Of a DNA stretch of 64,000 bases, positions 1 through 64,000 are shown in pieces (the stretch's first letter is position 1; each line of letters starts with the position of its first letter). Under the pieces are notes generated by a model, which was not told the origin of the DNA, did not search any database, and worked only from the letters and a program-made list of their open reading frames with translations. Position numbers and translations under genes: made by a program. The DNA comes from Candidatus Hecatella orcuttiae (GTDB lineage Archaea; Thermoproteota; Bathyarchaeia; Hecatellales; Hecatellaceae): positions 160,001-224,000 of the forward strand of contig MTLY02000003.1 of NCBI GenBank assembly GCA_002011035.2, read 5' to 3'.

Positions 1-225
1 TGGAATGCTCTGAGCCTCCGTGGCTTCTTCGATTTCCTTTTTAACCTTCTTCTGATAGTTGTCGAAGTCTGCTTGAAGATATTTAAGCTGGTTGAGGTAG
101 CCTTCCGCCCGCGCCTTCTCCTCCTCCAAGGCTTTCCTAAGTTTTTCTATTTCTCCCTTCAGCTTTTCAGGGTCCGCTGTTTCGATTTCTTTTTCTTCTT
201 TTTCATGAGGCTCCGAGGAACCCAC
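1..225 (-). CDS. grpE: nucleotide exchange factor GrpE (N-terminal part; runs off window start)
   Basis: Not in ORF track. Manual translation from GTG at 225 gives MGSSEPHEKEEKEIETADPEKLKGEIEKLRKALEEEKARAEGYLNQLKYLQADFDNYQKKVKKE, with the GrpE-like YLQADFDNY motif after a coiled coil. Confidence 0.85.
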   Translation of the reverse strand, partial: MGSSEPHEKEEKEIETADPEKLKGEIEKLRKALEEEKARAEGYLNQLKYLQADFDNYQKKVKKEIEEATEAQSIP

Positions 226-403
226 GGCTTTTTGCTACCCCCTGAAAAGCATTTTTAAAGCGAAAGTTTTCAGCATTTGAAAAACTGCGTTTCCATAATA
301 AGTTTTTCGGGTTTTCAGCCGAAGAGTAGGGTATGAATTTTTAAATCAGCAGCGAGCTTTCTATGCAAATAGAGCTGAGAAAGCTGAAGGAGTGAAATGA
401 AAC

Positions 404-1165
404 TTGTCCAGCGTTAAAATGGAAGAAATGCGTGTTGTGGAAACAGCTCCCTTTGACGTCAAGAAGCAAGCCTTTATCGTCGGGGTTCCGGACGTAGGTT
501 TGGTGGGCCCTATCGCCGCCTCCCACTTAGTCCAGTCGCTGGGTATGACGGAGATAGGATACGTGGAGTCAGATATGCTCCCCCCAGTGGTAATCGTCCA
601 CAAAAACCATCCCAAGCCTCCCTTGAGGCTTTACGGCTCCGGAAGCCTAGCCGTCATGACCACGGAAGTGGCCTTGACTCCCAAGTCTCTCTTCTACCTC
701 ACCCGGGCTCTCACCCGGTGGGCTAAGATGAGGGGGATCGAATTTGTCGTGGGGATGACAGGTCTGGCTATCCCCAACCGAATGGATGTGGAGAAACCCA
801 CCGTTTACGCGGTGGGCTCCACCGACAGTGCTAAAGCTCTCATTAAGAAGGCTGAGATTCCTCCCTTCGACGAGGGGGTTCTTGTGGGAACTTATGCTTT
901 GCTCATCCGAGAGTGCCTCCGGGAAAACCAGCCTAACATCACCCTTCTCGCCGAGTCTCACTTCCAGTTTCCAGACCCTGGAGCTTCGGCCTCCACTATT
1001 CAAAGCCTGAACTCCCTGCTGAACCTCAACATAGGGGTTGAGGAGCTTTTGGAGAAGGCTGAGGAGATAAGGGTGAAAGCTCGGGAGCTCATGAGAAGAA
1101 CTCAAGAGCAGCTGAGAGGCATGCATAAGGTACAGGAGCAAGAGGTCCCGGGAATTTACGTTTAG
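404..1165 (+). CDS. PAC2-family proteasome assembly chaperone (PbaA/PbaB-like)
   Basis: GVPDVGLVGPIAASHL and FPDPGAS motifs; C-terminal IYV is an HbYX motif; TTG start. Confidence 0.85.
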   Translation: MSSVKMEEMRVVETAPFDVKKQAFIVGVPDVGLVGPIAASHLVQSLGMTEIGYVESDMLPPVVIVHKNHPKPPLRLYGSGSLAVMTTEVALTPKSLFYLTRALTRWAKMRGIEFVVGMTGLAIPNRMDVEKPTVYAVGSTDSAKALIKKAEIPPFDEGVLVGTYALLIRECLRENQPNITLLAESHFQFPDPGASASTIQSLNSLLNLNIGVEELLEKAEEIRVKARELMRRTQEQLRGMHKVQEQEVPGIYV

Positions 1166-1177
1166 GGGGGGTCAGCC

Positions 1178-1624
1178 ATGTCAACTAGGAAAAGGCGTTC
1201 CTTTTTCGACCTCTTCGATGAGATCAGAAGCGAAATAGACCGAATGATGAAAGAATTCACCGAAGCCATGCTGCCTGAAACGCCCATGTACGACGTGACC
1301 AAGAAGGAGCTTCAACCCCTCACCAACATCCAAGAAACCGAGGAAAACGTCATCGTCACCATAGACCTGCCCTGCGTCAGAAAGGAAGACATAAAGCTTC
1401 ACATCACAAAAGACAGTCTCAAAGTTGAAGCTCCCACCCGGCAGTGCATTCAATTCGAGCCGTGGGGACCCTTCCAAAGGCAGGTGGAGTTTGAAGTCTT
1501 TCGGAAAATCCTGAAACTACCCACCACCGTGGAAGCCAAGAAAGCTAGGGCCAGGTTCCAAGGCGGCATCTTGGAGGTAACCATCCCCAAAAAGACCGTG
1601 GGCTTCGAGGTGCCCATCGAGTAG
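1178..1624 (+). CDS. small heat shock protein Hsp20
   Basis: Alpha-crystallin domain (DLPCVRKEDI, ARFQGGILEVTIPK) with a C-terminal VPI motif. Confidence 0.9.
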   Translation: MSTRKRRSFFDLFDEIRSEIDRMMKEFTEAMLPETPMYDVTKKELQPLTNIQETEENVIVTIDLPCVRKEDIKLHITKDSLKVEAPTRQCIQFEPWGPFQRQVEFEVFRKILKLPTTVEAKKARARFQGGILEVTIPKKTVGFEVPIE

Positions 1625-1681
1625 AAGGCCATCCTCCGGCAGCAGGCTCTGCCTTAAAAAGCCTCGGATCGAGCAGCGGGG

Positions 1682-2785
1682 ATGATGATGGTTCAAAAAA
1701 GGAGACAGGTCACCTACAGGGAAGCCGGCGTAGACATCGAAGCTGAGGAAGAGGCCCTCAGAGAAGTTGTGAAAAAATGCCATGAAAGCTTCGTCTTCCG
1801 AAAAGGACCCGGCAGCGCTGTTATCCCCATTTCCCACTTCTCCGGCGTCGTCAAAATTTCCGAGAAACTGGGCTTGGCTGTGAAGACCGACGGAGTGGGA
1901 TCCAAGGTTCTTATCGCCCAGCTTATGGAGAAATACGACACCGTGGGCATCGACTGCGTGGCCATGAACGTGAACGACGTAGTCTGCGTGGGAGCGGAGC
2001 CCCTCTCCTTCGTCGACTACATCGCCGTTCAAAAGCCGGACCCGCTGCTTTTAAAGGAGATAGCCTCAGGCCTCGTGGAGGGAGCCAGAAGGGCGAAGGT
2101 GGCCATCGTGGGGGGTGAAATAGCTCAGCTTCCAGAAATCATCCAAGGTAGCGTGGAAGGCAGAGGATTCGACTTAGCTGGCATGTGCATCGGCCTCCTG
2201 CCCCTGAATCGCCTGCTTTCAGGGGAAGCTGTTAGGGAAGGCGATGTGGTCGTAGGGTTTGAAAGCTCAGGCATCCACAGCAACGGTCTAACCTTGGCTA
2301 GGAAAGTTCTCCTAGAAAAGGCTAAACTCAGCCTCTTCAAGCCTGCGGAAGGACTTGACAGGCCCTTGGGGGAAGAACTGCTCGAGCCCACCCGCATCTA
2401 TGTGGCGGAGGCTCTGGAAATGCTAGATTCGGGCCTCCAGGTTAAGGCTATGGCTCACATCACCGGAAAAGGCCTCCTAAACCTAGGGAGGATAGGTGGA
2501 GATTGCGGTTTCCTCATCGAAAACCTACCCCCTCCTCCCCCCATCTTTAACCTCATCCAAAGCAGTGGAAAGGTGGCTGAGGAGGAAATGTACCGGGTCT
2601 TCAACATGGGAATAGGTTTCTGCGCGGTGATTCCTAAGGAAGAAGTTGATTTAGCGTTAAAAATAGCGGAAAAACACGGTGGAAGAGCTCATCTTCTAGG
2701 AAAAGCTGTAAAAGACCCTGAAAGGAGGATCCGAATAAAACCCAAGCGGTTGGTTGGCGTTAGAGGGAGATTTGAGAAATATTAG
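1682..2785 (+). CDS. purM: phosphoribosylformylglycinamidine cyclo-ligase
   Basis: TYREAGVDI, TDGVGSK, DCVAMNVND, SSGIHSNG, AHITG and FNMGIG motifs. Confidence 0.95.
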   Translation: MMMVQKRRQVTYREAGVDIEAEEEALREVVKKCHESFVFRKGPGSAVIPISHFSGVVKISEKLGLAVKTDGVGSKVLIAQLMEKYDTVGIDCVAMNVNDVVCVGAEPLSFVDYIAVQKPDPLLLKEIASGLVEGARRAKVAIVGGEIAQLPEIIQGSVEGRGFDLAGMCIGLLPLNRLLSGEAVREGDVVVGFESSGIHSNGLTLARKVLLEKAKLSLFKPAEGLDRPLGEELLEPTRIYVAEALEMLDSGLQVKAMAHITGKGLLNLGRIGGDCGFLIENLPPPPPIFNLIQSSGKVAEEEMYRVFNMGIGFCAVIPKEEVDLALKIAEKHGGRAHLLGKAVKDPERRIRIKPKRLVGVRGRFEKY

Positions 2786-2877
2786 CTTCTGTAAGGAAGA
2801 AGTCCTTCCCAGCCGGATTATCAAAAATCTTATATTTCTAGGCCCGATTAAAAAACAGTTTAACGGAGGTAGTTTCC

Positions 2878-3957
2878 TTGGCTGAGATAAGAGTCGCTAT
2901 AGCCGGTGTCGGCAACTGCGCTTCTTCCTTAGTCCAAGGAGTCTACTACTACAGAAACGTAAGTGATGATGAAAAAGTTTTAGGTCTCATGCACACGGTT
3001 TTCGGAGGATACAGAATCGGAGACATACGGTTTGTAGCAGCCTTCGACGTGGACCCCAGAAAAATCGGAAAAGACCTCTCCCAAGCCATCTTCTCCGCGC
3101 CCAACTGTACCCTGAAGTTCTCCGATGTCCCATACTTGGGGGTACCGGTTCAACCAGCGCCTATGCTGGATGGTGTGGCACCTCACATGATGGAAAGCTT
3201 CGGGCTTAAGGACGACGACCCCGTGGAGCCCGTGGAGATCGTTGATGTCCTGAGAGCTTCGGAGGCTGATATGCTGATCAACTATCTTCCCGTAGGCAGC
3301 CGACAGGCTACGCAGTATTATGCGGAAGCCGCGCTTAAAGCTGGCTGCGGATTCGTCAACGCCATACCGGAGTTCATAGCCTCCAGTCCAGAATGGGTGA
3401 AAAGGTACGAGGAAGTAGGCTTGCCGCTGGCTGGCGATGACATCAAAAGCCAAGTGGGTGCGACTATCATCCATAGGACCTTAGTGGAGCTTTTGGAGAG
3501 CAGAGGCGTCAAAGTGGATGAAACCTATCAGCTGAACATCGGGGGAAACACCGACTTCCTCAACATGACGGTGGAGGATCGCTTGGCTAGGAAGAGGATA
3601 AGCAAAACCGAGGCGGTTACAAGTCTTCTCCCCTACGAAATACCTGTGCGGATAGGCCCCTCCGACTACGTGCCTTTCCTCAACGACCAGAAAATATGTT
3701 ACCTCCACATTAAGGGGAAGAAGTTCGGCGGCGCCTCCATTACGGTGGACCTGAAACTTGCGGTGGAGGACTCTCCAAACAGCGCTGGAGTCATGGTCGA
3801 TGTGATTCGGGCGATGAAGTTGGGGTTAGACAGGGAGTTAGGCGGAGTCTTAACCAGCATCTCAGCCTACGCCTTTAAACATCCACCTCAACAGGTTCCA
3901 GACCATCAAGCCAGAGTGTGGGTGGAGGAATTCATCCAAGGTAAAAGACAGCGGTGA
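2878..3957 (+). CDS. ino1: myo-inositol-1-phosphate synthase
   Basis: GVGNCASSLVQG, GDDIKSQVGAT, QLNIGGNTDFLN and DSPNSAG motifs. Confidence 0.95.
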   Translation: MAEIRVAIAGVGNCASSLVQGVYYYRNVSDDEKVLGLMHTVFGGYRIGDIRFVAAFDVDPRKIGKDLSQAIFSAPNCTLKFSDVPYLGVPVQPAPMLDGVAPHMMESFGLKDDDPVEPVEIVDVLRASEADMLINYLPVGSRQATQYYAEAALKAGCGFVNAIPEFIASSPEWVKRYEEVGLPLAGDDIKSQVGATIIHRTLVELLESRGVKVDETYQLNIGGNTDFLNMTVEDRLARKRISKTEAVTSLLPYEIPVRIGPSDYVPFLNDQKICYLHIKGKKFGGASITVDLKLAVEDSPNSAGVMVDVIRAMKLGLDRELGGVLTSISAYAFKHPPQQVPDHQARVWVEEFIQGKRQR

Positions 3958-4078
3958 AAACTCCGCTGTTAGATTCACCTCACCTACACCACCCTAGGGA
4001 AGTTTGACTCAGCTTTCAAGAAGCGATAGTGTAGTGTAGGGTTTAATCTTTAAATTCTTCATCCAACCATGTCGAAGG

Positions 4079-5248
4079 ATGATGATACCTTCAACCGTCA
4101 GGGTGGCTACGGGTCTATACTGTAACTGGGATTCTTTCGTCAGAGTAGACAGTCAGGTTCTTCGCTGGGTTGAGAACTTGCAAAAAGTAAAACCGCAAGC
4201 CGTTGTTTTAAAGTCCTTGGAAGAAGCTGTATACACTCTGCAAAAAGCTTTCAGGGAAGGAGGAAGGGAGTTCCTCATATCCCGGGAACTCTACTCTTCT
4301 CTTGATTCTCTTTTTAAGAGGAGGGAGAAAAGAGTTGGAGGCAACGGTTACCATATGGGTAAAGTTTTGTTCGACCTAGGTCTTAGGCCGTTGGTATCCT
4401 ACCCTTGCCGGCCTCCCAACCTCATGCGGGCTTCCCCGGCTTTCAAGATAGCTTGTGGAAAAGAATTCAAATTGCCTGAGGAGGCAGTACGGGTCGGGGA
4501 CCCGGAATACGACCACATCGTCTTCGAGTTTACAGAAGACCCTTCTCTAGGGGTTTTCTTAGAAGGGCGCCATATACTCTCCTGGGACAGGATGTCTTCG
4601 GAGGGAAAATTTGACTACGACTTTCTGGAGCATGCCTCCGACCGGAGGTTCGTGGACGTTCTGATTCTCGCCTACGCCCATCTTCTTCTCCCAGATTTCA
4701 AAAAGAAAACCGACGAGGTAGTTGACTACTTGGACGGTTCGAGGAGGCCAAAAGTGCACTTGGAACTGGGTCAAGGTTCGGAGGAGGCTTTAACCTATGC
4801 CCTAAAAAAGTTCACAGACTATCACTGCGTAGACTCTCTAGGTCTTAACGAGAAAGAATGCGCAGACTTCCTGAAGGCTTCTTCAGGAAGACCTGAAGAC
4901 CTAGCTGAAGCTGCATTGGAGGCCGCTAAGCTCTATGGTGTGGACAGAGTCTGCGTTCACTCATCCTCCTTCGCCCTATCCGTATCGAAGTACAGCTTAG
5001 ACAGGGAAGCGGAAGCCTTGACCACAGGCCGTTTGGTCGCCGCGGCTAAAACCTTCGGTCTTCCCTTCGAAGAAAGTCTGAATTCAGCTGCTGGTCTTCC
5101 CTGCTCAGAGGTTAAGCCGAGAAAAGAGAAGAGAGACGGCTACAGCCTCTGCCTCATTCCCGCTCTCATAAACAGGAACCCAAAGGTTTTAACAGGCCTA
5201 GGAGACGCCTTCGCTGCTTCTCAGTCAGTCAAGGCGCTTATTCCCTAA
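4079..5248 (+). CDS. ADP-dependent glucokinase/phosphofructokinase family protein
   Basis: NWD, VGGNG, HIVFEF, HLELG, SLGLNEKE, VH and LTGLGD motifs of ADP-dependent sugar kinases. Confidence 0.8.
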   Translation: MMIPSTVRVATGLYCNWDSFVRVDSQVLRWVENLQKVKPQAVVLKSLEEAVYTLQKAFREGGREFLISRELYSSLDSLFKRREKRVGGNGYHMGKVLFDLGLRPLVSYPCRPPNLMRASPAFKIACGKEFKLPEEAVRVGDPEYDHIVFEFTEDPSLGVFLEGRHILSWDRMSSEGKFDYDFLEHASDRRFVDVLILAYAHLLLPDFKKKTDEVVDYLDGSRRPKVHLELGQGSEEALTYALKKFTDYHCVDSLGLNEKECADFLKASSGRPEDLAEAALEAAKLYGVDRVCVHSSSFALSVSKYSLDREAEALTTGRLVAAAKTFGLPFEESLNSAAGLPCSEVKPRKEKRDGYSLCLIPALINRNPKVLTGLGDAFAASQSVKALIP

Positions 5249-5250
5249 AG

Positions 5251-5712
5251 ATGAAGGGCTTTGTTCGCAGTGTGGTAAAATTATATGCCGGGAGGTTTTA
5301 TTCCAAAATTATGGAAGCTTCGGGTACAGGTATATTGACAGCGTCCGCTGGAAAGGGAAGAACCGCTGCGAACAGCGTAGGCATCTTCATGGAAAGAGGA
5401 GCAGTTCTCTGCATCTTTGGCAGAGAATCTCCCCATGTGGGTGCTGTAGCTTTGGCTGTCCCTCGGCCGAGTTTGAAGGATCCTCGTAGGCTGAGTGCAA
5501 CTTCCTCGGTGCTCACGGTAGTCGGCCATAAGGAAGATGAAATAGTTAAACCTCTTTCAGAGGAAGCCGCCAAGAAGCTTAACCTCACCACAGTAGTTGT
5601 GGCAGGTCTTCACGTGGAGAAAGCCTCAGACCGGGACATCGAAGCCTTAAAAGAAAACGCTAAGCTGAGCGCAGAAAAACTCGTGAAAACCTTCATGAGA
5701 CGTTGGAAATAA
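5251..5712 (+). CDS. LpdD-like small protein (start may lie downstream)
   Basis: PHVGAVA...GHKED...VVAGLH pattern of LpdD/prenylated-flavin chaperone-like proteins. Confidence 0.65.
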   Translation: MKGFVRSVVKLYAGRFYSKIMEASGTGILTASAGKGRTAANSVGIFMERGAVLCIFGRESPHVGAVALAVPRPSLKDPRRLSATSSVLTVVGHKEDEIVKPLSEEAAKKLNLTTVVVAGLHVEKASDRDIEALKENAKLSAEKLVKTFMRRWK

Positions 5713-5751
5713 AAAGACAACCCTGCCGGGCGACCCCGGCGGGAGCTAGGG

Positions 5752-6168
5752 TTATTTCTCCATCAGGCTTGTGAATGTGTCGTGGTGGTTTTCTTCATCC
5801 TCCAGTATCTTTCTGAAAATTCTCGCCGTGGTCACATCTTCTTCATTCTGCGCCGTTTTAATTATCTGCTTGTAAAGCCGGATTGCTCCTTCTTCGTCTT
5901 TTATATCTTGTTTTATCATTTCTTTAAGGGTTTTTCCGACAAAGATGGGCTTAGGTTTGGTTGTAGGTTTTCCTCCCAAGTAAGCCAGTCTTTCAGCGAT
6001 TTCTTCAGCGTGCTTCATCTCGGTTATAGCTATGCTTCTCAGCTCATCCTTCACGGCGAAACCTTCTACCCCCGCCCAGAGGATATGCTGCCACATATAC
6101 TGGATTGATACCTGTAACTCTCTTGCCACTGCTTCATTCAACAAATCCAGCAATTTTTTTGATACCAT
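5752..6168 (-). CDS. ferritin-like (bacterioferritin-related) di-iron protein
   Basis: EL...QY, EMKHAE, DEEGAI.Y and DEENH di-iron ligands. Confidence 0.9.
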   Translation of the reverse strand: MVSKKLLDLLNEAVARELQVSIQYMWQHILWAGVEGFAVKDELRSIAITEMKHAEEIAERLAYLGGKPTTKPKPIFVGKTLKEMIKQDIKDEEGAIRLYKQIIKTAQNEEDVTTARIFRKILEDEENHHDTFTSLMEK

Positions 6169-6334
6169 ATTCTAACCTCACCTTATACTCCGAAATAGGC
6201 GCGATTTGTTTTTAAGATTTTCTATCACCTGCCCGCAACAAAGATAATCAAGCAGAAAGACTCCTCTCCTGGAGTGAAAGATAATAATCCCCGCCGCTTA
6301 ATATACTCCAAGGAAGCATATTCGAGGTTTCACC

Positions 6335-6754
6335 ATGGTCTATAGAAGGCTTTCCGTCGTAGACGTCGACCTCTGTGTAGGCTGCCAGTGTTGCATGTTT
6401 GCTTGCAACAGAAGGTTTGCCGAAGCAGGTCTATCTAGGTCGGCAATTCACGTCAGATCTGCTGGAGGGTTTGAAAGAGGCTTCGTGGTAACGGTTTGCA
6501 GAGCCTGCCCAGATCCCCCTTGCATGAAGGTTTGCCCCACCAACGCTTTGGAGCTCAGAAAACATGGGGGCGTCATTCTCAAGCCGGAAAAGTGCATCGG
6601 ATGCCAGAACTGTGTTGAAGCCTGCACCATCGGGGCTATCTTCTGGAATAAAGTTGAAGCCAAGCCTGTTATCTGCGTCTATTGCGGCTACTGCGCTGAC
6701 TTCTGCGCCTTCGGGGTTCTGAAAGCTGAACCCTTGGAGGGGGAAAAGAAATGA
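6335..6754 (+). CDS. 4Fe-4S dicluster protein, partner of the adjacent AOR
   Basis: Four Cys clusters (CVGCQCC, CRAC...C...CP, CIGCQNC, CVYCGYC); overlaps the AOR start. Confidence 0.9.
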   Translation: MVYRRLSVVDVDLCVGCQCCMFACNRRFAEAGLSRSAIHVRSAGGFERGFVVTVCRACPDPPCMKVCPTNALELRKHGGVILKPEKCIGCQNCVEACTIGAIFWNKVEAKPVICVYCGYCADFCAFGVLKAEPLEGEKK

Positions 6755-8514
6755 TGGAAGAAGATTCCCTCAGCCGGATTCTCTATGTGGATCTGTCAAG
6801 GCGGAGGTTCTGGGTTAAGGAAAGGCCTGAGCTTTTTGAAAAGTGGCTGGGGGGCGCAGGAGTCGCCATCCAACTGCTCAAGGAAGAATGCCCCAAGGAT
6901 GCTGACCCCTTCGGTCCGGAAAACCCTGTGATTTTCGCCGTGGGCCCCTTGAACGGGCTTTTTCCAATAGCCTCCAAAACCGCAGCCATGTTTAAGTCTC
7001 CTCTCACAGGCAATCTGGGTGAAAGTTATGCGGGAGGCAGAAGCTCCATCGCCCTACGGATGGCCGGCTACGGTGCGTTGGTGATTAAAGGCTCCAGCGA
7101 AACACCTGTTTACCTTGCAGTTCACGAGGAGGATGTCCATTTCAGGGAAGCTTCAGTCCTTTGGGGAATGCGCAGCAGCTACACGGTTGGGCGGGTGATA
7201 AGAGGAAGGGAGCCGGCGGCTGGAGTGAGAACCATCATGCGCATCGGGAGAGCAGGGGAAAAACTAGTTTCCTACGCCTGCCTGGTCACCGAAACCTACA
7301 GACATTTCGGCAGACTGGGGCTGGGAGCAGTCTTCGGCAGCAAAAAGCTGAAAGCCTTAACCATCTCCGGAAAGCGTTCCTTCAAGTTCAAGAAACCCCG
7401 ACAGTACCGGGAGGTCTACGACAAAATCTTCGAGCAACTTGTCACATCTCCCGCGATGAAAAAATACCATGAACTGGGCACGGCTATGAACATCGGCCCG
7501 CTGAACGAGATGAAAGCTCTGCCCACCAAAAACCTGTCATCGGCTTCGTTTGAAAAGGCAGAGGACATCTCGGGGGAAAGTTTTGCTGAAAAATATCTAG
7601 GCCGAAGGGTGGCCTGCGCCCACTGCCCTGTTAGCTGCGTCCACATCGCTGCCTTGAGGGAACCCTACGAAACTGAGCCCTACTTCTACAAGACCAAGAT
7701 GATCTCCTACGACTACGAGCTTATCTACGCCTTGGGTTCCATGCTTGAGATACCTTCTCCACCAGAGGTTCTGAAACTTATCGACGAAGTGGAAACCTTC
7801 GGCTTGGACGCCATGAGCACCGGTGTAGCCTTGGCTTGGGCGACGGAAATGCAGGAAAGAGGATTGATAACAGAGACAGAGCTCTCCGGCCTCAGGCTGA
7901 GATGGGGCGACGCTGAAGCCTATACTAAGGCCATTCAGATGCTGGTGGAGCAGCCCAACGATTTCTTTCGAGCCTTAGCCCGCGGTGTCGACTACGCTTC
8001 TTTAAAGTACGGAGGCTCGGAGTATGCTCTAGCCTTCGGAGGTAATGAGATGCCCGGCTACCACACCGGCCCGGCGGCGCATGTAGGCTATCTTGTGGGC
8101 GCGCGTCACAGCCACCTAGACGGCAGTGGGTACAGTATCGACCAAAAGTGGAGCGCGGCTGGAAGACAGCCTACAGCGGAGGATGTTGCAGCTGCCCTGA
8201 TCTCGGAGGAGATATGGCGGCAGATACTTTCCAGCCTTGTAATATGCTATTTTGGCAGAGGAGTCTACACGCAGGAAATCGTGGTTGAAGCTCTGAATGT
8301 AGCTGGGTATCCGGTGAGCTACCAAGAGTTGATGAAACTGGGGGCTGAGATCCTGAAAGCCAAGTATGAGTTCAAGTTCAGTCAAGGCTTCAGCTTCGAG
8401 GGGCTGAAGGTGCCAAAACGAGTTTTAGAGACGCCTACTCCCTTGGGCTTTATTTCCGAGGACTTTATCAGAGAAAGTGTAAACCTTTACAGGAGAAAAC
8501 TGGAAAGCTTATGA
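6751..8514 (+). CDS. tungsten aldehyde:ferredoxin oxidoreductase family protein
   Basis: KSPLTG, GRLGLGAVFGSKKLKA, CAHCPVSC, DYE, GLDAMS motifs. Confidence 0.9.
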   Translation: MMEEDSLSRILYVDLSRRRFWVKERPELFEKWLGGAGVAIQLLKEECPKDADPFGPENPVIFAVGPLNGLFPIASKTAAMFKSPLTGNLGESYAGGRSSIALRMAGYGALVIKGSSETPVYLAVHEEDVHFREASVLWGMRSSYTVGRVIRGREPAAGVRTIMRIGRAGEKLVSYACLVTETYRHFGRLGLGAVFGSKKLKALTISGKRSFKFKKPRQYREVYDKIFEQLVTSPAMKKYHELGTAMNIGPLNEMKALPTKNLSSASFEKAEDISGESFAEKYLGRRVACAHCPVSCVHIAALREPYETEPYFYKTKMISYDYELIYALGSMLEIPSPPEVLKLIDEVETFGLDAMSTGVALAWATEMQERGLITETELSGLRLRWGDAEAYTKAIQMLVEQPNDFFRALARGVDYASLKYGGSEYALAFGGNEMPGYHTGPAAHVGYLVGARHSHLDGSGYSIDQKWSAAGRQPTAEDVAAALISEEIWRQILSSLVICYFGRGVYTQEIVVEALNVAGYPVSYQELMKLGAEILKAKYEFKFSQGFSFEGLKVPKRVLETPTPLGFISEDFIRESVNLYRRKLESL

Positions 8515-8613
8515 GGGCGTCGAGGCTTAAACGGCTTGGTTGGTGGAAAAGATTTATGGGCAGCCAAGCATCTGTGAATACACTTTGCAAGGCAGGATTG
8601 AGGGGGAGAAAAA

Positions 8614-9246
8614 TTGACATCCGCAGAAACCTATGAGTACCTGCTGCCCTTGGAAAGCTTGGTGGTTTCAGGCATTCAGATAGGCACGAAAATCAAAACC
8701 AAGCATATGGAGCCCTACATCTACAGGGTGAGGCCTGACGGCCTGTTCATCATCGACACCCGAAAAACCGATGAAAGAGTCAGGATAGCAGCTAAATTTA
8801 TGGCTACTTTTCCCCCCAGCAGTATAGCTGTGGTTTCCTTTCGTCTCTACGGGCAGACGCCTGTGGCTAAATTCTGCGAAGTAACAGGTTGCGTTCCTAT
8901 CTTAGGACGGTTCCCCCCAGGCGCTTTCACTAACCCCCTCTGCCCCAGCTACATGGAGCCTCAGCTGGTGATGGTCACAGACCCTGCTGCCGATGAGCAG
9001 GCGATAGGGGAAGCATCCAAGATCGGCTTGCCTGTCATCGCCCTCTGTGACACCGACAATGTTGTTGAGAACATCGACCTCGTCATCCCCACCAACAACA
9101 AAGGGAGGAAAGCCTTGGCCATGGTTTACTGGCTTCTAGCCAGACAGGTTCTACGGGAGAGAGGGGCTATCTCCACGGACGGCAACCTCTCGGTGCCAGT
9201 TGAAGATTTCGAGACCAAGCTTACCGAGAGTAAGGAAGAAACTTAG
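8614..9246 (+). CDS. rps2: 30S ribosomal protein S2 (uS2)
   Basis: GRFPPGAFTNP, DTDN and PTNNKGRKAL motifs. Confidence 0.97.
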   Translation: MTSAETYEYLLPLESLVVSGIQIGTKIKTKHMEPYIYRVRPDGLFIIDTRKTDERVRIAAKFMATFPPSSIAVVSFRLYGQTPVAKFCEVTGCVPILGRFPPGAFTNPLCPSYMEPQLVMVTDPAADEQAIGEASKIGLPVIALCDTDNVVENIDLVIPTNNKGRKALAMVYWLLARQVLRERGAISTDGNLSVPVEDFETKLTESKEET

Positions 9247-9376
9247 TCGTCAGGGGCAAACCGCGGCTTCCAGCTTTTTGGTGCTTGTTGCTTCTTTTCC
9301 GGGTTAGAGTCTCTGGTTAAATATAAATACTTGTAATACTTTCAGGTTAACAAGTAATATCATGCCGGGTTGAAAA

Positions 9377-10063
9377 TTGGAAGCAGAACTGCTTTTAGTT
9401 CTTTCCCTCGGTTTTGTGCTGGGATTAGAACATTCAGCCGACGCAGACCATGTAGTGGCAGTGTCCACCATCGTTAGCAAGAACAAAAGTCTAGTGAAGT
9501 CTTCGATCCTCGGCACCTTGTGGGGAGTCGGACATACCTTCACCCTGTTGGTGGCAGGATTCACCGTTTTACTCTTCAAAGTTACCCTATCCGACATGAT
9601 GAGATTTCCGTTCGAATTTGCCGTGGGAATCATGCTGGTGGCGCTGGGGGTTTCAGTCCTCAGAAGAAGCCTATGGGACAGGGTTCATTTCCACCGCCAC
9701 ACCCATGGTGCGCAGTCACACATTCATCTCCACTCCCACAGAGCTGGGGAAAGCCACGACCATAAACACACGCCGCTCCTCATAGGCATGATTCACGGCT
9801 TAGCGGGAAGCGCTGTGTTGCTTCTGTTGGTGCTTTCAACTCTGGATTCCCTGTTCCTCGGCTTGGTGTACATCCTCGTTTTCGGGGTGGGTTCCATCTT
9901 AGGCATGATGGGCTTGAGCGCCGTCATCAGCCTGCCCTTCATACTTTCAGCTGAACGCTCCGCAAAGCTGAACCGGTGTCTGAGGGCTATGTCAGGCTTC
10001 TTGAGCATCGGGCTGGGAATTCTAATAGTCCTAAAGGAGTTGAATCTAGTAGGAGTCTTCTAG
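9377..10063 (+). CDS. UreH/NiCoT-like nickel/cobalt transporter
   Basis: HSADADHVVAV, WGVGH, His-rich loop (HFHRHTHGAQSHIHLHSH), GMIHGLAGS; about 6 TM segments. Confidence 0.85.
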   Translation: MEAELLLVLSLGFVLGLEHSADADHVVAVSTIVSKNKSLVKSSILGTLWGVGHTFTLLVAGFTVLLFKVTLSDMMRFPFEFAVGIMLVALGVSVLRRSLWDRVHFHRHTHGAQSHIHLHSHRAGESHDHKHTPLLIGMIHGLAGSAVLLLLVLSTLDSLFLGLVYILVFGVGSILGMMGLSAVISLPFILSAERSAKLNRCLRAMSGFLSIGLGILIVLKELNLVGVF

Positions 10064-10154
10064 ACAGGCTGGGATAGGCCGCCATATTTAATTGGAGAAC
10101 AGTTTTATATTCGCCAGTTTTCTTTTCGTTAGAAAGGGACGGAGGTTAGAAATT

Positions 10155-10439
10155 ATGGTTAACATCAGAAGGCTGGTCATCGATTCCCTCATGCCTAGGG
10201 ACAGCTCCATCATAGACCTTTCCCAGGCCATCTGCCGGGTTGAAGGGGTTGAGGAGGTTGACATATCCGTCATGGAGGTGGATGTAAAAACCGAGACCAT
10301 CAAGCTCACCATCCGAGGGGCGAACATCAACTACGATGAACTCTGCAAAGTAATGAACGACCACGGCACGGCCATAAGAAGCATCGACGAGATAAACGTG
10401 GCTAGGAAAAAAATATCAACCCCCTCCCAGCCTACCTGA
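10155..10439 (+). CDS. DUF211 family protein
   Basis: IRRLVID..P, EVDVKTE and AIRSIDE motifs; ATG at 10155 follows GGAGGT. Confidence 0.8.
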   Translation: MVNIRRLVIDSLMPRDSSIIDLSQAICRVEGVEEVDISVMEVDVKTETIKLTIRGANINYDELCKVMNDHGTAIRSIDEINVARKKISTPSQPT

Positions 10440-10537
10440 GGCTGAGGAAAGCCCGGGACAGCTGCGAAGACGCTTTTCCCTTGAAAGCGTTGCTTAGGGT
10501 TCAGAAAAGCGTCCGGCCGGATGGAAACACTGCCGAT

Positions 10538-11725
10538 TTATTCTACGTGGACACGGTAGAGGTCCATGTCCTCTCCCAGCAGGGAGAGAAATTCTCTGGC
10601 AGACCTTTTAGGGTCTTTAGACTGAGTTATGTATCTTCCTACCACGATGATGTCAGCGCCAGCTTGGACGGCTTGGTGTACGTTTGAAGGGCGGATACCC
10701 CCGGCTACGCCCACCAAGAGCTTCTTTTTCCCCTTAGGGGCTTCTTTGATTTCCGCTATCTGGTCCCACCGGGTTTTTTCCCCTCTCCCCACGTCTATGC
10801 TTTCATGGAGGATGACCACGTCCGGAGGTTCTTTCAGAGCTTTAATTTTCTCCACGGGGTGAGGAACATTCATCATATCGATAAAGGAGTAGATCCCCAG
10901 CCTAGCGGCTTCGTAGATGAAAAGGTTCAGGGTTTCATTGCTGGCAAGGCCTGAGGCCACCACTCCGTCGGCGGTTTCGTCGAAGGCTAGGTTAACCTCC
11001 ACCTGCCCCACGTCCAAGGTTTTAAAGTCGGCTACGACGAAGGTTTCCTTGGCAATTTCCTTGATGGCTCGAATAACCTTGGCACCGTACCTTTTGATCA
11101 AAGGTGTGCCCGCCTCCAAGATAAGCCGGTCGCTGAGGGGAAGTTCCGCCAAGATGGTCTTAGTCCTTTCAAGGTCGGGTATGTCTAAGGCCACCTGCAG
11201 ATAGGGGGGCATCCACAGCCTCGGAACCCTGAAGCCCATGATGGGATGCTTGGCTCTGTCCTTGTCGTACATGATCTTCTCCAAAGGCGGGTAGCCGGCG
11301 AGGGCTCTTTTCAAAGCCAGTTTGGTCGCCCCATAATTGTAATGGTATATTTTCCTCAAGTCTTGAGCCTCAGGGTGGACGAAGACGCTGCACAGTATAA
11401 CCCAGTCTTCCACCTTCTCCGCTGGGATGACGCCTTCTTCCACAGCGTCGGCTACAGCCTTAGCCACAGCCGCCTGAGCTGGGCCGAATACTTTTTCCAC
11501 CTGAGTGGACTCTTCGATGGTGACCTTGGGGACGATGAGAGTGAAGGGTTTAGGGGGAAGATTAGGCCTTATGACGGCTAGGAGAGGCGTGTGCCCCGCG
11601 GAAACGTTGGTTAACCCCGCGGCGAAGGCCTGCCCCACTGGGCTTTCCTTGTCTCCGATGATGAGGTCTATGTGGGCTACCTCAGCGCCTTCTCCCACCA
11701 AGGCTTCTCCTATAAAATAATCCAA
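10538..11725 (-). CDS. fae-hps: bifunctional formaldehyde-activating enzyme / 3-hexulose-6-phosphate synthase
   Basis: N-terminal Fae domain (GEALVGEGAEVAHIDL, GPAQAAVAKAV); C-terminal HPS domain (LQVALD, EAGTPLIK, DFKTLD, VAGGI). Confidence 0.93.
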   Translation of the reverse strand: MDYFIGEALVGEGAEVAHIDLIIGDKESPVGQAFAAGLTNVSAGHTPLLAVIRPNLPPKPFTLIVPKVTIEESTQVEKVFGPAQAAVAKAVADAVEEGVIPAEKVEDWVILCSVFVHPEAQDLRKIYHYNYGATKLALKRALAGYPPLEKIMYDKDRAKHPIMGFRVPRLWMPPYLQVALDIPDLERTKTILAELPLSDRLILEAGTPLIKRYGAKVIRAIKEIAKETFVVADFKTLDVGQVEVNLAFDETADGVVASGLASNETLNLFIYEAARLGIYSFIDMMNVPHPVEKIKALKEPPDVVILHESIDVGRGEKTRWDQIAEIKEAPKGKKKLLVGVAGGIRPSNVHQAVQAGADIIVVGRYITQSKDPKRSAREFLSLLGEDMDLYRVHVE

Positions 11726-11840
11726 ACCACGGGCACCTCTTCGAGTGAGAGAATAATATTAGGTCCAAACCTATAAATACCTCTAGCTTTTAAAGGGCCT
11801 TGGAATCTGGATGACGGCGGGGGCGTAGGCTTCGGGAGGC

Positions 11841-12506
11841 ATTGACCTCGGGGTAAGAGTCTACGAGCTTCGATCCCCCAAGGAGGGGCCCACAAGGCTT
11901 TTCCTAGGCGGTTTACACGGCCGGGAGGGGAAGACCGCTAAGCCCATTTTGATGAGGGTGGCGGCGGACGGTGTTCCCTCCAGTGGAAGGACGATAATCA
12001 TCCCCACTCTCTCCATGGGTAAAAAATACCTCAGTACTCTTCAGGAGAGCTACTATGAAACCGAGGAAGGTGCTAAGGTTCTGTCACTAATTCGGGAGTA
12101 TAATCCCTCCATCTACGTGGAGCTTCACTGTTATCGACACTCGGCTTTCTCATCCCTGACCAGTTTGGAGAGACTCAGCAAGACGGGAGTGCCGCCCATG
12201 GTCGAACTGGAAGAGAAGATGCTTCTCGGAAGCGTGTCTCCACACCTGCTTTCTAGATTTAAATTCGAATTTTCCTTGGTATTGGAGGTTCCTTGCCGAG
12301 CTTCCCTCAAGACGAAGATGAAAGCCCTCCGACTGTTGAATTTCATAAAAAACTCCGAAAATTGGAGAGCGGTTTTAGAAAAATTCAAAACGGAGTACCC
12401 TCATCAACTGGAGAAAGCTTCGAGGCTTCTTCGAGGCTGGCTTCCCGAAGGCGTAGGCGCGCGGGGCCCGCCAACTAAAAGTAACTCGGAGAACGCTTTT
12501 ATCTAG
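11841..12506 (+). CDS. DUF2119 family protein (carboxypeptidase-like fold); start uncertain
   Basis: The frame is open upstream of the tracked start at 11949 and encodes PTRLFLGGLHGREGK; YLSTL...YYET and YVELHCY follow. Confidence 0.7.
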   Translation: MDLGVRVYELRSPKEGPTRLFLGGLHGREGKTAKPILMRVAADGVPSSGRTIIIPTLSMGKKYLSTLQESYYETEEGAKVLSLIREYNPSIYVELHCYRHSAFSSLTSLERLSKTGVPPMVELEEKMLLGSVSPHLLSRFKFEFSLVLEVPCRASLKTKMKALRLLNFIKNSENWRAVLEKFKTEYPHQLEKASRLLRGWLPEGVGARGPPTKSNSENAFI

Positions 12507-12529
12507 AGGCTGAAAGGGCTGATTGTAGG

Positions 12530-13843
12530 TTGGTCTCCCTAACCTTCTACGGCGGCGTCGGCGAAATAGGCGGCAACAAGATTCTCATAGAAAGCGGAGA
12601 GGACAGAATTCTCCTCGACTTCGGCATGTCCTTCGCTCTCAGGAGAAAATTTTACTACACTTTCCTATGTCCCAAAACAGAGAAAAGCCTGCTGGAGTTC
12701 GGTTTGCTGCCGAGGCTGAAAGGCGTCTACAGGTTCGATAGGTCTGAGCCCAGCTTGAACGGGGTTTTCCTCTCCCACTCCCACCTAGACCATGCCGGTT
12801 ATGTTTCTTTTCTGAAGAGGGAGATCCCTATCTTCTGCGGGGAAACCACGGCCACCATTCTCAAGGCTTTAATGGAGCTGAGGGGAAGAGACCTCGAATT
12901 CGACCTAGAAGGTTTAGAGTTCAAGACGTTCAGAACCGGGAAGAAAATTCGGCTTGGCAGCTTGGAAATAGAGCCGATTCACGTGGACCACTCTGTTCCA
13001 GGCGCCTACGGACTCATAGTTCACACGGAGGAGGGTTCCGTCGTCTACACTGGAGACTTCCGACTTCATGGCTCCCGGCCGGAGATGACGGAAGAGTTCC
13101 TCCGCAAGGCAGGGGAAGCAGACCCTCAGGCAGTCATCGTAGAGGGGACAAACGTGGTGGGGGCTGAGATGTCTTCGGAGGCGGAGGTTTCAGCGAAGCT
13201 GGAGAAACTCGTCCAGAAAACCTCAGGTCTAGTGTTAGCGGACTTCGCAGTAGGGGATCTTGACAGACTCAGGTCCTTCCACGGAGTGGCTGAAAAAACC
13301 GGGAGGCAGCTGGCTGTCACCCTAAAACAGGCTCATCTCCTCAGGAGGCTCGGCGGAGACCCGCACCTGAAGGTCCCCTGCTTGGAGGACGGCTGTTTGC
13401 TGGTTTTCAAAAGGAGCAAAAAACGGTATGCCCCTTGGGAGCAGGCTTTGATGGAGCTGGACAACGTCGTTGACCCGGCGGGAGTCGCTGCGAATCAGGG
13501 AAAGATTATCCTCTCCACCTCCTTCTACAGCCTCGGCGAGCTTTTGGAGATAAACCCCAAAGCCGGAAGCTGCTATGTGCTCTCCTCCTCGGAGCCTGTC
13601 ACAGAGGAGGGGGAAATCGAATTCGACAGGCTGGTTAACTGGCTGGACCACTACGGTCTACCTCAATACCACATCCACGTCTCAGGACACGCCCTGCCCC
13701 ACCAGCTGAAGGAGGCGGTGGAGGCCATGGGAGCCAAAAAGGTTTTTCCCATCCACTGCGAACACCCGAAACTCTTTCGGAGGTTTCTGGGAACCAAGGT
13801 TAACGTCAAATTGGTGGAGAAAAATAGGGTTTATTCCATTTAG
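12530..13843 (+). CDS. beta-CASP metallo-beta-lactamase (RNase J / aCPSF2-like)
   Basis: GGVGEIGGN, HSHLDH, DHS, YTGDFRLHG, HVSGH and PIH motifs. Confidence 0.8.
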   Translation: MVSLTFYGGVGEIGGNKILIESGEDRILLDFGMSFALRRKFYYTFLCPKTEKSLLEFGLLPRLKGVYRFDRSEPSLNGVFLSHSHLDHAGYVSFLKREIPIFCGETTATILKALMELRGRDLEFDLEGLEFKTFRTGKKIRLGSLEIEPIHVDHSVPGAYGLIVHTEEGSVVYTGDFRLHGSRPEMTEEFLRKAGEADPQAVIVEGTNVVGAEMSSEAEVSAKLEKLVQKTSGLVLADFAVGDLDRLRSFHGVAEKTGRQLAVTLKQAHLLRRLGGDPHLKVPCLEDGCLLVFKRSKKRYAPWEQALMELDNVVDPAGVAANQGKIILSTSFYSLGELLEINPKAGSCYVLSSSEPVTEEGEIEFDRLVNWLDHYGLPQYHIHVSGHALPHQLKEAVEAMGAKKVFPIHCEHPKLFRRFLGTKVNVKLVEKNRVYSI

Positions 13844-14820
13844 GCTAGCCCGGCTTTCTTCAGCAAAGCGCCACGTCTGCTTACCCGTGAGTAGTAGACG
13901 AGTCCTCCGGTTTCCTCCTCTAGGAAAACTTGAGCCTCCTCTTTCAACCTCTCCGCCTGAGGCTTTCCTCGGATGAAGCCGTAGACAGCCGGCCCGAAGG
14001 AACTCATTCCCGCACCCAAAGCTCCTTTTTCCAGCATGAAATCGATAATCTGCCGGACGATCGGAGCTTGAAGCTGGTGCTCGATCTTCTTGAAGCCTAT
14101 CCCCTGAATTTCGGTGAGGGCTGCTCCGAAGCTGGAGGCGTCGCCCTCCACCAGCGACGGCCAAAGCTTCATCAGGATAATCCGGGCCAGCTTGTCCACT
14201 TCCCGGGATGGGAGGGGGCAGTAAGTCTTGAAGACTTCAACCTCCTGACGCCCATGCTGGCCTCTTGAGACATCAGGAACAGCGACCACGAAAAACCAGT
14301 CTGGAGGCGGATGGACCCTAGCCAAGATGGGAGGCGGGGGCGCCTTGGAAACCCGGGAAGGAAGAAACTCTCGCTTTTGAGCTTCAGCTCCGAAACTGTG
14401 ACCGCCGTCTAGGATAATGCCTCCGGCTTGAAAGGCAGCGACCCCTATGCCGGAGGTTCCCCCTCTTCCCATGAGAGCGGCCAGCTCTGTTACGCTGAGC
14501 TTCAACTCCAAGTACTCCGCCAAAGCTTTCCCCACAGCCAAGGCCAGCTGGGTGGCAGAACCTAAGCCCACATGTTGGGGAATAGAGCTCAAAACTCTGA
14601 TGGAAACTGGAGGTTTTTGATGGAGGTGCTGAACGAACTTTTCAGCGAACCTCCGGCATAGGCCTTGGGCCTCCAGTCTCCGGGAAGGTTCAACCTCAAT
14701 TTCCCAACCGGGGGTCTCCAGGGCTGCGCCTACCCCCCCGTCCACTCTGCCCAGCTCTCCGTTGAGGTCGATGAGGGTGAAATGGAGGCGGGAAGGCGTG
14801 GTAACGGTTATCTTAATCAT
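13840..14820 (-). CDS. mptG: beta-ribofuranosylaminobenzene 5'-phosphate synthase
   Basis: TPSRLHFTLIDLNG, PQHVGLGS, GRGGTSGIG, DGGH and GMSSFGP motifs (GHMP-like RFAP synthase). Confidence 0.9.
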   Translation of the reverse strand: MIKITVTTPSRLHFTLIDLNGELGRVDGGVGAALETPGWEIEVEPSRRLEAQGLCRRFAEKFVQHLHQKPPVSIRVLSSIPQHVGLGSATQLALAVGKALAEYLELKLSVTELAALMGRGGTSGIGVAAFQAGGIILDGGHSFGAEAQKREFLPSRVSKAPPPPILARVHPPPDWFFVVAVPDVSRGQHGRQEVEVFKTYCPLPSREVDKLARIILMKLWPSLVEGDASSFGAALTEIQGIGFKKIEHQLQAPIVRQIIDFMLEKGALGAGMSSFGPAVYGFIRGKPQAERLKEEAQVFLEEETGGLVYYSRVSRRGALLKKAGLA

Positions 14821-14848
14821 TCCATCATCTCCTAACCCGGGGGTGGCT

Positions 14849-16231
14849 TTACCCTCGCTTTTTTCTTTCCTTGATCATCCGGGTGAAGTAGTCCCGTTTA
14901 TCCTTCGCCCTCCTGCAAGCTTCAGCCACCTGGGTTTTGAGCTTTTCCTTGTCTGTCTGAGCCTCTTCCCCCACAACTCTTTTGACTTCGGTGTAAGGTG
15001 ATTCCCTGAATTTGGGCTTCAACTCCTTCAACTCCCCTCCGTAAGAAATCTGAGCCTCCAACGGCCCGTCGACCACCCTTCCCACTTCACCGATTTTTAT
15101 GCCTAACCCTGTCACCGCGGCCTTCAAGTGTTCCGCATGGTCTTTGGGGGCGAAGATAAGAAGGGAATCTAGGGAGACCCCTAGAGGGTCGATGGAGAGA
15201 CTTCTCATCATCCGGAGAACCGCGGGGTTTACCAATTCTTCAAAAGCCTGTCCATCCACCACCATTCCGACCCCAGCCTCCCTGCAGATAGTGTTGGCGT
15301 CCCCCCGTATGCCCCCGTTGGTCACATCGGTCATGGCGTGAATCTGGGAGACGAGGCCTGAATCAAGGAGGAAACGGCATACCTCCAAAAAGTTGATGTT
15401 AAGGGTCTCGAGGAGGACGGGGAAGTTGCCCGAGTAGATGGCCGCTGTAGCCACTGTTCCCCCTCCCGCGCCCTCTGTCATGAGGACGATGTCCCCCGGC
15501 CTGATGTTCCGCTTAGCCGTCAGAGCTTTGGGGCTCTCCGCCAAGCCCACGGCTCCAACACAGCTTACCATACGGTCTCCCAGGACCATGTCTCCTCCAA
15601 CCCTCAAGGTGCTACCGGAAACAAGGGGAACCCCCGTCAACCCCGACACCGTGCTTACACCGGCCACGAAGTCGAAAAGCTTCCCCACATCTCCATCGTC
15701 GGCTAGATGCAGGTCGTCGAAGAGTGCCACAGGTCTGGCTCCTTTAACGTAGACGTCGCGGAGGCAGGCGCGAGTGACATGGAAGCCGGCGATGAAGGGG
15801 AAGCTGCTGAGCCTGGAGTGGGTTCCGTCCACGGCCACCGTGACCACGACCTTCTCTTGCTCCCTATAGACGGCTCCCGCATCATCCAAGGAAAGAGGCC
15901 CTAGAAGAGGAGTCAGACCCTCCACTGTGGCCAGCTGGGCGATGAGGGAGTGAACGTAGAGGTCACCCTCTCCCCGGGAGCCGACGCCCATCTCCCCCAT
16001 TTTCACCCCAGCCTGCGGGTATTCTAGCAGCCGTCGGAGGGCCTTGTGCTTGGGCTTCCGGCGGCTTCTCTCAACCTCTGCCAGAACTGCCTCCGCCAGT
16101 CTTCCTGCCTCCTCCAAGGAAGTCTCTTTGTAGGTTTTAATTTCCTCCACCAGTCTTGCTTTTATGAGGCTGGGAGTTGTTTTTCTGTCCAGTAAAAGGT
16201 TGACCAAACCTTCCAAGTCTGTCAAATTCAT
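14849..16231 (-). CDS. AIR-synthase-related (PurM/HypE/SelD-like) protein
   Basis: MGEMGVGSRGEGD, DGTHSRLS, HLADDGD and MTDVTNGGIRGD motifs of the conserved archaeal AIR-synthase-like family. Confidence 0.85.
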   Translation of the reverse strand: MNLTDLEGLVNLLLDRKTTPSLIKARLVEEIKTYKETSLEEAGRLAEAVLAEVERSRRKPKHKALRRLLEYPQAGVKMGEMGVGSRGEGDLYVHSLIAQLATVEGLTPLLGPLSLDDAGAVYREQEKVVVTVAVDGTHSRLSSFPFIAGFHVTRACLRDVYVKGARPVALFDDLHLADDGDVGKLFDFVAGVSTVSGLTGVPLVSGSTLRVGGDMVLGDRMVSCVGAVGLAESPKALTAKRNIRPGDIVLMTEGAGGGTVATAAIYSGNFPVLLETLNINFLEVCRFLLDSGLVSQIHAMTDVTNGGIRGDANTICREAGVGMVVDGQAFEELVNPAVLRMMRSLSIDPLGVSLDSLLIFAPKDHAEHLKAAVTGLGIKIGEVGRVVDGPLEAQISYGGELKELKPKFRESPYTEVKRVVGEEAQTDKEKLKTQVAEACRRAKDKRDYFTRMIKERKKRG

Positions 16232-16374
16232 CCTCTCTAGACCGGGGCCGTTTTTCCGGCTTTCTTAACCAAGATCGTAGGCTTCCCAAATATGCTTAGC
16301 CCCAGGGCCGGAGGAGGCAGACACAGTTATATAATTCGGGGAGACCCCGCTTTTCAAGCGGAGAAGTCCCTGCT

Positions 16375-17052
16375 TTGTCCATCCTCAGCCTTGAAAACCG
16401 CCAGCTGGACGGAGAATACCGGCTTCATGTAAAAGCTAAGCAGCGAAGCTACGTCGAACAGAAGTATTTTGAACTCTACATCCTCAACGGAGAAAACCAG
16501 CAAGCGGAGCCCCCGCTTTTCAGAGGCATACACAGCTCAGGCCGGGCTTCCCTCTGGGTCAAAGGCTGGGTGGACGGGGAGTACTTTGAACAGGTAGCGT
16601 TCCCCCACGGGGCTAAACTCCACTTGACCGAATCAGGCTTGGACGTGAGGCTTTTCAAGCTCTTAGGCAGCTTGATTCCTCTTGGAGGAAGCCTGATGGT
16701 GGCCTACGAAATGTTCTGGGGAAAAAGCCAAGTCCACCGGGAGACAAGCCTGGCTTTAAAGCAGGGAATACCACCCCTTCTAACTCCTCTGGGATACCTC
16801 CTCTTCCAAGCTGACTGCTGGATAGGTATCAAGGACTGGTACTGGCCTGAAGGAGGCATGGAAGGACCCCCAAAGCTTCAAGGCTTCAAAGCGCCCGACG
16901 AAAAAACCGAGCGGAAGAAAACTTTGGACACGATCAAGATGTTGGAGAATTTCCTTCGCAGGCAGCCTGAGAGTATCTCTGAAACAGAATCGGCCGCTCG
17001 CAGATTGGCTGAAAAAATCCTCAGCCGGCTTTTAAAGAGGCAAAAGAAATAA
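16375..17052 (+). CDS. DUF1122 family protein
   Basis: GGSLMVAY, T..AL..GIPP..TPLG and KDWYWPEGGMEGPPKLQG motifs. Confidence 0.8.
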   Translation: MSILSLENRQLDGEYRLHVKAKQRSYVEQKYFELYILNGENQQAEPPLFRGIHSSGRASLWVKGWVDGEYFEQVAFPHGAKLHLTESGLDVRLFKLLGSLIPLGGSLMVAYEMFWGKSQVHRETSLALKQGIPPLLTPLGYLLFQADCWIGIKDWYWPEGGMEGPPKLQGFKAPDEKTERKKTLDTIKMLENFLRRQPESISETESAARRLAEKILSRLLKRQKK

Positions 17053-17184
17053 CAGCGATCCTCCGCTCTGCGGGGACACGTAGGCTTACCAGTCTTGTCT
17101 TCTAAAGACTAAATAACCGGTTAGCCAATGCCGCGTTTTTCCTACCTATCAAATAAAGCTACTGTAGAAAATCGATGAAAGATT

Positions 17185-17274
17185 TGGAGCCCCGGGAGGG
17201 ATTCGAACCCTCGACCTTCCGCTGTCCCTCCTCCGCTACGAGGCGGACGCTCTGACCGGCTGAGCTATCGGGGC
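17185..17274 (-). tRNA. tRNA-Thr(CGT) with 13-nt intron (17224-17236) at 37/38; CCA encoded
   Basis: Reverse complement: GCCCCGA TA GCTC..GAGC G TCCGC CT CGT A [GCGGAGGAGGGAC] A GCGGA AGGTC GAGGG TTCGAAT CCCTC CCGGGGC T CCA; U73 discriminator. Confidence 0.9.
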
Positions 17275-17424
17275 GCAGAATTTTCATTCACAGTTACATT
17301 TTTTAACTTTGCTGAATATAGCAAATTCGCTTGAAAGAAGGAATCCTCTTCTTTTCTCAAGACTGTTACAGGAAGCAGTTTAGAAAGTCCTTTAGCCTAA
17401 GGCCGTCGAGTTCAAATTTCCTAC

Positions 17425-18138
17425 ATGAAGAGAAACAAGGTGAGGGGAGAAACTTTGAGCTGCAGCGGAGAGGCCTTAAAAAACCTAATCCGAAATTACG
17501 GGAAAACCTACGCGGAAGAACTAGGCATCAACCTCAAGGCAGCTGAGGAATCCGAGGTTTTCAAGTGGTTTCTGGCGTCCGTTCTCTTCGGAGCGCCTAT
17601 AGCTGAAACCTCCGCCAAGAAGACTTTTCGACAATTTGAGCGAAGCCATCTGACTGCTCCGGAAAAGATCCTGAAAGCAGGATGGAACAGGCTTGTCGCC
17701 CTCCTAGATGAGGGAGGCTACACCCGGTATGATTTCAAAACTGCTACCAAACTGCTGGAAGCAGCGGAAAACTTGAAGAAGAATTATGGAGGAAGCCTCA
17801 ACCGCCTCCATGATAAGGCGGCTGACTCACGGGACTTGGCCGTTAAACTGCAAGGGCTGGCCAAAGGCATAGGCCCCACCACCGTCAACATCTTCCTCAG
17901 AGAGATGATGTCCTTATGGAAGAAAGCCTATGCCCCCCTCCAACCCGCCGAGATTGCGGCTGCGCAGGCGTTGGGCTTAACTCGCTTGGAGGGCAAGGGC
18001 GAAGAGGAAAAAAGGGCTATTCTCGAAGATTTGGTGAAGGCTTGGAGGCAGCTAGGGGGGAAGATGGAGGACATACCATCCTTGAGGGCGGCCTTGTTCA
18101 GGTTCGGTAAGGCTGTCCTTAAAGGGAAAGGGAAGTAA
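17425..18138 (+). CDS. HhH-GPD-superfamily-like hypothetical protein
   Basis: FKWFLASVLFG, LDEGGYTRYD and the HhH motif LAKGIGPTTVNIFLRE. Confidence 0.65.
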   Translation: MKRNKVRGETLSCSGEALKNLIRNYGKTYAEELGINLKAAEESEVFKWFLASVLFGAPIAETSAKKTFRQFERSHLTAPEKILKAGWNRLVALLDEGGYTRYDFKTATKLLEAAENLKKNYGGSLNRLHDKAADSRDLAVKLQGLAKGIGPTTVNIFLREMMSLWKKAYAPLQPAEIAAAQALGLTRLEGKGEEEKRAILEDLVKAWRQLGGKMEDIPSLRAALFRFGKAVLKGKGK

Positions 18139-18252
18139 CCGCCAAGACTACGCCTGTGTCTTCTGGAGAAGTCTTATAAGGAAGTTAGGTTTTCTAGGGG
18201 TATCCTCCTGAATGTTAAGCTTTGGAAAGCAAGCAACTTCGGGGAAGAGCTT

Positions 18253-18492
18253 TTGAGCGAGGTTAAAACCTTAAGGATCAAAGGCGAAGTTAAACTGGGC
18301 TTCAGGCTTGTTCCCTTCGTAAAGGAGGTCAGGGCTCTAAGCCGGGAGGAGGCCTTGGAAAAGGTTTACAACGAAATTGGGGGTAGAAACAAGTTGAAGA
18401 GAAAACAGCTTAAGATCCTAGCCGTAGAAGAGATCAAGCCGGAGGAGATTAAAGACCCTCAACTTCGAGCCCTCGCAGGAATGGGAGAATAA
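18253..18492 (+). CDS. rpl18a: 50S ribosomal protein L18Ae/LX (eL20)
   Basis: F.KEVRA...ALEKVY..IG motif; precedes pfdA and ftsY as is conserved in archaea. Confidence 0.9.
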   Translation: MSEVKTLRIKGEVKLGFRLVPFVKEVRALSREEALEKVYNEIGGRNKLKRKQLKILAVEEIKPEEIKDPQLRALAGMGE

Positions 18493-18933
18493 ATGGCAGC
18501 CGAGGAAAAACCTGAAGAAATAGAGAGAAAACTCCGGGACATGGTAGTGGAACTTCGGATACTGGAAGGAAACGCCCAAGAACTGCAGTCAAGGCTGGGA
18601 ACGGTGGAGATGGCTCTCCGCGAGTACAACATGGCGGAGACAACGGTTAAAGGACTGGAACAAATGGAGGCTGACAACGAAATCTTGGTTCCCGTGGGCG
18701 GAGGCACTTTCATCAAGGCTAAGATTGCCGACACCGATAAGCTCATGGTAAGCATCGGAGCCGAAGTTACCACCGAAAAGACCGCTAAGGAAGCGGTAGC
18801 TCTCTTGGAAACCAGACAGGCAGAATTGAACAGCATTAGGAACTCGCTTCAAAAACAGTTCACTCAGCTTCTGAACAGGATGCAGGTGCTGCGGGGTGAA
18901 ATCCAGAGGATAACAGGCTCCCTCAGAACGTGA
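18493..18933 (+). CDS. pfdA: prefoldin subunit alpha
   Basis: Coiled coils flanking ILVPVGGGTF...VSIGA beta-hairpins. Confidence 0.93.
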   Translation: MAAEEKPEEIERKLRDMVVELRILEGNAQELQSRLGTVEMALREYNMAETTVKGLEQMEADNEILVPVGGGTFIKAKIADTDKLMVSIGAEVTTEKTAKEAVALLETRQAELNSIRNSLQKQFTQLLNRMQVLRGEIQRITGSLRT

Positions 18934-18937
18934 AAAC

Positions 18938-19852
18938 GTGATGTTTGAAAAGCTGAGGAAAGCCTTCCACACCTTTGCCGATAGAATCTCCACCCAAGAG
19001 CTGACAGGCGGAAAGCTTCAAAGTCTACTGGAAGAATTCAAAATCATGCTCCTCGAAAATGATGTGGCCCTGAGCGTGGCGGAAAAAGTGGTGGAAGACC
19101 TCCGGGCGAAAGTGGAAGGTCTTAGAGTTGGGCGGCTTGGAGACAAACGCGGGCCGGTTCTGGAAGCCTTGAGAGGCGTTCTCTGTGAAGTCCTTACCGG
19201 CTGCGGAAGCCTAGACCTCCTAAAGCTGGCTGAGGAAAGGAGAAAGGAGAGCAGACCCCTCACCCTCGTCTTCGTGGGTATCAACGGAACAGGGAAGACG
19301 ACAACCATAGCCAAGATGGCGAAGTTTTTCTTGGACCGAGGCTTCTCCACGGTTCTAGCCTGCAGCGACACTTTCAGAGCCGGCGCCATCGAGCAACTGG
19401 AAGAGCATGCCAGACGTTTGGGAATCAAGATGGTTAAGCATGCTTACGGCTCAGACCCTGCCTCCGTAGCCTTTGACGCTGTAGCGCACGCCCAAGCTCG
19501 GGGCATCAACGTGGTCCTTGTGGATACAGCGGGCAGGATGGAGACTGACCGGAACCTGATGGAGGAAATGCGGAAGATCGTCAGGGCAGCGGAGGCGGAC
19601 GCTGTTCTCTTCGTAGGCGACGCTTTAACCGGGAACGACGCGGTGGCGCAAGCTCAAGAGTTTAACAGGTACGTTCAAGTCGACGGCTCCATTTTGACGA
19701 AGATGGACGCTGACGCCAAAGGGGGAGCCGTGGTTTCCATAGCCTATGTGACAGGGAAGCCCATCGTCTTCATGGGCGTTGGGCAAGCCTACGGTGACCT
19801 TAAGCCCTTCCACGTCGAAGAGTTCATAAGCCAGCTGCTGGGGGACCATTAG
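18938..19852 (+). CDS. ftsY: SRP receptor FtsY
   Basis: GINGTGKTTT, DTFRAGA, DTAGR and TKMDADAKGG motifs. Confidence 0.97.
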   Translation: MMFEKLRKAFHTFADRISTQELTGGKLQSLLEEFKIMLLENDVALSVAEKVVEDLRAKVEGLRVGRLGDKRGPVLEALRGVLCEVLTGCGSLDLLKLAEERRKESRPLTLVFVGINGTGKTTTIAKMAKFFLDRGFSTVLACSDTFRAGAIEQLEEHARRLGIKMVKHAYGSDPASVAFDAVAHAQARGINVVLVDTAGRMETDRNLMEEMRKIVRAAEADAVLFVGDALTGNDAVAQAQEFNRYVQVDGSILTKMDADAKGGAVVSIAYVTGKPIVFMGVGQAYGDLKPFHVEEFISQLLGDH

Positions 19853-19867
19853 GTTGAGGTTTGGGGG

Positions 19868-20785
19868 ATGAAAGGCCGAGACTTCCTGACTTTAGGAGAT
19901 TTCTCCGCAGAGGAGCTTTGGGCGATCATGAAAGAAGCCCTGAGGCTGGAGCAACTGGGCGGCTCCGTCTCGGAAATTCTCAAGGGAAAGTTCCTAGTTC
20001 TCATCTTCCAAAAGCCTTCCACGCGAACGAGGATTTCCTTCGAAGCGGCTATCAAACAGCTTGGGGGCGAATGCGTAAGCCTAGGCTGGAGCGAGATGCA
20101 GCTTGGCCGTGGGGAGACCATAGCAGACACAGCTCGAACCCTAGACCGGTATGCCGACGGCATCGTGGCAAGGGTGTTTTCCCACGGCCACTTGGTGGAG
20201 ATGGCTGAATATGCGGCTATTCCGGTGGTCAATGCTCTCTCCGACCTCTACCATCCATGTCAAGCTCTCTCCGATTTTCTGACCATCTACAAGAAGCTGG
20301 GCAAGCTGGAGGGTGTCAAACTCGCGTGGATCGGCGATGGGGACAACGTCTGCCATTCGCTTCTTCTCGGCTGTTCCAAGCTGGGTGTCGACATGAGCGT
20401 AGCTTCCCCTCCCGGCTTCGAGCCTAAAGGTGAAGTCCTCCAAGCTGCTCAGCGGGAAAGCCGAAAATCCGGCTGTAAGATAGAGGTTGTCAGGGAACCG
20501 GAGGCAGCGGTCCGCGGCGCTGACATCATCTACACGGATACGTTTATCTCCATGGGTCTGGACGAGGAGAGACAGAGACGGCTTCAGGCATTCCTCCCAA
20601 AATACCAGGTGACCCTCAAGCTTCTCCAGCTGGCAAACCCCGACTGCCTCTTCATGCACTGCCTACCCGCCCACAGGGGCGAGGAAGTGGTCGACGAAGT
20701 CCTCGATGGTCCCCATTCCATCGTGTGGTTTCAGGCTGAGAACAGAATGCATCTTCAAAGAGGCCTCCTCTCCCTCCTCATCTAG
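19868..20785 (+). CDS. argF: ornithine carbamoyltransferase
   Basis: STRTR, HPCQ, SMG and HCLP motifs. Confidence 0.96.
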   Translation: MKGRDFLTLGDFSAEELWAIMKEALRLEQLGGSVSEILKGKFLVLIFQKPSTRTRISFEAAIKQLGGECVSLGWSEMQLGRGETIADTARTLDRYADGIVARVFSHGHLVEMAEYAAIPVVNALSDLYHPCQALSDFLTIYKKLGKLEGVKLAWIGDGDNVCHSLLLGCSKLGVDMSVASPPGFEPKGEVLQAAQRESRKSGCKIEVVREPEAAVRGADIIYTDTFISMGLDEERQRRLQAFLPKYQVTLKLLQLANPDCLFMHCLPAHRGEEVVDEVLDGPHSIVWFQAENRMHLQRGLLSLLI

Positions 20786-20797
20786 TCTTTCCGGGAG

Positions 20798-21625
20798 ATG
20801 TTCGCAATTTTCCTCATAGCCGCCTCCAAGGAGGACCCCGCGGGCCTCAACATCGCCCAAAAGCTCATAAAAGAATACGGCTTCAAAAGGCTGGAGAAGC
20901 CGGGCTCTCCGAAACTAGACCTCTACAGGAAAGACGACGTGCAGCTCGTCCTTATCGAAGGGCCGTGCACCCACGCCTCCCAGCTCAGCCGGCTTTTTCC
21001 CGTGGAGGCCGTGGTCTTCGCCTCCAAGCACAGGAGCGAAAGCTTAGAGCCCACTCTCACCGTCCACGTTCCCGGGAACCTAACCTCTGAAGCGAAACAA
21101 GGAGGTCGTCCCAGAGAGCTGGCGTGGGCTTGGCCTCAGCGCATGCGCAAAGCACTCCTCGCCCTAATGGAGGGAAAGAATAGGCTGCCTTCCGACTTTC
21201 GGGTCTCCTTGGAGGCAACCCATCACGGCCCCACCGAGTTAGACGTCCCTGTGTGGTTTGTGGAGATAGGAAGCTCAGAGGCTCAGTGGAAGAACGATGA
21301 AGCTGGGAGGGTGGCGGCGGATGCTGTTTGGGCCTCCCTAGGCCCTCTTGCTGGGGGGAGGGCTGCGGTGGGTTTTGGTGGGGGGCATTATTCTCCGAAG
21401 CATACGGAGTTCTGCGCGGAGACGGATTACGCCATAGGCCACATTTTCCCCAAATACGCTTTCGCTTCAGGCATCGACGATGAGGTTTTGGCTCAAGCCT
21501 TTTCCAAGACTTGGGGAGAATGCCATGTGGCCGTCGTAGACTGGAAGGGGCTTCAGGGAGGCTTGCGGAGGGTTCTTTTGGAAAAGCTGGAAGTCATGGG
21601 CGTGGGGGAAATCGTGAAAATCTGA
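20798..21625 (+). CDS. dtdA: D-aminoacyl-tRNA deacylase
   Basis: SKH.S, LTVHVPGN, EATHHGP, FVEIGS and GGGHY motifs. Confidence 0.93.
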   Translation: MFAIFLIAASKEDPAGLNIAQKLIKEYGFKRLEKPGSPKLDLYRKDDVQLVLIEGPCTHASQLSRLFPVEAVVFASKHRSESLEPTLTVHVPGNLTSEAKQGGRPRELAWAWPQRMRKALLALMEGKNRLPSDFRVSLEATHHGPTELDVPVWFVEIGSSEAQWKNDEAGRVAADAVWASLGPLAGGRAAVGFGGGHYSPKHTEFCAETDYAIGHIFPKYAFASGIDDEVLAQAFSKTWGECHVAVVDWKGLQGGLRRVLLEKLEVMGVGEIVKI

Positions 21626-21696
21626 CCGTAGATCGGCAGTTTTCAGAAGGGAAAGACTTTAAGTTTACCCTTAAATTTAACTAGAAGGAGCGAATC

Positions 21697-21870
21697 ATGG
21701 GCTTGAGGTCATGGCTTACTTCCAGCTACAGGCTGTTGAAGACTGCTTCGAAGCCAAGTAAGACGGAGTTCTGGCTTCTGCTCCGAGTCTGCATTCTAGG
21801 CGTGATCGTGGTAGGAGCCGTGGGCTTCCTCATCAAATTCATCTCCGCCATCATAGGGTTCAAGCCTTGA
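21697..21870 (+). CDS. secE: protein translocase SecE / Sec61-gamma (57 aa)
   Basis: Below ORF-track cutoff. MGLRSWLTSSYRLLKTASKPSKTEFWLLLRVCILGVIVVGAVGFLIKF: KP...EF followed by a TM helix, directly before spt5. Confidence 0.92.
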   Translation: MGLRSWLTSSYRLLKTASKPSKTEFWLLLRVCILGVIVVGAVGFLIKFISAIIGFKP

Positions 21871-21907
21871 AGAGGGCCTGTTTCCGCATATCTCAGAGGT
21901 ATGAAAG

Positions 21908-22438
21908 TTGAGCGAAGAGGATAAGGCAGAGGCAAAATCCGAGGCTGAGGCTGAAAGCCGAGAGAGTGGAGTTGAGGTTGAAAAAACTCAGATATTTGCC
22001 TTGAAAACAACCTCAGGCCAAGAGGTCAATGTGGCTAACATGATCTCCAACAGGGCTGCAGCCAACAAGGCACCCATCTACGCTGTGCTGGTGTCAGGAA
22101 CCCTGAAAGGCTACATCTTCGTGGAGGCGGCGGGCCCTCACTTCATCGACGATATTGTATCTGGGGCTAAGCATGTGAGACAGAGGCTTCCAGGGCTGAT
22201 CAAAATCTCCGAACTGGAAAGATACTTGATCACCAAGCCTGTGATCGAGGAGCTGGAGGTGGATGACACCGTCGAGGTGGTAGGAGGGCCTTTGAAGGGC
22301 ATGAAAGCCAAGATAACCAAGGTGGACAAAATCAAGAACGAAGTCACCTTAGAGCTTTTAGAAGCCTCCATAACCATGCCCATAACCGTCGGAGGCGACT
22401 ATGTAAGGCGTCTCGAAAAGGGGCGGCGGGGGAAATAG
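21908..22438 (+). CDS. spt5: transcription elongation factor Spt5
   Basis: NGN domain (TTSGQE.NV, LKGYIFVE) plus KOW domain (VEVVGGPLKG). Confidence 0.96.
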   Translation: MSEEDKAEAKSEAEAESRESGVEVEKTQIFALKTTSGQEVNVANMISNRAAANKAPIYAVLVSGTLKGYIFVEAAGPHFIDDIVSGAKHVRQRLPGLIKISELERYLITKPVIEELEVDDTVEVVGGPLKGMKAKITKVDKIKNEVTLELLEASITMPITVGGDYVRRLEKGRRGK

Positions 22439-22440
22439 CC

Positions 22441-22926
22441 TTGGGCGAGAAAAAAATAGTGGAAGCCTTGATCAGCGGAGGAAAAGCCACGGCAGGCCCT
22501 CCATTGGGCCCAGCCTTAGGCCCGTTGGGGGTTAACGTCCCTGCCATTGTGGGAAAGATCAACGAGCTCACCTCCCAGTTCGGGGGGATAAAGGTTCCGG
22601 TTAAGGTTATCGTAGACTTAGAGACCAAAAGGTTTGAGGTAGAGGTAGGTACGCCTCCCACCGTAGCCCTCATCGTCAAGGAGCTAGGCATTGAGAAAGG
22701 TTCAGGGACGCCTAACACGCAGAAGGTTGGAGACCTCACCATGGAGCAGGTGAAGAAGATAGCCGCCATAAAGATGGCTCAGTCCTATTCCAAAAGCTTG
22801 GAGGCAGCGGTTAAAGAAGTCCTAGGAGTCTGTGTGAGCATGGGAGTGACTGTGGAGGGAAAAGAGCCTAAAACCGTCCAGAAGGAGATTGCTGAAGGCC
22901 GCTACCGGGAGCTTTTAGAAGCCTAA
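22441..22926 (+). CDS. rpl11: 50S ribosomal protein L11 (uL11)
   Basis: GGKATAGPPLGPALGPLG motif. Confidence 0.97.
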   Translation: MGEKKIVEALISGGKATAGPPLGPALGPLGVNVPAIVGKINELTSQFGGIKVPVKVIVDLETKRFEVEVGTPPTVALIVKELGIEKGSGTPNTQKVGDLTMEQVKKIAAIKMAQSYSKSLEAAVKEVLGVCVSMGVTVEGKEPKTVQKEIAEGRYRELLEA

Positions 22927-22991
22927 GCCTGAAAACCTTATTGGCTACTTCCCTCCTACTATTGAGGCTTAAGCTGAATCGGTGTGAAGGA

Positions 22992-23645
22992 TTGCAGGTA
23001 AAGATTGAAGCCTTAACCGAAGCCGTTAAGGAGGCTTTGGAAGCAGGGAAAAGAAATTTCACTCAAAGCATAGACCTCACGGTGAACTTGAGGGACATAG
23101 ACCCGAAAAAGCCTGAAGCCCGTTTGAACGAGCTGGTGGAAGTCCCTCACGCCGTTCAGAAGGAGGTCAAAGTCTGCACCATAGCCTCCGGCCAGCTGGC
23201 TTTAGAGGCCAAGAAAGCGGGAGCAGAGCGGGTGCTTCAAAGGGAAGACCTTGAAAACTTGGCCAAAGACCGGAAAGCCGCTCGGAGAGTAGCTCAGGAA
23301 TATGACTTTTTCCTGTCTGAAGCCTCCATGATGCCCTTGGTGGGAAAGATTTTCGGGCCTTTCCTAGGGCCTAAAGGTAAGATGCCTACCCCCATTCCTC
23401 CCAACGCCCCTGTTCACTCCTACATTGAAAGACTCCGTCGCACGGTGAGACTGAGGCTGAAGGACCAGCCTATCGTGCACTGCCGGGTGGGTGTGGAAGG
23501 CATGGACCCTTTTCATATTGCAGAGAACGCCATGGCGGTGTTGAGGAGGCTGGAAGAGAAGCTGGAAAAAGGAGCTAAAAGCATTGCGAAGGTTTACGTG
23601 AAGACTACCATGGGCAAGCCTGTGGTTGTGAAAGGGGGAAGCTAG
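22992..23645 (+). CDS. rpl1: 50S ribosomal protein L1 (uL1)
   Basis: RNFTQSIDL, LGPKGKMP and KTTMG motifs; in-frame TTG at 22992 preferred over 22941. Confidence 0.95.
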   Translation: MQVKIEALTEAVKEALEAGKRNFTQSIDLTVNLRDIDPKKPEARLNELVEVPHAVQKEVKVCTIASGQLALEAKKAGAERVLQREDLENLAKDRKAARRVAQEYDFFLSEASMMPLVGKIFGPFLGPKGKMPTPIPPNAPVHSYIERLRRTVRLRLKDQPIVHCRVGVEGMDPFHIAENAMAVLRRLEEKLEKGAKSIAKVYVKTTMGKPVVVKGGS

Positions 23646-23646
23646 G

Positions 23647-24531
23647 TTGAGCTTGAAGGCTGTGTTGAAGGTTAAAGAGCGGAAGAAGGCGGAGGTAGAG
23701 GCCCTGACTAAACTCCTCAAAGAGTACAAGGTGGTGTCGCTCAGCAACCTCCACAAAGTCCGAGCAGCCCAAATCCAGAAGCTGAGAAAAATGTTTCGAG
23801 GAGAGGTCATCTTCAAATGCGCTAAGAACACTTTGCTGAGGAGAAGTCTTCGAGAGGTTTCCAAGGAAAAGCCCGGGCTGAACGGTTTGGAAAAATATCT
23901 AGGAGGATCCACTCTTCTCATTCTGACAAACCTAGACCCCTTCAAACTTTCCATCATGCTGGATAAGAATAAAGTAAAGCTGCCGGCTAAGGTCGGAGAC
24001 ATAGCTCCCTCTGATATCGTCATCCCTGAGGGAAGCACAGGTCTTCCCCCGGGGCCCATCATCAGCGAGCTCACGGAGCTGGGATTACCCACCAAGATTG
24101 AGGGGGGAAGCATCTGGGTGACCAGGGACACGACGCTGGTGAGGAAGGGCGAAGTCATATCCGCCCAGGTGGCCAGCCTCCTGAGTAGGCTGGGAATCAA
24201 GCCCATCGAAGCCAAGCTCAGCCTGACCGCGGCCTACGAAGACGGCTTAGTTCACCCCCCGGAACTCCTCCAAATAGACCTTCAAGCCTTTAAAGAAGAG
24301 TTGCAGAAGGCCGTGGACTCCGCTCGAAATCTGGCGGTTAACGCAGGTTACCCCACCCCAGAGACGGTGCAGATTCTCTTAACCAAGGCGGCTCTGGAAG
24401 GGCGAAGCTTATCCATCGCCGCCAAGGTCTTCGACAAGGAGACGCTGCCCATCCTCTTGGCTGAAGGCAGCCGCGAGGCGAGCAGTCTGCTGGGCAAGTT
24501 GAAGGAGATCGACGCCTCGCTGGCTTCCTAG
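23647..24531 (+). CDS. rpl10: 50S ribosomal protein L10 / P0 (uL10)
   Basis: KNTL, AKVGDIAP.DI and TGLPPGP motifs. Confidence 0.95.
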   Translation: MSLKAVLKVKERKKAEVEALTKLLKEYKVVSLSNLHKVRAAQIQKLRKMFRGEVIFKCAKNTLLRRSLREVSKEKPGLNGLEKYLGGSTLLILTNLDPFKLSIMLDKNKVKLPAKVGDIAPSDIVIPEGSTGLPPGPIISELTELGLPTKIEGGSIWVTRDTTLVRKGEVISAQVASLLSRLGIKPIEAKLSLTAAYEDGLVHPPELLQIDLQAFKEELQKAVDSARNLAVNAGYPTPETVQILLTKAALEGRSLSIAAKVFDKETLPILLAEGSREASSLLGKLKEIDASLAS

Positions 24532-24610
24532 CTGGCGGGGGGCTGAAAGGTTGGGAATATATTTATAAGGATGAGGCTTGATTGAGCATACACTCAAGAG
24601 GTGAGTTCCT

Positions 24611-24931
24611 GTGACTGTCTCCTCTGCCTACGTTCACGCGGCTTTGCTACTCCACTACGCCAACCAAGGCATTAACGTGGACAACCTCAAGAAGGTCTTG
24701 GAGGCTGCGGGTATCCCCCCAGACGAGTCTAGAATTAAAGCCCTAGCCGCCGCCATATCTGAGGTCAACGTGGAAGAAGCCCTTAAAGCCGCACCAGTAG
24801 GCTTCGCGCCCCAAGCGCCAACTGCGCCCGCCACGCCTGCGGAAGCCAAGAAGGAAGAGAAGAAGGAGAAAGAAAAAGAGGAAAAGAAGGAAGACGAGGC
24901 GCTGGCAGGACTGGGCGCCCTCTTCGGCTAG
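24611..24931 (+). CDS. rpl12: 50S ribosomal protein L12 / P1
   Basis: YVHAALLLH...acidic hinge...[11 protein letters not shown]. Confidence 0.96.
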
Positions 24932-25032
24932 CCTCCGCCTACCTTTCTCAGCTTCCTCCCCATGCTTCTCCTTTCCCCTAGCGAGCTTTGGTCTAAATAG
25001 TTCTTCCACCCAAGTTTCTTAGAGGCGAAACC

Positions 25033-25827
25033 TTGGGAAAGCTCACGTTCATAGGTTTAGGTCTCCACGACGAGAAAAGCTTGTCTCTGCTGGGGCTGGA
25101 GAAGGCTAAAGCAGCTGACAGAGTTTACGCTGAATTCTACACCAACCTCATGCCTAAACTTTCCATCAAAGCCTTGGAAAACCTCCTAGCCAAACCCGTC
25201 ACCGTCCTTTCCAGAGGAGACTTAGAAGAGCGGGCTGAGGAAGGAATCCTCAGGCAGGCGTCAGAGGGAGAAGTTGCCCTGCTGGTGCCGGGAGACCCCT
25301 TGGTGGCTACCACGCACATTGACCTCCGGCTTCGCGCCGAAAGGGCAGGCATTGAAACCGAGGTTTTAAACGGGGTCTCCATCTACTCAGCCGCCCCCGC
25401 CGCGGCGGGGCTTCAAGTCTATAAGTTCGGGAAGACGGTGACCGTTCCCTTTCCAACTCCCTTCTACAAGCCTGAAACCCCCTATGAAGTGGTTGTGGAG
25501 AACAGCCGCCGAGGTCTTCACACGCTAGTACTTTTGGATGTGGACAGCGAGAAAGGGCGGTGTATGACGGTTAGGGAGGGCTTGGAGTATCTTTTAGAGG
25601 TGGAGGAGAAAAGAAAAGAAGGGGCAGTGACCCCGCGTCGGCTGGCCGTGGGACTAGCAGGCCTAGGCTCCCTGAAGCCTGAAGTCAAGGGAAACCGAGT
25701 GGAAAGACTGCTGGAAACAGTCTTTGAGGAGCTTCCCCAGTGCATCATCTTCCCGGGGAAGCTTCACTTCATGGAAGCTGAAGCCTTGAAAGTTTTTGCC
25801 GGCACTCCGGAGGAGGCTTTCCGGTGA
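25033..25827 (+). CDS. dph5: diphthine synthase
   Basis: FIGLGL, EFYT, GDPLVATTH, YKFGKTVT and GLHTLVLLD motifs. Confidence 0.95.
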   Translation: MGKLTFIGLGLHDEKSLSLLGLEKAKAADRVYAEFYTNLMPKLSIKALENLLAKPVTVLSRGDLEERAEEGILRQASEGEVALLVPGDPLVATTHIDLRLRAERAGIETEVLNGVSIYSAAPAAAGLQVYKFGKTVTVPFPTPFYKPETPYEVVVENSRRGLHTLVLLDVDSEKGRCMTVREGLEYLLEVEEKRKEGAVTPRRLAVGLAGLGSLKPEVKGNRVERLLETVFEELPQCIIFPGKLHFMEAEALKVFAGTPEEAFR

Positions 25828-26105
25828 GCGCGTCGCGGAAGCTGGAGGAAATGTACCGGAGATATAGAGAGAACCTCAGCCAAGCTCTTTCAGGGTTGAA
25901 GCTTCAGGCAGCCGGGGAGGAGGCTTCAAGGGTAAGGGAAATAGTCGAGTTGGCTGAAAGCTACCGGCGGGACGCGGAGCACTTCCAGAACACCGGGCGG
26001 CCTGTCACCGCTCTGATATCTCTAGCCTACGGGGAAGGCCTGCTGGACGCCCTTAGACTTTTAAGGCTCGTTCACTTCACATGGAAGAGGAGTGGAGCGG
26101 GCTGA
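25824..26105 (+). CDS. DUF357 family protein
   Basis: AESY..DA.HF...A...LAYGEGLLDALR; GTGA overlap with dph5. Confidence 0.85.
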   Translation: MSASRKLEEMYRRYRENLSQALSGLKLQAAGEEASRVREIVELAESYRRDAEHFQNTGRPVTALISLAYGEGLLDALRLLRLVHFTWKRSGAG

Positions 26106-26602
26106 GGAAGCGGCTGGACAACGGGCGGAAAAGGGTGCTGGCTTCCGGGGTCTTCGACCTCCTCCATCTTGGGCATGCGCGTTTTCTTCAGAAGGCCAAG
26201 GAGGTCGGGGGAAAGGACTCGGAGCTTTTGGTCGTGGTAGCCCGGGATAGCACCGTCAAGAAGTTGAAGGGAAGCCCTCCCGTTCTCCCGGAAAAGGAAA
26301 GGAGAGCCTTGGTGGAGATGCTTAAACCCGTGGACAAGGTGGTATTGGGAAGCAGGAAACTGGTGGACATAGAGGGAATCATCCGAAAACATAAGCCCGA
26401 CATCATTGCGTTGGGCTACGACCAAGACCAGATTGAGGCTGAGGTTAAACGCGTCGTCGCCGCGAAGGCCTTCCCCATTCAGGTGGTCAGAATTCAAAGG
26501 TTCGGCTCCGAAGGCTTCAACAGCTCCTCGAAGATCAAGGAACTCGTTGCAGCCTTAAAAAAAGCTGAGAAAAAGAAGGCTAAACCGCTAAGGACGGGTT
26601 AA
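26081..26602 (+). CDS. ribL: FAD synthase (cytidylyltransferase family)
   Basis: GVFDLLHLGH, VVARD, PDIIALGYDQ and SSSKIK motifs. Confidence 0.85.
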   Translation: MEEEWSGLRKRLDNGRKRVLASGVFDLLHLGHARFLQKAKEVGGKDSELLVVVARDSTVKKLKGSPPVLPEKERRALVEMLKPVDKVVLGSRKLVDIEGIIRKHKPDIIALGYDQDQIEAEVKRVVAAKAFPIQVVRIQRFGSEGFNSSSKIKELVAALKKAEKKKAKPLRTG

Positions 26603-26618
26603 GCTCGCCGCGGTGGGA

Positions 26619-27575
26619 CTAGAATTTTAAGGCCGAGTCAGCCAGCTGGCGGGCGTCAAGGCTTTCTTGAGCCGGATTCAACACTAGAAAGGCCCCCTGC
26701 GGGTTGAAGTAAGGCGGCCCCTTCCTAGAGAAAAGGGTTAAAACTTTCCCCCTATGGGAGGCCATGACCCCTTCAGGGCAAGGTTGATGGCCTCGGATGA
26801 GAACCTTGGCCCCAGCCAGCGCCAGCACTCGAGCTGTCACGTCTTCGCCAAACAGTCTCCCCGCCCCGCGGGGGGAAGGATAGACTCCTGCGATGTCGTC
26901 TTCAGGGTCGCTCCAGAGAATTTCCTCCAAATGGCTTGTGGAGGGGTGGGTCTGATGGGCGTAGGCTAAGTCTTTTAGAGTTGAAGCCTGACTGGGTGCC
27001 CCTCCGTGGAGCAGCAGATAGGCTCCCTCCACCAAGACAGCTTGATGCAATCCCTGGAAAAGCCTCACTAAGCTCAAGTAGAGGTCTCTTCCCGCGGAGC
27101 CGAATTTTCTCTGAAAGTCGGAGGGTAGGTCATGGGGCATCCCCAAAAGGTCTGGGGGGGCTTCGTGGTTTCCTCGGAGAAGAATCACCCTTTCAGGGTG
27201 GTCCCGCTTCAGCCTGAGCACCAAACTGTAGACTTCAGGAGAGTAGGGCCCTCTGTCCCCATAGTCTCCTAAAAAAATCAGCTTCACATCCTCCCCAGCC
27301 GCTGTCCGCTCTAAAAACCTGCTTTTTCGAAGGATGTGGATGAGGCTCTCTAGGTCTCCGTGAAGGTCTCCCACGACCACGATTTTCCCTTTGCGCGGGA
27401 GGACGACTAGGCCTCCGGTGATTTTCATCTCCTCCCTGTAGCCCCCTTGGCTTCGCTCCGCCTTCAGCAAGGCTTCAACTTCCCCCATCAGCTGGGCCAT
27501 TTTGTCGGAGGAAATTCTGAAAGCCTCCTCGGCCCAGTGTTCAGCCAAATGCAATGCAGAGCCTCCGAACTGCAC
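26619..27575 (-). CDS. PPP-family metallophosphoesterase (Ser/Thr phosphatase-like)
   Basis: GDLHG, GDYGDRG, RGNHE, HGG, LWSDP, RGAG, RGHQ and TLFS motifs. Confidence 0.88.
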   Translation of the reverse strand: MQFGGSALHLAEHWAEEAFRISSDKMAQLMGEVEALLKAERSQGGYREEMKITGGLVVLPRKGKIVVVGDLHGDLESLIHILRKSRFLERTAAGEDVKLIFLGDYGDRGPYSPEVYSLVLRLKRDHPERVILLRGNHEAPPDLLGMPHDLPSDFQRKFGSAGRDLYLSLVRLFQGLHQAVLVEGAYLLLHGGAPSQASTLKDLAYAHQTHPSTSHLEEILWSDPEDDIAGVYPSPRGAGRLFGEDVTARVLALAGAKVLIRGHQPCPEGVMASHRGKVLTLFSRKGPPYFNPQGAFLVLNPAQESLDARQLADSALKF

Positions 27576-27578
27576 AGC

Positions 27579-27989
27579 CTACTTTTCCCTGATTTTTTCG
27601 ATGTACATGAGGGAGAAGTCCAGCTGGGGGAGGTACTCCATTTTCAGCGTGGCTTCAGCCTTGCCGTAGTGGGTTTTGACTTCAACCTTCAGATGCCTCC
27701 CTTGGAGGGCTGTGTAACTGTACGGGTCTCCTCGTCGGCGTTTCTTCAGCAGTTTGGGGTCTAGACGCACCTTCACTGCGGCTCGGTAAGGTTGGAGGAG
27801 GAAAGCTTTCTCCGCAGCCTTTTCCACAGCTTTAATCACATCCCTATCGCGGGTTATGGGTGTTCCCACAAGCTGGTGAACCAAGGCGCCTAGCGCTATG
27901 CCTCCTTCGAAGACGGCTCTCTCCCTGTCGGTGACCGAGGGATCAAAATATTTTTGGGCTTTATCCTTCATGTTCCGCGTGGAAATCAC
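27579..27989 (-). CDS. mptD: archaeal dihydroneopterin aldolase (DUF381)
   Basis: TDRERAVFEGGIALGALVHQLVGTP, LQPY, Y..L and LMY motifs. Confidence 0.88.
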   Translation of the reverse strand: MISTRNMKDKAQKYFDPSVTDRERAVFEGGIALGALVHQLVGTPITRDRDVIKAVEKAAEKAFLLQPYRAAVKVRLDPKLLKKRRRGDPYSYTALQGRHLKVEVKTHYGKAEATLKMEYLPQLDFSLMYIEKIREK

Positions 27990-28038
27990 CTTTCCAAATT
28001 TTTTATAGGTGTAGGAGCCGCGGGGAGATAACAGCCGC

Positions 28039-29004
28039 TTAGCCTTTGGAGGAAGCCTTGGAGGTCTTCCCTTTTAGGCCTAATTCTTTTCGAATGTCCC
28101 CTAGCGTTATAGCCCGGTGGGCTACAAAGTCATGCTTGTGGATGCTTTCTTCGCTCCGTAGCTTAAAAACCACCATCACACTGTCAGGAAGCTCTCTGAA
28201 GGTTTCGGCGAAATGCTTCATCATAAGTCTGATACTGTCCTCAGCGAAGAGGGGGTTTCCTATGGCCTTCATAACCAACTCCGCTTCGTCTTTCCTCTTG
28301 AGCAGCCCGTAGCTGGAGGCGCTCATGGATTTCTCCACCACGTCCACCAAACTCAAGGCGTCCATCTCGTAGCCGCTGGGAACCTCCGTGTTGACGATGC
28401 CGAGGCTCCGCTGCATGTGGGTGGGCAGAGGGATGTCCTTCAGTATCCAGCGGAAACCCTTGGGGGAGAAGCGATTTCTCACCATCTTCCGTCTTACATT
28501 TTCCGCCAAAATCTCCTGGGCGCAGGGGCAGGCGGTTACGCCTTTCACTCCTACTCCCACCCTTCTTTCCAAGGTCACAGAGCCGTCGGGGGCTTTGAAA
28601 GCTGTTGCGGAAGCCGTGAGGGTGCAGGGCTCGTAGCTGAGCTTCCCAGTTTTAGGAGTGGTCTTCCCTATGACGGCTTCCCCTCGAGCCTTCACCCGGG
28701 CCCTTGAGATGGATTTGTGTCTTCGAAAAAGCTCTAGGGCTATGTTCCCGCAGATATTTTCCAGCTTGTAGGTTCTCCCGGAGAACTTCTCCAAGACCTC
28801 TGATATTATCTCGTAGTGGCGGGAGGCGTGGATGCCCTTCTGGTGGGCGGGGAGGTCGACGAAGACGTCAAAGCTGGGTACCACCACCACTGGTTTTTTG
28901 TTGTAATAGGCAAAACCCACGGGCATCTTCACCCCCACCACCCCCACCTCTTTCAAGGGGATGGAGAGGGGCGGTGCTTTATCTTGGATTTCCCGTCGGC
29001 TCAA
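28039..29004 (-). CDS. mptA: GTP cyclohydrolase MptA (FolE2 family)
   Basis: VDLP..QKGIHASR, TACPCAQ, THMQR, LKRKDE and ESIHKHD motifs. Confidence 0.92.
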   Translation of the reverse strand: MSRREIQDKAPPLSIPLKEVGVVGVKMPVGFAYYNKKPVVVVPSFDVFVDLPAHQKGIHASRHYEIISEVLEKFSGRTYKLENICGNIALELFRRHKSISRARVKARGEAVIGKTTPKTGKLSYEPCTLTASATAFKAPDGSVTLERRVGVGVKGVTACPCAQEILAENVRRKMVRNRFSPKGFRWILKDIPLPTHMQRSLGIVNTEVPSGYEMDALSLVDVVEKSMSASSYGLLKRKDEAELVMKAIGNPLFAEDSIRLMMKHFAETFRELPDSVMVVFKLRSEESIHKHDFVAHRAITLGDIRKELGLKGKTSKASSKG

Positions 29005-29090
29005 AGTCTTGTCAACCCGAATTTCCTCGGCTCCCTTTAAATTAAAGGAAAGCTGCGGACATTATTAGCCTAACAGGGTTAGTTAAATCT

Positions 29091-30692
29091 TTAGCCGCAG
29101 CCTTCCCACTCGAAGATTTCTCCGTCTTGAAGATAGCTTCTCCCCGTCTTCAAGGCTATCTTAGCCTTCTGAAGCTCGCAGCCCAAGTAGGCTGCGTGAT
29201 CAAGGAGAGAAAGCAAACCTGCCTTCACCGCAGCCCTGTAAATCTGCCAAGGCTCCCTCCCCCGGATGGACGTGTCTGGTTTAGTTGCCCCGGGTTGAAA
29301 GTGAAGGGCCACCAGCTCCCCCCTCGTCCGATCCACTCTCAGCTTGAAGCAGCCTTGGGGGTCACGAGCCACCTTCGCCTCCGAGGGAACCCTCAACATG
29401 GCAGCGCCCTGTTCCTCTTGGTGGTTGAGGGGTTCCTCTCTCCGCCTTTTCTCCTTCAGCCTGAGCAAGCTGAGCCCTAGGTCTTTTGGAGGAGAGCCTC
29501 TCCTCCGGGCTAGGGCCACCATGCGAAGAGCGGTGGAGAGCTCTTGAACAGCGCCCCATGTTTTGTCGCTGGCTTGGGTTGTGAACATGAAGCTTACACC
29601 CAGCTCCCAGCCGAGGAGGGCTAGGAGAAAGTTTAACCCTCCGGAATCCGCGTCCACCAGCTCAGTGACGTTGCCGGCTCCGAAGAAGCTGGGAACTCCC
29701 GGGTTCCTCCGCCCGAACTCTACGTAAGCCAGCAGGGAATCTAAGAAGCTGAAAGGTGGATGTAAGCCTAGGATAGGGTCGGCGACGACTTTTTTAAACC
29801 CTAAAGCCTTCGCCTTCCGCAGGTTAGCCTCCAGTCTCCGAATTCTTTCCCCGTAATGGGGAGCCACGCGGCCTCTCTCATCAGCAGGAGTCACCACCAC
29901 CGGTAAGTCTCGGGCGAAGGAGGTAGCTTCCCCCATGTTCGTCTCGTTGAGGCTTAGGACCATGGTAGCTCCCGCCTCCACCCCGGCTCTAAGCTCGTCG
30001 ATGTCGTTGGAGTCGATGCTGACAGGCTTGGCAACGGCTTTCACGGCTGCCTTCACCGCCCTTCGAGCCTCCTCCACCCGGCCGCCTCCCGCCTCCATGC
30101 CTACGTCCACGATGTCAGCTCCGCTTTCCACATAATACCGAGCCCAACGCGCAACCGCCTCCTTTGGAAGGGCTGAAGCGTTCACGATTTCAGCCACCAA
30201 GAGGGGAGGACCCCCAAGGTAGGTGCCCACTTTTCCCCTCCCTACACCTACGGTGACGCTGCCTTCTCTCCGAGCCAGCCGCCGGGTTTCCATCCGGAGG
30301 GAGGCCAACTCCTCCGCAGCCTTCTTAGCCACCGCCTCCTGGGCCAACTCGCAGGCAGGTTGGGAAGTGGATAAGGGGAGTTTTCCCAAACTGTCTAGGA
30401 TGAGGGGTAAGTCCGCTGCGTGCTTAGGGCCCTTGTAGGTGGGGATGCCTGTAGCCTTCCAGACCGGGGCGGTGTCGCCTTCCATCATTCCCGGGAGCAG
30501 TATGATGTCGAAGCCTTCCCAGTTTTTTTCAGCTAGCTTTCGAGCTACATAGCGGGGAGATAAAAGAGCCGCTACCTGCATGGGGAGGGATAGAACTTCA
30601 GCCTCAACCTTGCTTCGGCGGACGTACTCCTCCACCGAAGTCTTGGCTAAGGTTCCCGTTACCACCAGAACCTTCAACTTCGGCACCTTCAA
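29091..30692 (-). CDS. dihydropteroate-synthase-related protein with C-terminal DUF4346-like domain
   Basis: VTGTLA, KGPKHAADLP, AEI, GADIVDVG, SIDS, GNVTELVDADS and HAAYLG.EL.KA motifs. Confidence 0.88.
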   Translation of the reverse strand: MKVPKLKVLVVTGTLAKTSVEEYVRRSKVEAEVLSLPMQVAALLSPRYVARKLAEKNWEGFDIILLPGMMEGDTAPVWKATGIPTYKGPKHAADLPLILDSLGKLPLSTSQPACELAQEAVAKKAAEELASLRMETRRLARREGSVTVGVGRGKVGTYLGGPPLLVAEIVNASALPKEAVARWARYYVESGADIVDVGMEAGGGRVEEARRAVKAAVKAVAKPVSIDSNDIDELRAGVEAGATMVLSLNETNMGEATSFARDLPVVVTPADERGRVAPHYGERIRRLEANLRKAKALGFKKVVADPILGLHPPFSFLDSLLAYVEFGRRNPGVPSFFGAGNVTELVDADSGGLNFLLALLGWELGVSFMFTTQASDKTWGAVQELSTALRMVALARRRGSPPKDLGLSLLRLKEKRRREEPLNHQEEQGAAMLRVPSEAKVARDPQGCFKLRVDRTRGELVALHFQPGATKPDTSIRGREPWQIYRAAVKAGLLSLLDHAAYLGCELQKAKIALKTGRSYLQDGEIFEWEGCG

Positions 30693-30814
30693 GGTCTAGA
30701 CGACCTAACTAAAAAAGCATGACTGCGGAAAGGTTAACCCAGCTTCTTGCCATAAGTAATAAGAGAGACGGCTTCCTATAAAATAAGGGGCCCCGCTTCT
30801 CCGGAAGATGAACC

Positions 30815-31243
30815 ATGTTTGTCCCCTGCGAGCTTGCCGTGAAATCAATCCTGCCGGCCTTCCGCGCCTTGGTGGCGGAGAAACTCGTCGGCGTCTACGG
30901 GCTGAAGCAAGGGGAAGCAGCCCGGCTTTTGGGCATCACCCAGTCCGCTGTCAGCCGCTATGTTAAAAACGAAAGAGGCAGCGTTCTTAAATCCAAAATC
31001 TCGCGGCTGGAAGAGGTTAATACCTTGATGGAAGAAGTGGCGGAAAAACTCATCGACGGTAAGACAGACCTCCACGAGATAAGCCGCCTATTCTGCCGGG
31101 GCTGTCAGAGGGTGAGGACTATGGGGTTGCTGTGCGAAAACTGTAAGAGGTTTAACCCTCAACTTGACGAGAACTGCGACCTCTGCACTTGGCACAAGAC
31201 TCGTGGGGGCTCAGAGACTGTGGAAGGCTGTTTCCCGCTCTGA
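30815..31243 (+). CDS. HTH transcriptional regulator (COG2522-like) with Cys-rich C-terminus
   Basis: PCE...LP..RA..A, Q.EAARLLGITQSAVSRY...RG; C..C...C..C...C..C. Confidence 0.85.
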   Translation: MFVPCELAVKSILPAFRALVAEKLVGVYGLKQGEAARLLGITQSAVSRYVKNERGSVLKSKISRLEEVNTLMEEVAEKLIDGKTDLHEISRLFCRGCQRVRTMGLLCENCKRFNPQLDENCDLCTWHKTRGGSETVEGCFPL

Positions 31244-31378
31244 AACTTCCAGGCCCTAAACCTGTTACCTTCCTCGTCATGTTTCAGCCGATGCATTTTG
31301 GGCTGTAAACAGAATGGAAAATCGACGGGGGAATGCTGGAAAAAGTACTTATGAGTTCCCAGCCATAATTCTGCCGGT

Positions 31379-32305
31379 GTGAAAAAAATGGGAATCCTGA
31401 AGGTAGCTTTGCCCAAAGGTCATCTTTGGAGCGGAGTGAAAAGCCTCCTCGACCGAGCGGGATACGGGTTGCGGGTGGAGAGCGAACGCTCCTACTCAGT
31501 GAACTCCAACGACCCCGAGCTTGAACTCCGAATCCACCGGGCTCAGAACATCAGTCCCCTAGTTGAGGAGGGAAAGTACGACCTAGGCATCACAGGACTG
31601 GACTGGGTGGTGGAGCACAGGGCGGATGTAGAGGAGCTGGCCGACTTGGAGTTTGGGAGAGTAAACGTGGTCGCTGCTGTGCCCCAACACTACGGCCTTG
31701 AAGAGTCTTCCGAGGGGGAGAAAGTGTTCGAAAGATTCGTGGCGAAGCTGCGGAGGGAGGGAAAAGAAAAGATCATCGTTGCCTCCGAATACGAGAACAT
31801 CACCCGAAGCCTGTGTGAGGAGAAGATGGGCTCCGTCCCATACAAGTTCATCCGCTCCTACGGGGCTACGGAAACCTTCATCGGAGTCGCCGATCTCATC
31901 GTTGACTGCACCGAGACAGGGACTACCCTCAGGGACAACGGCTGGCAGATCATCCACAGGCTTTTCACCTCCACCGCCCGGCTGATCGCTAACAGGCAAA
32001 GCTTGAAGGACCGGTGGAAAAAGGATAAAATAGAAAGCTTCCTGCAGCTGGTCGCGGGAGCGCGAGATGCGAAGGGGCTGAAGCTCATCAAGCTGAATGT
32101 GGCCGCGGAAGCCCTGAAAGACGTGTTAGGCGTCCTCCCCTCCATGAAAAGCCCCACCATCTCCCAGCTGGCCGGAGATGGGAAGCCAGGATTCGCTGTG
32201 GAGGTGGCGGTGAAAGAAAACCAAGTGGTGCAACTGATTCCCCTGTTGAAGAAGAAGGGCGCGACGGATATTCTGGAAATAGACATCGATAAAGTCATCC
32301 GGTAA
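31379..32305 (+). CDS. hisG: ATP phosphoribosyltransferase (long form)
   Basis: ALPKG, DLGITGLD, SYGATE, D.TETGTTL motifs plus C-terminal regulatory domain (PSMKSPTIS, GATDIL). Confidence 0.93.
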   Translation: MKKMGILKVALPKGHLWSGVKSLLDRAGYGLRVESERSYSVNSNDPELELRIHRAQNISPLVEEGKYDLGITGLDWVVEHRADVEELADLEFGRVNVVAAVPQHYGLEESSEGEKVFERFVAKLRREGKEKIIVASEYENITRSLCEEKMGSVPYKFIRSYGATETFIGVADLIVDCTETGTTLRDNGWQIIHRLFTSTARLIANRQSLKDRWKKDKIESFLQLVAGARDAKGLKLIKLNVAAEALKDVLGVLPSMKSPTISQLAGDGKPGFAVEVAVKENQVVQLIPLLKKKGATDILEIDIDKVIR

Positions 32306-32359
32306 GTTGGACTTGCGTCCGTCGAAGATGCGGGGAGCATTCTGGAGGAGAGAAGTATT

Positions 32360-32743
32360 TTGATCGTAGGAATAGGGGTAGACCTGATAAAAATTCAAAG
32401 GATCAAGGAGGCTCTGGACAGGTCGGGTATGCGTTTCTTGGAAAAAGTTTTCACCCCCAAAGAGATAGAGCTGGCTTCCAAGGGCGAGGATAGAGCAGCC
32501 TATTTTGCGACCAGGTTCGCCGCTAAGGAAAGCGTACTCAAAGCCTTCTGCACAGGGTGGGCCGGCGTTAAAGGCACAGACATTCACATAGAACCGGGGG
32601 CTCGAGGGGAGCCTTTGGTAAAACTTTCAGGCGGACTGGCTGAAATGGCCTCTCAGAGAGGAGTCACCCGAGTTCTCGTAAGCCTCTCTTATGACTCCGA
32701 ATATGCCATTGCCATGTGCATTCTACTCGGCAGCCGGCCTTAA
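32360..32743 (+). CDS. acpS: holo-ACP synthase (4'-phosphopantetheinyl transferase)
   Basis: GIGVD....RI, F.EKVFT..E, RFAAKES.LKA..TG, GEP and VSLSY motifs. Confidence 0.92.
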   Translation: MIVGIGVDLIKIQRIKEALDRSGMRFLEKVFTPKEIELASKGEDRAAYFATRFAAKESVLKAFCTGWAGVKGTDIHIEPGARGEPLVKLSGGLAEMASQRGVTRVLVSLSYDSEYAIAMCILLGSRP

Positions 32744-32759
32744 CTGGGAAACTTTGCGG

Positions 32760-33977
32760 TCAGATTTTCTTTACCTTCTCCGCAATCTCCATGGTGTCGA
32801 GGGCTATCATTTTTTCCTCGTCGGTGGGAACTACGAGAACTTTCACCTTCGAATCAGGGCTGCTGATGACCCCCTCAGCCTTAACTGTTTTCACGTTCGC
32901 CTCCCCGTCCAGCTTAACTCCTAGGAACTCAAGGTTCTCACAGATCATTCCTCTCATCAAAGGGGAGTTCTCCCCAATGCCAGCTGTGAAAACAAGCACG
33001 TCAAGGCCTCCCATAGCCGCCGCGTAGGCGCCTATGTACTTTTTCACCCGGTAGGCGTACATTTCCAAGGCCAGCTTACACCGAGAGTTCCCAGCCTCCG
33101 CTCCTTTGATCACTTCCCTCATGTCATTGCTAACACCGGACACCCCCAGAAGGCCGCTTTTCTTGTTCAGAATCTTGTCCAGCTCCTCTACGCTCAGGTT
33201 TGCCCTCCTGTGGAGGTAGAAGATGACTCCGGGGTCTATGTCCCCGCACCTAGTTCCCATGATAAGCCCCTCCAAGGGGGTTAAGCCCATGCTGGTGTCT
33301 ACAGACTTTCCCCCCTGCACAGCGTTTAACGTAACCCCGTTGCCCAGATGGCAGATGATCATCTTCAACCGGTCTGAGGAGCTTCCCAGCATCTCCTCCG
33401 CCTTCTTCGACACGTACCGGCAAGAGGTTCCGTGAAACCCGTATTTTCTGACCCCGTACTGGATGTAAAACTCTCGGGGAACCGCGTACATGTAAGCCTT
33501 CTCCGGCATGGTCTGATGGAAAGCCGTGTCGAACACAGCTACATGGGGAACTTCAGGAAGCTGCTTTTTAGCCTCCGTGATCCCTGCGAGGTTTGCGGGA
33601 TTGTGAAGAGGCGCCAGAGGAATGCATTCCCTAATCTTTTCCTGAACCTCCGGAGTGATGAGGGCTGGCTCGGTGAAGGCGGCGCCTCCGTGCACAACCC
33701 TATGCCCCACGGCTGCTATTTCTCGAAGGTCTTTGATGACTCCGTGCTCCTCATCCAGCATGGCTTTCATAACCAAAGAGAGGCCTTCGCTGTGATTGGG
33801 GATAACTGCTTCTCTTCTAGTCTTTTTCCCTCCTGTTTCATGCTCGATGTAGGAGCCCGGCTCACCTATCTTAGCAACAGTTCCCTTGGCTATTACTTCA
33901 TCTTTTTCCATGTCCCGAAGCTGATATTTGATGGAGGAGCTTCCGCAGTTAAGGACGAGAACTTTCACCCAATCCAC
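32760..33977 (-). CDS. ackA: acetate kinase
   Basis: [52 protein letters not shown] and PTDEE motifs. Confidence 0.97.
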
Positions 33978-34999
33978 CTCTGCGCTTGCACAACCAGCAT
34001 GGCTATAGTGCCGGCGATATCCTCAGCCGACGCTCCCCGGGAAAGGTCGCTCACCGGCTTGGCGAACCCTTGGAGAATGGGGCCGTAGGCTTCTGCCTTC
34101 GCCAGCCGCTCAGTGAGCTTATAGGCTATGTTTCCTGCGTCCAAGTTGGGGAAGATGAGAACGTTGGCCCTCCCTCCTAACGGGTTGTCCCCCTTGATCT
34201 TCTTTCTCGCCACCTCCGGCACCAAGGCAGCGTCAGCTTGAAGCTCTCCGTCGACCAGCAACCTGGGAGCCTTTGTTTTCACGAGGTTAACGGCCTCCAC
34301 CACTTTATCCACCAGAGGGTGGGTGGCGCTTCCTTTGGTTGAAAACGAAAGCATCGCCACCCGCGGTTCCCAGCCTAACATAGTCCTTGCACTGTTGGCA
34401 CTGGCAAGGGCGATGTCGGCTAACTCCTCGGGGTTGGGGTCGATGTTCACCGAAGCGTCGGCATAGAGCAGAGCTCCCTTCTCACCGCCCTCGTAGCCAG
34501 GGACAACCATCAGAAAGAAGCTTGACGGAGCGCATATCCCCTCCTGCAAGCCGATGATCAGCTTCGCAGCGGCGATAACCTCCCCGGAAGAGTAGGTCGC
34601 CCCTGCCACCATGCCCTCCGCGTCTCCCGCTTTCACCATCATGCAGGCGAAGTTGAGGGGCTTTCTGAGGAGCGCCCGGGCCAGCCTATCGGAGGAGCCG
34701 CTTGCCTTGCTGTAGAGGGCTATGTACTCCTCCAGTTTAGGCCAAGATTCAGGTTTGGCGAATTCGACTTTCTTTAAGCTGACACCCAGCCTTTGTGCTT
34801 TTTCTTCAATTTCTTCTCTGTCTCCCACAAGAAACGGCTTAGCCACGTTTTCCTTCACAGCTATCTCAGCCGCTCGGAGAATTCGTTCATCCTCAGGTTC
34901 GGGGAGAACTATTCTTTTGGGGTTGAGAGCAGCCTTTCTTTTAAACTCCTCGATAACCTTGGGCATGCAGGTTTTCGCCTCTTTTAAAACAAGCTTCAC
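33965..34999 (-). CDS. pta: phosphate acetyltransferase
   Basis: [44 protein letters not shown] and DLSRG motifs. Confidence 0.96.
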
Positions 35000-35394
35000 T
35001 TGACTTTGAAGGTGAGGATGTCCAGTCCGGCGAATTTCTTTATCTCCGCTTTCACATCCATAGGAAGCCTATCCAAGGCTTCCCTGATCTTAGTGGGATT
35101 GGATACGTCTATTCCGGTGATCATAGTCATGAAGGTGGGGCCTTCCTTGAATTTCACAAGGCCGTAGGCGTAGGGGGCGTAGTCTTGAAATTCCATGGGA
35201 GTCGGTATGGCGCTGCTGGCGAAGATTATAAGCTTCCCCTCTCCACTAAACTCCGTCCAATCCAGTTCACGGCTTGAGCATTTTTGACAGATGGGATAAG
35301 GTGGAAAGATGTACACGCCGCATTTTTTGCATTTGAAGCCCATGATTTTCCCTTCGGCCAGAAAGTCGAAAAACTTCTTCATCACCGTCATCAA
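34996..35394 (-). CDS. DUF35 Zn-ribbon/OB-fold protein
   Basis: CKKCG..IFPP..ICQKC zinc ribbon, then G.G.L and [14 protein letters not shown]-fold; directly after the thiolase. Confidence 0.92.
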
Positions 35395-35397
35395 AAT

Positions 35398-36666
35398 TCA
35401 CCTCCTCCTCAACACTGTAACCGTCGCTTCAACTCCTATTCCACAGGCATGCCAGAGGGCGGTTTCAGGCTCAGGCTTGATCTGCCTCTCTCCAGCTTGA
35501 CCTCTCATCTGTTTTACGATCTCGTACAAATCCGCGCCGCATGTTGCAGCGTAGGCGTTACCGAAGCCCAAGTGGCCTCCGTTGGTATTCATAGGTCTCT
35601 CACCGTTAAAGGATATCCTCTGGTCGCGGAAGGCCTTCCACGCTTGCCCTCTCTCAAAATAGCCAACTCCCTCAGGGAAGACGAAATACTCGCTCACCGA
35701 GCAGTCTCCGACCTGCAGGTAATCGATGTCCTTCGGCTCCACCCCTGCCATCTGGTAGGCGTTTCGGGCAGCTATCATCTCCACAGGCCACTCGTAGGGG
35801 TCTTTCTCGTAGAACGGATAGGGGTCGGTGCACCAGCCGAAGCCCAGAATATCCACCGGTGTGTCGGTGTATTTCTTCGCCTTCTCAGGTGTTGTGACGA
35901 TGTAAGCCGAGGCGCCGTCGGCGATGGGGGGAATGCAGCAAGCTCTCAGAGGATATGCCAGATAAGGGTTAAACTTGGATTTGTACCATTCTTTCACATC
36001 CTTGAAGCCCCGCCTAGCCGCTTGGTCCTTCAGCTCAGTTTGATGGTATGCCTTAGGGTTTCTGGAACTCGCCCTGCGAGCGTTAACGGCAATGCCGAAG
36101 AGGGCGTCTTCCACATCATCCATGGACAGCCCGTATTTCTTGGCGTAGGCGATAATCGGAATAGCCTCGAACATGGCGCTTACATCATAGGCGTGGGTCC
36201 AGTAATATTCTTGGTCCCCTCCCCACTCAGTCCACTCTAACACTTTACCTAGGTCTGCGGGCTTTCGGACAGTGGGGTTGAACGTGGGTGTGCTGCTCAA
36301 AATCTCGCAGGCAACAATCAAGACGGTATCATAGACTCCTGAAGCAATGGCCATGGCCGCCAATCCTGCTCCCGTGTTGGTGGTTGCGCAGCCTGTTGCG
36401 AAATGCAAAGCCGGCTTATACTTCATGCCGATCCAGTTGGCAACGCGGAAGGGTGAATGCGCATGAGTAGTGTTGGGGAGGTAGTGGCCGAAGAAGAAGG
36501 CGTCTATTTCCTTAGGGTCGATTCCAGCATCATCGTAGGCTTCGAAGGCAGCTTCGGAGACTAGGTCTTGGAAGCTTTTGTCTTTGAGCTCCGAGGTCTC
36601 CAGCACGCTTCCAAAACGCGTCACGCCAACCCCGATGATGGAGGCCTTACTTTTTAAAACACCCAT
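35398..36666 (-). CDS. thiolase-family protein (SCP2/archaeal type) with atypical catalytic motifs
   Basis: IIGVG.T.FG, GCAT (Cys93), NPKA, DGASA, AY.MAG..P.DID, N..GG and Q.RG.AG.RQ motifs. Confidence 0.9.
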   Translation of the reverse strand: MGVLKSKASIIGVGVTRFGSVLETSELKDKSFQDLVSEAAFEAYDDAGIDPKEIDAFFFGHYLPNTTHAHSPFRVANWIGMKYKPALHFATGCATTNTGAGLAAMAIASGVYDTVLIVACEILSSTPTFNPTVRKPADLGKVLEWTEWGGDQEYYWTHAYDVSAMFEAIPIIAYAKKYGLSMDDVEDALFGIAVNARRASSRNPKAYHQTELKDQAARRGFKDVKEWYKSKFNPYLAYPLRACCIPPIADGASAYIVTTPEKAKKYTDTPVDILGFGWCTDPYPFYEKDPYEWPVEMIAARNAYQMAGVEPKDIDYLQVGDCSVSEYFVFPEGVGYFERGQAWKAFRDQRISFNGERPMNTNGGHLGFGNAYAATCGADLYEIVKQMRGQAGERQIKPEPETALWHACGIGVEATVTVLRRR

Positions 36667-36708
36667 CTTTCTTCACCTTTCCAGTATTCGTATCTTTTTC
36701 CTTTCATA

Positions 36709-36951
36709 TTATTGTTTCTCCGCCAGTTTCTTCTCAATGTAGCTTACAGCCTCTCCTATTGTCTTGTTTTTCCGCGCCTCGACAAACGGTATGGTGATGT
36801 TAAACTCGTATTCCAGAAGAGCTATCAACTCGATGATGTTCACAGACTTCGCGTGAAGGTCTTCGACGAAGCGAAGGTTGTCAGCTAGTTCCTCAGGGTT
36901 TTTTCCGAAAACATCGGCGATTATTTCTTTAACTTTCTTTTCCACAGACAT
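36709..36951 (-). CDS. acpP: acyl carrier protein
   Basis: 80 aa: VKEIIA...FVEDLHAKSVNIIELIALLEYEFNITIP...TIGEAVSYI. Ser36 sits at the phosphopantetheine position. Confidence 0.88.
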   Translation of the reverse strand: MSVEKKVKEIIADVFGKNPEELADNLRFVEDLHAKSVNIIELIALLEYEFNITIPFVEARKNKTIGEAVSYIEKKLAEKQ

Positions 36952-37138
36952 CCTTCATCCCTCTACACTACCCTGCTTTGCGGTTTTAAATGTTTCCCAA
37001 AAACCCATCCTCATCTTCAGCTAAAGCTTCAAATGGAAAATGTTCAGCCCACAAACTACGCAGTTTTCATTCGCAGGTTAAACTTTATTATTCCCTCGGA
37101 ATCTTTCTTTAAGAAATGTTGAGAAGGAGAGTGGTGCT

Positions 37139-37687
37139 ATGATGCAGACAACGGAGGAAAACCTGAAAAACGCCTTCGCAGGAGAATGTCAGGCTCGAGT
37201 GAGGTATCTTATCTTTGCCGATGTGGCCAGACGAGAGGGTTTCCCCAACGTGGCTAGGCTGTTCACCGCCATCTCAGAAGCGGAGCAGATACATGCCAAT
37301 CACCACTACCGGCTGCTGGGCGGCCTCAACGGAGGCTTCACCACAGTGGCCAAGGGAACCTTCGGCCCGGGAGAGACGAGCAAAAATCTGAGCCTCTGCA
37401 TAATGGGCGAAACCTACGAGATTGAGGAAATGTACCCTGCCTTCAGAGCTGTGGCTGAATTGCAGGGAGAGAGAGCAGCCTTCACCAGCTTCGACTGGGC
37501 GTATCAAACGGAAAAAGTTCACGCTGAACTTTACAAAAAGGCGAAAAAAGCCGTGGACGCTGGGAAAGATGTGGAGTTAGGGACCATTCAAATATGCCAA
37601 GTCTGCGGATACACACTGGAGGGGGAAGCCCCTGACAAGTGTCCCGTGTGCAGGGCCGGCCGAGAGGCGTTTAAAGCCTTTCAATAA
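37139..37687 (+). CDS. rbr: rubrerythrin
   Basis: AFAGE.QA..RY, E..HA, ETYE..MY and E.VH motifs; C-terminal rubredoxin domain CQVCG...CPVC. Confidence 0.93.
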   Translation: MMQTTEENLKNAFAGECQARVRYLIFADVARREGFPNVARLFTAISEAEQIHANHHYRLLGGLNGGFTTVAKGTFGPGETSKNLSLCIMGETYEIEEMYPAFRAVAELQGERAAFTSFDWAYQTEKVHAELYKKAKKAVDAGKDVELGTIQICQVCGYTLEGEAPDKCPVCRAGREAFKAFQ

Positions 37688-37718
37688 CTCTCCCGCAAGT
37701 TTTCTCCGCCGAAACATC

Positions 37719-38342
37719 TCAGCCTTTGATTTTCTTTGCTATTTCCGCAACCCTTCGACCTAGAGTTTTAGCTATTTCTAGATCGTTCTCGGTGGGAGGC
37801 CTGTCCGCCATGGGGCCTGAAACCGAAGAGGCCCCGTAGGGGCTTCCTCCTCCTGTCTCGAGGGAGAAGAGCCGCTGTTCGGAGTAGGGAACACCAACGA
37901 TAATCATACCTAGATGGAAGAGAGGCATCATGGAGGTGATTATGGTTGTCTCTTGGCCTCCGTGAAGGGTACTGGTGCTGGTGAACACTCCGGCTACCTT
38001 GTTTTCCAAGGCTCCCTTCTCCCAGAGGCTGCCGGTGCGGTCGATGAACTGCTTCATCTGGGCGCTCATGTTACCATATCTGGTGGGGGTTCCGAAGACT
38101 ATGCCGTCGGCTTCCGCTAAATCTTCCGGCTGGGCTGTGGGAATGCTGGAGAGTTCCTCTTTCACTTTTTTAAGCCTTTCATTGGCTTCGATCACTTCTT
38201 TGGGGATGAGTTCAGGTACCTGTTTCAGCGAAACTTCAACGCCCTCGACGCTTCCAGCCCCCTGGGCTACCGCCTTAGCAAGCTTAGCCACGTTTCCGTA
38301 CATGCTGTAGAAAACAACCAAAACCTTAACAGAATTAGCCAT
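37719..38342 (-). CDS. wrbA: NAD(P)H:quinone oxidoreductase WrbA
   Basis: YSMYGN, GTPTRYGNM, HGGQETT and GGSPYGAS motifs; ATG at 38342 preferred over the tracked 38411. Confidence 0.93.
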   Translation of the reverse strand: MANSVKVLVVFYSMYGNVAKLAKAVAQGAGSVEGVEVSLKQVPELIPKEVIEANERLKKVKEELSSIPTAQPEDLAEADGIVFGTPTRYGNMSAQMKQFIDRTGSLWEKGALENKVAGVFTSTSTLHGGQETTIITSMMPLFHLGMIIVGVPYSEQRLFSLETGGGSPYGASSVSGPMADRPPTENDLEIAKTLGRRVAEIAKKIKG

Positions 38343-38403
38343 TTCTTTCACCACATTTATAATTATATATCTTTGTTTATTTAGTTTGCTGGTTACTAGT
38401 TTT

Positions 38404-38928
38404 TTAACCATTTTTCTCAGATCGCTCCTTTTTCGAGAGGACTAGAAGTTTCTGTTTCAGTCTATCCAAGTCTCCCAGCAAGTCCGGGGGAATGGGCGTC
38501 CTCCCAACCCCGTACTCGTCAAGGTAGAGAATTCGGTCCCCCACTTTCCCGAAATTGGTAGGTTTCAAATCCAGAAAGTAGCCTTTACTCTGAGCTTCAA
38601 CAATGATGGTGAGGGCGCCTTCCACCTCCTTCAGCGAACGAAAAGAAACAGGCTGAGCATATTCATGAAAACTGGCCACAGCGAGCTGAGGTTTTCCATT
38701 CCATTCCACTGCCCCTAAAATGGTGCCGAAGTACTCCGGGAAAAAGGAGAACTTCTCCCTTATCCTTTTAAGATAGTGGTGACGGGCTTTAGCAGCTTTG
38801 ACACTCTGCTCTCCCCATTTTTTAACCTTGAACACTGAGTCGTCTACCCTGTAGACGTCGGTGTGCAAGCCTTTGAGAAGGCTTTTTCTGCTCACGGCTT
38901 CAGGTTTGCCCTTTACGCAGTTTAACAA
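38404..38928 (-). CDS. hypothetical protein, protein-kinase-like fold (short)
   Basis: KGLHTDVY...VFKV, FLDLKPTNFG and LYLDEYG resemble the P-loop, beta3 Lys, catalytic loop and DFG of PKL enzymes. Confidence 0.55.
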   Translation of the reverse strand: MLNCVKGKPEAVSRKSLLKGLHTDVYRVDDSVFKVKKWGEQSVKAAKARHHYLKRIREKFSFFPEYFGTILGAVEWNGKPQLAVASFHEYAQPVSFRSLKEVEGALTIIVEAQSKGYFLDLKPTNFGKVGDRILYLDEYGVGRTPIPPDLLGDLDRLKQKLLVLSKKERSEKNG

Positions 38929-39059
38929 GGGATCAACCGTCTTTGGTGAGTGAACTCTCCGTCTTCCCTAGGTAGATATTCCCGCGGAATATAAAGAGTT
39001 AAATCTGAGCAACCCTATCTAGGAAAATGTTTCCTCAAATAGTTTAAAGAAGCCAAGAA

Positions 39060-40175
39060 GTGAAGCTTGAAGTTCAGGGGACAGAAAAGTTGAAGCCCAA
39101 AGTCAAAGCCTTAACCCAAGAGGAAATTGAAACCTACTCTCGGCAGATAGTGCTCAAGGACATAGGCTATGAGGGACAGTTAAAGCTGAGGAACGCCAAA
39201 GTCTGCATCATCGGCCAAGGCGGCTTAGGCAATCTGGCCTCCATGCAGATGGCCAGCATGGGAGTCGGATACCTCCGCATTGTAGACAGGGATGTGGTGG
39301 AGCGGTCGAATTTGCATCGGCAGCCTCTCTACACGGTGGAGGACTTGAACTATCCTAAAGTCGAAGCGGCTGCCAAGAGGCTGAGCCGGCTGAACCCTGA
39401 CACGGAAATAGAAGCTTTACCTCTCTCTGTAAACGATGATACAGCGGAGAAGCTGGTTGAGGGAGTAGATGTGGTGGTGGACGGCTTGGATTCTATCGAA
39501 GCTAGGTACGCTGTGAACAGAGCCTGTGTGAAGCTGGGGGTTCCCTATGTTTTCGGGGCGGTGTCAGAAGTTTTCGGAAACCTTTCCACCATCATCCCCA
39601 GAGAAACGCCTTGTCTCCAGTGTTTCTACCCGGACTTCAAAGACTACATGCTTCCCGCCTGCGCCGTGGTGGGGGTTCACCCTTCCATCATAGCCGTGAT
39701 CACAAGTCTTCAAGTTTCTGAGGCAGTTCGAATCATAAAGGGGGACTCCCCCCTTCTAGCGGGGGCTCTTTTATACTGTGACCTCCGTAACCTCTCCTTC
39801 GATAAGGTGAAACTGGCCCCCCAGCCCAACTGTCCCACCTGCGGGGTGAAAGCTTCCCAAATCCGCCCCCGTGAGCAACGGGAGCCTGTGGAGGAACTCT
39901 GCGGAAGAAGTGGTAAGAGGACCTTCGTGGTCACTCCCCGAAAGGAGCTAGACCTAGACTGGAAGGCTGTGGATAGAGCTCTCAGAAAATTGAAGGCTAA
40001 GGTTAAGGTTAAAGCCAAACTTGGGGTAACCTACACTCTCAGCAAGGTTTCAGTGAACCTTCTTAAGAGCGGAATCATGATCCTCAATGGAATTAACACA
40101 AAAGAGGAAGCTCTCTCCATCTACCAGAAGCTTCTGGTGGACCAGTTGAACATCAACCACAGAGAGCTCTGGTAA
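39060..40175 (+). CDS. ThiF/MoeB/UbaA-family E1-like adenylyltransferase
   Basis: YSRQ, G.GGLG, DRDVVERSNLHRQ, CLQC, C...G and CPTC motifs. Confidence 0.92.
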   Translation: MKLEVQGTEKLKPKVKALTQEEIETYSRQIVLKDIGYEGQLKLRNAKVCIIGQGGLGNLASMQMASMGVGYLRIVDRDVVERSNLHRQPLYTVEDLNYPKVEAAAKRLSRLNPDTEIEALPLSVNDDTAEKLVEGVDVVVDGLDSIEARYAVNRACVKLGVPYVFGAVSEVFGNLSTIIPRETPCLQCFYPDFKDYMLPACAVVGVHPSIIAVITSLQVSEAVRIIKGDSPLLAGALLYCDLRNLSFDKVKLAPQPNCPTCGVKASQIRPREQREPVEELCGRSGKRTFVVTPRKELDLDWKAVDRALRKLKAKVKVKAKLGVTYTLSKVSVNLLKSGIMILNGINTKEEALSIYQKLLVDQLNINHRELW

Positions 40176-40193
40176 TCCTATTTCAATTTTCTT

Positions 40194-40571
40194 TCAGGCT
40201 TTTAAACCGTAAACAGCCTTGCCTATTTCTACGAAAAGCTCAGGTTTTGAGGCTCCGAAGAAATTCTGCTTCAGCCACGCTACCCTAACCCCTTGCTCTG
40301 AGAGGTAGATGTTTAAGCCTTTTTTCTCCATCTTCAAACTCAGCCTCCCAGCCAAGGCTTTCACAGCCTTCACAGTGCCGGCGTCAAACTTCACCATGTC
40401 CCTTCGGTCGCTGTACATTCCGAGGATGAGGGGGTTGAAAGCGAAGAGCCTGTTCACTTTGAAGGTTCCCTCCCCAAATTCCGGGAAACCAAGCTGGATG
40501 CCAGCCTCAGTGATACCTTCTCTTTTCTTTTTTTCCACGTATTCCACAGCTTTCCTAAATGCTTCAGCCAC
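40194..40571 (-). CDS. hypothetical protein
   Basis: 125-aa ORF filling the gap, with an upstream AGGTGA RBS; no recognised motif. Confidence 0.6.
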   Translation of the reverse strand: MAEAFRKAVEYVEKKKREGITEAGIQLGFPEFGEGTFKVNRLFAFNPLILGMYSDRRDMVKFDAGTVKAVKALAGRLSLKMEKKGLNIYLSEQGVRVAWLKQNFFGASKPELFVEIGKAVYGLKA

Positions 40572-40691
40572 TTCGTGTCACCTTTCAAAATCAAAATTTT
40601 TATATCACAATCGCCTATTAAACCCGCGCTTTATCGGTGAGATAAAAGGCAGGAAATACCTAAAAACTCGGAGAAGCGGCAGCCGCTGCAC

Positions 40692-42392
40692 TTGGCACGT
40701 CTCTTCCGGGGGCGGGCGTTCATGGTTGTAATGTCTGGCGCTAAGGCTCTTGTGGAGTCGTTGAGAAGGGAAAAAGTAGAGGTGATCTTCGGCCTCCCAG
40801 GCGGAGCCATCATCCCGGTTTACGATGAGCTTATCGACTCAGGGATCCGGCATGTGCTGGTCCGCCATGAACAGTGCGCTGCCCATATGGCCGACGGCTA
40901 CGCCCGGGCCAGCGGCAGGGTAGGCGTATGCATGGCCACCTCAGGGCCGGGAGCCACTAACTTGGTCACAGGCTTGGCCACGGCTCAGATGGACTCTTCA
41001 CCTCTCGTGGCCATCACCGGCCAGGTTCCAACTCAAATGATAGGCCGGGACGCCTTTCAGGAAGCGGACATTGTGGGGGTGACGGCTTCTATCACCAAGC
41101 ATAATCTCCAACTGAGGGATGCGGAGGAGATTCCCTACGCGGTGAAGGCTGCCTTCGAGATAGCCAATTCAGGTAGGAAGGGCGTTGTTCTCCTCGACCT
41201 CCCGAAAGACGTTCAGATGACGGAAAAAGACATGGTCTTTCCGGAGAAGGTGGAGTTTGCCAGAGAGCCTCTCCTTGAACTTCCCCCCTTAGAGAATTTG
41301 AAGAAGGCTGCCCGGCTTCTGGAGAAGGCGGAGAGGCCGCTGATACTGGCTGGAGGTGGGGTGGTGGGCTCAGGGGCGCTGGAGGAGTTTCGAACCTTGG
41401 TGGAGCGGTTGAAGGCGCCGGTGGCCACGGCTCTCATGGCCAAGGGCTGCATTCCAGAAAATCACCCCCTTTCTCTAGGTTTGATGGGGATGCATGGGAT
41501 GCCTTATACCAACAGGCTTCTCTTCGAAGCGGATGTCATTCTGGCAGTGGGCTTCCGATTCTCAGACCGCACCATCGCCCCGGGAAAGACTCTGCCCAAG
41601 GAAACCAAGGTAATCCATATTGACATAGACATTTCGGAGATAGGGAAAAATGTGGAGGTAGACATTCCCCTTCAAGGAGATGCTAAAAAGTGTTTGAAAG
41701 CTATACTAAACCTGATGGAGGGTCCCCTTCAAGAAAGTCGAACCTCCGCCTGGCTGAGACATGTGGAGGAGCTTAAGCGAAGCTTCAAACCTCGGGAAAG
41801 CCCTGAAACCCCCGGCTACCTCAAACCTCCCCGGTTGATGAAGGAGCTGAGGGACATCCTTCCCCCCAATGCTATCGCCACCACCGAAGTAGGCCAGAAC
41901 CAAATGTGGGCGGCTATCTATTTTAAAACCTACCATCCCAGAACCTTCATCAGCTCCGGAGGCCTAGGAGCCATGGGCTTCGGCTTCCCCGCTGCCTTGG
42001 GCGCCAAAGTAGCCAAGCCTGAGGTGCCTGTGGTGGACATTGCGGGGGATGGAAGTTTCTTGATGAACGAGCAGGAGCTAGCCACTTCGGTGAAGGAGGG
42101 GATCCCCGTCACGGTGATCATCATCGACAACAGGATGCTGGGGATGGTAGCCCAGTGGCAGCGGGCTCTCTACCAGCGACGCTACTCTCAAGTGGAGCTG
42201 GGGAACACCCCCGACTTCGTCAAGTTGGCGGAAGCCTACGGAGCCTTCGGCTTGCGGGTCGGCTCCTATGAGGAGTTTCGGAGAGCTGTCAGGGAAGCTC
42301 TCAAGAGCGACGTGACCACCGTTATCGACGTTCCTGTTTCCCCGGAGGAAAACGTCTCCCCCATCTCCATACCCGGGGCTCCGGAAGGCTGA
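40692..42392 (+). CDS. ilvB: acetolactate synthase large subunit (start possibly 40722)
   Basis: RHEQ.AAHMADGYAR, TSGPGATN, GMHG, SGGLGAMGFG and GDGSF..N motifs. Confidence 0.95.
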   Translation: MARLFRGRAFMVVMSGAKALVESLRREKVEVIFGLPGGAIIPVYDELIDSGIRHVLVRHEQCAAHMADGYARASGRVGVCMATSGPGATNLVTGLATAQMDSSPLVAITGQVPTQMIGRDAFQEADIVGVTASITKHNLQLRDAEEIPYAVKAAFEIANSGRKGVVLLDLPKDVQMTEKDMVFPEKVEFAREPLLELPPLENLKKAARLLEKAERPLILAGGGVVGSGALEEFRTLVERLKAPVATALMAKGCIPENHPLSLGLMGMHGMPYTNRLLFEADVILAVGFRFSDRTIAPGKTLPKETKVIHIDIDISEIGKNVEVDIPLQGDAKKCLKAILNLMEGPLQESRTSAWLRHVEELKRSFKPRESPETPGYLKPPRLMKELRDILPPNAIATTEVGQNQMWAAIYFKTYHPRTFISSGGLGAMGFGFPAALGAKVAKPEVPVVDIAGDGSFLMNEQELATSVKEGIPVTVIIIDNRMLGMVAQWQRALYQRRYSQVELGNTPDFVKLAEAYGAFGLRVGSYEEFRRAVREALKSDVTTVIDVPVSPEENVSPISIPGAPEG

Positions 42393-42443
42393 GGGCCGGA
42401 AAACTCGCCCCGTGGGGCTGTACTTTTCAGTCCTAAGCTGCCC

Positions 42444-42869
42444 TTATGGCTTAGCGGGGTGGGAGCAGACGTTGTCTTGGGAAACGCAAATATCGCATTT
42501 GAAGTCCAGCGAGCCTATGTCCGTCATGTGCAGCTGGCAGAATTCGCGGCTCGACCGGATGAGGACGCAGGCTTCACAGAGGTTGAGGATGGCCTCCACG
42601 GAGGGCACTTTCCCTCCAGCGACGAAGTTGGCTATTTCCTTGACCTTCTTCCCCACTTCCTGGATTTTTTCAACCCTCACCCGGTAGCCTTTCTTGTCCT
42701 CATGCCCCCGCTTTTGGGATAGATACCAGCTGATGGCAGCCTGGGTTATACCCAGCTTCTCCGCGGCTTGGGTTTGAGTGAAGTTGTGGGTTTCGATGAG
42801 CTCCTTGGCTATCATAGCCCTCATGACGGGCAGCACGTGTTTGACCACCAGTTCGCAGGGGGGATGCAT
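42444..42869 (-). CDS. HTH transcriptional regulator (COG2522-like), paralog of 30815-31243
   Basis: PPCE...LP..RA, TQTQAAEKLGITQAAISWY...KRG; C..C...C..H...C..C. Confidence 0.85.
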   Translation of the reverse strand: MHPPCELVVKHVLPVMRAMIAKELIETHNFTQTQAAEKLGITQAAISWYLSQKRGHEDKKGYRVRVEKIQEVGKKVKEIANFVAGGKVPSVEAILNLCEACVLIRSSREFCQLHMTDIGSLDFKCDICVSQDNVCSHPAKP

Positions 42870-42961
42870 GAGAAACCGCCATATCTAGCCTTGAATGACT
42901 CAATGAATTTAATCGCCAAAGAAATATATAAAGAGGGGGCTTCCTTCAACGCTATCCAGCG

Positions 42962-43885
42962 TTAGGAGGCGTTTTCTCCGCAGAGGCGGAGGATCCTCTG
43001 CCAGTTTTCGTCGACGATTCGCTGGATCTCCTCCAACAGTGGCTTGTTTTCAGGTTTGAAAAGATGCCTAAACCGGCCTTGCGCCTTTAGGTATTCACTG
43101 ACCGGTATGGGCTTGGGCACTGGGAGGTTGAGCTTGTATTTTCCTTTCTCCACTTCGTAGATGGGGAAATACCTGCTCTGAACAGCCAGCCGAGCCACCG
43201 TCACGCTCTGCGCCATGTCGCTGCGCCATCCCCGTGGGCAGGGAGCGAAGACGTGGATGACCGCAGGGCCCTCTACTTCTAGGGCTTTCCTCACCTTGGT
43301 CATGTAGTCGTTCCAATAGGCCACGGAGGCTGTGGCTGCGTACTCGATTCCATGAGCCACGCAGATGCCTATGAGGTCCTTCTTCAGCTGAAGCTTCCCC
43401 GGGATGACGGAGCCCACCGGCGTGGTGGTCGTCCAAGCGGCTTTGGGTGTGGCTCCCGACCGCTGGATCCCCGTGTTCATGTAGGCTTCGTTGTCGTAGC
43501 AGATGTAGACAAAGTCGTGGCCTCTCTCCAAGGCTCCGGAGAGCGCCTGCAGTCCGATGTCGAAGGTTCCCCCGTCGCCTGAGAAGGCGATGATGTCGGC
43601 TTTTTTGGCTTTTCCTTTTTTCTCCAACACCTTCAAGGCTGCTTCGATGCCGCTGGCCACTGCCGCTGTGTTCTCGAAAGCGGTATGAAGCCATGGAATC
43701 CTCCAAGAAGTGTAGGGGTAGATGGTGGTAGCCACCTCCAAGCAGCCTGTGGACTCGGTGACGATGGTGGGGCCTCGGGCGGCTTTAAGGGCCATCCTAG
43801 CGGCCATGGAGGCTCCGCAGCCAGCGCATAGGCGGTGGCCTGGAGCCAGCGGCTCTTCTTCAGGCAGCTCCTTCAGCTTGACCAT
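42962..43885 (-). CDS. porB: pyruvate:ferredoxin oxidoreductase beta subunit
   Basis: GHRLCAGCG, GDGGTFDIG, DNEAYMNTG.Q and PCPRGW motifs. Confidence 0.93.
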   Translation of the reverse strand: MVKLKELPEEEPLAPGHRLCAGCGASMAARMALKAARGPTIVTESTGCLEVATTIYPYTSWRIPWLHTAFENTAAVASGIEAALKVLEKKGKAKKADIIAFSGDGGTFDIGLQALSGALERGHDFVYICYDNEAYMNTGIQRSGATPKAAWTTTTPVGSVIPGKLQLKKDLIGICVAHGIEYAATASVAYWNDYMTKVRKALEVEGPAVIHVFAPCPRGWRSDMAQSVTVARLAVQSRYFPIYEVEKGKYKLNLPVPKPIPVSEYLKAQGRFRHLFKPENKPLLEEIQRIVDENWQRILRLCGENAS

Positions 43886-45063
43886 TATTCCCTCACCCCC
43901 ACGAAGGCGGTGGGCAGTTCTGTGATTTCCGTTTCAGCCGTCTGCAGTGCCTTCTTTAAAACTTGCTCCAGGTCTGAAGGTGTGATATCCCGGCCTCCTA
44001 GGCCGTAAACGATGCCCCAGACCCTAGGCCTCTGCTTCGCGGCGTAGAAAACAGCCTTAACGTCGCTGCATAGGGGAGCTGAGGGGGCTCCGAAGCTCAG
44101 CGCCCTGTCCAGTACGGCGATGACCTTCAGGTGGCTGGCTTTTTTCAGCAGGTCCTCCGCGGGGAAGGGCCGGTAGAGGCGGAGCTTTATGGCTCCTACT
44201 TTTTTCCCTTCCGCCCGCATCTTATCCACGACCACCCGGGCTGTTCCCGCGGTGCTCCCTGAGCACAGAACCGCGACTTCCGCATCTTCCAAAGCATGGG
44301 TGTGGAGGGCAGCATAGGCTCTCCCAGCAAGTTCGCCGAATTCTTTCCCCACCTTCTCCACTTTGGTGGGGACGCGTTTCATGGCTTCCTCCTGCTGGAC
44401 TTTAAACTCGAAATAGTAGTCGGGAAGGCAAAGGGGACCCACGGTGGAGGGTTTTTCAGGGTCCAGTTTGAAGGCGACTTCCCTTTCCGGCAGAAAACTT
44501 CTCACCTCCTCATCCCCCAAGGTTTCCACTCCTTCCATGCAGTGGGAGACGATGAAGCCGTCTAGGTTGACGGTGATGGGCAGGAGGATTTCAGGGTCTT
44601 CGGCTATCTTGAAAGCTTGAATCACCGAGTCATAGGCCTCTTGAGCGTTTTCGGTGTAGACTTGTATCCACCCGCAATCCCGGGAGCCCATCATGTCCGA
44701 GTGGTCACCGTGGATGTTGATGGGCGCGGAAAGCGCCCTGTTGGCTACCCCCATGACAATGGGGCATCTGAGGCCTGAGGCTGCGTACATCATCTCATGC
44801 ATCAGGGCTAACCCTTGGCTGGCTGTGGCGGTGAAGACCCTAGCCCCCGTAAGGCTGGCTCCTATGCAGGCGGACATGGCTGAGTGCTCAGATTCCACGC
44901 AGATGTACTCCGTGTCCACCTCTCCGTCGGCCACATATTCGCTGAATCTTTCCACGATGACGGTTTGAGGGGTTATGGGGTAAGCGGCCAACACATCCAC
45001 GTCGCACTGCTTGGCAGCGTAGGCCACGGCCTCGTCGCCGGTTAAACCTAGGATTTTCCTCAC
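43885..45063 (-). CDS. porA: pyruvate:ferredoxin oxidoreductase alpha subunit
   Basis: AYPITPQT, ESEHSA, TATASQGL and NRAL motifs; GTG start overlaps the porD stop. Confidence 0.93.
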   Translation of the reverse strand: MRKILGLTGDEAVAYAAKQCDVDVLAAYPITPQTVIVERFSEYVADGEVDTEYICVESEHSAMSACIGASLTGARVFTATASQGLALMHEMMYAASGLRCPIVMGVANRALSAPINIHGDHSDMMGSRDCGWIQVYTENAQEAYDSVIQAFKIAEDPEILLPITVNLDGFIVSHCMEGVETLGDEEVRSFLPEREVAFKLDPEKPSTVGPLCLPDYYFEFKVQQEEAMKRVPTKVEKVGKEFGELAGRAYAALHTHALEDAEVAVLCSGSTAGTARVVVDKMRAEGKKVGAIKLRLYRPFPAEDLLKKASHLKVIAVLDRALSFGAPSAPLCSDVKAVFYAAKQRPRVWGIVYGLGGRDITPSDLEQVLKKALQTAETEITELPTAFVGVRE

Positions 45064-45365
45064 CGGGCTTCCTCCTCCATTCTGATGGCCTTTACAGGAC
45101 ATTCGGTGGCGCAGATTCCGCAGCCCTTACAGTAATCGTAGTCGATTTCCACAAACTTGTCCCTCCGGATGATGGCGGGTTCCGGGCAGTAAATCCAGCA
45201 GATCAGACAGTTGGTGCACTTTTCAGTGTCCACCACCGGTTTGAAAGTCCGCCATTCTCCCGTCTTATATTCTACGGAGGAGCCGGGTTCAGGTATGATG
45301 GCGGCTGCGTGCAAGGTTTTCCACCCCGGTTTTTCTGTTTTGCCGGGTTTCCGTTTTTCACCCAT
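45060..45365 (-). CDS. porD: pyruvate:ferredoxin oxidoreductase delta subunit
   Basis: TGEWRTFKP, CTNCLICWIYCP and YCKGCGICATECP motifs. Confidence 0.93.
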   Translation of the reverse strand: MGEKRKPGKTEKPGWKTLHAAAIIPEPGSSVEYKTGEWRTFKPVVDTEKCTNCLICWIYCPEPAIIRRDKFVEIDYDYCKGCGICATECPVKAIRMEEEAR

Positions 45366-45912
45366 CCGCCCTCACTTCCTCGTAGGCTCTTCGAATGGCG
45401 GCGATGTTGCTTTCCGCGATTTTTCCGGAAAACCGCTCCCGAACAACCTGGACCACCGAATCTAAGGACACTAAGTCCGCTGCTTTAACCAAAGCTCCCA
45501 GCATGGCTGTATTGAAGATAGGCCTGCCGAGGGTGTCCAAGGCTATTCTAGTGGCGTTGACCGTGAACATCTTGACGTCCCCCCGGCCGATCTGCTTCCT
45601 GAGCTCTTGAGGGGTCACGTCCGTGTTGACAACTAAACAGCCGCCTCCCTTCAACCCTTCGGCTACGTCGATTCCTCCCATGAGGGTGGGGTCGAGGACC
45701 ACGGCTACATCGGGTTCGTAGACTTGACTGTGAACGTGAATGGGTTTCTCACTGATGCGGGTGAAACCCAGAACGGGGGCGCCGGTGCGTTCAGGGCCGA
45801 ACTCTGGGAAGGCTTGAACGTATTTGCCCTCCCGGAGGGCGGCGTAGGCAAGGAGCTGGCTCACTGTCACCACGCCTTGCCCGCCTCTTCCATGCCACCG
45901 AATTTCCTTCAT
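45358..45912 (-). CDS. porC: pyruvate:ferredoxin oxidoreductase gamma subunit
   Basis: EIRWHGRGGQG, FPEFGPERTGAP and NTAMLGA motifs. Confidence 0.93.
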   Translation of the reverse strand: MKEIRWHGRGGQGVVTVSQLLAYAALREGKYVQAFPEFGPERTGAPVLGFTRISEKPIHVHSQVYEPDVAVVLDPTLMGGIDVAEGLKGGGCLVVNTDVTPQELRKQIGRGDVKMFTVNATRIALDTLGRPIFNTAMLGALVKAADLVSLDSVVQVVRERFSGKIAESNIAAIRRAYEEVRADG

Positions 45913-46107
45913 CTCAGGTTTCCCACCGAAACCTTTCAGCTATTTAACTCGCCACCCTATATATAGGTTAAAACTTGAACGCCTGCGAGAAAACTGTTTT
46001 CTACGCTTAAGATGTCAAATGGAGGTGAAGGCAGAAGCTTTAATAAAGTTAGCAGTTAACAAAAGAAACAACTGGAAACCTGCCCCCAAAGTAGGCCGGA
46101 AGCCTTT

Positions 46108-46119
46108 AAGCTTATATAA
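46108..46119 (+). promoter_or_regulatory. BRE/TATA promoter of rpl16
   Basis: AAGCTTATATAA about 35 nt upstream of ATG 46154. Confidence 0.55.
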
Positions 46120-46153
46120 CCAGAAGCCTTGCAAACATAGGCTGGGTTCAACC

Positions 46154-46669
46154 ATGAGGGGAGGCAACTACCGCATAGGCAGAAGCATGCCCTACGTGAA
46201 GAAGGAGTACATAGGCGGAGCTCCGCCTCCGAAAATCACCAAGTTCACCATGGGAGACACTAAGGGCAGCTTCACCCACCGGCTTCAGCTTCTCTCCCAG
46301 AGGAGGGTTCAGATAAGACACAACGCCATCGAGGCGGCAAGGGTGGCTGCCAACAAGGTTCTCTTAGACAGGCTGGGGGAAACCGGCTACCGCCTCCGAG
46401 TCCGAGTCTACCCCCACGTGGTCTTGAGGGAGAATAAGATGATGGCCTTCGCAGGAGCGGATAGGCTTCAGGAGGGAATGCGGAGGTCCTTCGGGAAACC
46501 CGCTGGGCTGGCGGCTAGAGTGGAAATAGGGCAGCCTCTGCTGGAAGTGGAAGTAAACGAAGAAGGCGTTGAAGCCGCCAAAGAGGCCCTTCGCGTAGGG
46601 GCCAGTAAGTTTCCCACTCCCTGCACTGTGGAGATAACCTCAGCTTCCCCTCAGCAGCCTTCTCGTTGA
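46154..46669 (+). CDS. rpl10e: 50S ribosomal protein L16/L10e (uL16)
   Basis: QIRHNAIEAAR, YPHVVLRENK and GADRLQEGMRRSFGKP motifs; ATG at 46154. Confidence 0.96.
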   Translation: MRGGNYRIGRSMPYVKKEYIGGAPPPKITKFTMGDTKGSFTHRLQLLSQRRVQIRHNAIEAARVAANKVLLDRLGETGYRLRVRVYPHVVLRENKMMAFAGADRLQEGMRRSFGKPAGLAARVEIGQPLLEVEVNEEGVEAAKEALRVGASKFPTPCTVEITSASPQQPSR

Positions 46670-46736
46670 GGAGCGCGCTCAAGGGGAGTCCGTCTTTCGG
46701 CTGAAGTGAAGCGGGAGTAATCGGTTAGAGTTTTGA

Positions 46737-47723
46737 ATGCTGGTTGCCATGAGCTTTAGGATTACGGCTGAGGAAGCTGTGAAAATTATCCTGCAAAAGG
46801 GAGCTCAAAGGGTGCTCCTTCAGCTACCCGACGGCCTTAAGCCCCACGGGTTTAAACTGGCTGAGGAAATCACCCGGAGGACAGGGGCGTTGGTTTATGT
46901 TTCCGCCGACCCCTGCTATGGAGCCTGCGACACCGCTTGGGAGGAGGCGGAGAGGTTGAAGATAGACCTCCTGATCCACTACGGCCACAGCCCCATGCCC
47001 ACGGAGGGGGGAGTGGAAACGGTGTATCTGGCGGTGGAGGGGGAAGCCGACTTGGAGGCGTTGGTGGAGAAGGCTCTCCCCTTGGTGGAGGGCTACAGGA
47101 AGCTGGGTTTAACGGCTGCCGTTCAGCATGTTCAAGCCTTGGGAAGACTGAAAGAAATTCTCGCCGCCCGAGGAATAGGCGCCGAAATAGGCCCTGCAGC
47201 CGGCCGAGTAGCCTACGGTGGACAGATTTTGGGCTGCGACTACACCACGGCTCAGAAGATCCGGTCTGCGGTGGATGCTTTTCTCTACTTGGGAGGAGGC
47301 CTCTTCCATCCCTTGGGGATTTTCATCTCCACCGGGAAGCCTGTGGTGGTGTTAGACCCCTACCTAGACCGGGTGATGGAGGTTTCGAAGATGGGGGCGA
47401 AGCTCATGAAGCAAAGGCAGGCAGCTGTCGCCAAGCTTCTGGAGGCGGAGAAACTGGGGATACTGGTAGGGCTCAAGCCCGGGCAGCGAAACGTCCCGCA
47501 AGCCGAAGCCTTGAAGGAGAAACTGGAAAAGCTGGGGAAAAAGGCGGTTCTCCTCTGCGTGAGGGAAGTCACCCCCGAAGTTTTAGACAACTTCCCAGAT
47601 GTGGAGGCCTTTGTGAACACCGCTTGCCCTCGAATAGGGTTCGACGACGGCTTCCGCTTCAGAAAACCTCTGGTCACACCGGAGGAAGTCTCCAAACTGC
47701 TGAGAAACCATGGAGAAGCCTAG
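46737..47723 (+). CDS. dph2: diphthamide biosynthesis enzyme Dph2
   Basis: LQLPDGLK, CYGACD, HYGH, GQILGC and TACPRI motifs. Confidence 0.94.
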   Translation: MLVAMSFRITAEEAVKIILQKGAQRVLLQLPDGLKPHGFKLAEEITRRTGALVYVSADPCYGACDTAWEEAERLKIDLLIHYGHSPMPTEGGVETVYLAVEGEADLEALVEKALPLVEGYRKLGLTAAVQHVQALGRLKEILAARGIGAEIGPAAGRVAYGGQILGCDYTTAQKIRSAVDAFLYLGGGLFHPLGIFISTGKPVVVLDPYLDRVMEVSKMGAKLMKQRQAAVAKLLEAEKLGILVGLKPGQRNVPQAEALKEKLEKLGKKAVLLCVREVTPEVLDNFPDVEAFVNTACPRIGFDDGFRFRKPLVTPEEVSKLLRNHGEA

Positions 47724-48357
47724 GTTCTTGGTGAAAAGGAAGCAGCTGGAACGTTTCCTTTCCCAAGTTAAGCCCCACCCAGCCCCCAAACTTTCCCTGG
47801 AGCAATATACCACACCGGCTCCCTTGGCGGCTGCTCTGCTCTACACGGCAGCATACACCTTCGACGACATCGTCGGCAAAACCGTCTGCGACCTAGGCTG
47901 CGGAAGCGGAATTCTCTCCCTCGGGGCAGCCTACCTGGGGGCGGAAACCGTGGTAGCCGTGGATGTGGACAAGGCGGCGGTGGAGGCGGCGAAGGAAAAC
48001 GCGGAAAGATTCGGCTTGGAGGTTGAATGGGTGGTGGGCTCCATAGAGCTCTTGAGGGGGGCTTTTCACACAGCCTTGCAGAATCCCCCCTTCGGGGTGT
48101 GGCGGAGGGGGGCTGATGTAGGTTTTCTGAGGAAAGCTTTATCCCTAGCCTCCACGGTCTATAGCATACATAAAAGCAGTGAAAAGGCTAGGAGCTACTT
48201 GGATAGGGTGGCGAGAAGCCTAGGCGGCCGGGTTACCGCGGTTTTTGAGTCGAAGCTGACCATACCGCGTCAATTCGGCTTCCACAGAAAACCTGAATAC
48301 GAGGTTAAGGTTAACGTTTACAGAATCGTGAGGGATGAAGGACGGCAGCCTACCTGA
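47710..48357 (+). CDS. METTL5-family N6-adenine RNA methyltransferase
   Basis: LEQYTTP, DLGCGSG, QNPPFG, YSIHK and FHRK motifs. Confidence 0.9.
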   Translation: MEKPRFLVKRKQLERFLSQVKPHPAPKLSLEQYTTPAPLAAALLYTAAYTFDDIVGKTVCDLGCGSGILSLGAAYLGAETVVAVDVDKAAVEAAKENAERFGLEVEWVVGSIELLRGAFHTALQNPPFGVWRRGADVGFLRKALSLASTVYSIHKSSEKARSYLDRVARSLGGRVTAVFESKLTIPRQFGFHRKPEYEVKVNVYRIVRDEGRQPT

Positions 48358-48911
48358 AAAGGTCTGGAAAATTTGTAACTCCCGGCGACAAGATCGGGTC
48401 CATCGAAGAATTCAAGCCTGGGAGAGGCACCTACGAGCATCGAGGAGCCATCTACTCTCAGATCACAGGGCACATCATGGTGGATAGGGATAAAAGGGAG
48501 GTCAATGTCTTCCAGAGAACTCGAACTCCGCCGGTGCCCAGAAAAGGCAACATCGTGGTGGGAGAGGTTCAACAAGTCCAAGACAAGATGGCGACCCTCC
48601 GCCTGTTTAAGGTGGGTAGAAGCGAGCTTAAGAAGCCCTTCACCGCCATCGTCCACGTGTCCCTAGCAACCCAAGGCTTTCTGAGGTCGATCTACGACGC
48701 CTTCAAGCCGGGGGACTTAGTGCGCGCTCAGGTGGTGGGGGATGAAAACCAGCCTTTCCAGTTGACCACGGTGGGAAGAGAGTTGGGGGTCATTCAGGCT
48801 TCCTGCAGCCGATGTGGAAAGCCTTTGCTCCTCAACCGAAAACAGCTGATCTGCCCGCAGTGTAGGGCTGTGGAGAAGAGAAAAATAAGTGAAAAATACG
48901 GGGAGCTTTAG
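48354..48911 (+). CDS. csl4: exosome complex RNA-binding protein Csl4 (start uncertain)
   Basis: The frame extends upstream of 48477 as KRSGKFVTPGDKIGSIEEFKPGRGTY; S1 domain and zinc ribbon CSRC...CPQC...EKRK; precedes rpoL. Confidence 0.88.
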   Translation: MKRSGKFVTPGDKIGSIEEFKPGRGTYEHRGAIYSQITGHIMVDRDKREVNVFQRTRTPPVPRKGNIVVGEVQQVQDKMATLRLFKVGRSELKKPFTAIVHVSLATQGFLRSIYDAFKPGDLVRAQVVGDENQPFQLTTVGRELGVIQASCSRCGKPLLLNRKQLICPQCRAVEKRKISEKYGEL

Positions 48912-48927
48912 CTCAGGCGAAACAGCC

Positions 48928-49227
48928 ATGAACGTGCTTATCTCTAAAAAAGGAAAGAACGAGTTGGAGTTTGAGCTTCAAGGAGAAACCCACACTCTGC
49001 TCAACCTGCTTCAGAAAACCCTCCTCAAAAATAAACGCGTCGAGTTCGCAGGGTATAGGATCCCCCACCGACTTGTGGACGCAGCTGTTTTCTACCTCAA
49101 AACCACCGGAAACCTAGAGCCGGTGGAAGCCTTGTCGGAGGCTGCTGAGGAAATCAAAAACGAAGCTGAAGAGTTTAGGAGAAAAATGGCGAAGGCCTTG
49201 GACGCCTTTGAACGGGGAAAAAGCTGA
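48928..49227 (+). CDS. rpoL: RNA polymerase subunit L (Rpo11)
   Basis: GETHTLLNLL and FAGYRIPH motifs. Confidence 0.93.
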   Translation: MNVLISKKGKNELEFELQGETHTLLNLLQKTLLKNKRVEFAGYRIPHRLVDAAVFYLKTTGNLEPVEALSEAAEEIKNEAEEFRRKMAKALDAFERGKS

Positions 49228-49231
49228 GGTT

Positions 49232-49777
49232 TCACCCCATTTCTTCGAGGACTTCCCGCGTGGACATCACCGAGGCTTTATAGAATTTTTTCAGATACTC
49301 CAACCCCGATCTATGGTCTTCTTCACTGAAGGCCTCCACCCCATCTTCTGGTATTATTATCTTGTAGCCTCGGAACATGGCGTCGGCGGCTGTGTGTTTC
49401 ACGCAGCAGTTGGTATGCAACCCCGTCAGGATGACTCTGTCCACCTTCAGCTCCCTCAGCAAAATGTCCAAGTCGGTTTCGAAGAAGCCGCTGTACCTTC
49501 TCTTTTCGATGACGAAATCTCCCTTTTGCGGTTTGAGCTCGTCGATGACCTCCGCTCCCTTGGTTCCCTTGACAGCGTGAGCGCCCCACACGTCGAACTC
49601 CGCGTCCACAGCAGGGAGGTGGGCGTCGTTGGCGTAGATGACTTTGACGCCTTTTTTCCTCGCAGCCCTTATCAGTTTCCTGATCTGCGGGATGATCCTC
49701 TGAGCCCGTGGGCATTTCAGAGCGCCCTTGACGAAGTCGTTCAACATGTCGATGACTATTAATGCTGCTTTGGCCAA
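49232..49777 (-). CDS. isochorismatase/nicotinamidase-family cysteine hydrolase
   Basis: IDMLNDF, D.H, H, KRRYSGF and G..TNCCV motifs. Confidence 0.9.
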   Translation of the reverse strand: MAKAALIVIDMLNDFVKGALKCPRAQRIIPQIRKLIRAARKKGVKVIYANDAHLPAVDAEFDVWGAHAVKGTKGAEVIDELKPQKGDFVIEKRRYSGFFETDLDILLRELKVDRVILTGLHTNCCVKHTAADAMFRGYKIIIPEDGVEAFSEEDHRSGLEYLKKFYKASVMSTREVLEEMG

Positions 49778-49934
49778 CCTGTTTCATCCTCCTATGTTGG
49801 AGTACAGTATCGACAACATGCCTGATTTATTTTTCCCTTCAGCCGAAGCCTTTCCAGCCATGTGGGCTTGGGCTGTGTTTATGTAGGTGGAGAAACAATC
49901 AGGATTTAATCCCTAGGAGAAGCTGGGTTGAAAG

Positions 49935-50627
49935 ATGGTGGAAAGACTTTCAGCGAGTAAAGCGGTCATCACCATCAGCGGCCTTCACGGAACGGGAAAG
50001 AGCACCTACGCCGAAGCTTTATCCAAAGACCTTGGGCTGAGGCACGTCTCAGCCGGAAGACTGTTTCGGCGGCTGGCTGAAGAGAAGGGGCTGAGCCTTC
50101 GAGACTTGACCTTCCAAGCTGTGAAGAGCAGGAAGATCGACAGCCTTGTGGATGCGGAGATCAAGAAGGAGGCTGAAAAAGGGGGGGTCGTCGTCGACGG
50201 TCTTCTTTCAGCTTGGATGGCTGGGGAAAACGCTTGGGTTAAGGTCTACCTCTACGCTTCCGACGAAGCGAGGTTCAAACGTATCGCTCGAAGGGATGGA
50301 GAAACCGTGGAGCAAGCTAGAAAATCAACCTTAGAGAGAGAGCGTGTTGAAAGGGCGCGCTACAAGAAGTTTTACGGCATAGACCTTGAAGACCTAACCG
50401 TCTACGACATTGTTTTGAACACGGAGCTTTTCCCCCTCAAGTCCAGCCTTAAATTATTAAGCAGCATAATAAAGGAGTACTTGAAATTCAAGTTGAAGGA
50501 GGCGGATGGCATTGTCTCTGCTGGAAGTAGGAAGAGTATGCATCAAAAAAACCGGAAGAGAAGCGGGAAAACAATGCGTGGTAGTGGACATCATCGACAA
50601 AAACTTCGTCCTCGTAACAGGACCTAA
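49935..50627 (+). CDS. cmk: cytidylate kinase
   Basis: ITISG..GTGKST, SAG.LFR, R..RI..R, RY.KFYGID and YD motifs; precedes rpl14e. Confidence 0.9.
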   Translation: MVERLSASKAVITISGLHGTGKSTYAEALSKDLGLRHVSAGRLFRRLAEEKGLSLRDLTFQAVKSRKIDSLVDAEIKKEAEKGGVVVDGLLSAWMAGENAWVKVYLYASDEARFKRIARRDGETVEQARKSTLERERVERARYKKFYGIDLEDLTVYDIVLNTELFPLKSSLKLLSSIIKEYLKFKLKEADGIVSAGSRKSMHQKNRKRSGKTMRGSGHHRQKLRPRNRT

Positions 50628-50853
50628 AGACCTAACAGGCGTTCGCAGAAGAAGAGCCAACATCGACCACTTAGAGCCAACGGAGCAGAAGATCCCCCTG
50701 AAAAGAGGGGCTGACGACGAAACCGTCATGAAGCTTTTGAAGAAAACCGTGGAAGAAGCAGCTCCCAAAAAGAGAAAGAAGCCCTCCAGAAAAAAGGCGA
50801 AGGCTGAAGCCCCGCCGGCCGTGGAGGCGCCTGAAGAGGCGAAGGCGGGATGA
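50506..50853 (+). CDS. rpl14e: 50S ribosomal protein L14e
   Basis: EVGRVCIK.TGREAG, NFVLVTGP and RRRANIDHLEP motifs. Confidence 0.96.
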   Translation: MALSLLEVGRVCIKKTGREAGKQCVVVDIIDKNFVLVTGPKDLTGVRRRRANIDHLEPTEQKIPLKRGADDETVMKLLKKTVEEAAPKKRKKPSRKKAKAEAPPAVEAPEEAKAG

Positions 50854-51859
50854 AGCGAACCCCCCTACCTTGGGAGCCTTCTAGGGAGCTCAAAGTCAAG
50901 GATGAAGCGACAACCGACAAAAAATACGGAAAACCCCCGGAAAAGAGGGAGCTGACGGAGCATCTGCGCTTCGGCTACGTCAACCTTGACAAGCCGCCTG
51001 GGCCCTCAAGCCATGAGGTAACAGCATGGGTGAAGAGGGTTTTGGGCGTAAAGCACGCCGGCCACGGCGGGACCCTTGAGGCGGATGCCGCCGGGGAAAT
51101 CCCGGTGTCACAGGCGTGCTTCCCATCGCCTTGGAGGAGGCTACCAAAACTCTCCAAGCCGTCTTGGCTGGGGGAAAGGAATACGTCGGCGTCATGAAGC
51201 TTCACGGCGAAGTGGTCTATGAGGACGTCATCAGAGCTTTTAAGGAGTTTCTAGGGGAAATCTTCCAGAAGCCCCCCCTCAAGGCCTCGGTTAAGCGAAG
51301 AGTCCGGGTTCGAACCGTCTACTACGCCCAAGTCCTTGAAGCGGAGGGAAGAACTTTCCTTTTCCAGCTGGGATGCCAAGCTGGAACCTACGTCAGAAAG
51401 ATCGTCCACGACCTCGGGGAGGTCCTAGGCTGCGGCGCCCACATGGTGGAACTGCGGAGAATCCGGGCAGGCCCCTACACAGAGGGAGCAACCCTCACCA
51501 AGCTTCAAGACCTAGCCGACGCCTACGCGGCTTGGAAGGAAGAAGGGGACGAGAGACTCCTCAGGGAGGTCATCCAGCCTGTGGAAAGCTCAGTGGCCCT
51601 ACTTCCCAAGGTCTACGTGAAAGACTCGGCGGTGGAGGCCCTCTGCCACGGAGCCCACCTGGCGGTGCCCGGGGTCTCCAAGCTGGACTCGGGCATTACC
51701 CCCCAAAGCCTCACCGCCATCCTCACCCTCAAAGGGGAGCTGGTGGCCTTGGGCAGAGCCCAGCTTTCCACCGACCAAATAATGGAAAGCAGCCGGGGGA
51801 TAGCCTTCAAGACGGAGAGGGTCATCATGCCGCCGGGAACCTACCCCAAGGCATGGTAG
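50850..51859 (+). CDS. cbf5: H/ACA pseudouridine synthase Cbf5, split by a 20-nt BHB intron (exons 50850-51078 and 51099-51859; 329 aa)
   Basis: Two tracked ORFs (DKPPGPSSHEV...GHGGTL and VLPIAL...GTYVRK...PUA domain) join to HGGTLDPGVTGVLP after removing 51079-51098. Confidence 0.93.
51079..51098 (+). other. archaeal bulge-helix-bulge pre-mRNA intron in cbf5
   Basis: Outer helix CGGGA/UCCCG, central helix CCCU/GGGG, bulges UG^A and AA^A, inner hairpin GGCGG-AUG-CCGCC. Confidence 0.92.
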
Positions 51860-51871
51860 GCTAAGAGCTGG

Positions 51872-51883
51872 GAAAGCTTAAAA
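51872..51883 (+). promoter_or_regulatory. BRE/TATA promoter of tRNA-Ser
   Basis: GAAAGCTTAAAA about 35 nt upstream of the tRNA. Confidence 0.55.
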
Positions 51884-51917
51884 CCCTCGGAAACATCATT
51901 TCCCTTCGACTTCCCCC

Positions 51918-52029
51918 GCCGGAGTCGCCTAGCGGTATGGCGCAGGCCTGGAGCCCCCTCTGAGGCTTCTGAAGCCTGAAAGCCTGTGGGCCTTCTGGGC
52001 CCCCGGGGGTTCGAATCCCCCCTCCGGCG
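51918..52029 (+). tRNA. tRNA-Ser(GGA) with 27-nt intron (51954-51980) at 37/38
   Basis: GCCGGAG/CTCCGGC acceptor stem, G73, CAGGC CT GGA G [intron] A GCCTG, long variable arm GGGCC..GGCCC, GGTTCGAATCC. Confidence 0.9.
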
Positions 52030-52161
52030 TCAGAATTGAGGCTGGAACTTGTTGCGGGTAAGCCGCTTAATCGCCCAGTTGAATGACCCCCTTGCGAGGG
52101 GCAGAAAAAGAGTGGGAAATGATGCTACCTTTACCCACACAGGCTTTCAGTTTGAGGCCAT

Positions 52162-52174
52162 AAAAGTTTATTAA
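52162..52174 (+). promoter_or_regulatory. BRE/TATA candidate for the rpo operon
   Basis: AAAAGTTTATTAA upstream of rpoH; implies a 5' UTR of roughly 70 nt. Confidence 0.45.
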
Positions 52175-52267
52175 TGCCGCGGCTGGCTTCTAACTGTGCT
52201 TGTTGACCTATCTCATAGGGCAGAGGTTACTTTTTAGAGAGCAGGCTGGGGAGAGGATTTAATATTT

Positions 52268-52525
52268 ATGTCTAAAAAAGATGAAGGAGAATTCAACATC
52301 TTCAACCACGAACTCGTCCCTAAGCATATTCTCCTCTCCAAGGAGGAAGCCCGCGAGGTCCTGGACCGCTATAAGATCATGCCCTACCAACTTCCCAAGA
52401 TTAAGGAGTCAGACCCTGTGGCTAGGGCTTTAAATGCAAAGCATGGGGACATTCTCAAAATCTTGAGGGAAGGCGGGCCGGCAGGCGCGGCGGTATACTA
52501 CAGATACGTCATCAAGGAGAGGTGA
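52268..52525 (+). CDS. rpoH: RNA polymerase subunit H (Rpo5)
   Basis: HELVPKH, QLPKI..SDP and YYRYV motifs. Confidence 0.96.
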   Translation: MSKKDEGEFNIFNHELVPKHILLSKEEAREVLDRYKIMPYQLPKIKESDPVARALNAKHGDILKILREGGPAGAAVYYRYVIKER

Positions 52526-52531
52526 AGGATT

Positions 52532-55500
52532 TTGGCTGTCTCCCAGAATGAAAGATACTTGCTGGTGGAAGGCTTCCTCAAACAGGAGGGACTGGTGAAG
52601 CAACATCTAAACTCCTACAACTCCTTCATAAACCGAGGTATTCAGGAGATCATCGACGAGGTTGGCGGCATCGACATTGAAGCTGAACACCGGTACAGGA
52701 TCAGGTTTGGGAAAATTGAGATTCGAAGGCCTAGAATTGTTGAGGTCGACGGCTCCGACCATGAGATCTACCCCTTAGAGGCGAGGATTCGAAATCTCTC
52801 CTATACAGCGCCCGCATACTTGGAGGTTTGGATAGAAAAGGATGGGAAGAAAAGCGTATCCTTAGACCCCGTCTACATCGGCGACCTCCCTATCATGGTG
52901 AAGTCGGAAAAATGCCACCTCTCCGAGATGAGCGAAGATGAGCTTATCTCCATCGGCGAAGACCCTAAGGACCCTGGGGGCTACTTCATCATCAACGGCT
53001 CTGAGAGGGTTATTGTCGCCCTCGAAGACCTAGCCCCCAACAGGATAATCGTCGACTACGAGGAAACTGGGACTACCGCAACCTACAGGGCTAAGATCTT
53101 CTCCACCACCGTCGGCTTCAAGGCGAGAATTGAAGTGAAGATGAGGGCGGATAAGTCCATGCACGTCTCCATCCCCGGAGTCGTCGTGGACATACCCTTC
53201 GTCGTCCTGATGAAGGCCCTAGGACTTGAGGCGGACAAGGACATCGTCGAAGCCGTCTCCCTGAAAAGGGAAGTCCAAGAGCTACTGGAGCCTTCCTTCG
53301 AAAAATCGGAGGGTATCATCAAAACCAGAGACGCCATCCTCTACATTGGAAACAGGATAGCCTTCGGCTACGCGGAGGATTACCGGATTCGAAGGGCTGA
53401 GCAGGTTATCGACAGAAACTTTCTCCCCCATCTCGGAAGAAACCCGGAAAACCGCATCGAGAAAGCCTACTTTTTGGCTGAAGTAGCCAACCGAATGATT
53501 GAGCTGAGGTTGGGGCTGAGGAAACCGGATGATAAAGACCACTACGCCAACAAGCGGCTTAGGTTGGCTGGGGAGCTGCTCGCCGACCTGTTCAGGGTTA
53601 CTTTCCGAAATCTCTGCAGGGATATGAAGTACCAGCTGGAGAGGACCAGCCTGAACCGTGTGGGCGCCGTGGGCGCCATCAACGCCGCCGTCAGACCCGG
53701 CATCATAACCGAGAGAATTCAGCATGCCTTGGCCACTGGAAACTGGGGGAGGGGAAAGGTTGGCATAACTCAGCTTCTCGACCGCACCAATTACATTTCA
53801 ACCCTGAGCCATCTTCGACGCCTTCAATCACCTCTAAGCCGAAGTCAGCCTAACTTTGAGGCTCGAGACCTTCACTCAACCCACTGGGGTAGGCTGTGCC
53901 CCAACGAGACCCCTGAAGGGTCTAACTGCGGGCTTGTGAAAAACATAGCCCTCTCAGTTTCCATTTCCGTAGGGGAGCCGCTGGAGAGAGTTAAGGAAAT
54001 TCTCGAATCCTTGGGGATGGTAGACTCAACCAAGGCTGATGAAGAGCTGAAGTCTAGGGGCGCCAAAGTTTTCGTGGACGGCCGTCTGGGATATGTCGAA
54101 GACCCCGTCGGCTTTGTTCAAAAGCTCAGAGAAATGCGGAGGAAAGGGGAGATCAGCCGGGAGATCAACGTAGCCCTCTACGAGTATACCTCCGAAGCCG
54201 GAGTCCTCCGGGAGGTTTATGTTTGCTGTGATGCAGGGAGGGTGAGAAGGCCGCTCATCATCGTGGAGGACGGAAAAGCCAAGGTTACACCCGAAGACTT
54301 GGAGAAGCTGAGGAAGGGTGAGACAGGCTGGGACTATTTCCTGGAGAAAGGCCTCATCGAGTACTTGGACGCTGAGGAGGAGGAAAACGCCTACATAGCC
54401 ATGGAGCCTGAGGACTTAACCCCTGAGCATACGCATCTGGAGATAGCTCCCAACACCATACTGGGCATATGCGCCTCCATCATCCCCTACCCAGAGCACA
54501 ACCAGTCGCCTCGAAACACCTACGAGGCCGCCATGGTTAAACAAGCTTTGGGAATATACGCTTCTAACTATTTCCTGCGGACGGAGTCTCGTTCTCACCT
54601 CCTCCACTATCCTCAAGTCCCCTTGGTTAAAACTGACCTCATGCGGATGATAGAATACGACAAAAGGCCTTCTGGCCAAAACTGCGTGGTAGCCGTTCTT
54701 TCCTATGAAGGCTACAACATGGAGGACGCTTTGGTCTTCAACAAGTCCTCGGTGGAAAGAGGGCTGGGCCGCTCCACGTTCTACCGCATCTACGACGCTG
54801 AGTCCAAGCAGTATCTGGGAGGTGAAAGAGACCGGTTTGAAACACCTGAGCCTGGAACCATAGGCTTCCGGGGGGAACATTATTACAGGTTCCTAGAACC
54901 CGACGGCATGATAAGCGTTGAAACCGAGGTCTCCGGCTCCGACGTGCTGGTCGGCAGAACAAGTCCTCCCAGGTTTTTGGAGGAATACAAGGAGTTCGAG
55001 GTCAGAGGCCCCACTCGAAGGGACACGTCCATCAGCATGAGGCCTTCTGAGAAAGGCGTGGTGGACGCTGTCCTGCTCACAGAGACATCCCAAGGGAACA
55101 AGATAGCCAAGGTGAGGGTCAGGGACATCAGGGAGGCTGAGCTTGGCGACAAGTTTGCCTCCCGCCACGGGCAGAAGGGGGTCATCGGAATGCTGGTTCC
55201 CCAAGAGGATATGCCCTTCACCGAAGACGGCATCGTTCCCGACATCATCATCAACCCCCACGCGTTTCCCTCCCGGATGACCATAGGCCAGTTTGCGGAG
55301 GCCATGGCGGGTAAGGTAGCAGCCATCCTAGGAAGACCTGTAAACGGGACGCCTTTCTCCAACGAGAAGATTTCGGACCTGAGACAATATTTGAAGAAGT
55401 TGGGCTTCCAGCATGGAGGCAGGGAAACCTTCTACAACGGAGTGACCGGTGAGAAGTTCAGGGCTGACATCTACGTGGGCATCGTCTACTACCAGAAACT

Positions 55501-55882
55501 CCATCACATGGTCGCGGATAAAATGCACGCGAGGGCGCGGGGGCAGGTTCAGATGCTGACCCGGCAGCCGACGGAGGGTCGAGCCCGAGGGGGAGGGTTG
55601 AGGTTTGGAGAGATGGAACGAGACTGCCTCATAGGCCACGGGGCTGCCATCCTGCTGAAGAACAGACTGCTGGATGAGTCTGACAAGTATACCATATATG
55701 TCTGCGAGAAATGCGGGTACATCGCCTACTATGACGCTCGGCAGCGAAAATACGTCTGTAACATTTGCGGGGAAGACGCTGTTGTTTCCGCTGTGACCAT
55801 ATCCTACGCGTTTAAGCTGCTGCTTCAAGAACTGATGAGCCTTTGCATCGCGCCTAAACTGATCTTGGAGGAGAGGACGTGA
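52532..55882 (+). CDS. rpoB: RNA polymerase subunit B (Rpo2, unsplit)
   Basis: GGYFIINGSERV, CPNETPEG, GYNMED, GDKFASRHGQKG and GGLRFGEMERD motifs. Confidence 0.98.
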   Translation: MAVSQNERYLLVEGFLKQEGLVKQHLNSYNSFINRGIQEIIDEVGGIDIEAEHRYRIRFGKIEIRRPRIVEVDGSDHEIYPLEARIRNLSYTAPAYLEVWIEKDGKKSVSLDPVYIGDLPIMVKSEKCHLSEMSEDELISIGEDPKDPGGYFIINGSERVIVALEDLAPNRIIVDYEETGTTATYRAKIFSTTVGFKARIEVKMRADKSMHVSIPGVVVDIPFVVLMKALGLEADKDIVEAVSLKREVQELLEPSFEKSEGIIKTRDAILYIGNRIAFGYAEDYRIRRAEQVIDRNFLPHLGRNPENRIEKAYFLAEVANRMIELRLGLRKPDDKDHYANKRLRLAGELLADLFRVTFRNLCRDMKYQLERTSLNRVGAVGAINAAVRPGIITERIQHALATGNWGRGKVGITQLLDRTNYISTLSHLRRLQSPLSRSQPNFEARDLHSTHWGRLCPNETPEGSNCGLVKNIALSVSISVGEPLERVKEILESLGMVDSTKADEELKSRGAKVFVDGRLGYVEDPVGFVQKLREMRRKGEISREINVALYEYTSEAGVLREVYVCCDAGRVRRPLIIVEDGKAKVTPEDLEKLRKGETGWDYFLEKGLIEYLDAEEEENAYIAMEPEDLTPEHTHLEIAPNTILGICASIIPYPEHNQSPRNTYEAAMVKQALGIYASNYFLRTESRSHLLHYPQVPLVKTDLMRMIEYDKRPSGQNCVVAVLSYEGYNMEDALVFNKSSVERGLGRSTFYRIYDAESKQYLGGERDRFETPEPGTIGFRGEHYYRFLEPDGMISVETEVSGSDVLVGRTSPPRFLEEYKEFEVRGPTRRDTSISMRPSEKGVVDAVLLTETSQGNKIAKVRVRDIREAELGDKFASRHGQKGVIGMLVPQEDMPFTEDGIVPDIIINPHAFPSRMTIGQFAEAMAGKVAAILGRPVNGTPFSNEKISDLRQYLKKLGFQHGGRETFYNGVTGEKFRADIYVGIVYYQKLHHMVADKMHARARGQVQMLTRQPTEGRARGGGLRFGEMERDCLIGHGAAILLKNRLLDESDKYTIYVCEKCGYIAYYDARQRKYVCNICGEDAVVSAVTISYAFKLLLQELMSLCIAPKLILEERT

Positions 55883-55883
55883 A

Positions 55884-58800
55884 ATGTCGGCGGCGGGAGT
55901 TTTCGAGGAAGCCACCAAGGCCATCAAGAAGATAAAATTCAGCATTCTATCCCCCCAAGAGATCAGAAAATACTCCGTGGTGGAGATCAGGGAAGCTGAC
56001 ACCTACGACGAAGACGGCGCGCCCATCGCCTCAGGCCTAATGGACGAAAGGCTGGGAACCCTTGAACCTAGAACCCGGTGTAAAACGTGCGGAAACACCG
56101 CGGCCCGATGCCCCGGCCACTACGGCCACATCGAGCTGGCTACGCCGGTCATCCACGTGGGCTTCATAAAGTACATTCACGAGCTTCTCAACGTTTTCTG
56201 CAGGGAATGCGGAAGAATTCTTCTCCCTCCGGATAAAATTGAAGCCTACGTAGCTAAGATCGAGAATGCTAAGAGGGAGACCGGAACCGATCCGGTTCAC
56301 GTCTACGAGGCTGTGAAGCATGAGGCTAGGAAGAGTAACCGCTGCCCCCACTGCATGAAGAAGCCCATGTTCGTCGAATTTTCGAAACCCACCAACTTTT
56401 TTGAGCATACCGAAGAGGGTCCTAAGCCCTTAGACCCTTCCAGCATCCGGGCTCGCCTTGAACTGATCCATGAAGAGGACCTGAAGCTACTGGGCTACGA
56501 CCCGTCCTCCTTCAGGCCTGAATGGATGATTCTGCAGGTTCTCCCCGTCCCTCCGGTGAGCGCCAGGCCTTCCATCATGCTGGAGTCAGGGATCAGGTCG
56601 GAGGACGACCTAACCCACAAGCTGGTGGACATCATCCGCATCAACAGGAGGCTGGACGAATATGCCTCCGAAGGCGGTGCCCCGCCTCTCATCTTCCATG
56701 AACTTTCAGACTTACTTCAATACCATGTGACCACCTATCTGGACAACGAAACCTCCGGTATCCCCCCAGCGCGGCATCGGTCCGGCCGGGCGTTGAGGAC
56801 ACTGTCTCAGCGGCTTAAGGGGAAGGAGGGGAGGTTCCGAAGCAACCTCTCGGGGAAGAGGGTGGACTTTTCCGCTAGGACGGTTATTTCGCCGGATCCC
56901 AACCTCGCCATCAACGAGGTGGGAGTGCCCTTAGATATTGCCATGAGGCTTACCTACCCTGAAGTGGTCACAGAATGGAACTTAGAGGAAATGCGGAAGC
57001 TGGTCACCAACGGCCCGTCGACCTATCCTGGGGCGCTGTACGTCATCAGGCCTGATGGTAAAAGAATTAGGCTGGAGTTTGTAGCCGACCGGTCTAAGAT
57101 AGCCGAAACCCTGCTGCCTCTCTTCATCGTGGAGAGGCATCTCAAGGACGGCGACGTGGTGATCTTCAACCGACAGCCCTCCCTCCACCGGATGTCCATG
57201 ATGGCCCATAGGGTCAAGGTGCTTCCATACAAGACTTTCAGGCTTCACCTCTGCGTCTGCCCGCCTTACAACGCGGACTTTGACGGGGATGAGATGAACC
57301 TGCATGTTCCTCAGACAGAGGAGGCGGTGACAGAGGCTCTTGTCCTCATGCAGGTTCAGGATCAGATTCTCTCCCCCCGCTACGGCGGCCCCCTGATAGG
57401 AGCGATAAGGGACTTTATCACAGGCGCCTATCTTCTGACAAGAAAATCCACTTACCTCAAAAAGAGTGAGGTCTGCAGCTTGCTGGCTTCCATAGGCTAC
57501 AGTGGGCCGCTTCCAGAGCCTGCGGTGACGAAGCCTGAGCCTCTCTGGTCTGGTAAGGATATCTTCAGTCTCCTTCTCCCCAAGGAACTGGACTACGTCA
57601 TGAAGTCTAACATCTGCCAGAACTGCCCTGAATGCGATGAGGAGGATTGCAAGAACGACGCCTATGTGGTGGTGAAGAACGGAAGGCTGCTCATGGGCGT
57701 CATTGACAGGAATGCTGTGGGGGCTGAAAAGTCGGAGAGCATTCTTCACAGGGTTGTGAAGGAATACGGCTCAGAGGCTGCCAAGGACTTTCTCAACGCC
57801 CTTTGCAGGATGGTGAACACCTATATTGCCATCGAAGGCTTCTCCTACTCTCTCGACGAGTTGGACATCTCCGAGGAGGTCAGAGAAAAGATAGCGGCTA
57901 GGGCTAGGGAAGCCAAAAAGCGCATAGACGAGCTGACGGAGCAGTTTAGAAAGGGCACCCTCACCCGGCTGCCGGGTCAAAGCCTCGAGGATTCCTTCGA
58001 AATTTACGCCATGAACGAGCTGGCCAAAGCTAGGGATGACGCTGCGAAGCTGGCTGACAAATACTTCGGCATGGACAACCGGGGCAGCATGATGACTCGG
58101 TCAGGGGCCAGAGGTTCCAGCTTGAACATCGGCCAGATGACCGCCTGCGTAGGTCAGCAGTCGGTTAGAGGGAAGAGGATCATCCGAGGGTACAAGGATC
58201 GGGCGCTAACCCACTTCAAACCCGGAGACCCAAGCCCCGAGGCCCGGGGATTCGTCTACTCCTCTTACCGGGATGGGCTTTCACCCTCCGAGTTCTTCTT
58301 CCACGCCATGGGAGGAAGAGAAGGCTTGGTGGACACGGCTGTCCGAACCCAGCAGAGCGGGTACATGCAGCGGAGGCTCATCAACGCCCTTCAGGACATA
58401 AGGGTAGAGTATGACGGAACAGTTCGAATGGCCACCGGCGAGGTGACCCAGTTCAGCTACGGTGAAGACAGCGTCGACCCTGCGAAGAGCGACCATGGGA
58501 AAGCGGTGAACATCGAAAGGCTTATTGAAAGGATTAAACTGACCCATGGGAAGGGAAAGCCTGCTGGCGAAAAATACGTGGAGTCCAAAGTTGAGTCTGT
58601 TAAGTCGGAGTTGACCCCTCTGCTGGTGGAGGAGCTGCGGAAAAACCTTCTTAAGGCTAAGTTGAACAAGGCGGGAGTAGATTACGCTGTGGAGACCACC
58701 GTTAACAGCTACAAGAAAGCGAAGATCGAACCCGGGGAATCCAGCGGGATCATCGCCGCCCAGTCCATAGGGGAGCCCGGAACCCAGATGACTTTGAGGA

Positions 58801-59720
58801 CCTTCCACTTCGCAGGGGTTAAAGAGAGAAATGTCACCCTCGGGCTTCCTAGAATAATCGAGCTGGTGGACGCGAGGAGGGTTCCTTCCACCCCTATCAT
58901 GAACATCTACCTGAAGAAGGAGTTGCGGAAAAACAGAGAGAAGGCTGTGGAGATCGCCCGGGACATCGTTTACACCACAGTCAACAACGTGGCTTCCAGT
59001 GTCTACATCGACCATGTGAAGGCTGCTGTTGTGGTTAAGCTGTCTAGGACAAGCCTTGAGGAGCGGGGGCTCACTGCCAAAGATGTGAAGGAAGCCTTGA
59101 AGCTTCTCGGATGCGCTGTCAAGTCTGAAGGGGACATGACCATCTTGGTGAAGCCGGCTACGGTGGAGGAGTTGCCGAAGCTTCTGGACAAAGTTTCCTT
59201 CTATCACATCAAAGGAATTCACGGCATAAGGCGGGCGCTGGTGACCTTTGACAAGGGCGAGTGGACTATTCAAACCGACGGGTCGAACTTGGCGAAAATA
59301 TTAAAAGTTCCAGGCGTGGACACCACCCGAACCACCACCAACAACATCCACGAGATAGCGGCGACGCTGGGCATAGAAGCCGCCAGAAACGCCCTGATAA
59401 ACGAGATCAAAAGCGTCCTCGACGAGCAGGGTTTGGATGTCGACGTGAGGCATGTTATGCTTGTGGCTGACACCATGACCTTGGAGGGGGAGATCATGCA
59501 GATAGGCAGGCATGGAATAAGCGGGGAGAAAGCCAGCGTCCTCGCCAAGGCTGCCTTCGAAATCACCGTCCCAACCCTCATTCAAGCTTCAGTTCGAGGC
59601 TACGAAGACACTTTAAGCGGCGTGACGGAGAACGTTATCTGCGGCCAGATGATCCCTGTGGGCACGGGGACCATAGACCTTTATATGATGCCGGCGAACA
59701 AAGGATCCAATCAGGCATGA
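55884..59720 (+). CDS. rpoA: RNA polymerase largest subunit, A'/A'' fused (Rpo1)
   Basis: NADFDGDEMN and SGYMQRRL (A') plus AQSIGEPGTQMTLRTFH and GVTENVI (A'') in one 1278-aa ORF. Confidence 0.97.
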   Translation: MSAAGVFEEATKAIKKIKFSILSPQEIRKYSVVEIREADTYDEDGAPIASGLMDERLGTLEPRTRCKTCGNTAARCPGHYGHIELATPVIHVGFIKYIHELLNVFCRECGRILLPPDKIEAYVAKIENAKRETGTDPVHVYEAVKHEARKSNRCPHCMKKPMFVEFSKPTNFFEHTEEGPKPLDPSSIRARLELIHEEDLKLLGYDPSSFRPEWMILQVLPVPPVSARPSIMLESGIRSEDDLTHKLVDIIRINRRLDEYASEGGAPPLIFHELSDLLQYHVTTYLDNETSGIPPARHRSGRALRTLSQRLKGKEGRFRSNLSGKRVDFSARTVISPDPNLAINEVGVPLDIAMRLTYPEVVTEWNLEEMRKLVTNGPSTYPGALYVIRPDGKRIRLEFVADRSKIAETLLPLFIVERHLKDGDVVIFNRQPSLHRMSMMAHRVKVLPYKTFRLHLCVCPPYNADFDGDEMNLHVPQTEEAVTEALVLMQVQDQILSPRYGGPLIGAIRDFITGAYLLTRKSTYLKKSEVCSLLASIGYSGPLPEPAVTKPEPLWSGKDIFSLLLPKELDYVMKSNICQNCPECDEEDCKNDAYVVVKNGRLLMGVIDRNAVGAEKSESILHRVVKEYGSEAAKDFLNALCRMVNTYIAIEGFSYSLDELDISEEVREKIAARAREAKKRIDELTEQFRKGTLTRLPGQSLEDSFEIYAMNELAKARDDAAKLADKYFGMDNRGSMMTRSGARGSSLNIGQMTACVGQQSVRGKRIIRGYKDRALTHFKPGDPSPEARGFVYSSYRDGLSPSEFFFHAMGGREGLVDTAVRTQQSGYMQRRLINALQDIRVEYDGTVRMATGEVTQFSYGEDSVDPAKSDHGKAVNIERLIERIKLTHGKGKPAGEKYVESKVESVKSELTPLLVEELRKNLLKAKLNKAGVDYAVETTVNSYKKAKIEPGESSGIIAAQSIGEPGTQMTLRTFHFAGVKERNVTLGLPRIIELVDARRVPSTPIMNIYLKKELRKNREKAVEIARDIVYTTVNNVASSVYIDHVKAAVVVKLSRTSLEERGLTAKDVKEALKLLGCAVKSEGDMTILVKPATVEELPKLLDKVSFYHIKGIHGIRRALVTFDKGEWTIQTDGSNLAKILKVPGVDTTRTTTNNIHEIAATLGIEAARNALINEIKSVLDEQGLDVDVRHVMLVADTMTLEGEIMQIGRHGISGEKASVLAKAAFEITVPTLIQASVRGYEDTLSGVTENVICGQMIPVGTGTIDLYMMPANKGSNQA

Positions 59721-59730
59721 AAGCTGACTT

Positions 59731-60048
59731 ATGGTGATGACTTCCGTGGTTGACTTGACGAAGGCTCTGGCGATGCTCGTCAAGACGGGGAAAGTAACCT
59801 ACGGATTCAAGGAAACTCTGGAAATGTTAAAAAGCGGAAAGGCGAAGATGATCATCTTCGCCGGAAACTGCCCGGCTGAGAAAAGAGAGCAGCTGGAAAG
59901 ACTTGCGAAGCTCTCTCAGACACCCATACTTCAATATCAAGGTTCAAGCGTGGATTTGGGTTTGACTTGCGGTAAACCCTTCACGGTTTCAGTCCTAGCA
60001 GTCAGGGAAGTGGGCGATTCAAAGATTCTCAAGCTGGTGGAAAGATAA
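59731..60048 (+). CDS. rpl30e: 50S ribosomal protein L30e
   Basis: KTGKV..G, A.NCP and LG..CGKPF motifs. Confidence 0.95.
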   Translation: MVMTSVVDLTKALAMLVKTGKVTYGFKETLEMLKSGKAKMIIFAGNCPAEKREQLERLAKLSQTPILQYQGSSVDLGLTCGKPFTVSVLAVREVGDSKILKLVER

Positions 60049-60051
60049 AAA

Positions 60052-60489
60052 TTGTCTGGGAAGATCAAGCTCACCGCTGAGGAAATGCGCTACATAGCCC
60101 TCTTTGAAAGCATAACAGGTGCCACCGCCAAAGACTGCCTCATCGACAACCACCAGAACAAGCTTATCTTTGTCACCAAGGAGCATGAGGCAGGCTTAGC
60201 CGTGGGTAAAAACGGCGGCAAAGTGAAGACTTTGAAGAGGGTGACAGGCAGGGACATTGAAATCGTCGAGTACGCCGTCAACCTTCAAGATTTCATAAAA
60301 AACGCCTTCATGCCTGCGAGGATCAAGGAGATAAGAGTCACGGAGAGGCTTGACGGAAAAAAGATAGTGGTTGTGAAGGTTCATGAAGCCGACAAAGGAA
60401 TGGCCATAGGCAGAGGTGGAGAAAAAGCCGCCCGAACCAGGCAGCTGGCTAAGAGATACTTCGGCGTAGACAACATCGTCATCGTCTGA
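60052..60489 (+). CDS. nusA: archaeal NusA
   Basis: EEMRYIALFESITGA; two KH motifs (VGKNG, IGRGG). Confidence 0.95.
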   Translation: MSGKIKLTAEEMRYIALFESITGATAKDCLIDNHQNKLIFVTKEHEAGLAVGKNGGKVKTLKRVTGRDIEIVEYAVNLQDFIKNAFMPARIKEIRVTERLDGKKIVVVKVHEADKGMAIGRGGEKAARTRQLAKRYFGVDNIVIV

Positions 60490-60551
60490 GCAACCCTGTC
60501 GTGAAAGGCTAATCTTAAATTTTTCCGAAGCGTTATCAATGTTGTAGTAGG

Positions 60552-61880
60552 ATGGTATCTTTAGAGAAAAGTTGGCTGAGTGCCTACCTACCTTATTCTG
60601 AAGAGGAAAGACGGAGGATAGGGGAATTTCTCAAGGTCCGTGTTCCCAGCTACGGGTCCCTATGCTTGCACTGCAAAGGAGGCAGAATGCTCTGCGGGAA
60701 AAGCTGCTGCCCCCTCATCGTCAAAGCTGAGAAACTGCTCGGCCAACTTAGAAGCATCGACTCGGAGAAGATTCAAGGGTCCACTCCTCCCAGCGTCTTC
60801 GTGGGGAGAATAGGCTACCCCAAGGTTTACGTAGGCCCTCTCATCCCTCCCTTCCATGGAGATACGGCTTTCTTGGACACTCCTGAAACTTGGATTGGAA
60901 GGGGACTGGAGGACATCGTAAACTTCAGAAGCACCCTAGTCAGGGGGAAGTTCCCCGTCAGCGCAGACCAGCCTCTCAGGGGAGGCAGCCTCTTCGAGAA
61001 ACTTCAGGAAATGGCCTTGGCAGCAAGGCCTGTGGACGCGGAGGCCCTTTTCGCCCAGAAGCCTCAGGGAGCCATCGTCCTGAGCGATGAAGTTCAACCC
61101 TTCGGGCCCTCTGCGCCTCTCAGGGCTTTCTGGCTTTCAAACGTCCACGCGGACAGGGTCGTGGAGAAATGCTACTACGATGACGATTTAAAGGCGGGGG
61201 AGGCTGTGCTTCAACTTTATCGGGACGGGGTTCCTGTTTCAAAGATCCAGCGCTGCTTCAGTTTGGGCATGTTCGGGGACAAGGGTAGACGGCGGGTGGT
61301 GCCAACCCGGTGGAGCATCACGGCAGTGGACGAAGCGATTTCCCTCAGCTTGCTCCGAGAGGTGCGGCGGTATCCGCCCGTCGGCGAGTACAGGGTTTAC
61401 GCCTTCAAAAACTTGGACAACATCTTCACCGCTATCTTTCTCCCCGAAGCTTGGAGCTTCGAATGGATCGAAGCTTGGTTCCCTGGGACGGTTTGGAACC
61501 CTCAAGGCCGGGAGCCGGAGCTGATGGGGGACTATGAAGGATTCAGGGGGAGAACAACCTACGCTGATGTGGGCGGCTGCTACTACGCGGCTAGGCTGGC
61601 GGCGGCTGAAGCCCTCAGCCGAGAGCGAAGACAGGCGAAAGTTCTGATCCTGCGGGAGATCCGCAACGGTTACCTTCTCCCCGTGGGGGTTTGGAATGTG
61701 AGGGAAAGCGTCCGGCAGGCCTTGAAGACCCAGCCTCATAAATTTGCCAGCTTCCTGGAGGCTCTCGATTTTGCCATGAGAAACCTGTCTGTCCCCCTCA
61801 AGGCTTGGCTTCCTAGGAGCGTCATTCTCCGGCAGGCGCTGTTTCAGAGGAAGCTGGCTGATTTTTCACCCCAAGGCTGA
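60552..61880 (+). CDS. Nre-family DNA repair protein
   Basis: C..CKG...LCG...CP, PPSVFVGR.GYP, PTRWSITAVD, GGCYYA and PVGVW.VRE motifs; C-terminal PIP-like QRKLADF. Confidence 0.92.
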   Translation: MVSLEKSWLSAYLPYSEEERRRIGEFLKVRVPSYGSLCLHCKGGRMLCGKSCCPLIVKAEKLLGQLRSIDSEKIQGSTPPSVFVGRIGYPKVYVGPLIPPFHGDTAFLDTPETWIGRGLEDIVNFRSTLVRGKFPVSADQPLRGGSLFEKLQEMALAARPVDAEALFAQKPQGAIVLSDEVQPFGPSAPLRAFWLSNVHADRVVEKCYYDDDLKAGEAVLQLYRDGVPVSKIQRCFSLGMFGDKGRRRVVPTRWSITAVDEAISLSLLREVRRYPPVGEYRVYAFKNLDNIFTAIFLPEAWSFEWIEAWFPGTVWNPQGREPELMGDYEGFRGRTTYADVGGCYYAARLAAAEALSRERRQAKVLILREIRNGYLLPVGVWNVRESVRQALKTQPHKFASFLEALDFAMRNLSVPLKAWLPRSVILRQALFQRKLADFSPQG

Positions 61881-61887
61881 GCAGCCC

Positions 61888-62736
61888 ATGAGCTTCGCTG
61901 AATACGTCTGGACCCTATGCCAAAGGGCCCTCTCCCCGAGTGGTCTGCCGGGTTTAAGCTATGCTCTCAACCCTTACCAAGGCTGTGAGCATGGCTGCCT
62001 TTACTGTTATTCTCCCAGCCTTTTGGGGGACAAGGCCTTAGCCCAACGTTGGGGAAGCCTCATCAGAGTTAAGGAAAACGTGGCGGAGAAACTTCAAGAA
62101 GACCTAAGGAAAAAACGCAGAGGCCAAGTAGGGGTGGGCACCGTCACCGACCCTTACCAGCCCTTAGAAGCCCGCCTAGGGCTCACCCGTCGATGTCTGG
62201 AGCTTCTCTCCGCCTACAGGTTCCCCGTTTCCATTCAAACCAAGTCCCCCCTAGTTTTGAGGGACTTAGACCTGCTGAGGCAAGGAAGGTTCGACGTGGG
62301 CTTCACCCTGACGGCTGTGAACGAGTCAGCCCGAAGCCTTGAGCCCAAGGCACCGAGCCCTGAGGCTAGGCTTCAAGCCCTCGAAAGCCTAGCATCCGAG
62401 GGAGTGGAGACCTGGATTTTCCTAGGCCCCATCATTCCCTTTGTCAACGACGACGAAGCCAACCTCAGCTGCATTGTGAAAGCGGCAGCGTCCACCAAGA
62501 GCTCCCTCATCTATGACAGGCTGAGGCTGCACCCCGGAGTTTTGGAATCCCTCAGAGTTTTCCTCGAGGAAGTGAAGCCGAGTTTAGCCGAGCAGGTGCC
62601 CCGCCTGCTTTCCACCCGCAGCGCCTATTGGCGGGAGGTGGAGGGGAAAATTCAGAAACTCTGCCGATGGGAAGGCGTCCGCTGCGAGCCGGCCTTTCCT
62701 CCGCGTCCCCGAGAGTCTAAGCTTTTAAACTATTGA
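61888..62736 (+). CDS. SPL-like radical SAM protein
   Basis: NPYQGCEHGCLYCY, TDPYQPLE, TKS...RDLD and EP.A motifs. Confidence 0.9.
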   Translation: MSFAEYVWTLCQRALSPSGLPGLSYALNPYQGCEHGCLYCYSPSLLGDKALAQRWGSLIRVKENVAEKLQEDLRKKRRGQVGVGTVTDPYQPLEARLGLTRRCLELLSAYRFPVSIQTKSPLVLRDLDLLRQGRFDVGFTLTAVNESARSLEPKAPSPEARLQALESLASEGVETWIFLGPIIPFVNDDEANLSCIVKAAASTKSSLIYDRLRLHPGVLESLRVFLEEVKPSLAEQVPRLLSTRSAYWREVEGKIQKLCRWEGVRCEPAFPPRPRESKLLNY

Positions 62737-62765
62737 AGGACAAGCTTCACCGTGGGGAAGACCCA

Positions 62766-63884
62766 ATGTCGCTGCGGGTGGGGAAAATCATCGGGGTGGA
62801 GATAAAGCTTCACTACACTTGGTTCGTAATCTTCACCCTCGTCACCTGGACGCTGGCCCAAGGTTATATGCCCCGACAGTACCCCGGGCTGTCCCCAGCC
62901 CTCTACTGGGTTATAGGGGCAACGGCCGCCGTCATCCTCTTCGCCTCAGTTCTGTTCCATGAGCTGTGCCATTCCTACGTGGCCAAGAGGCAGGGCCTTT
63001 CCGTCCCAGCGATAACCCTCTTCCTTTTCGGAGGGGTCTCCCAGATCGCGGAGGAGCCGCCCAATCCCGACTTCGAGTTCAAGATGGCTCTCGTAGGCCC
63101 GCTGTCCAGCTTCGGCTTGGCTGCTCTGCTGGGGGTGGCGTGGTATGGGGCCCTTGGACTGAATCTGAAGCCTGAACTTGTGGCTCCTCTGCAGTACGGT
63201 GCTCTGATAAACGTTTTGCTGGGGGTCTTCAACCTCATCCCAGCCTTTCCCTTGGACGGGGGGCGTCTTCTCCGCGCTAAGGTTTGGAAGTGGAAGGACG
63301 ACCTTGTGGCTGCGACGAGGCTTTCAGTGAAGGTGTCAGAGGGCTTCGCCTACGCCTTGATGTTCACCGGCTTTTTGGTCATTCTTTTCGGAGCGTGGAT
63401 AGGCGGCTTGTGGCTGATATTCATAGGATGGTTTCTGCGAAACGGAGCTGAAGCCAGTTTAAGGCAGACCATCATAGGTCAGGCTCTCTCCGACGTGGTT
63501 GTGGGAAACGTCATGACCCCTCAGGTTGTGGCAGTGGAACCTCACCTAACAGTGGAAAAGGTGGTGGAAGAGTATTTTTACAGGTATAAGCACGGGGGTT
63601 TCCCTGTGGTTCAAGGAGGCAGATTCGAGGGAATGGTCACGGTGCACGATGTTCGGAAATTTCCTAAGGAAAGCTGGAGGGGGCTCTCGGTCAGGGACAT
63701 TATGACTCCCGCAGAGAGGATTATATCTGTTAAGCCTGACGAGCCGGCTGTAGAGGCTATGATCAAGCTTTCCCGCCATGATGTAGGCCGGCTGCCTGTC
63801 TTGAAAGAAGGCCGAATAGTAGGCATCATCACCCGCAGTGACCTTATGAAGGTGATAAAAACAAGAACCGCGCTGAGGCTTTGA
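62766..63884 (+). CDS. site-2 protease (M50) with CBS pair
   Basis: HELCH, GP.SS and FNLIPAFPLDGGR motifs plus two CBS domains; ATG 62766 (track start 62733). Confidence 0.93.
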   Translation: MSLRVGKIIGVEIKLHYTWFVIFTLVTWTLAQGYMPRQYPGLSPALYWVIGATAAVILFASVLFHELCHSYVAKRQGLSVPAITLFLFGGVSQIAEEPPNPDFEFKMALVGPLSSFGLAALLGVAWYGALGLNLKPELVAPLQYGALINVLLGVFNLIPAFPLDGGRLLRAKVWKWKDDLVAATRLSVKVSEGFAYALMFTGFLVILFGAWIGGLWLIFIGWFLRNGAEASLRQTIIGQALSDVVVGNVMTPQVVAVEPHLTVEKVVEEYFYRYKHGGFPVVQGGRFEGMVTVHDVRKFPKESWRGLSVRDIMTPAERIISVKPDEPAVEAMIKLSRHDVGRLPVLKEGRIVGIITRSDLMKVIKTRTALRL

Positions 63885-63962
63885 GGCAGCGTCTTCAAAC
63901 AAGCTTATATAGAATTTGTTCTTGATCATACCGGTTCAGCCAAAAGCCTTCAAGGTGCTACA

Positions 63963-64000
63963 ATGCCAGGAGAGTTCGCTGCTAGAAAGCTGAGGCTTAA
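63963..64000 (+). CDS. rps12: 30S ribosomal protein S12 (uS12), N-terminus only
   Basis: MPGEFAARKLRL matches the archaeal S12 N-terminus; TATA box AAGCTTATATAG at 63901-63912. Confidence 0.75.
   Translation, partial: MPGEFAARKLRL

Follow-up and report, generated by a model that had tools for sequence, protein, structure and literature searches.

The question raised by this locus is what a small acyl carrier protein (ACP), its modifying enzyme, a thiolase-fold enzyme with a DUF35 partner, a phosphotransacetylase (Pta) and an acetate kinase (AckA) might do together in the genome of Candidatus Hecatella orcuttiae. The window, i.e. the whole 64,000-nt stretch that was analysed, carries the six genes at 32360–36951 (window positions; the ORF starts of all six were set mechanically):

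32360..32743, plus strand: acpS, 127 aa, holo-ACP synthase (4'-phosphopantetheinyl transferase), converging on ackA
32760..33977, minus strand: ackA, 405 aa, acetate kinase of ordinary sequence type
33965..34999, minus strand: pta, 344 aa, Pta paralogue without the CoA-nucleotide-binding arginines, a proposed acetyl-ACP:phosphate acetyltransferase
34996..35394, minus strand: DUF35 gene, 132 aa, zinc ribbon and OB fold
35398..36666, minus strand: thiolase-fold gene, 422 aa, with Cys93 and Cys322 kept and the His of the HDxF and GHx motifs missing
36709..36951, minus strand: acp, 80 aa, small acyl carrier protein with the motif DLHAKS and attachment site Ser36

The order, spacing and convergence described for these genes in the initial annotation match the ORF coordinates to the base: acp and the thiolase-fold gene are 42 nt apart, the latter and the DUF35 gene 3 nt apart, the DUF35 gene overlaps pta by 4 nt and pta overlaps ackA by 13 nt, and the end of the convergent acpS lies 16 nt from the ackA stop. 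In profile searches AcpS matched PF01648 (61.5 bits, cut-off 25), TIGR00516 (83.8, cut-off 59.8) and TIGR00556 (98.5), and AckA matched PF00871 Acetate_kinase (537 bits) and TIGR00016 (529, cut-off 293.4) but stayed below the cut-off of the butyrate kinase model (79.6 against 289); its score to the Thermotoga maritima acetate kinase 2iir was 510 bits. Pta matched PTA_PTB (350 bits) and TIGR00651 (318.9, cut-off 311.2), with a secondary match to PF02504 FA_synthesis (32.6 bits, cut-off 29.1) and 267 and 246 bits to the solved structures 6iow and 1qzt. ACP matched PP-binding PF00550 (35.4 bits, cut-off 20.8) and NF002150 (69.4, cut-off 66). The DUF35 protein, a member of the family that usually serves thiolase-fold enzymes as a scaffold, scored above both cut-offs on zf-ChsH2 PF12172 (33.5) and OB_ChsH2_C PF01796 (37.0) and has its CxxC...CxxC cysteines at residues 22, 25, 36 and 39.

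The remaining protein, previously called a thiolase, is not a standard one: it matches PF22691 Thiolase_C_1 (106 bits) and PF00108 Thiolase_N (39.5) but reaches only 193.7 on the archaeal thiolase model NF004720 (cut-off 420), and its best solved relative is 7yvy (E 1e-39), with 6esq at E 1.6e-24. Both cysteines are kept and both catalytic-type histidines are missing, the motifs reading GDCS and GGHLGFGN as opposed to the HDC and GGRHGKGH found in most of the family. As HDC and GH are kept in most family members, these may be true thiolases with a 3-oxoacyl substrate, and in the window's subgroup a new His (GGH), shifted by one residue, might compensate. According to PMC12960953, DUF35-associated thiolases cannot carry out thiolysis without the HDxF His, and the acetyl-transferring PhlC and MucB, which lack it, act via an acetyl-Cys. 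By analogy we propose a transferase rather than a Claisen role for the window enzyme.

Conservation was scored around the best 80 of 493 confirmed relatives of the thiolase-fold protein, counting neighbours within 6 kb of its gene on contigs many of which end early. Within this distance DUF35 is found in 76 of the 80 loci (adjoining the thiolase gene in 76), Pta in 41, ACP in 38 and acpS in 25; thiolase, DUF35, ACP and Pta occur together in 31/80 and all six genes in 20/80. The hosts are Micrarchaeota, Asgard, CPR, Actinomycetota, Chloroflexota, Myxococcota, Bacillota and Pseudomonadota. Gene order differs between loci and the gene set persists, the two closest relatives (78–80% identity) keeping the orders acp-thl and thl-duf35-pta; no further gene family recurs beside the cassette in more than 6 of 37 neighbourhoods. 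Because the synteny recurs across at least eight phyla, the proposal that the six genes form one functional unit is supported by their genomic arrangement, although its archaeal framing falls away: bacteria (CPR, Chloroflexota, Actinomycetota, Myxococcota) carry the cassette just as commonly, and among 401 sampled genomes of the window's phylum it occurs in one, that of Hecatella orcuttiae. It is a patchy module that has probably been moved horizontally. The statement that archaea generally lack ACP and AcpS is only roughly true here, as PF01648 is matched in 41 of those 401 genomes. A second archaeal variant has the order pta-ackA-altGlmU-acp-acpS, without a thiolase; pta, ackA, acp and acpS occur together in 13 of 20 AcpS neighbourhoods, and the middle gene of this variant, identified in 3/3 tested loci, encodes an acetyl-consuming LbH acyltransferase between ackA and acp. 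Pta and AckA therefore travel with ACP and AcpS whatever the third enzyme.

In the host genome (97% complete) there is a single ACP, a single AcpS (PF01648) and a single Pta, each a member of the cassette. Searches of this genome found neither FabD nor KAS I/II; the HMG-CoA synthase (HMGCS) missing from the window turned up elsewhere (C1:228.7-229.9k), as did two ordinary thiolase/DUF35 pairs, which cover mevalonate synthesis together with it. The ACP has no FAS II partner in this genome; the suggested carrier-protein dependence of the unit is supported. POR and AMP-forming Acs are present and ADP-forming acetyl-CoA synthetase (ACD) was not found in the genome, so that, with no other Pta, the cassette offers the one recognisable way of gaining ATP from acetyl thioesters, and of the three roles put forward in the initial annotation the ATP-yielding discharge of acyl-ACP fits best, chain building and acceptor acylation fitting less. 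The absence of ACD alone proves little, as one relative (G001) has neither ACD nor the cassette.

The evidence from alignments and modelling places the ACP link at Pta, in the interconversion of acetyl-ACP and acetyl phosphate, because arginines are lost, Pta and ACP are predicted to dock and charges are swapped between them. In Porphyromonas gingivalis Pta, Arg89 and Lys92 bind the 3'-phosphate of acetyl-CoA and Arg135 the beta-phosphate, and the CoA-binding residues equal Arg87 and Arg133 of the Methanosarcina thermophila enzyme (MtPta), as given in PMC6461089. On alignment the window Pta has the R87 position deleted and Ala143 at the R133 position, with DLSRG and the following Asp kept; across thiolase-type cassette Ptas the first position is deleted and the second non-basic in 30/30, the catalytic DLSRG and Asp being retained, whereas both arginines are kept in 5/5 canonical and 3/3 solved Ptas (eight in all). 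The altGlmU-type Ptas are linked to ACP yet retain the arginines, and therefore the loss tracks the thiolase link and not the ACP link; it does not cleanly distinguish CoA use from ACP use. In a quick Pta tree the thiolase-type enzymes formed two clusters, separated by canonical Ptas on weak branches, which may reflect two separate losses of the arginines or a lack of resolution in the tree.

The predicted fold of the Pta dimer with ACP, from self-built alignments, scored 0.61 against 0.01 for the best of three controls, all of them other than a canonical Pta; 58/80 solved complexes and 2/110 mismatched pairs attain the mark it passes, and at least 97% of contacts are shared between its runs, with a partner pLDDT of 88. 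In the predicted interface ACP Ser36 and helix II (36–48) lie on Pta 102–116 and 136–147 and Pta143 touches ACP36, so the model supports a placement of Ser36, which is invariant in 29/29 cassette ACPs, on the lost-arginine position. This contact site would be the position of the CoA beta-phosphate, corresponding to the phosphate of the ACP arm. Residue 35, the Lys directly before Ser36 in the window ACP, is outside the confident contacts of the model. Pta 140 and 143 and ACP 35 swap charge between cassette types: in the thiolase type Pta140 is D/E (30/30), Pta143 non-basic (30/30) and ACP35 K/R (29/30), and in the altGlmU type they are N/S, R/K and E/D, respectively (13/13 each), a swap that spans two or three independent lineages only.

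We give about an even chance to the six genes being a self-contained, horizontally mobile module for an acetyl-thioester/acetyl-phosphate/acetate plus ATP pathway on a dedicated carrier protein, not free CoA; that the thiolase-fold/DUF35 pair loads acetyl on holo-ACP, with Pta and AckA then yielding ATP, is likewise finely balanced. AcpS would convert apo-ACP to holo-ACP at Ser36, and the thiolase-fold enzyme, held by DUF35, would take acetyl on Cys93 and pass it to the phosphopantetheine thiol of holo-ACP. The donor in Hecatella orcuttiae would most simply be acetyl-CoA from POR; in family members with the catalytic His it could be a 3-oxoacyl compound, thiolytically cleaved. Pta would bind ACP at the site that receives the CoA nucleotide in ordinary Ptas and convert acetyl-ACP and Pi to acetyl phosphate and holo-ACP, from which AckA would make acetate and ATP. 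If true, a small carrier protein of its own would take the place of coenzyme A in the classic acetyl-phosphate/acetate ATP pathway. Routing acetyl-CoA through ACP brings no obvious energetic benefit, which counts against this explanation. The proposed Pta chemistry (acyl-ACP + Pi <-> acyl-phosphate + ACP) is that of PlsX, the acyl-ACP:phosphate transacylase of bacterial phospholipid synthesis and a distant Pta relative; the window protein differs in being a Pta by sequence, its acyl group would be acetyl, and a kinase would use its product to make ATP, where PlsX passes its own on to PlsY. Citrate lyase and malonate decarboxylase are catabolic systems that also carry acetyl on a built-in carrier subunit and not on free CoA; their carriers have a different prosthetic group and dedicated loading enzymes, with no Pta/AckA coupling. 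A literature check found no description of the six-gene cassette or of a carrier-linked acetate/ATP pathway, in line with the earlier remark that no system with this gene set had been characterised.

It is unlikely that Pta and AckA instead form an ordinary CoA-dependent acetate pathway, with ACP and AcpS serving the thiolase otherwise. The pair are clear members of the pathway's families, with catalytic Ser-Arg (DLSRG) and Asp kept, Pta above its equivalog cut-off and the genes adjacent and overlapping; they differ from the known pathway in being embedded with ACP, AcpS and thiolase/DUF35. Pta may then dock on DUF35/thiolase and share its CoA site, as HMGCS does in the archaeal acetoacetyl-CoA thiolase/HMGCS/DUF35 complex (6esq/6et9). 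That complex likewise has a thiolase-fold enzyme and an adjacent DUF35 zinc-ribbon/OB protein, but it acts on CoA esters without ACP, and the cassette has no HMGCS and a thiolase without both His (193.7 against 420). DUF35 is a known scaffold joining a second enzyme to a thiolase (10.1101/2024.07.05.601840, PMC12960953), and arginine loss correlates with the thiolase/DUF35 link even in loci without a tblastn ACP match (10 of the 41 Pta-bearing loci among the best 80 of 493 relatives). At least some 'ACP-less' loci do have an ACP, however: one (L068) has a 79-aa PP-binding ORF upstream of the thiolase, of a family present in 4/19 such loci. The predicted Pta–ACP fold, which places Ser36 over the phosphate site of CoA and whose controls reach 0.01, the charge swap, and the company that Pta and AckA keep with ACP and AcpS also where thiolase and DUF35 are missing, all argue against the CoA-dependent reading.

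Less probable still is an anabolic role, in which AckA and Pta would activate acetate to acetyl-ACP and thiolase/DUF35 would condense it to acetoacetyl-ACP, starting ACP-bound chains (lipid, polyketide or storage compound). The Pta and AckA reactions are reversible, the LbH acyltransferase of the altGlmU variant reads naturally as part of a route from acetate via acetyl-ACP to an acceptor, and most family thiolases keep both Cys and both His. Thiolase condensation is, however, strongly uphill unless a partner pulls, and reductase, dehydratase, KAS and FabD were found neither in the genome nor conserved beside the cassette; the window enzyme lacks the HDxF His needed for Claisen or thiolytic activity, and Acs is already there for acetate activation. 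In the DUF35-scaffolded fatty acid synthase complex of Sulfolobus acidocaldarius DUF35 also joins a ketothiolase with partner enzymes in an archaeon, but that complex is explicitly described as CoA-based and working without ACP, its partners being a reductase and a dehydratase (10.1101/2024.07.05.601840), whereas the window unit includes ACP and AcpS and neither of those partners.

We regard as very improbable a C-acetyltransferase like PhlABC or MucABC, with thiolase-fold/DUF35 acetylating a small-molecule acceptor from acetyl-ACP made by AckA and Pta from acetate. In these Friedel-Crafts enzymes, according to PMC12960953, the DUF35-associated thiolase-fold subunit also lacks the HDxF His, keeps its nucleophilic Cys and acts via acetyl-Cys, and the window enzyme has a weak match to PhlC (5m3k_C, E 1.6e-17); but they need an HMGS-like third subunit, keep GHx where the window enzyme has GN, use acetyl-CoA and lie in biosynthetic clusters. 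No PhlA/HMGS-like subunit or biosynthetic genes were seen beside the cassette in 37 neighbourhoods, and it also occurs in genomes of about 1 Mb, where secondary metabolism would be unlikely.

That a bacterial fragment was mis-assembled or mis-binned into an archaeal genome, as the bacterial look of the gene set and its occurrence in no other sampled genome of the phylum might suggest, has next to no probability and is ruled out, as far as contigs can show, by embedding, GC and junction-bridging contigs. The cassette (C3:192,360-196,951) lies 192 kb inside a 731,052-bp archaeal contig between genes for MptA, an archaeal DHPS-like protein, HisG and archaeal RpoB, and its GC (0.53–0.54) is continuous with its surroundings (0.50–0.56). 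Contigs from other metagenome runs are continuous over both junctions: one of run X1 spans 28000–41000, those of X5 span 30756–34872 and 36234–37621, and one of X6, a run not flagged as a source, crosses hisG/acpS/ackA (30958–33584), each with 0 differences.

The cassette at window positions 32360-36951 consists of six open reading frames (ORFs):

32360-32743 (+), acpS, ORF of 127 aa
32760-33977 (-), ackA, ORF
33965-34999 (-), pta, ORF
34996-35394 (-), DUF35 gene, ORF
35398-36666 (-), thiolase-fold gene, ORF
36709-36951 (-), acp, ORF

From these ORF coordinates there are gaps of 42 nt between acp and the thiolase-fold gene and of 3 nt between the latter and the DUF35 gene downstream of it, overlaps of 4 nt (DUF35/pta) and 13 nt (pta/ackA), and acpS converges on ackA, 16 nt from its end; positions and spacing agree exactly with those in the initial annotation. 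Each product belongs to a known family, and of the six identities proposed there five stand, every assignment except the thiolase being above the curated Pfam or NCBIfam cut-offs, while the thiolase stands only as a distant relative and not as a standard member (193.7 bits vs a cut-off of 420 for NF004720, so that it fails this archaeal acetoacetyl-CoA thiolase model). The ACP scores 35.4 bits with PF00550 (cut-off 20.8) and 69.4 with NF002150 (cut-off 66), and the AcpS, a single domain, 61.5 with PF01648 (cut-off 25) and 83.8 with TIGR00516 (cut-off 59.8). The DUF35 protein (PF12172 33.5, cut-off 23.2; PF01796 37.0, cut-off 27.1) combines a rubredoxin-like zinc ribbon, four Cys of which were read in the translation, with an OB fold. 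AckA scores 529 with TIGR00016 (cut-off 293.4) vs 79.6 with the butyrate kinase model (cut-off 289) and resembles acetate/propionate kinases more than butyrate kinases, its best solved match being 2iir (510 bits).

A bacterial mis-assembly with a break at the flanks had been named as a possible explanation for such a gene set in an archaeon. The window's genome is 1.75 Mb in three contigs and 97% complete. The window spans C3:160001-224000, C3 being a contig of 731 kb, and the cassette is 192 kb into this contig, with GC content continuous across the cassette and with archaeal marks elsewhere in the window (probably intron-bearing tRNAs, and genes for MptA, a DHPS-like protein and an RpoB of archaeal type). 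Contigs from other public metagenome runs match the region with 0 differences and bridge both junctions:

28000-41000, one contig of run X1
30756-34872 and 36234-37621, contigs of run X5
30958-33584, contig of run X6 (a run not flagged as a possible source)

Mis-assembly was therefore dismissed. Two tRNA genes in the window, at 17185-17274 (-) and 51918-52029 (+), are 87-112 nt long and probably intron-bearing; ARAGORN gave no anticodon for the first, while the second escaped it and was found by Rfam.

Relatives of the thiolase are numerous (37-78% identity in the database protein search), and a scan of one genome per species gave 493 confirmed ones. The window's proteins served as tblastn queries for genes up to 6 kb from the thiolase gene. 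In the best 80 of the 493 loci, where many contigs end inside the cassette, DUF35 was present in 76/80, Pta in 41, ACP in 38, AckA in 26 and AcpS in 25; thiolase, DUF35, ACP and Pta occurred together in 31 and all six genes in 20. The archaeal carriers are Micrarchaeota, two Asgard MAGs and MAGs labelled Methanosarcinales, and the bacterial ones are Minisyncoccia and Saccharibacteria (CPR), Actinomycetota, Chloroflexota, Myxococcota and one MAG each of Syntrophomonadaceae and Devosiaceae. Gene order varies by lineage and the gene set persists, and as the set recurs in different orders across at least eight phyla, chance adjacency of two operons was rejected; the co-occurrence that the initial annotation had put up for checking was borne out. 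Alphaproteobacterial relatives have thiolase and DUF35 only, with no common context that could be read. Further conserved neighbours that might hint at the substrate were looked for, and none exceeded 6/37 neighbourhoods; the only other family to reach six is a divergent AraC-type regulator. In six loci from Chloroflexota, Myxococcota and Devosiaceae (L033:6858-7898 (-), also L028, L030, L032, L042 and L052) its gene is immediately upstream of, and divergently transcribed from, the thiolase gene, which suggests inducible expression there.

Distribution is patchy: among genomes of the same phylum as the window, a thiolase profile at E <= 1e-90 matches 1/401, the window's own, and ACP was found in 0/40 of the nearer relatives; 11/201 genomes match the profile in the phylum to which a Micrarchaeia carrier belongs. 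The closest relatives, short metagenome contigs with 78-80% identity, keep the acp-thiolase and thiolase-DUF35-pta order and share the window's unusual thiolase motifs. Database proteins with 62-78% identity include one named Bathyarchaeia; the host probably belongs to this class, judged only from the source names of the closest proteins. The thiolase P0002 (63%) and the ACP P0124 (65%), both named Bathyarchaeia and both with 5,436 bp given as the longest contig, may come from one shared contig. We read the cassette as a horizontally moved metabolic unit. On an Actinomycetes contig (L029:1-9850) two thiolase-DUF35 pairs of the cassette's family flank pta, acp and ackA. Another database protein, P0097 (615 aa), is a natural fusion of a DUF35 zinc ribbon (PF12172) to thiolase domains and supports the thiolase-DUF35 partnership.

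The Pta of the cassette is a member of its family by two models (TIGR00651 318.9, cut-off 311.2; NF007233 340, cut-off 310) and aligns end to end with solved Ptas, with the catalytic SDLSRG and the following ED as in 1qzt and 6iow; it thus keeps the catalytic Ser-Arg and Asp, which are S309, R310 and D316 in the M. thermophila enzyme (MtPta). PF02504 (PlsX) gives 32.6 bits, secondary to 350 bits for PTA_PTB, and PlsX membership was rejected on this ground; what is proposed below is PlsX-like working. In the P. gingivalis enzyme the 3'-phosphate of acetyl-CoA is bound by Arg89 and Lys92 and the beta-phosphate by Arg135, and replacement of the equivalent MtPta residues (Arg87 and Arg133) mainly affects Km (PMC6461089). 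In the window Pta the Arg87 position falls inside a three-residue deletion and Arg133 is replaced by Ala143. Both changes are present in 30/30 Ptas of cassettes with the thiolase-fold gene, and the thiolase/DUF35-linked Ptas of Lachnospiraceae and Kofleriaceae also lack the arginines. Both are kept in 5/5 canonical Ptas (E. coli, Acinetobacter, Fusobacterium, Aminobacter and Cereibacter), in 3/3 solved Ptas and, with R or K at 143, in the 13 Ptas of a second archaeal variant without thiolase (altGlmU-type, described below). A quick tree places the window Pta in a clade of 20 archaeal and CPR cassette Ptas (SH-aLRT 97), sister to ten altGlmU-type Ptas (support 83); as the bacterial cassette Ptas cluster apart, this tree leaves it at one or two losses of the arginines.

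A complex of the Pta dimer with ACP was predicted from our own alignments (28 rows for Pta, 29 for ACP) and compared with three controls. The complex scored 0.61 and the best control 0.01; this mark is reached by 58/80 solved complexes and 2/110 mismatched pairs, counts that apply only approximately with our own alignments. The runs agreed in at least 97% of contacts, with a partner pLDDT of 88. The predicted interface comprises ACP residues 36-37, 39-41, 43-45, 47-48 and 56-57, that is Ser36 and helix II, and Pta residues 102-116 and 136-147, with Pta143 touching ACP36, and it coincides with the surface that contacts the phosphates of CoA in canonical Ptas. The phosphate in the arm of ACP is chemically equivalent to the CoA beta-phosphate, and we know of no solved structure of Pta or PlsX bound to ACP from which the model could have learned such a contact. 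The prediction supports binding of ACP by the cassette Pta. In the cassette ACPs (motif DLHAKS) the attachment Ser36, at the start of helix II, is invariant (29/29), and the preceding residue is Lys/Arg in 29/30, not the canonical Asp of D-S-L; the altGlmU-type ACPs carry the canonical acidic residue (E/D35 in 13/13). Reciprocally, Pta140 is D/E in 30/30 cassette Ptas vs N/S in 13/13 altGlmU-type ones, and Pta143 is non-basic in 30/30 vs R/K in 13/13. This charge pattern fits a direct Pta-ACP contact in both variants, with the qualification that few independent lineages are represented and that ACP35 lies outside the confident contacts.

The second variant came from the wider occurrence of AcpS. 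The initial annotation held that archaea generally lack the ACP/AcpS system, which is roughly right, although AcpS is less rare than assumed, being present in 41/401 genomes of the window's phylum. In 20 of these 41 neighbourhoods, ACP was found in 18 and pta, ackA, acp and acpS together in 13, with two more having ackA at a contig end; the cassette's thiolase/DUF35 was found in 0/20. The gene between ackA and acp encodes about 420 aa; it matches TIGR03991 ('alt_bact_glmU') in the 3/3 loci tested (371-385 bits, cut-off 225), and its product joins a nucleotidyltransferase to a hexapeptide acyltransferase. The order pta-ackA-altGlmU-acp-acpS is found in several families of the phylum:

L113:4180-8445
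L117:7936-12109
L124:2450-6675
L114-L116, L118, L120, L121, L123, L125, L127 and L129, further loci

As Pta and AckA accompany ACP and AcpS with two different third enzymes, gene content points to the Pta-ACP pair as the putative core of both archaeal variants.

The thiolase-fold enzyme itself is unusual. All 34 aligned family members have Cys93 (the nucleophile, in CxS) and Cys322 (the HDCF Cys); 29/34 keep the His of HD/HS-C, and 29/34 keep GH. The majority motifs are HDC and GGRHGKGH; the window enzyme has GDCS and GGHLGFGN, and so lacks the His of HDxF and that of GHx, with a new His one position from the first His of GGRHGKGH. GDCS and GN are common to the window enzyme, its three closest database relatives (P0001-P0003) and the metagenome relatives L151 and L158. 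PMC12960953 describes the HDxF His of DUF35-associated thiolases as needed for both Claisen and thiolytic activity (H284A, H294Y), and the acetyl-transferring PhlC/MucB as lacking it and acting through an acetylated Cys. Judged by this analogy, acetyl transfer is a likelier activity for the window enzyme than formation or cleavage of C-C bonds.

The cassette contains the genome's only ACP, its only AcpS and its only Pta. A genome-wide search for fab and HMG-CoA synthase genes, as first proposed, found no FabD and no KAS I/II (0 matches each to PF00698 and PF00109), on which type II fatty acid synthesis was rejected, and no bacterial type II FAS genes are conserved beside the cassette in the 37 neighbourhoods. 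It did find an HMG-CoA synthase (by NF003274; missed by PF01154) on another contig and two standard archaeal thiolase/DUF35 pairs elsewhere (NF004720 523.6 and 455.7 bits), and therefore the cassette thiolase is not that of mevalonate entry. There are two POR-type oxidoreductases, one inside the window at 43885-45102, and an AMP-forming acetyl-CoA synthetase (Acs); no ADP-forming acetyl-CoA synthetase (ACD) was found in the genome by either of two domain models, and no 3-oxoacid CoA-transferase. The same-family relative G002 has 11 Succ_CoA_lig and 12 Acs-like matches, a striking contrast within one family in acyl-CoA metabolism to the window's genome (G000), which has no ADP-forming acetyl-CoA synthetase domain.

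In the mechanism that we propose, AcpS would generate holo-ACP, and the thiolase-fold/DUF35 complex would load acetyl onto Cys93 and pass it to the ACP thiol, the donor in this genome being most simply POR-derived acetyl-CoA and in the His-bearing relatives maybe a 3-oxoacyl compound. Pta would convert acetyl-ACP and phosphate to acetyl phosphate, from which AckA would make ATP. PlsX provides the precedent for such acyl-ACP/phosphate chemistry, with the difference that the cassette enzyme is of the Pta family and the acyl group would be acetyl. We lean modestly towards a Pta that works on ACP, and regard the complete chain from AcpS to ATP as evenly balanced between right and wrong. The broadest statement is more tentative and, in our view, falls slightly short of that balance: that the Pta is an acetyl-ACP:phosphate acetyltransferase, that the module performs ACP-based substrate-level phosphorylation or, reversibly, acetate activation, without free CoA at the energy step, and that it is mobile between phyla, with a sister variant that feeds acetyl-ACP to a GlmU-like acetyltransferase. 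On this joint reading the module would have moved as a unit among archaea (DPANN, Asgard and Thermoproteota) and bacteria (CPR and several further phyla).

One rival is the same module run in the anabolic direction; the direction is inferred from genome content, and we prefer the ATP-yielding one because Acs already covers acetate activation and the genome has neither ACD nor another Pta. An ordinary CoA-dependent Pta docked on the DUF35 complex would suit the family membership and intact catalytic motif, and would sit less easily with the predicted ACP contact and the charge pattern. A PhlABC-like acetyltransferase would share the missing HDxF His, but PhlABC/MucABC have three subunits with an HMGS-like PhlA/MucA encoded alongside, whereas the cassette has no third thiolase-superfamily gene and the genome's HMG-CoA synthase is on another contig.

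The Pta-AckA pair is a textbook fermentative ATP route, assumed to act on CoA esters, and ACP is assumed to be tied to fatty acid and polyketide synthesis and to be nearly absent from archaea. ACP with Pta/AckA and thiolase/DUF35 was not found described in the full-text literature searched, and within that scope the earlier remark that no characterised system has this gene set holds. Apparently new, in that none was found in the same literature, are the way in which the genes are combined, a subfamily of Ptas that lack the CoA-binding arginines, a 'K-S' subfamily of ACPs and the connection of ACP with a pathway that yields ATP. If the acetyl-ACP reading is true, it would mean a new Pta substrate specificity in which acetyl undergoes PlsX-like chemistry, a non-lipid role for the ACPs of archaea and ultra-small cells, and an unrecognised 'acetyl-ACP economy' in uncultured anaerobes; metabolic reconstructions of Bathyarchaeia, DPANN and CPR genomes, such as those that claim acetogenesis or acetate fermentation, would have to read 'pta/ackA present' differently. 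A GlmU-like acetyltransferase that depends on acetyl-ACP would, if true, be a novelty of its own. The cassette is widespread, and the hypothesis can be tested cheaply and directly with four small soluble proteins.

In five genomes of the window's phylum (G061, G182, G199, G285 and G378) the open frame with the AcpS domain is 224-263 aa long, roughly double the norm; these frames may be fusions or upstream read-through. A distant version of the cassette occurs in gut Lachnospiraceae (L063:178-12699, similar in L064, L068, L072, L073 and L080), in the order MFS transporter, 2-hydroxyacid dehydrogenase, OYE/Pyr_redox flavoprotein, class II aldolase, FGGY kinase, thiolase, DUF35, Pta-like protein and a divergent kinase of the acetate kinase family. 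Some loci of this type have a small PP-binding ACP just upstream of the thiolase (divergent and Pfam-confirmed in L068). This version looks like a catabolic operon for a sugar-type substrate.
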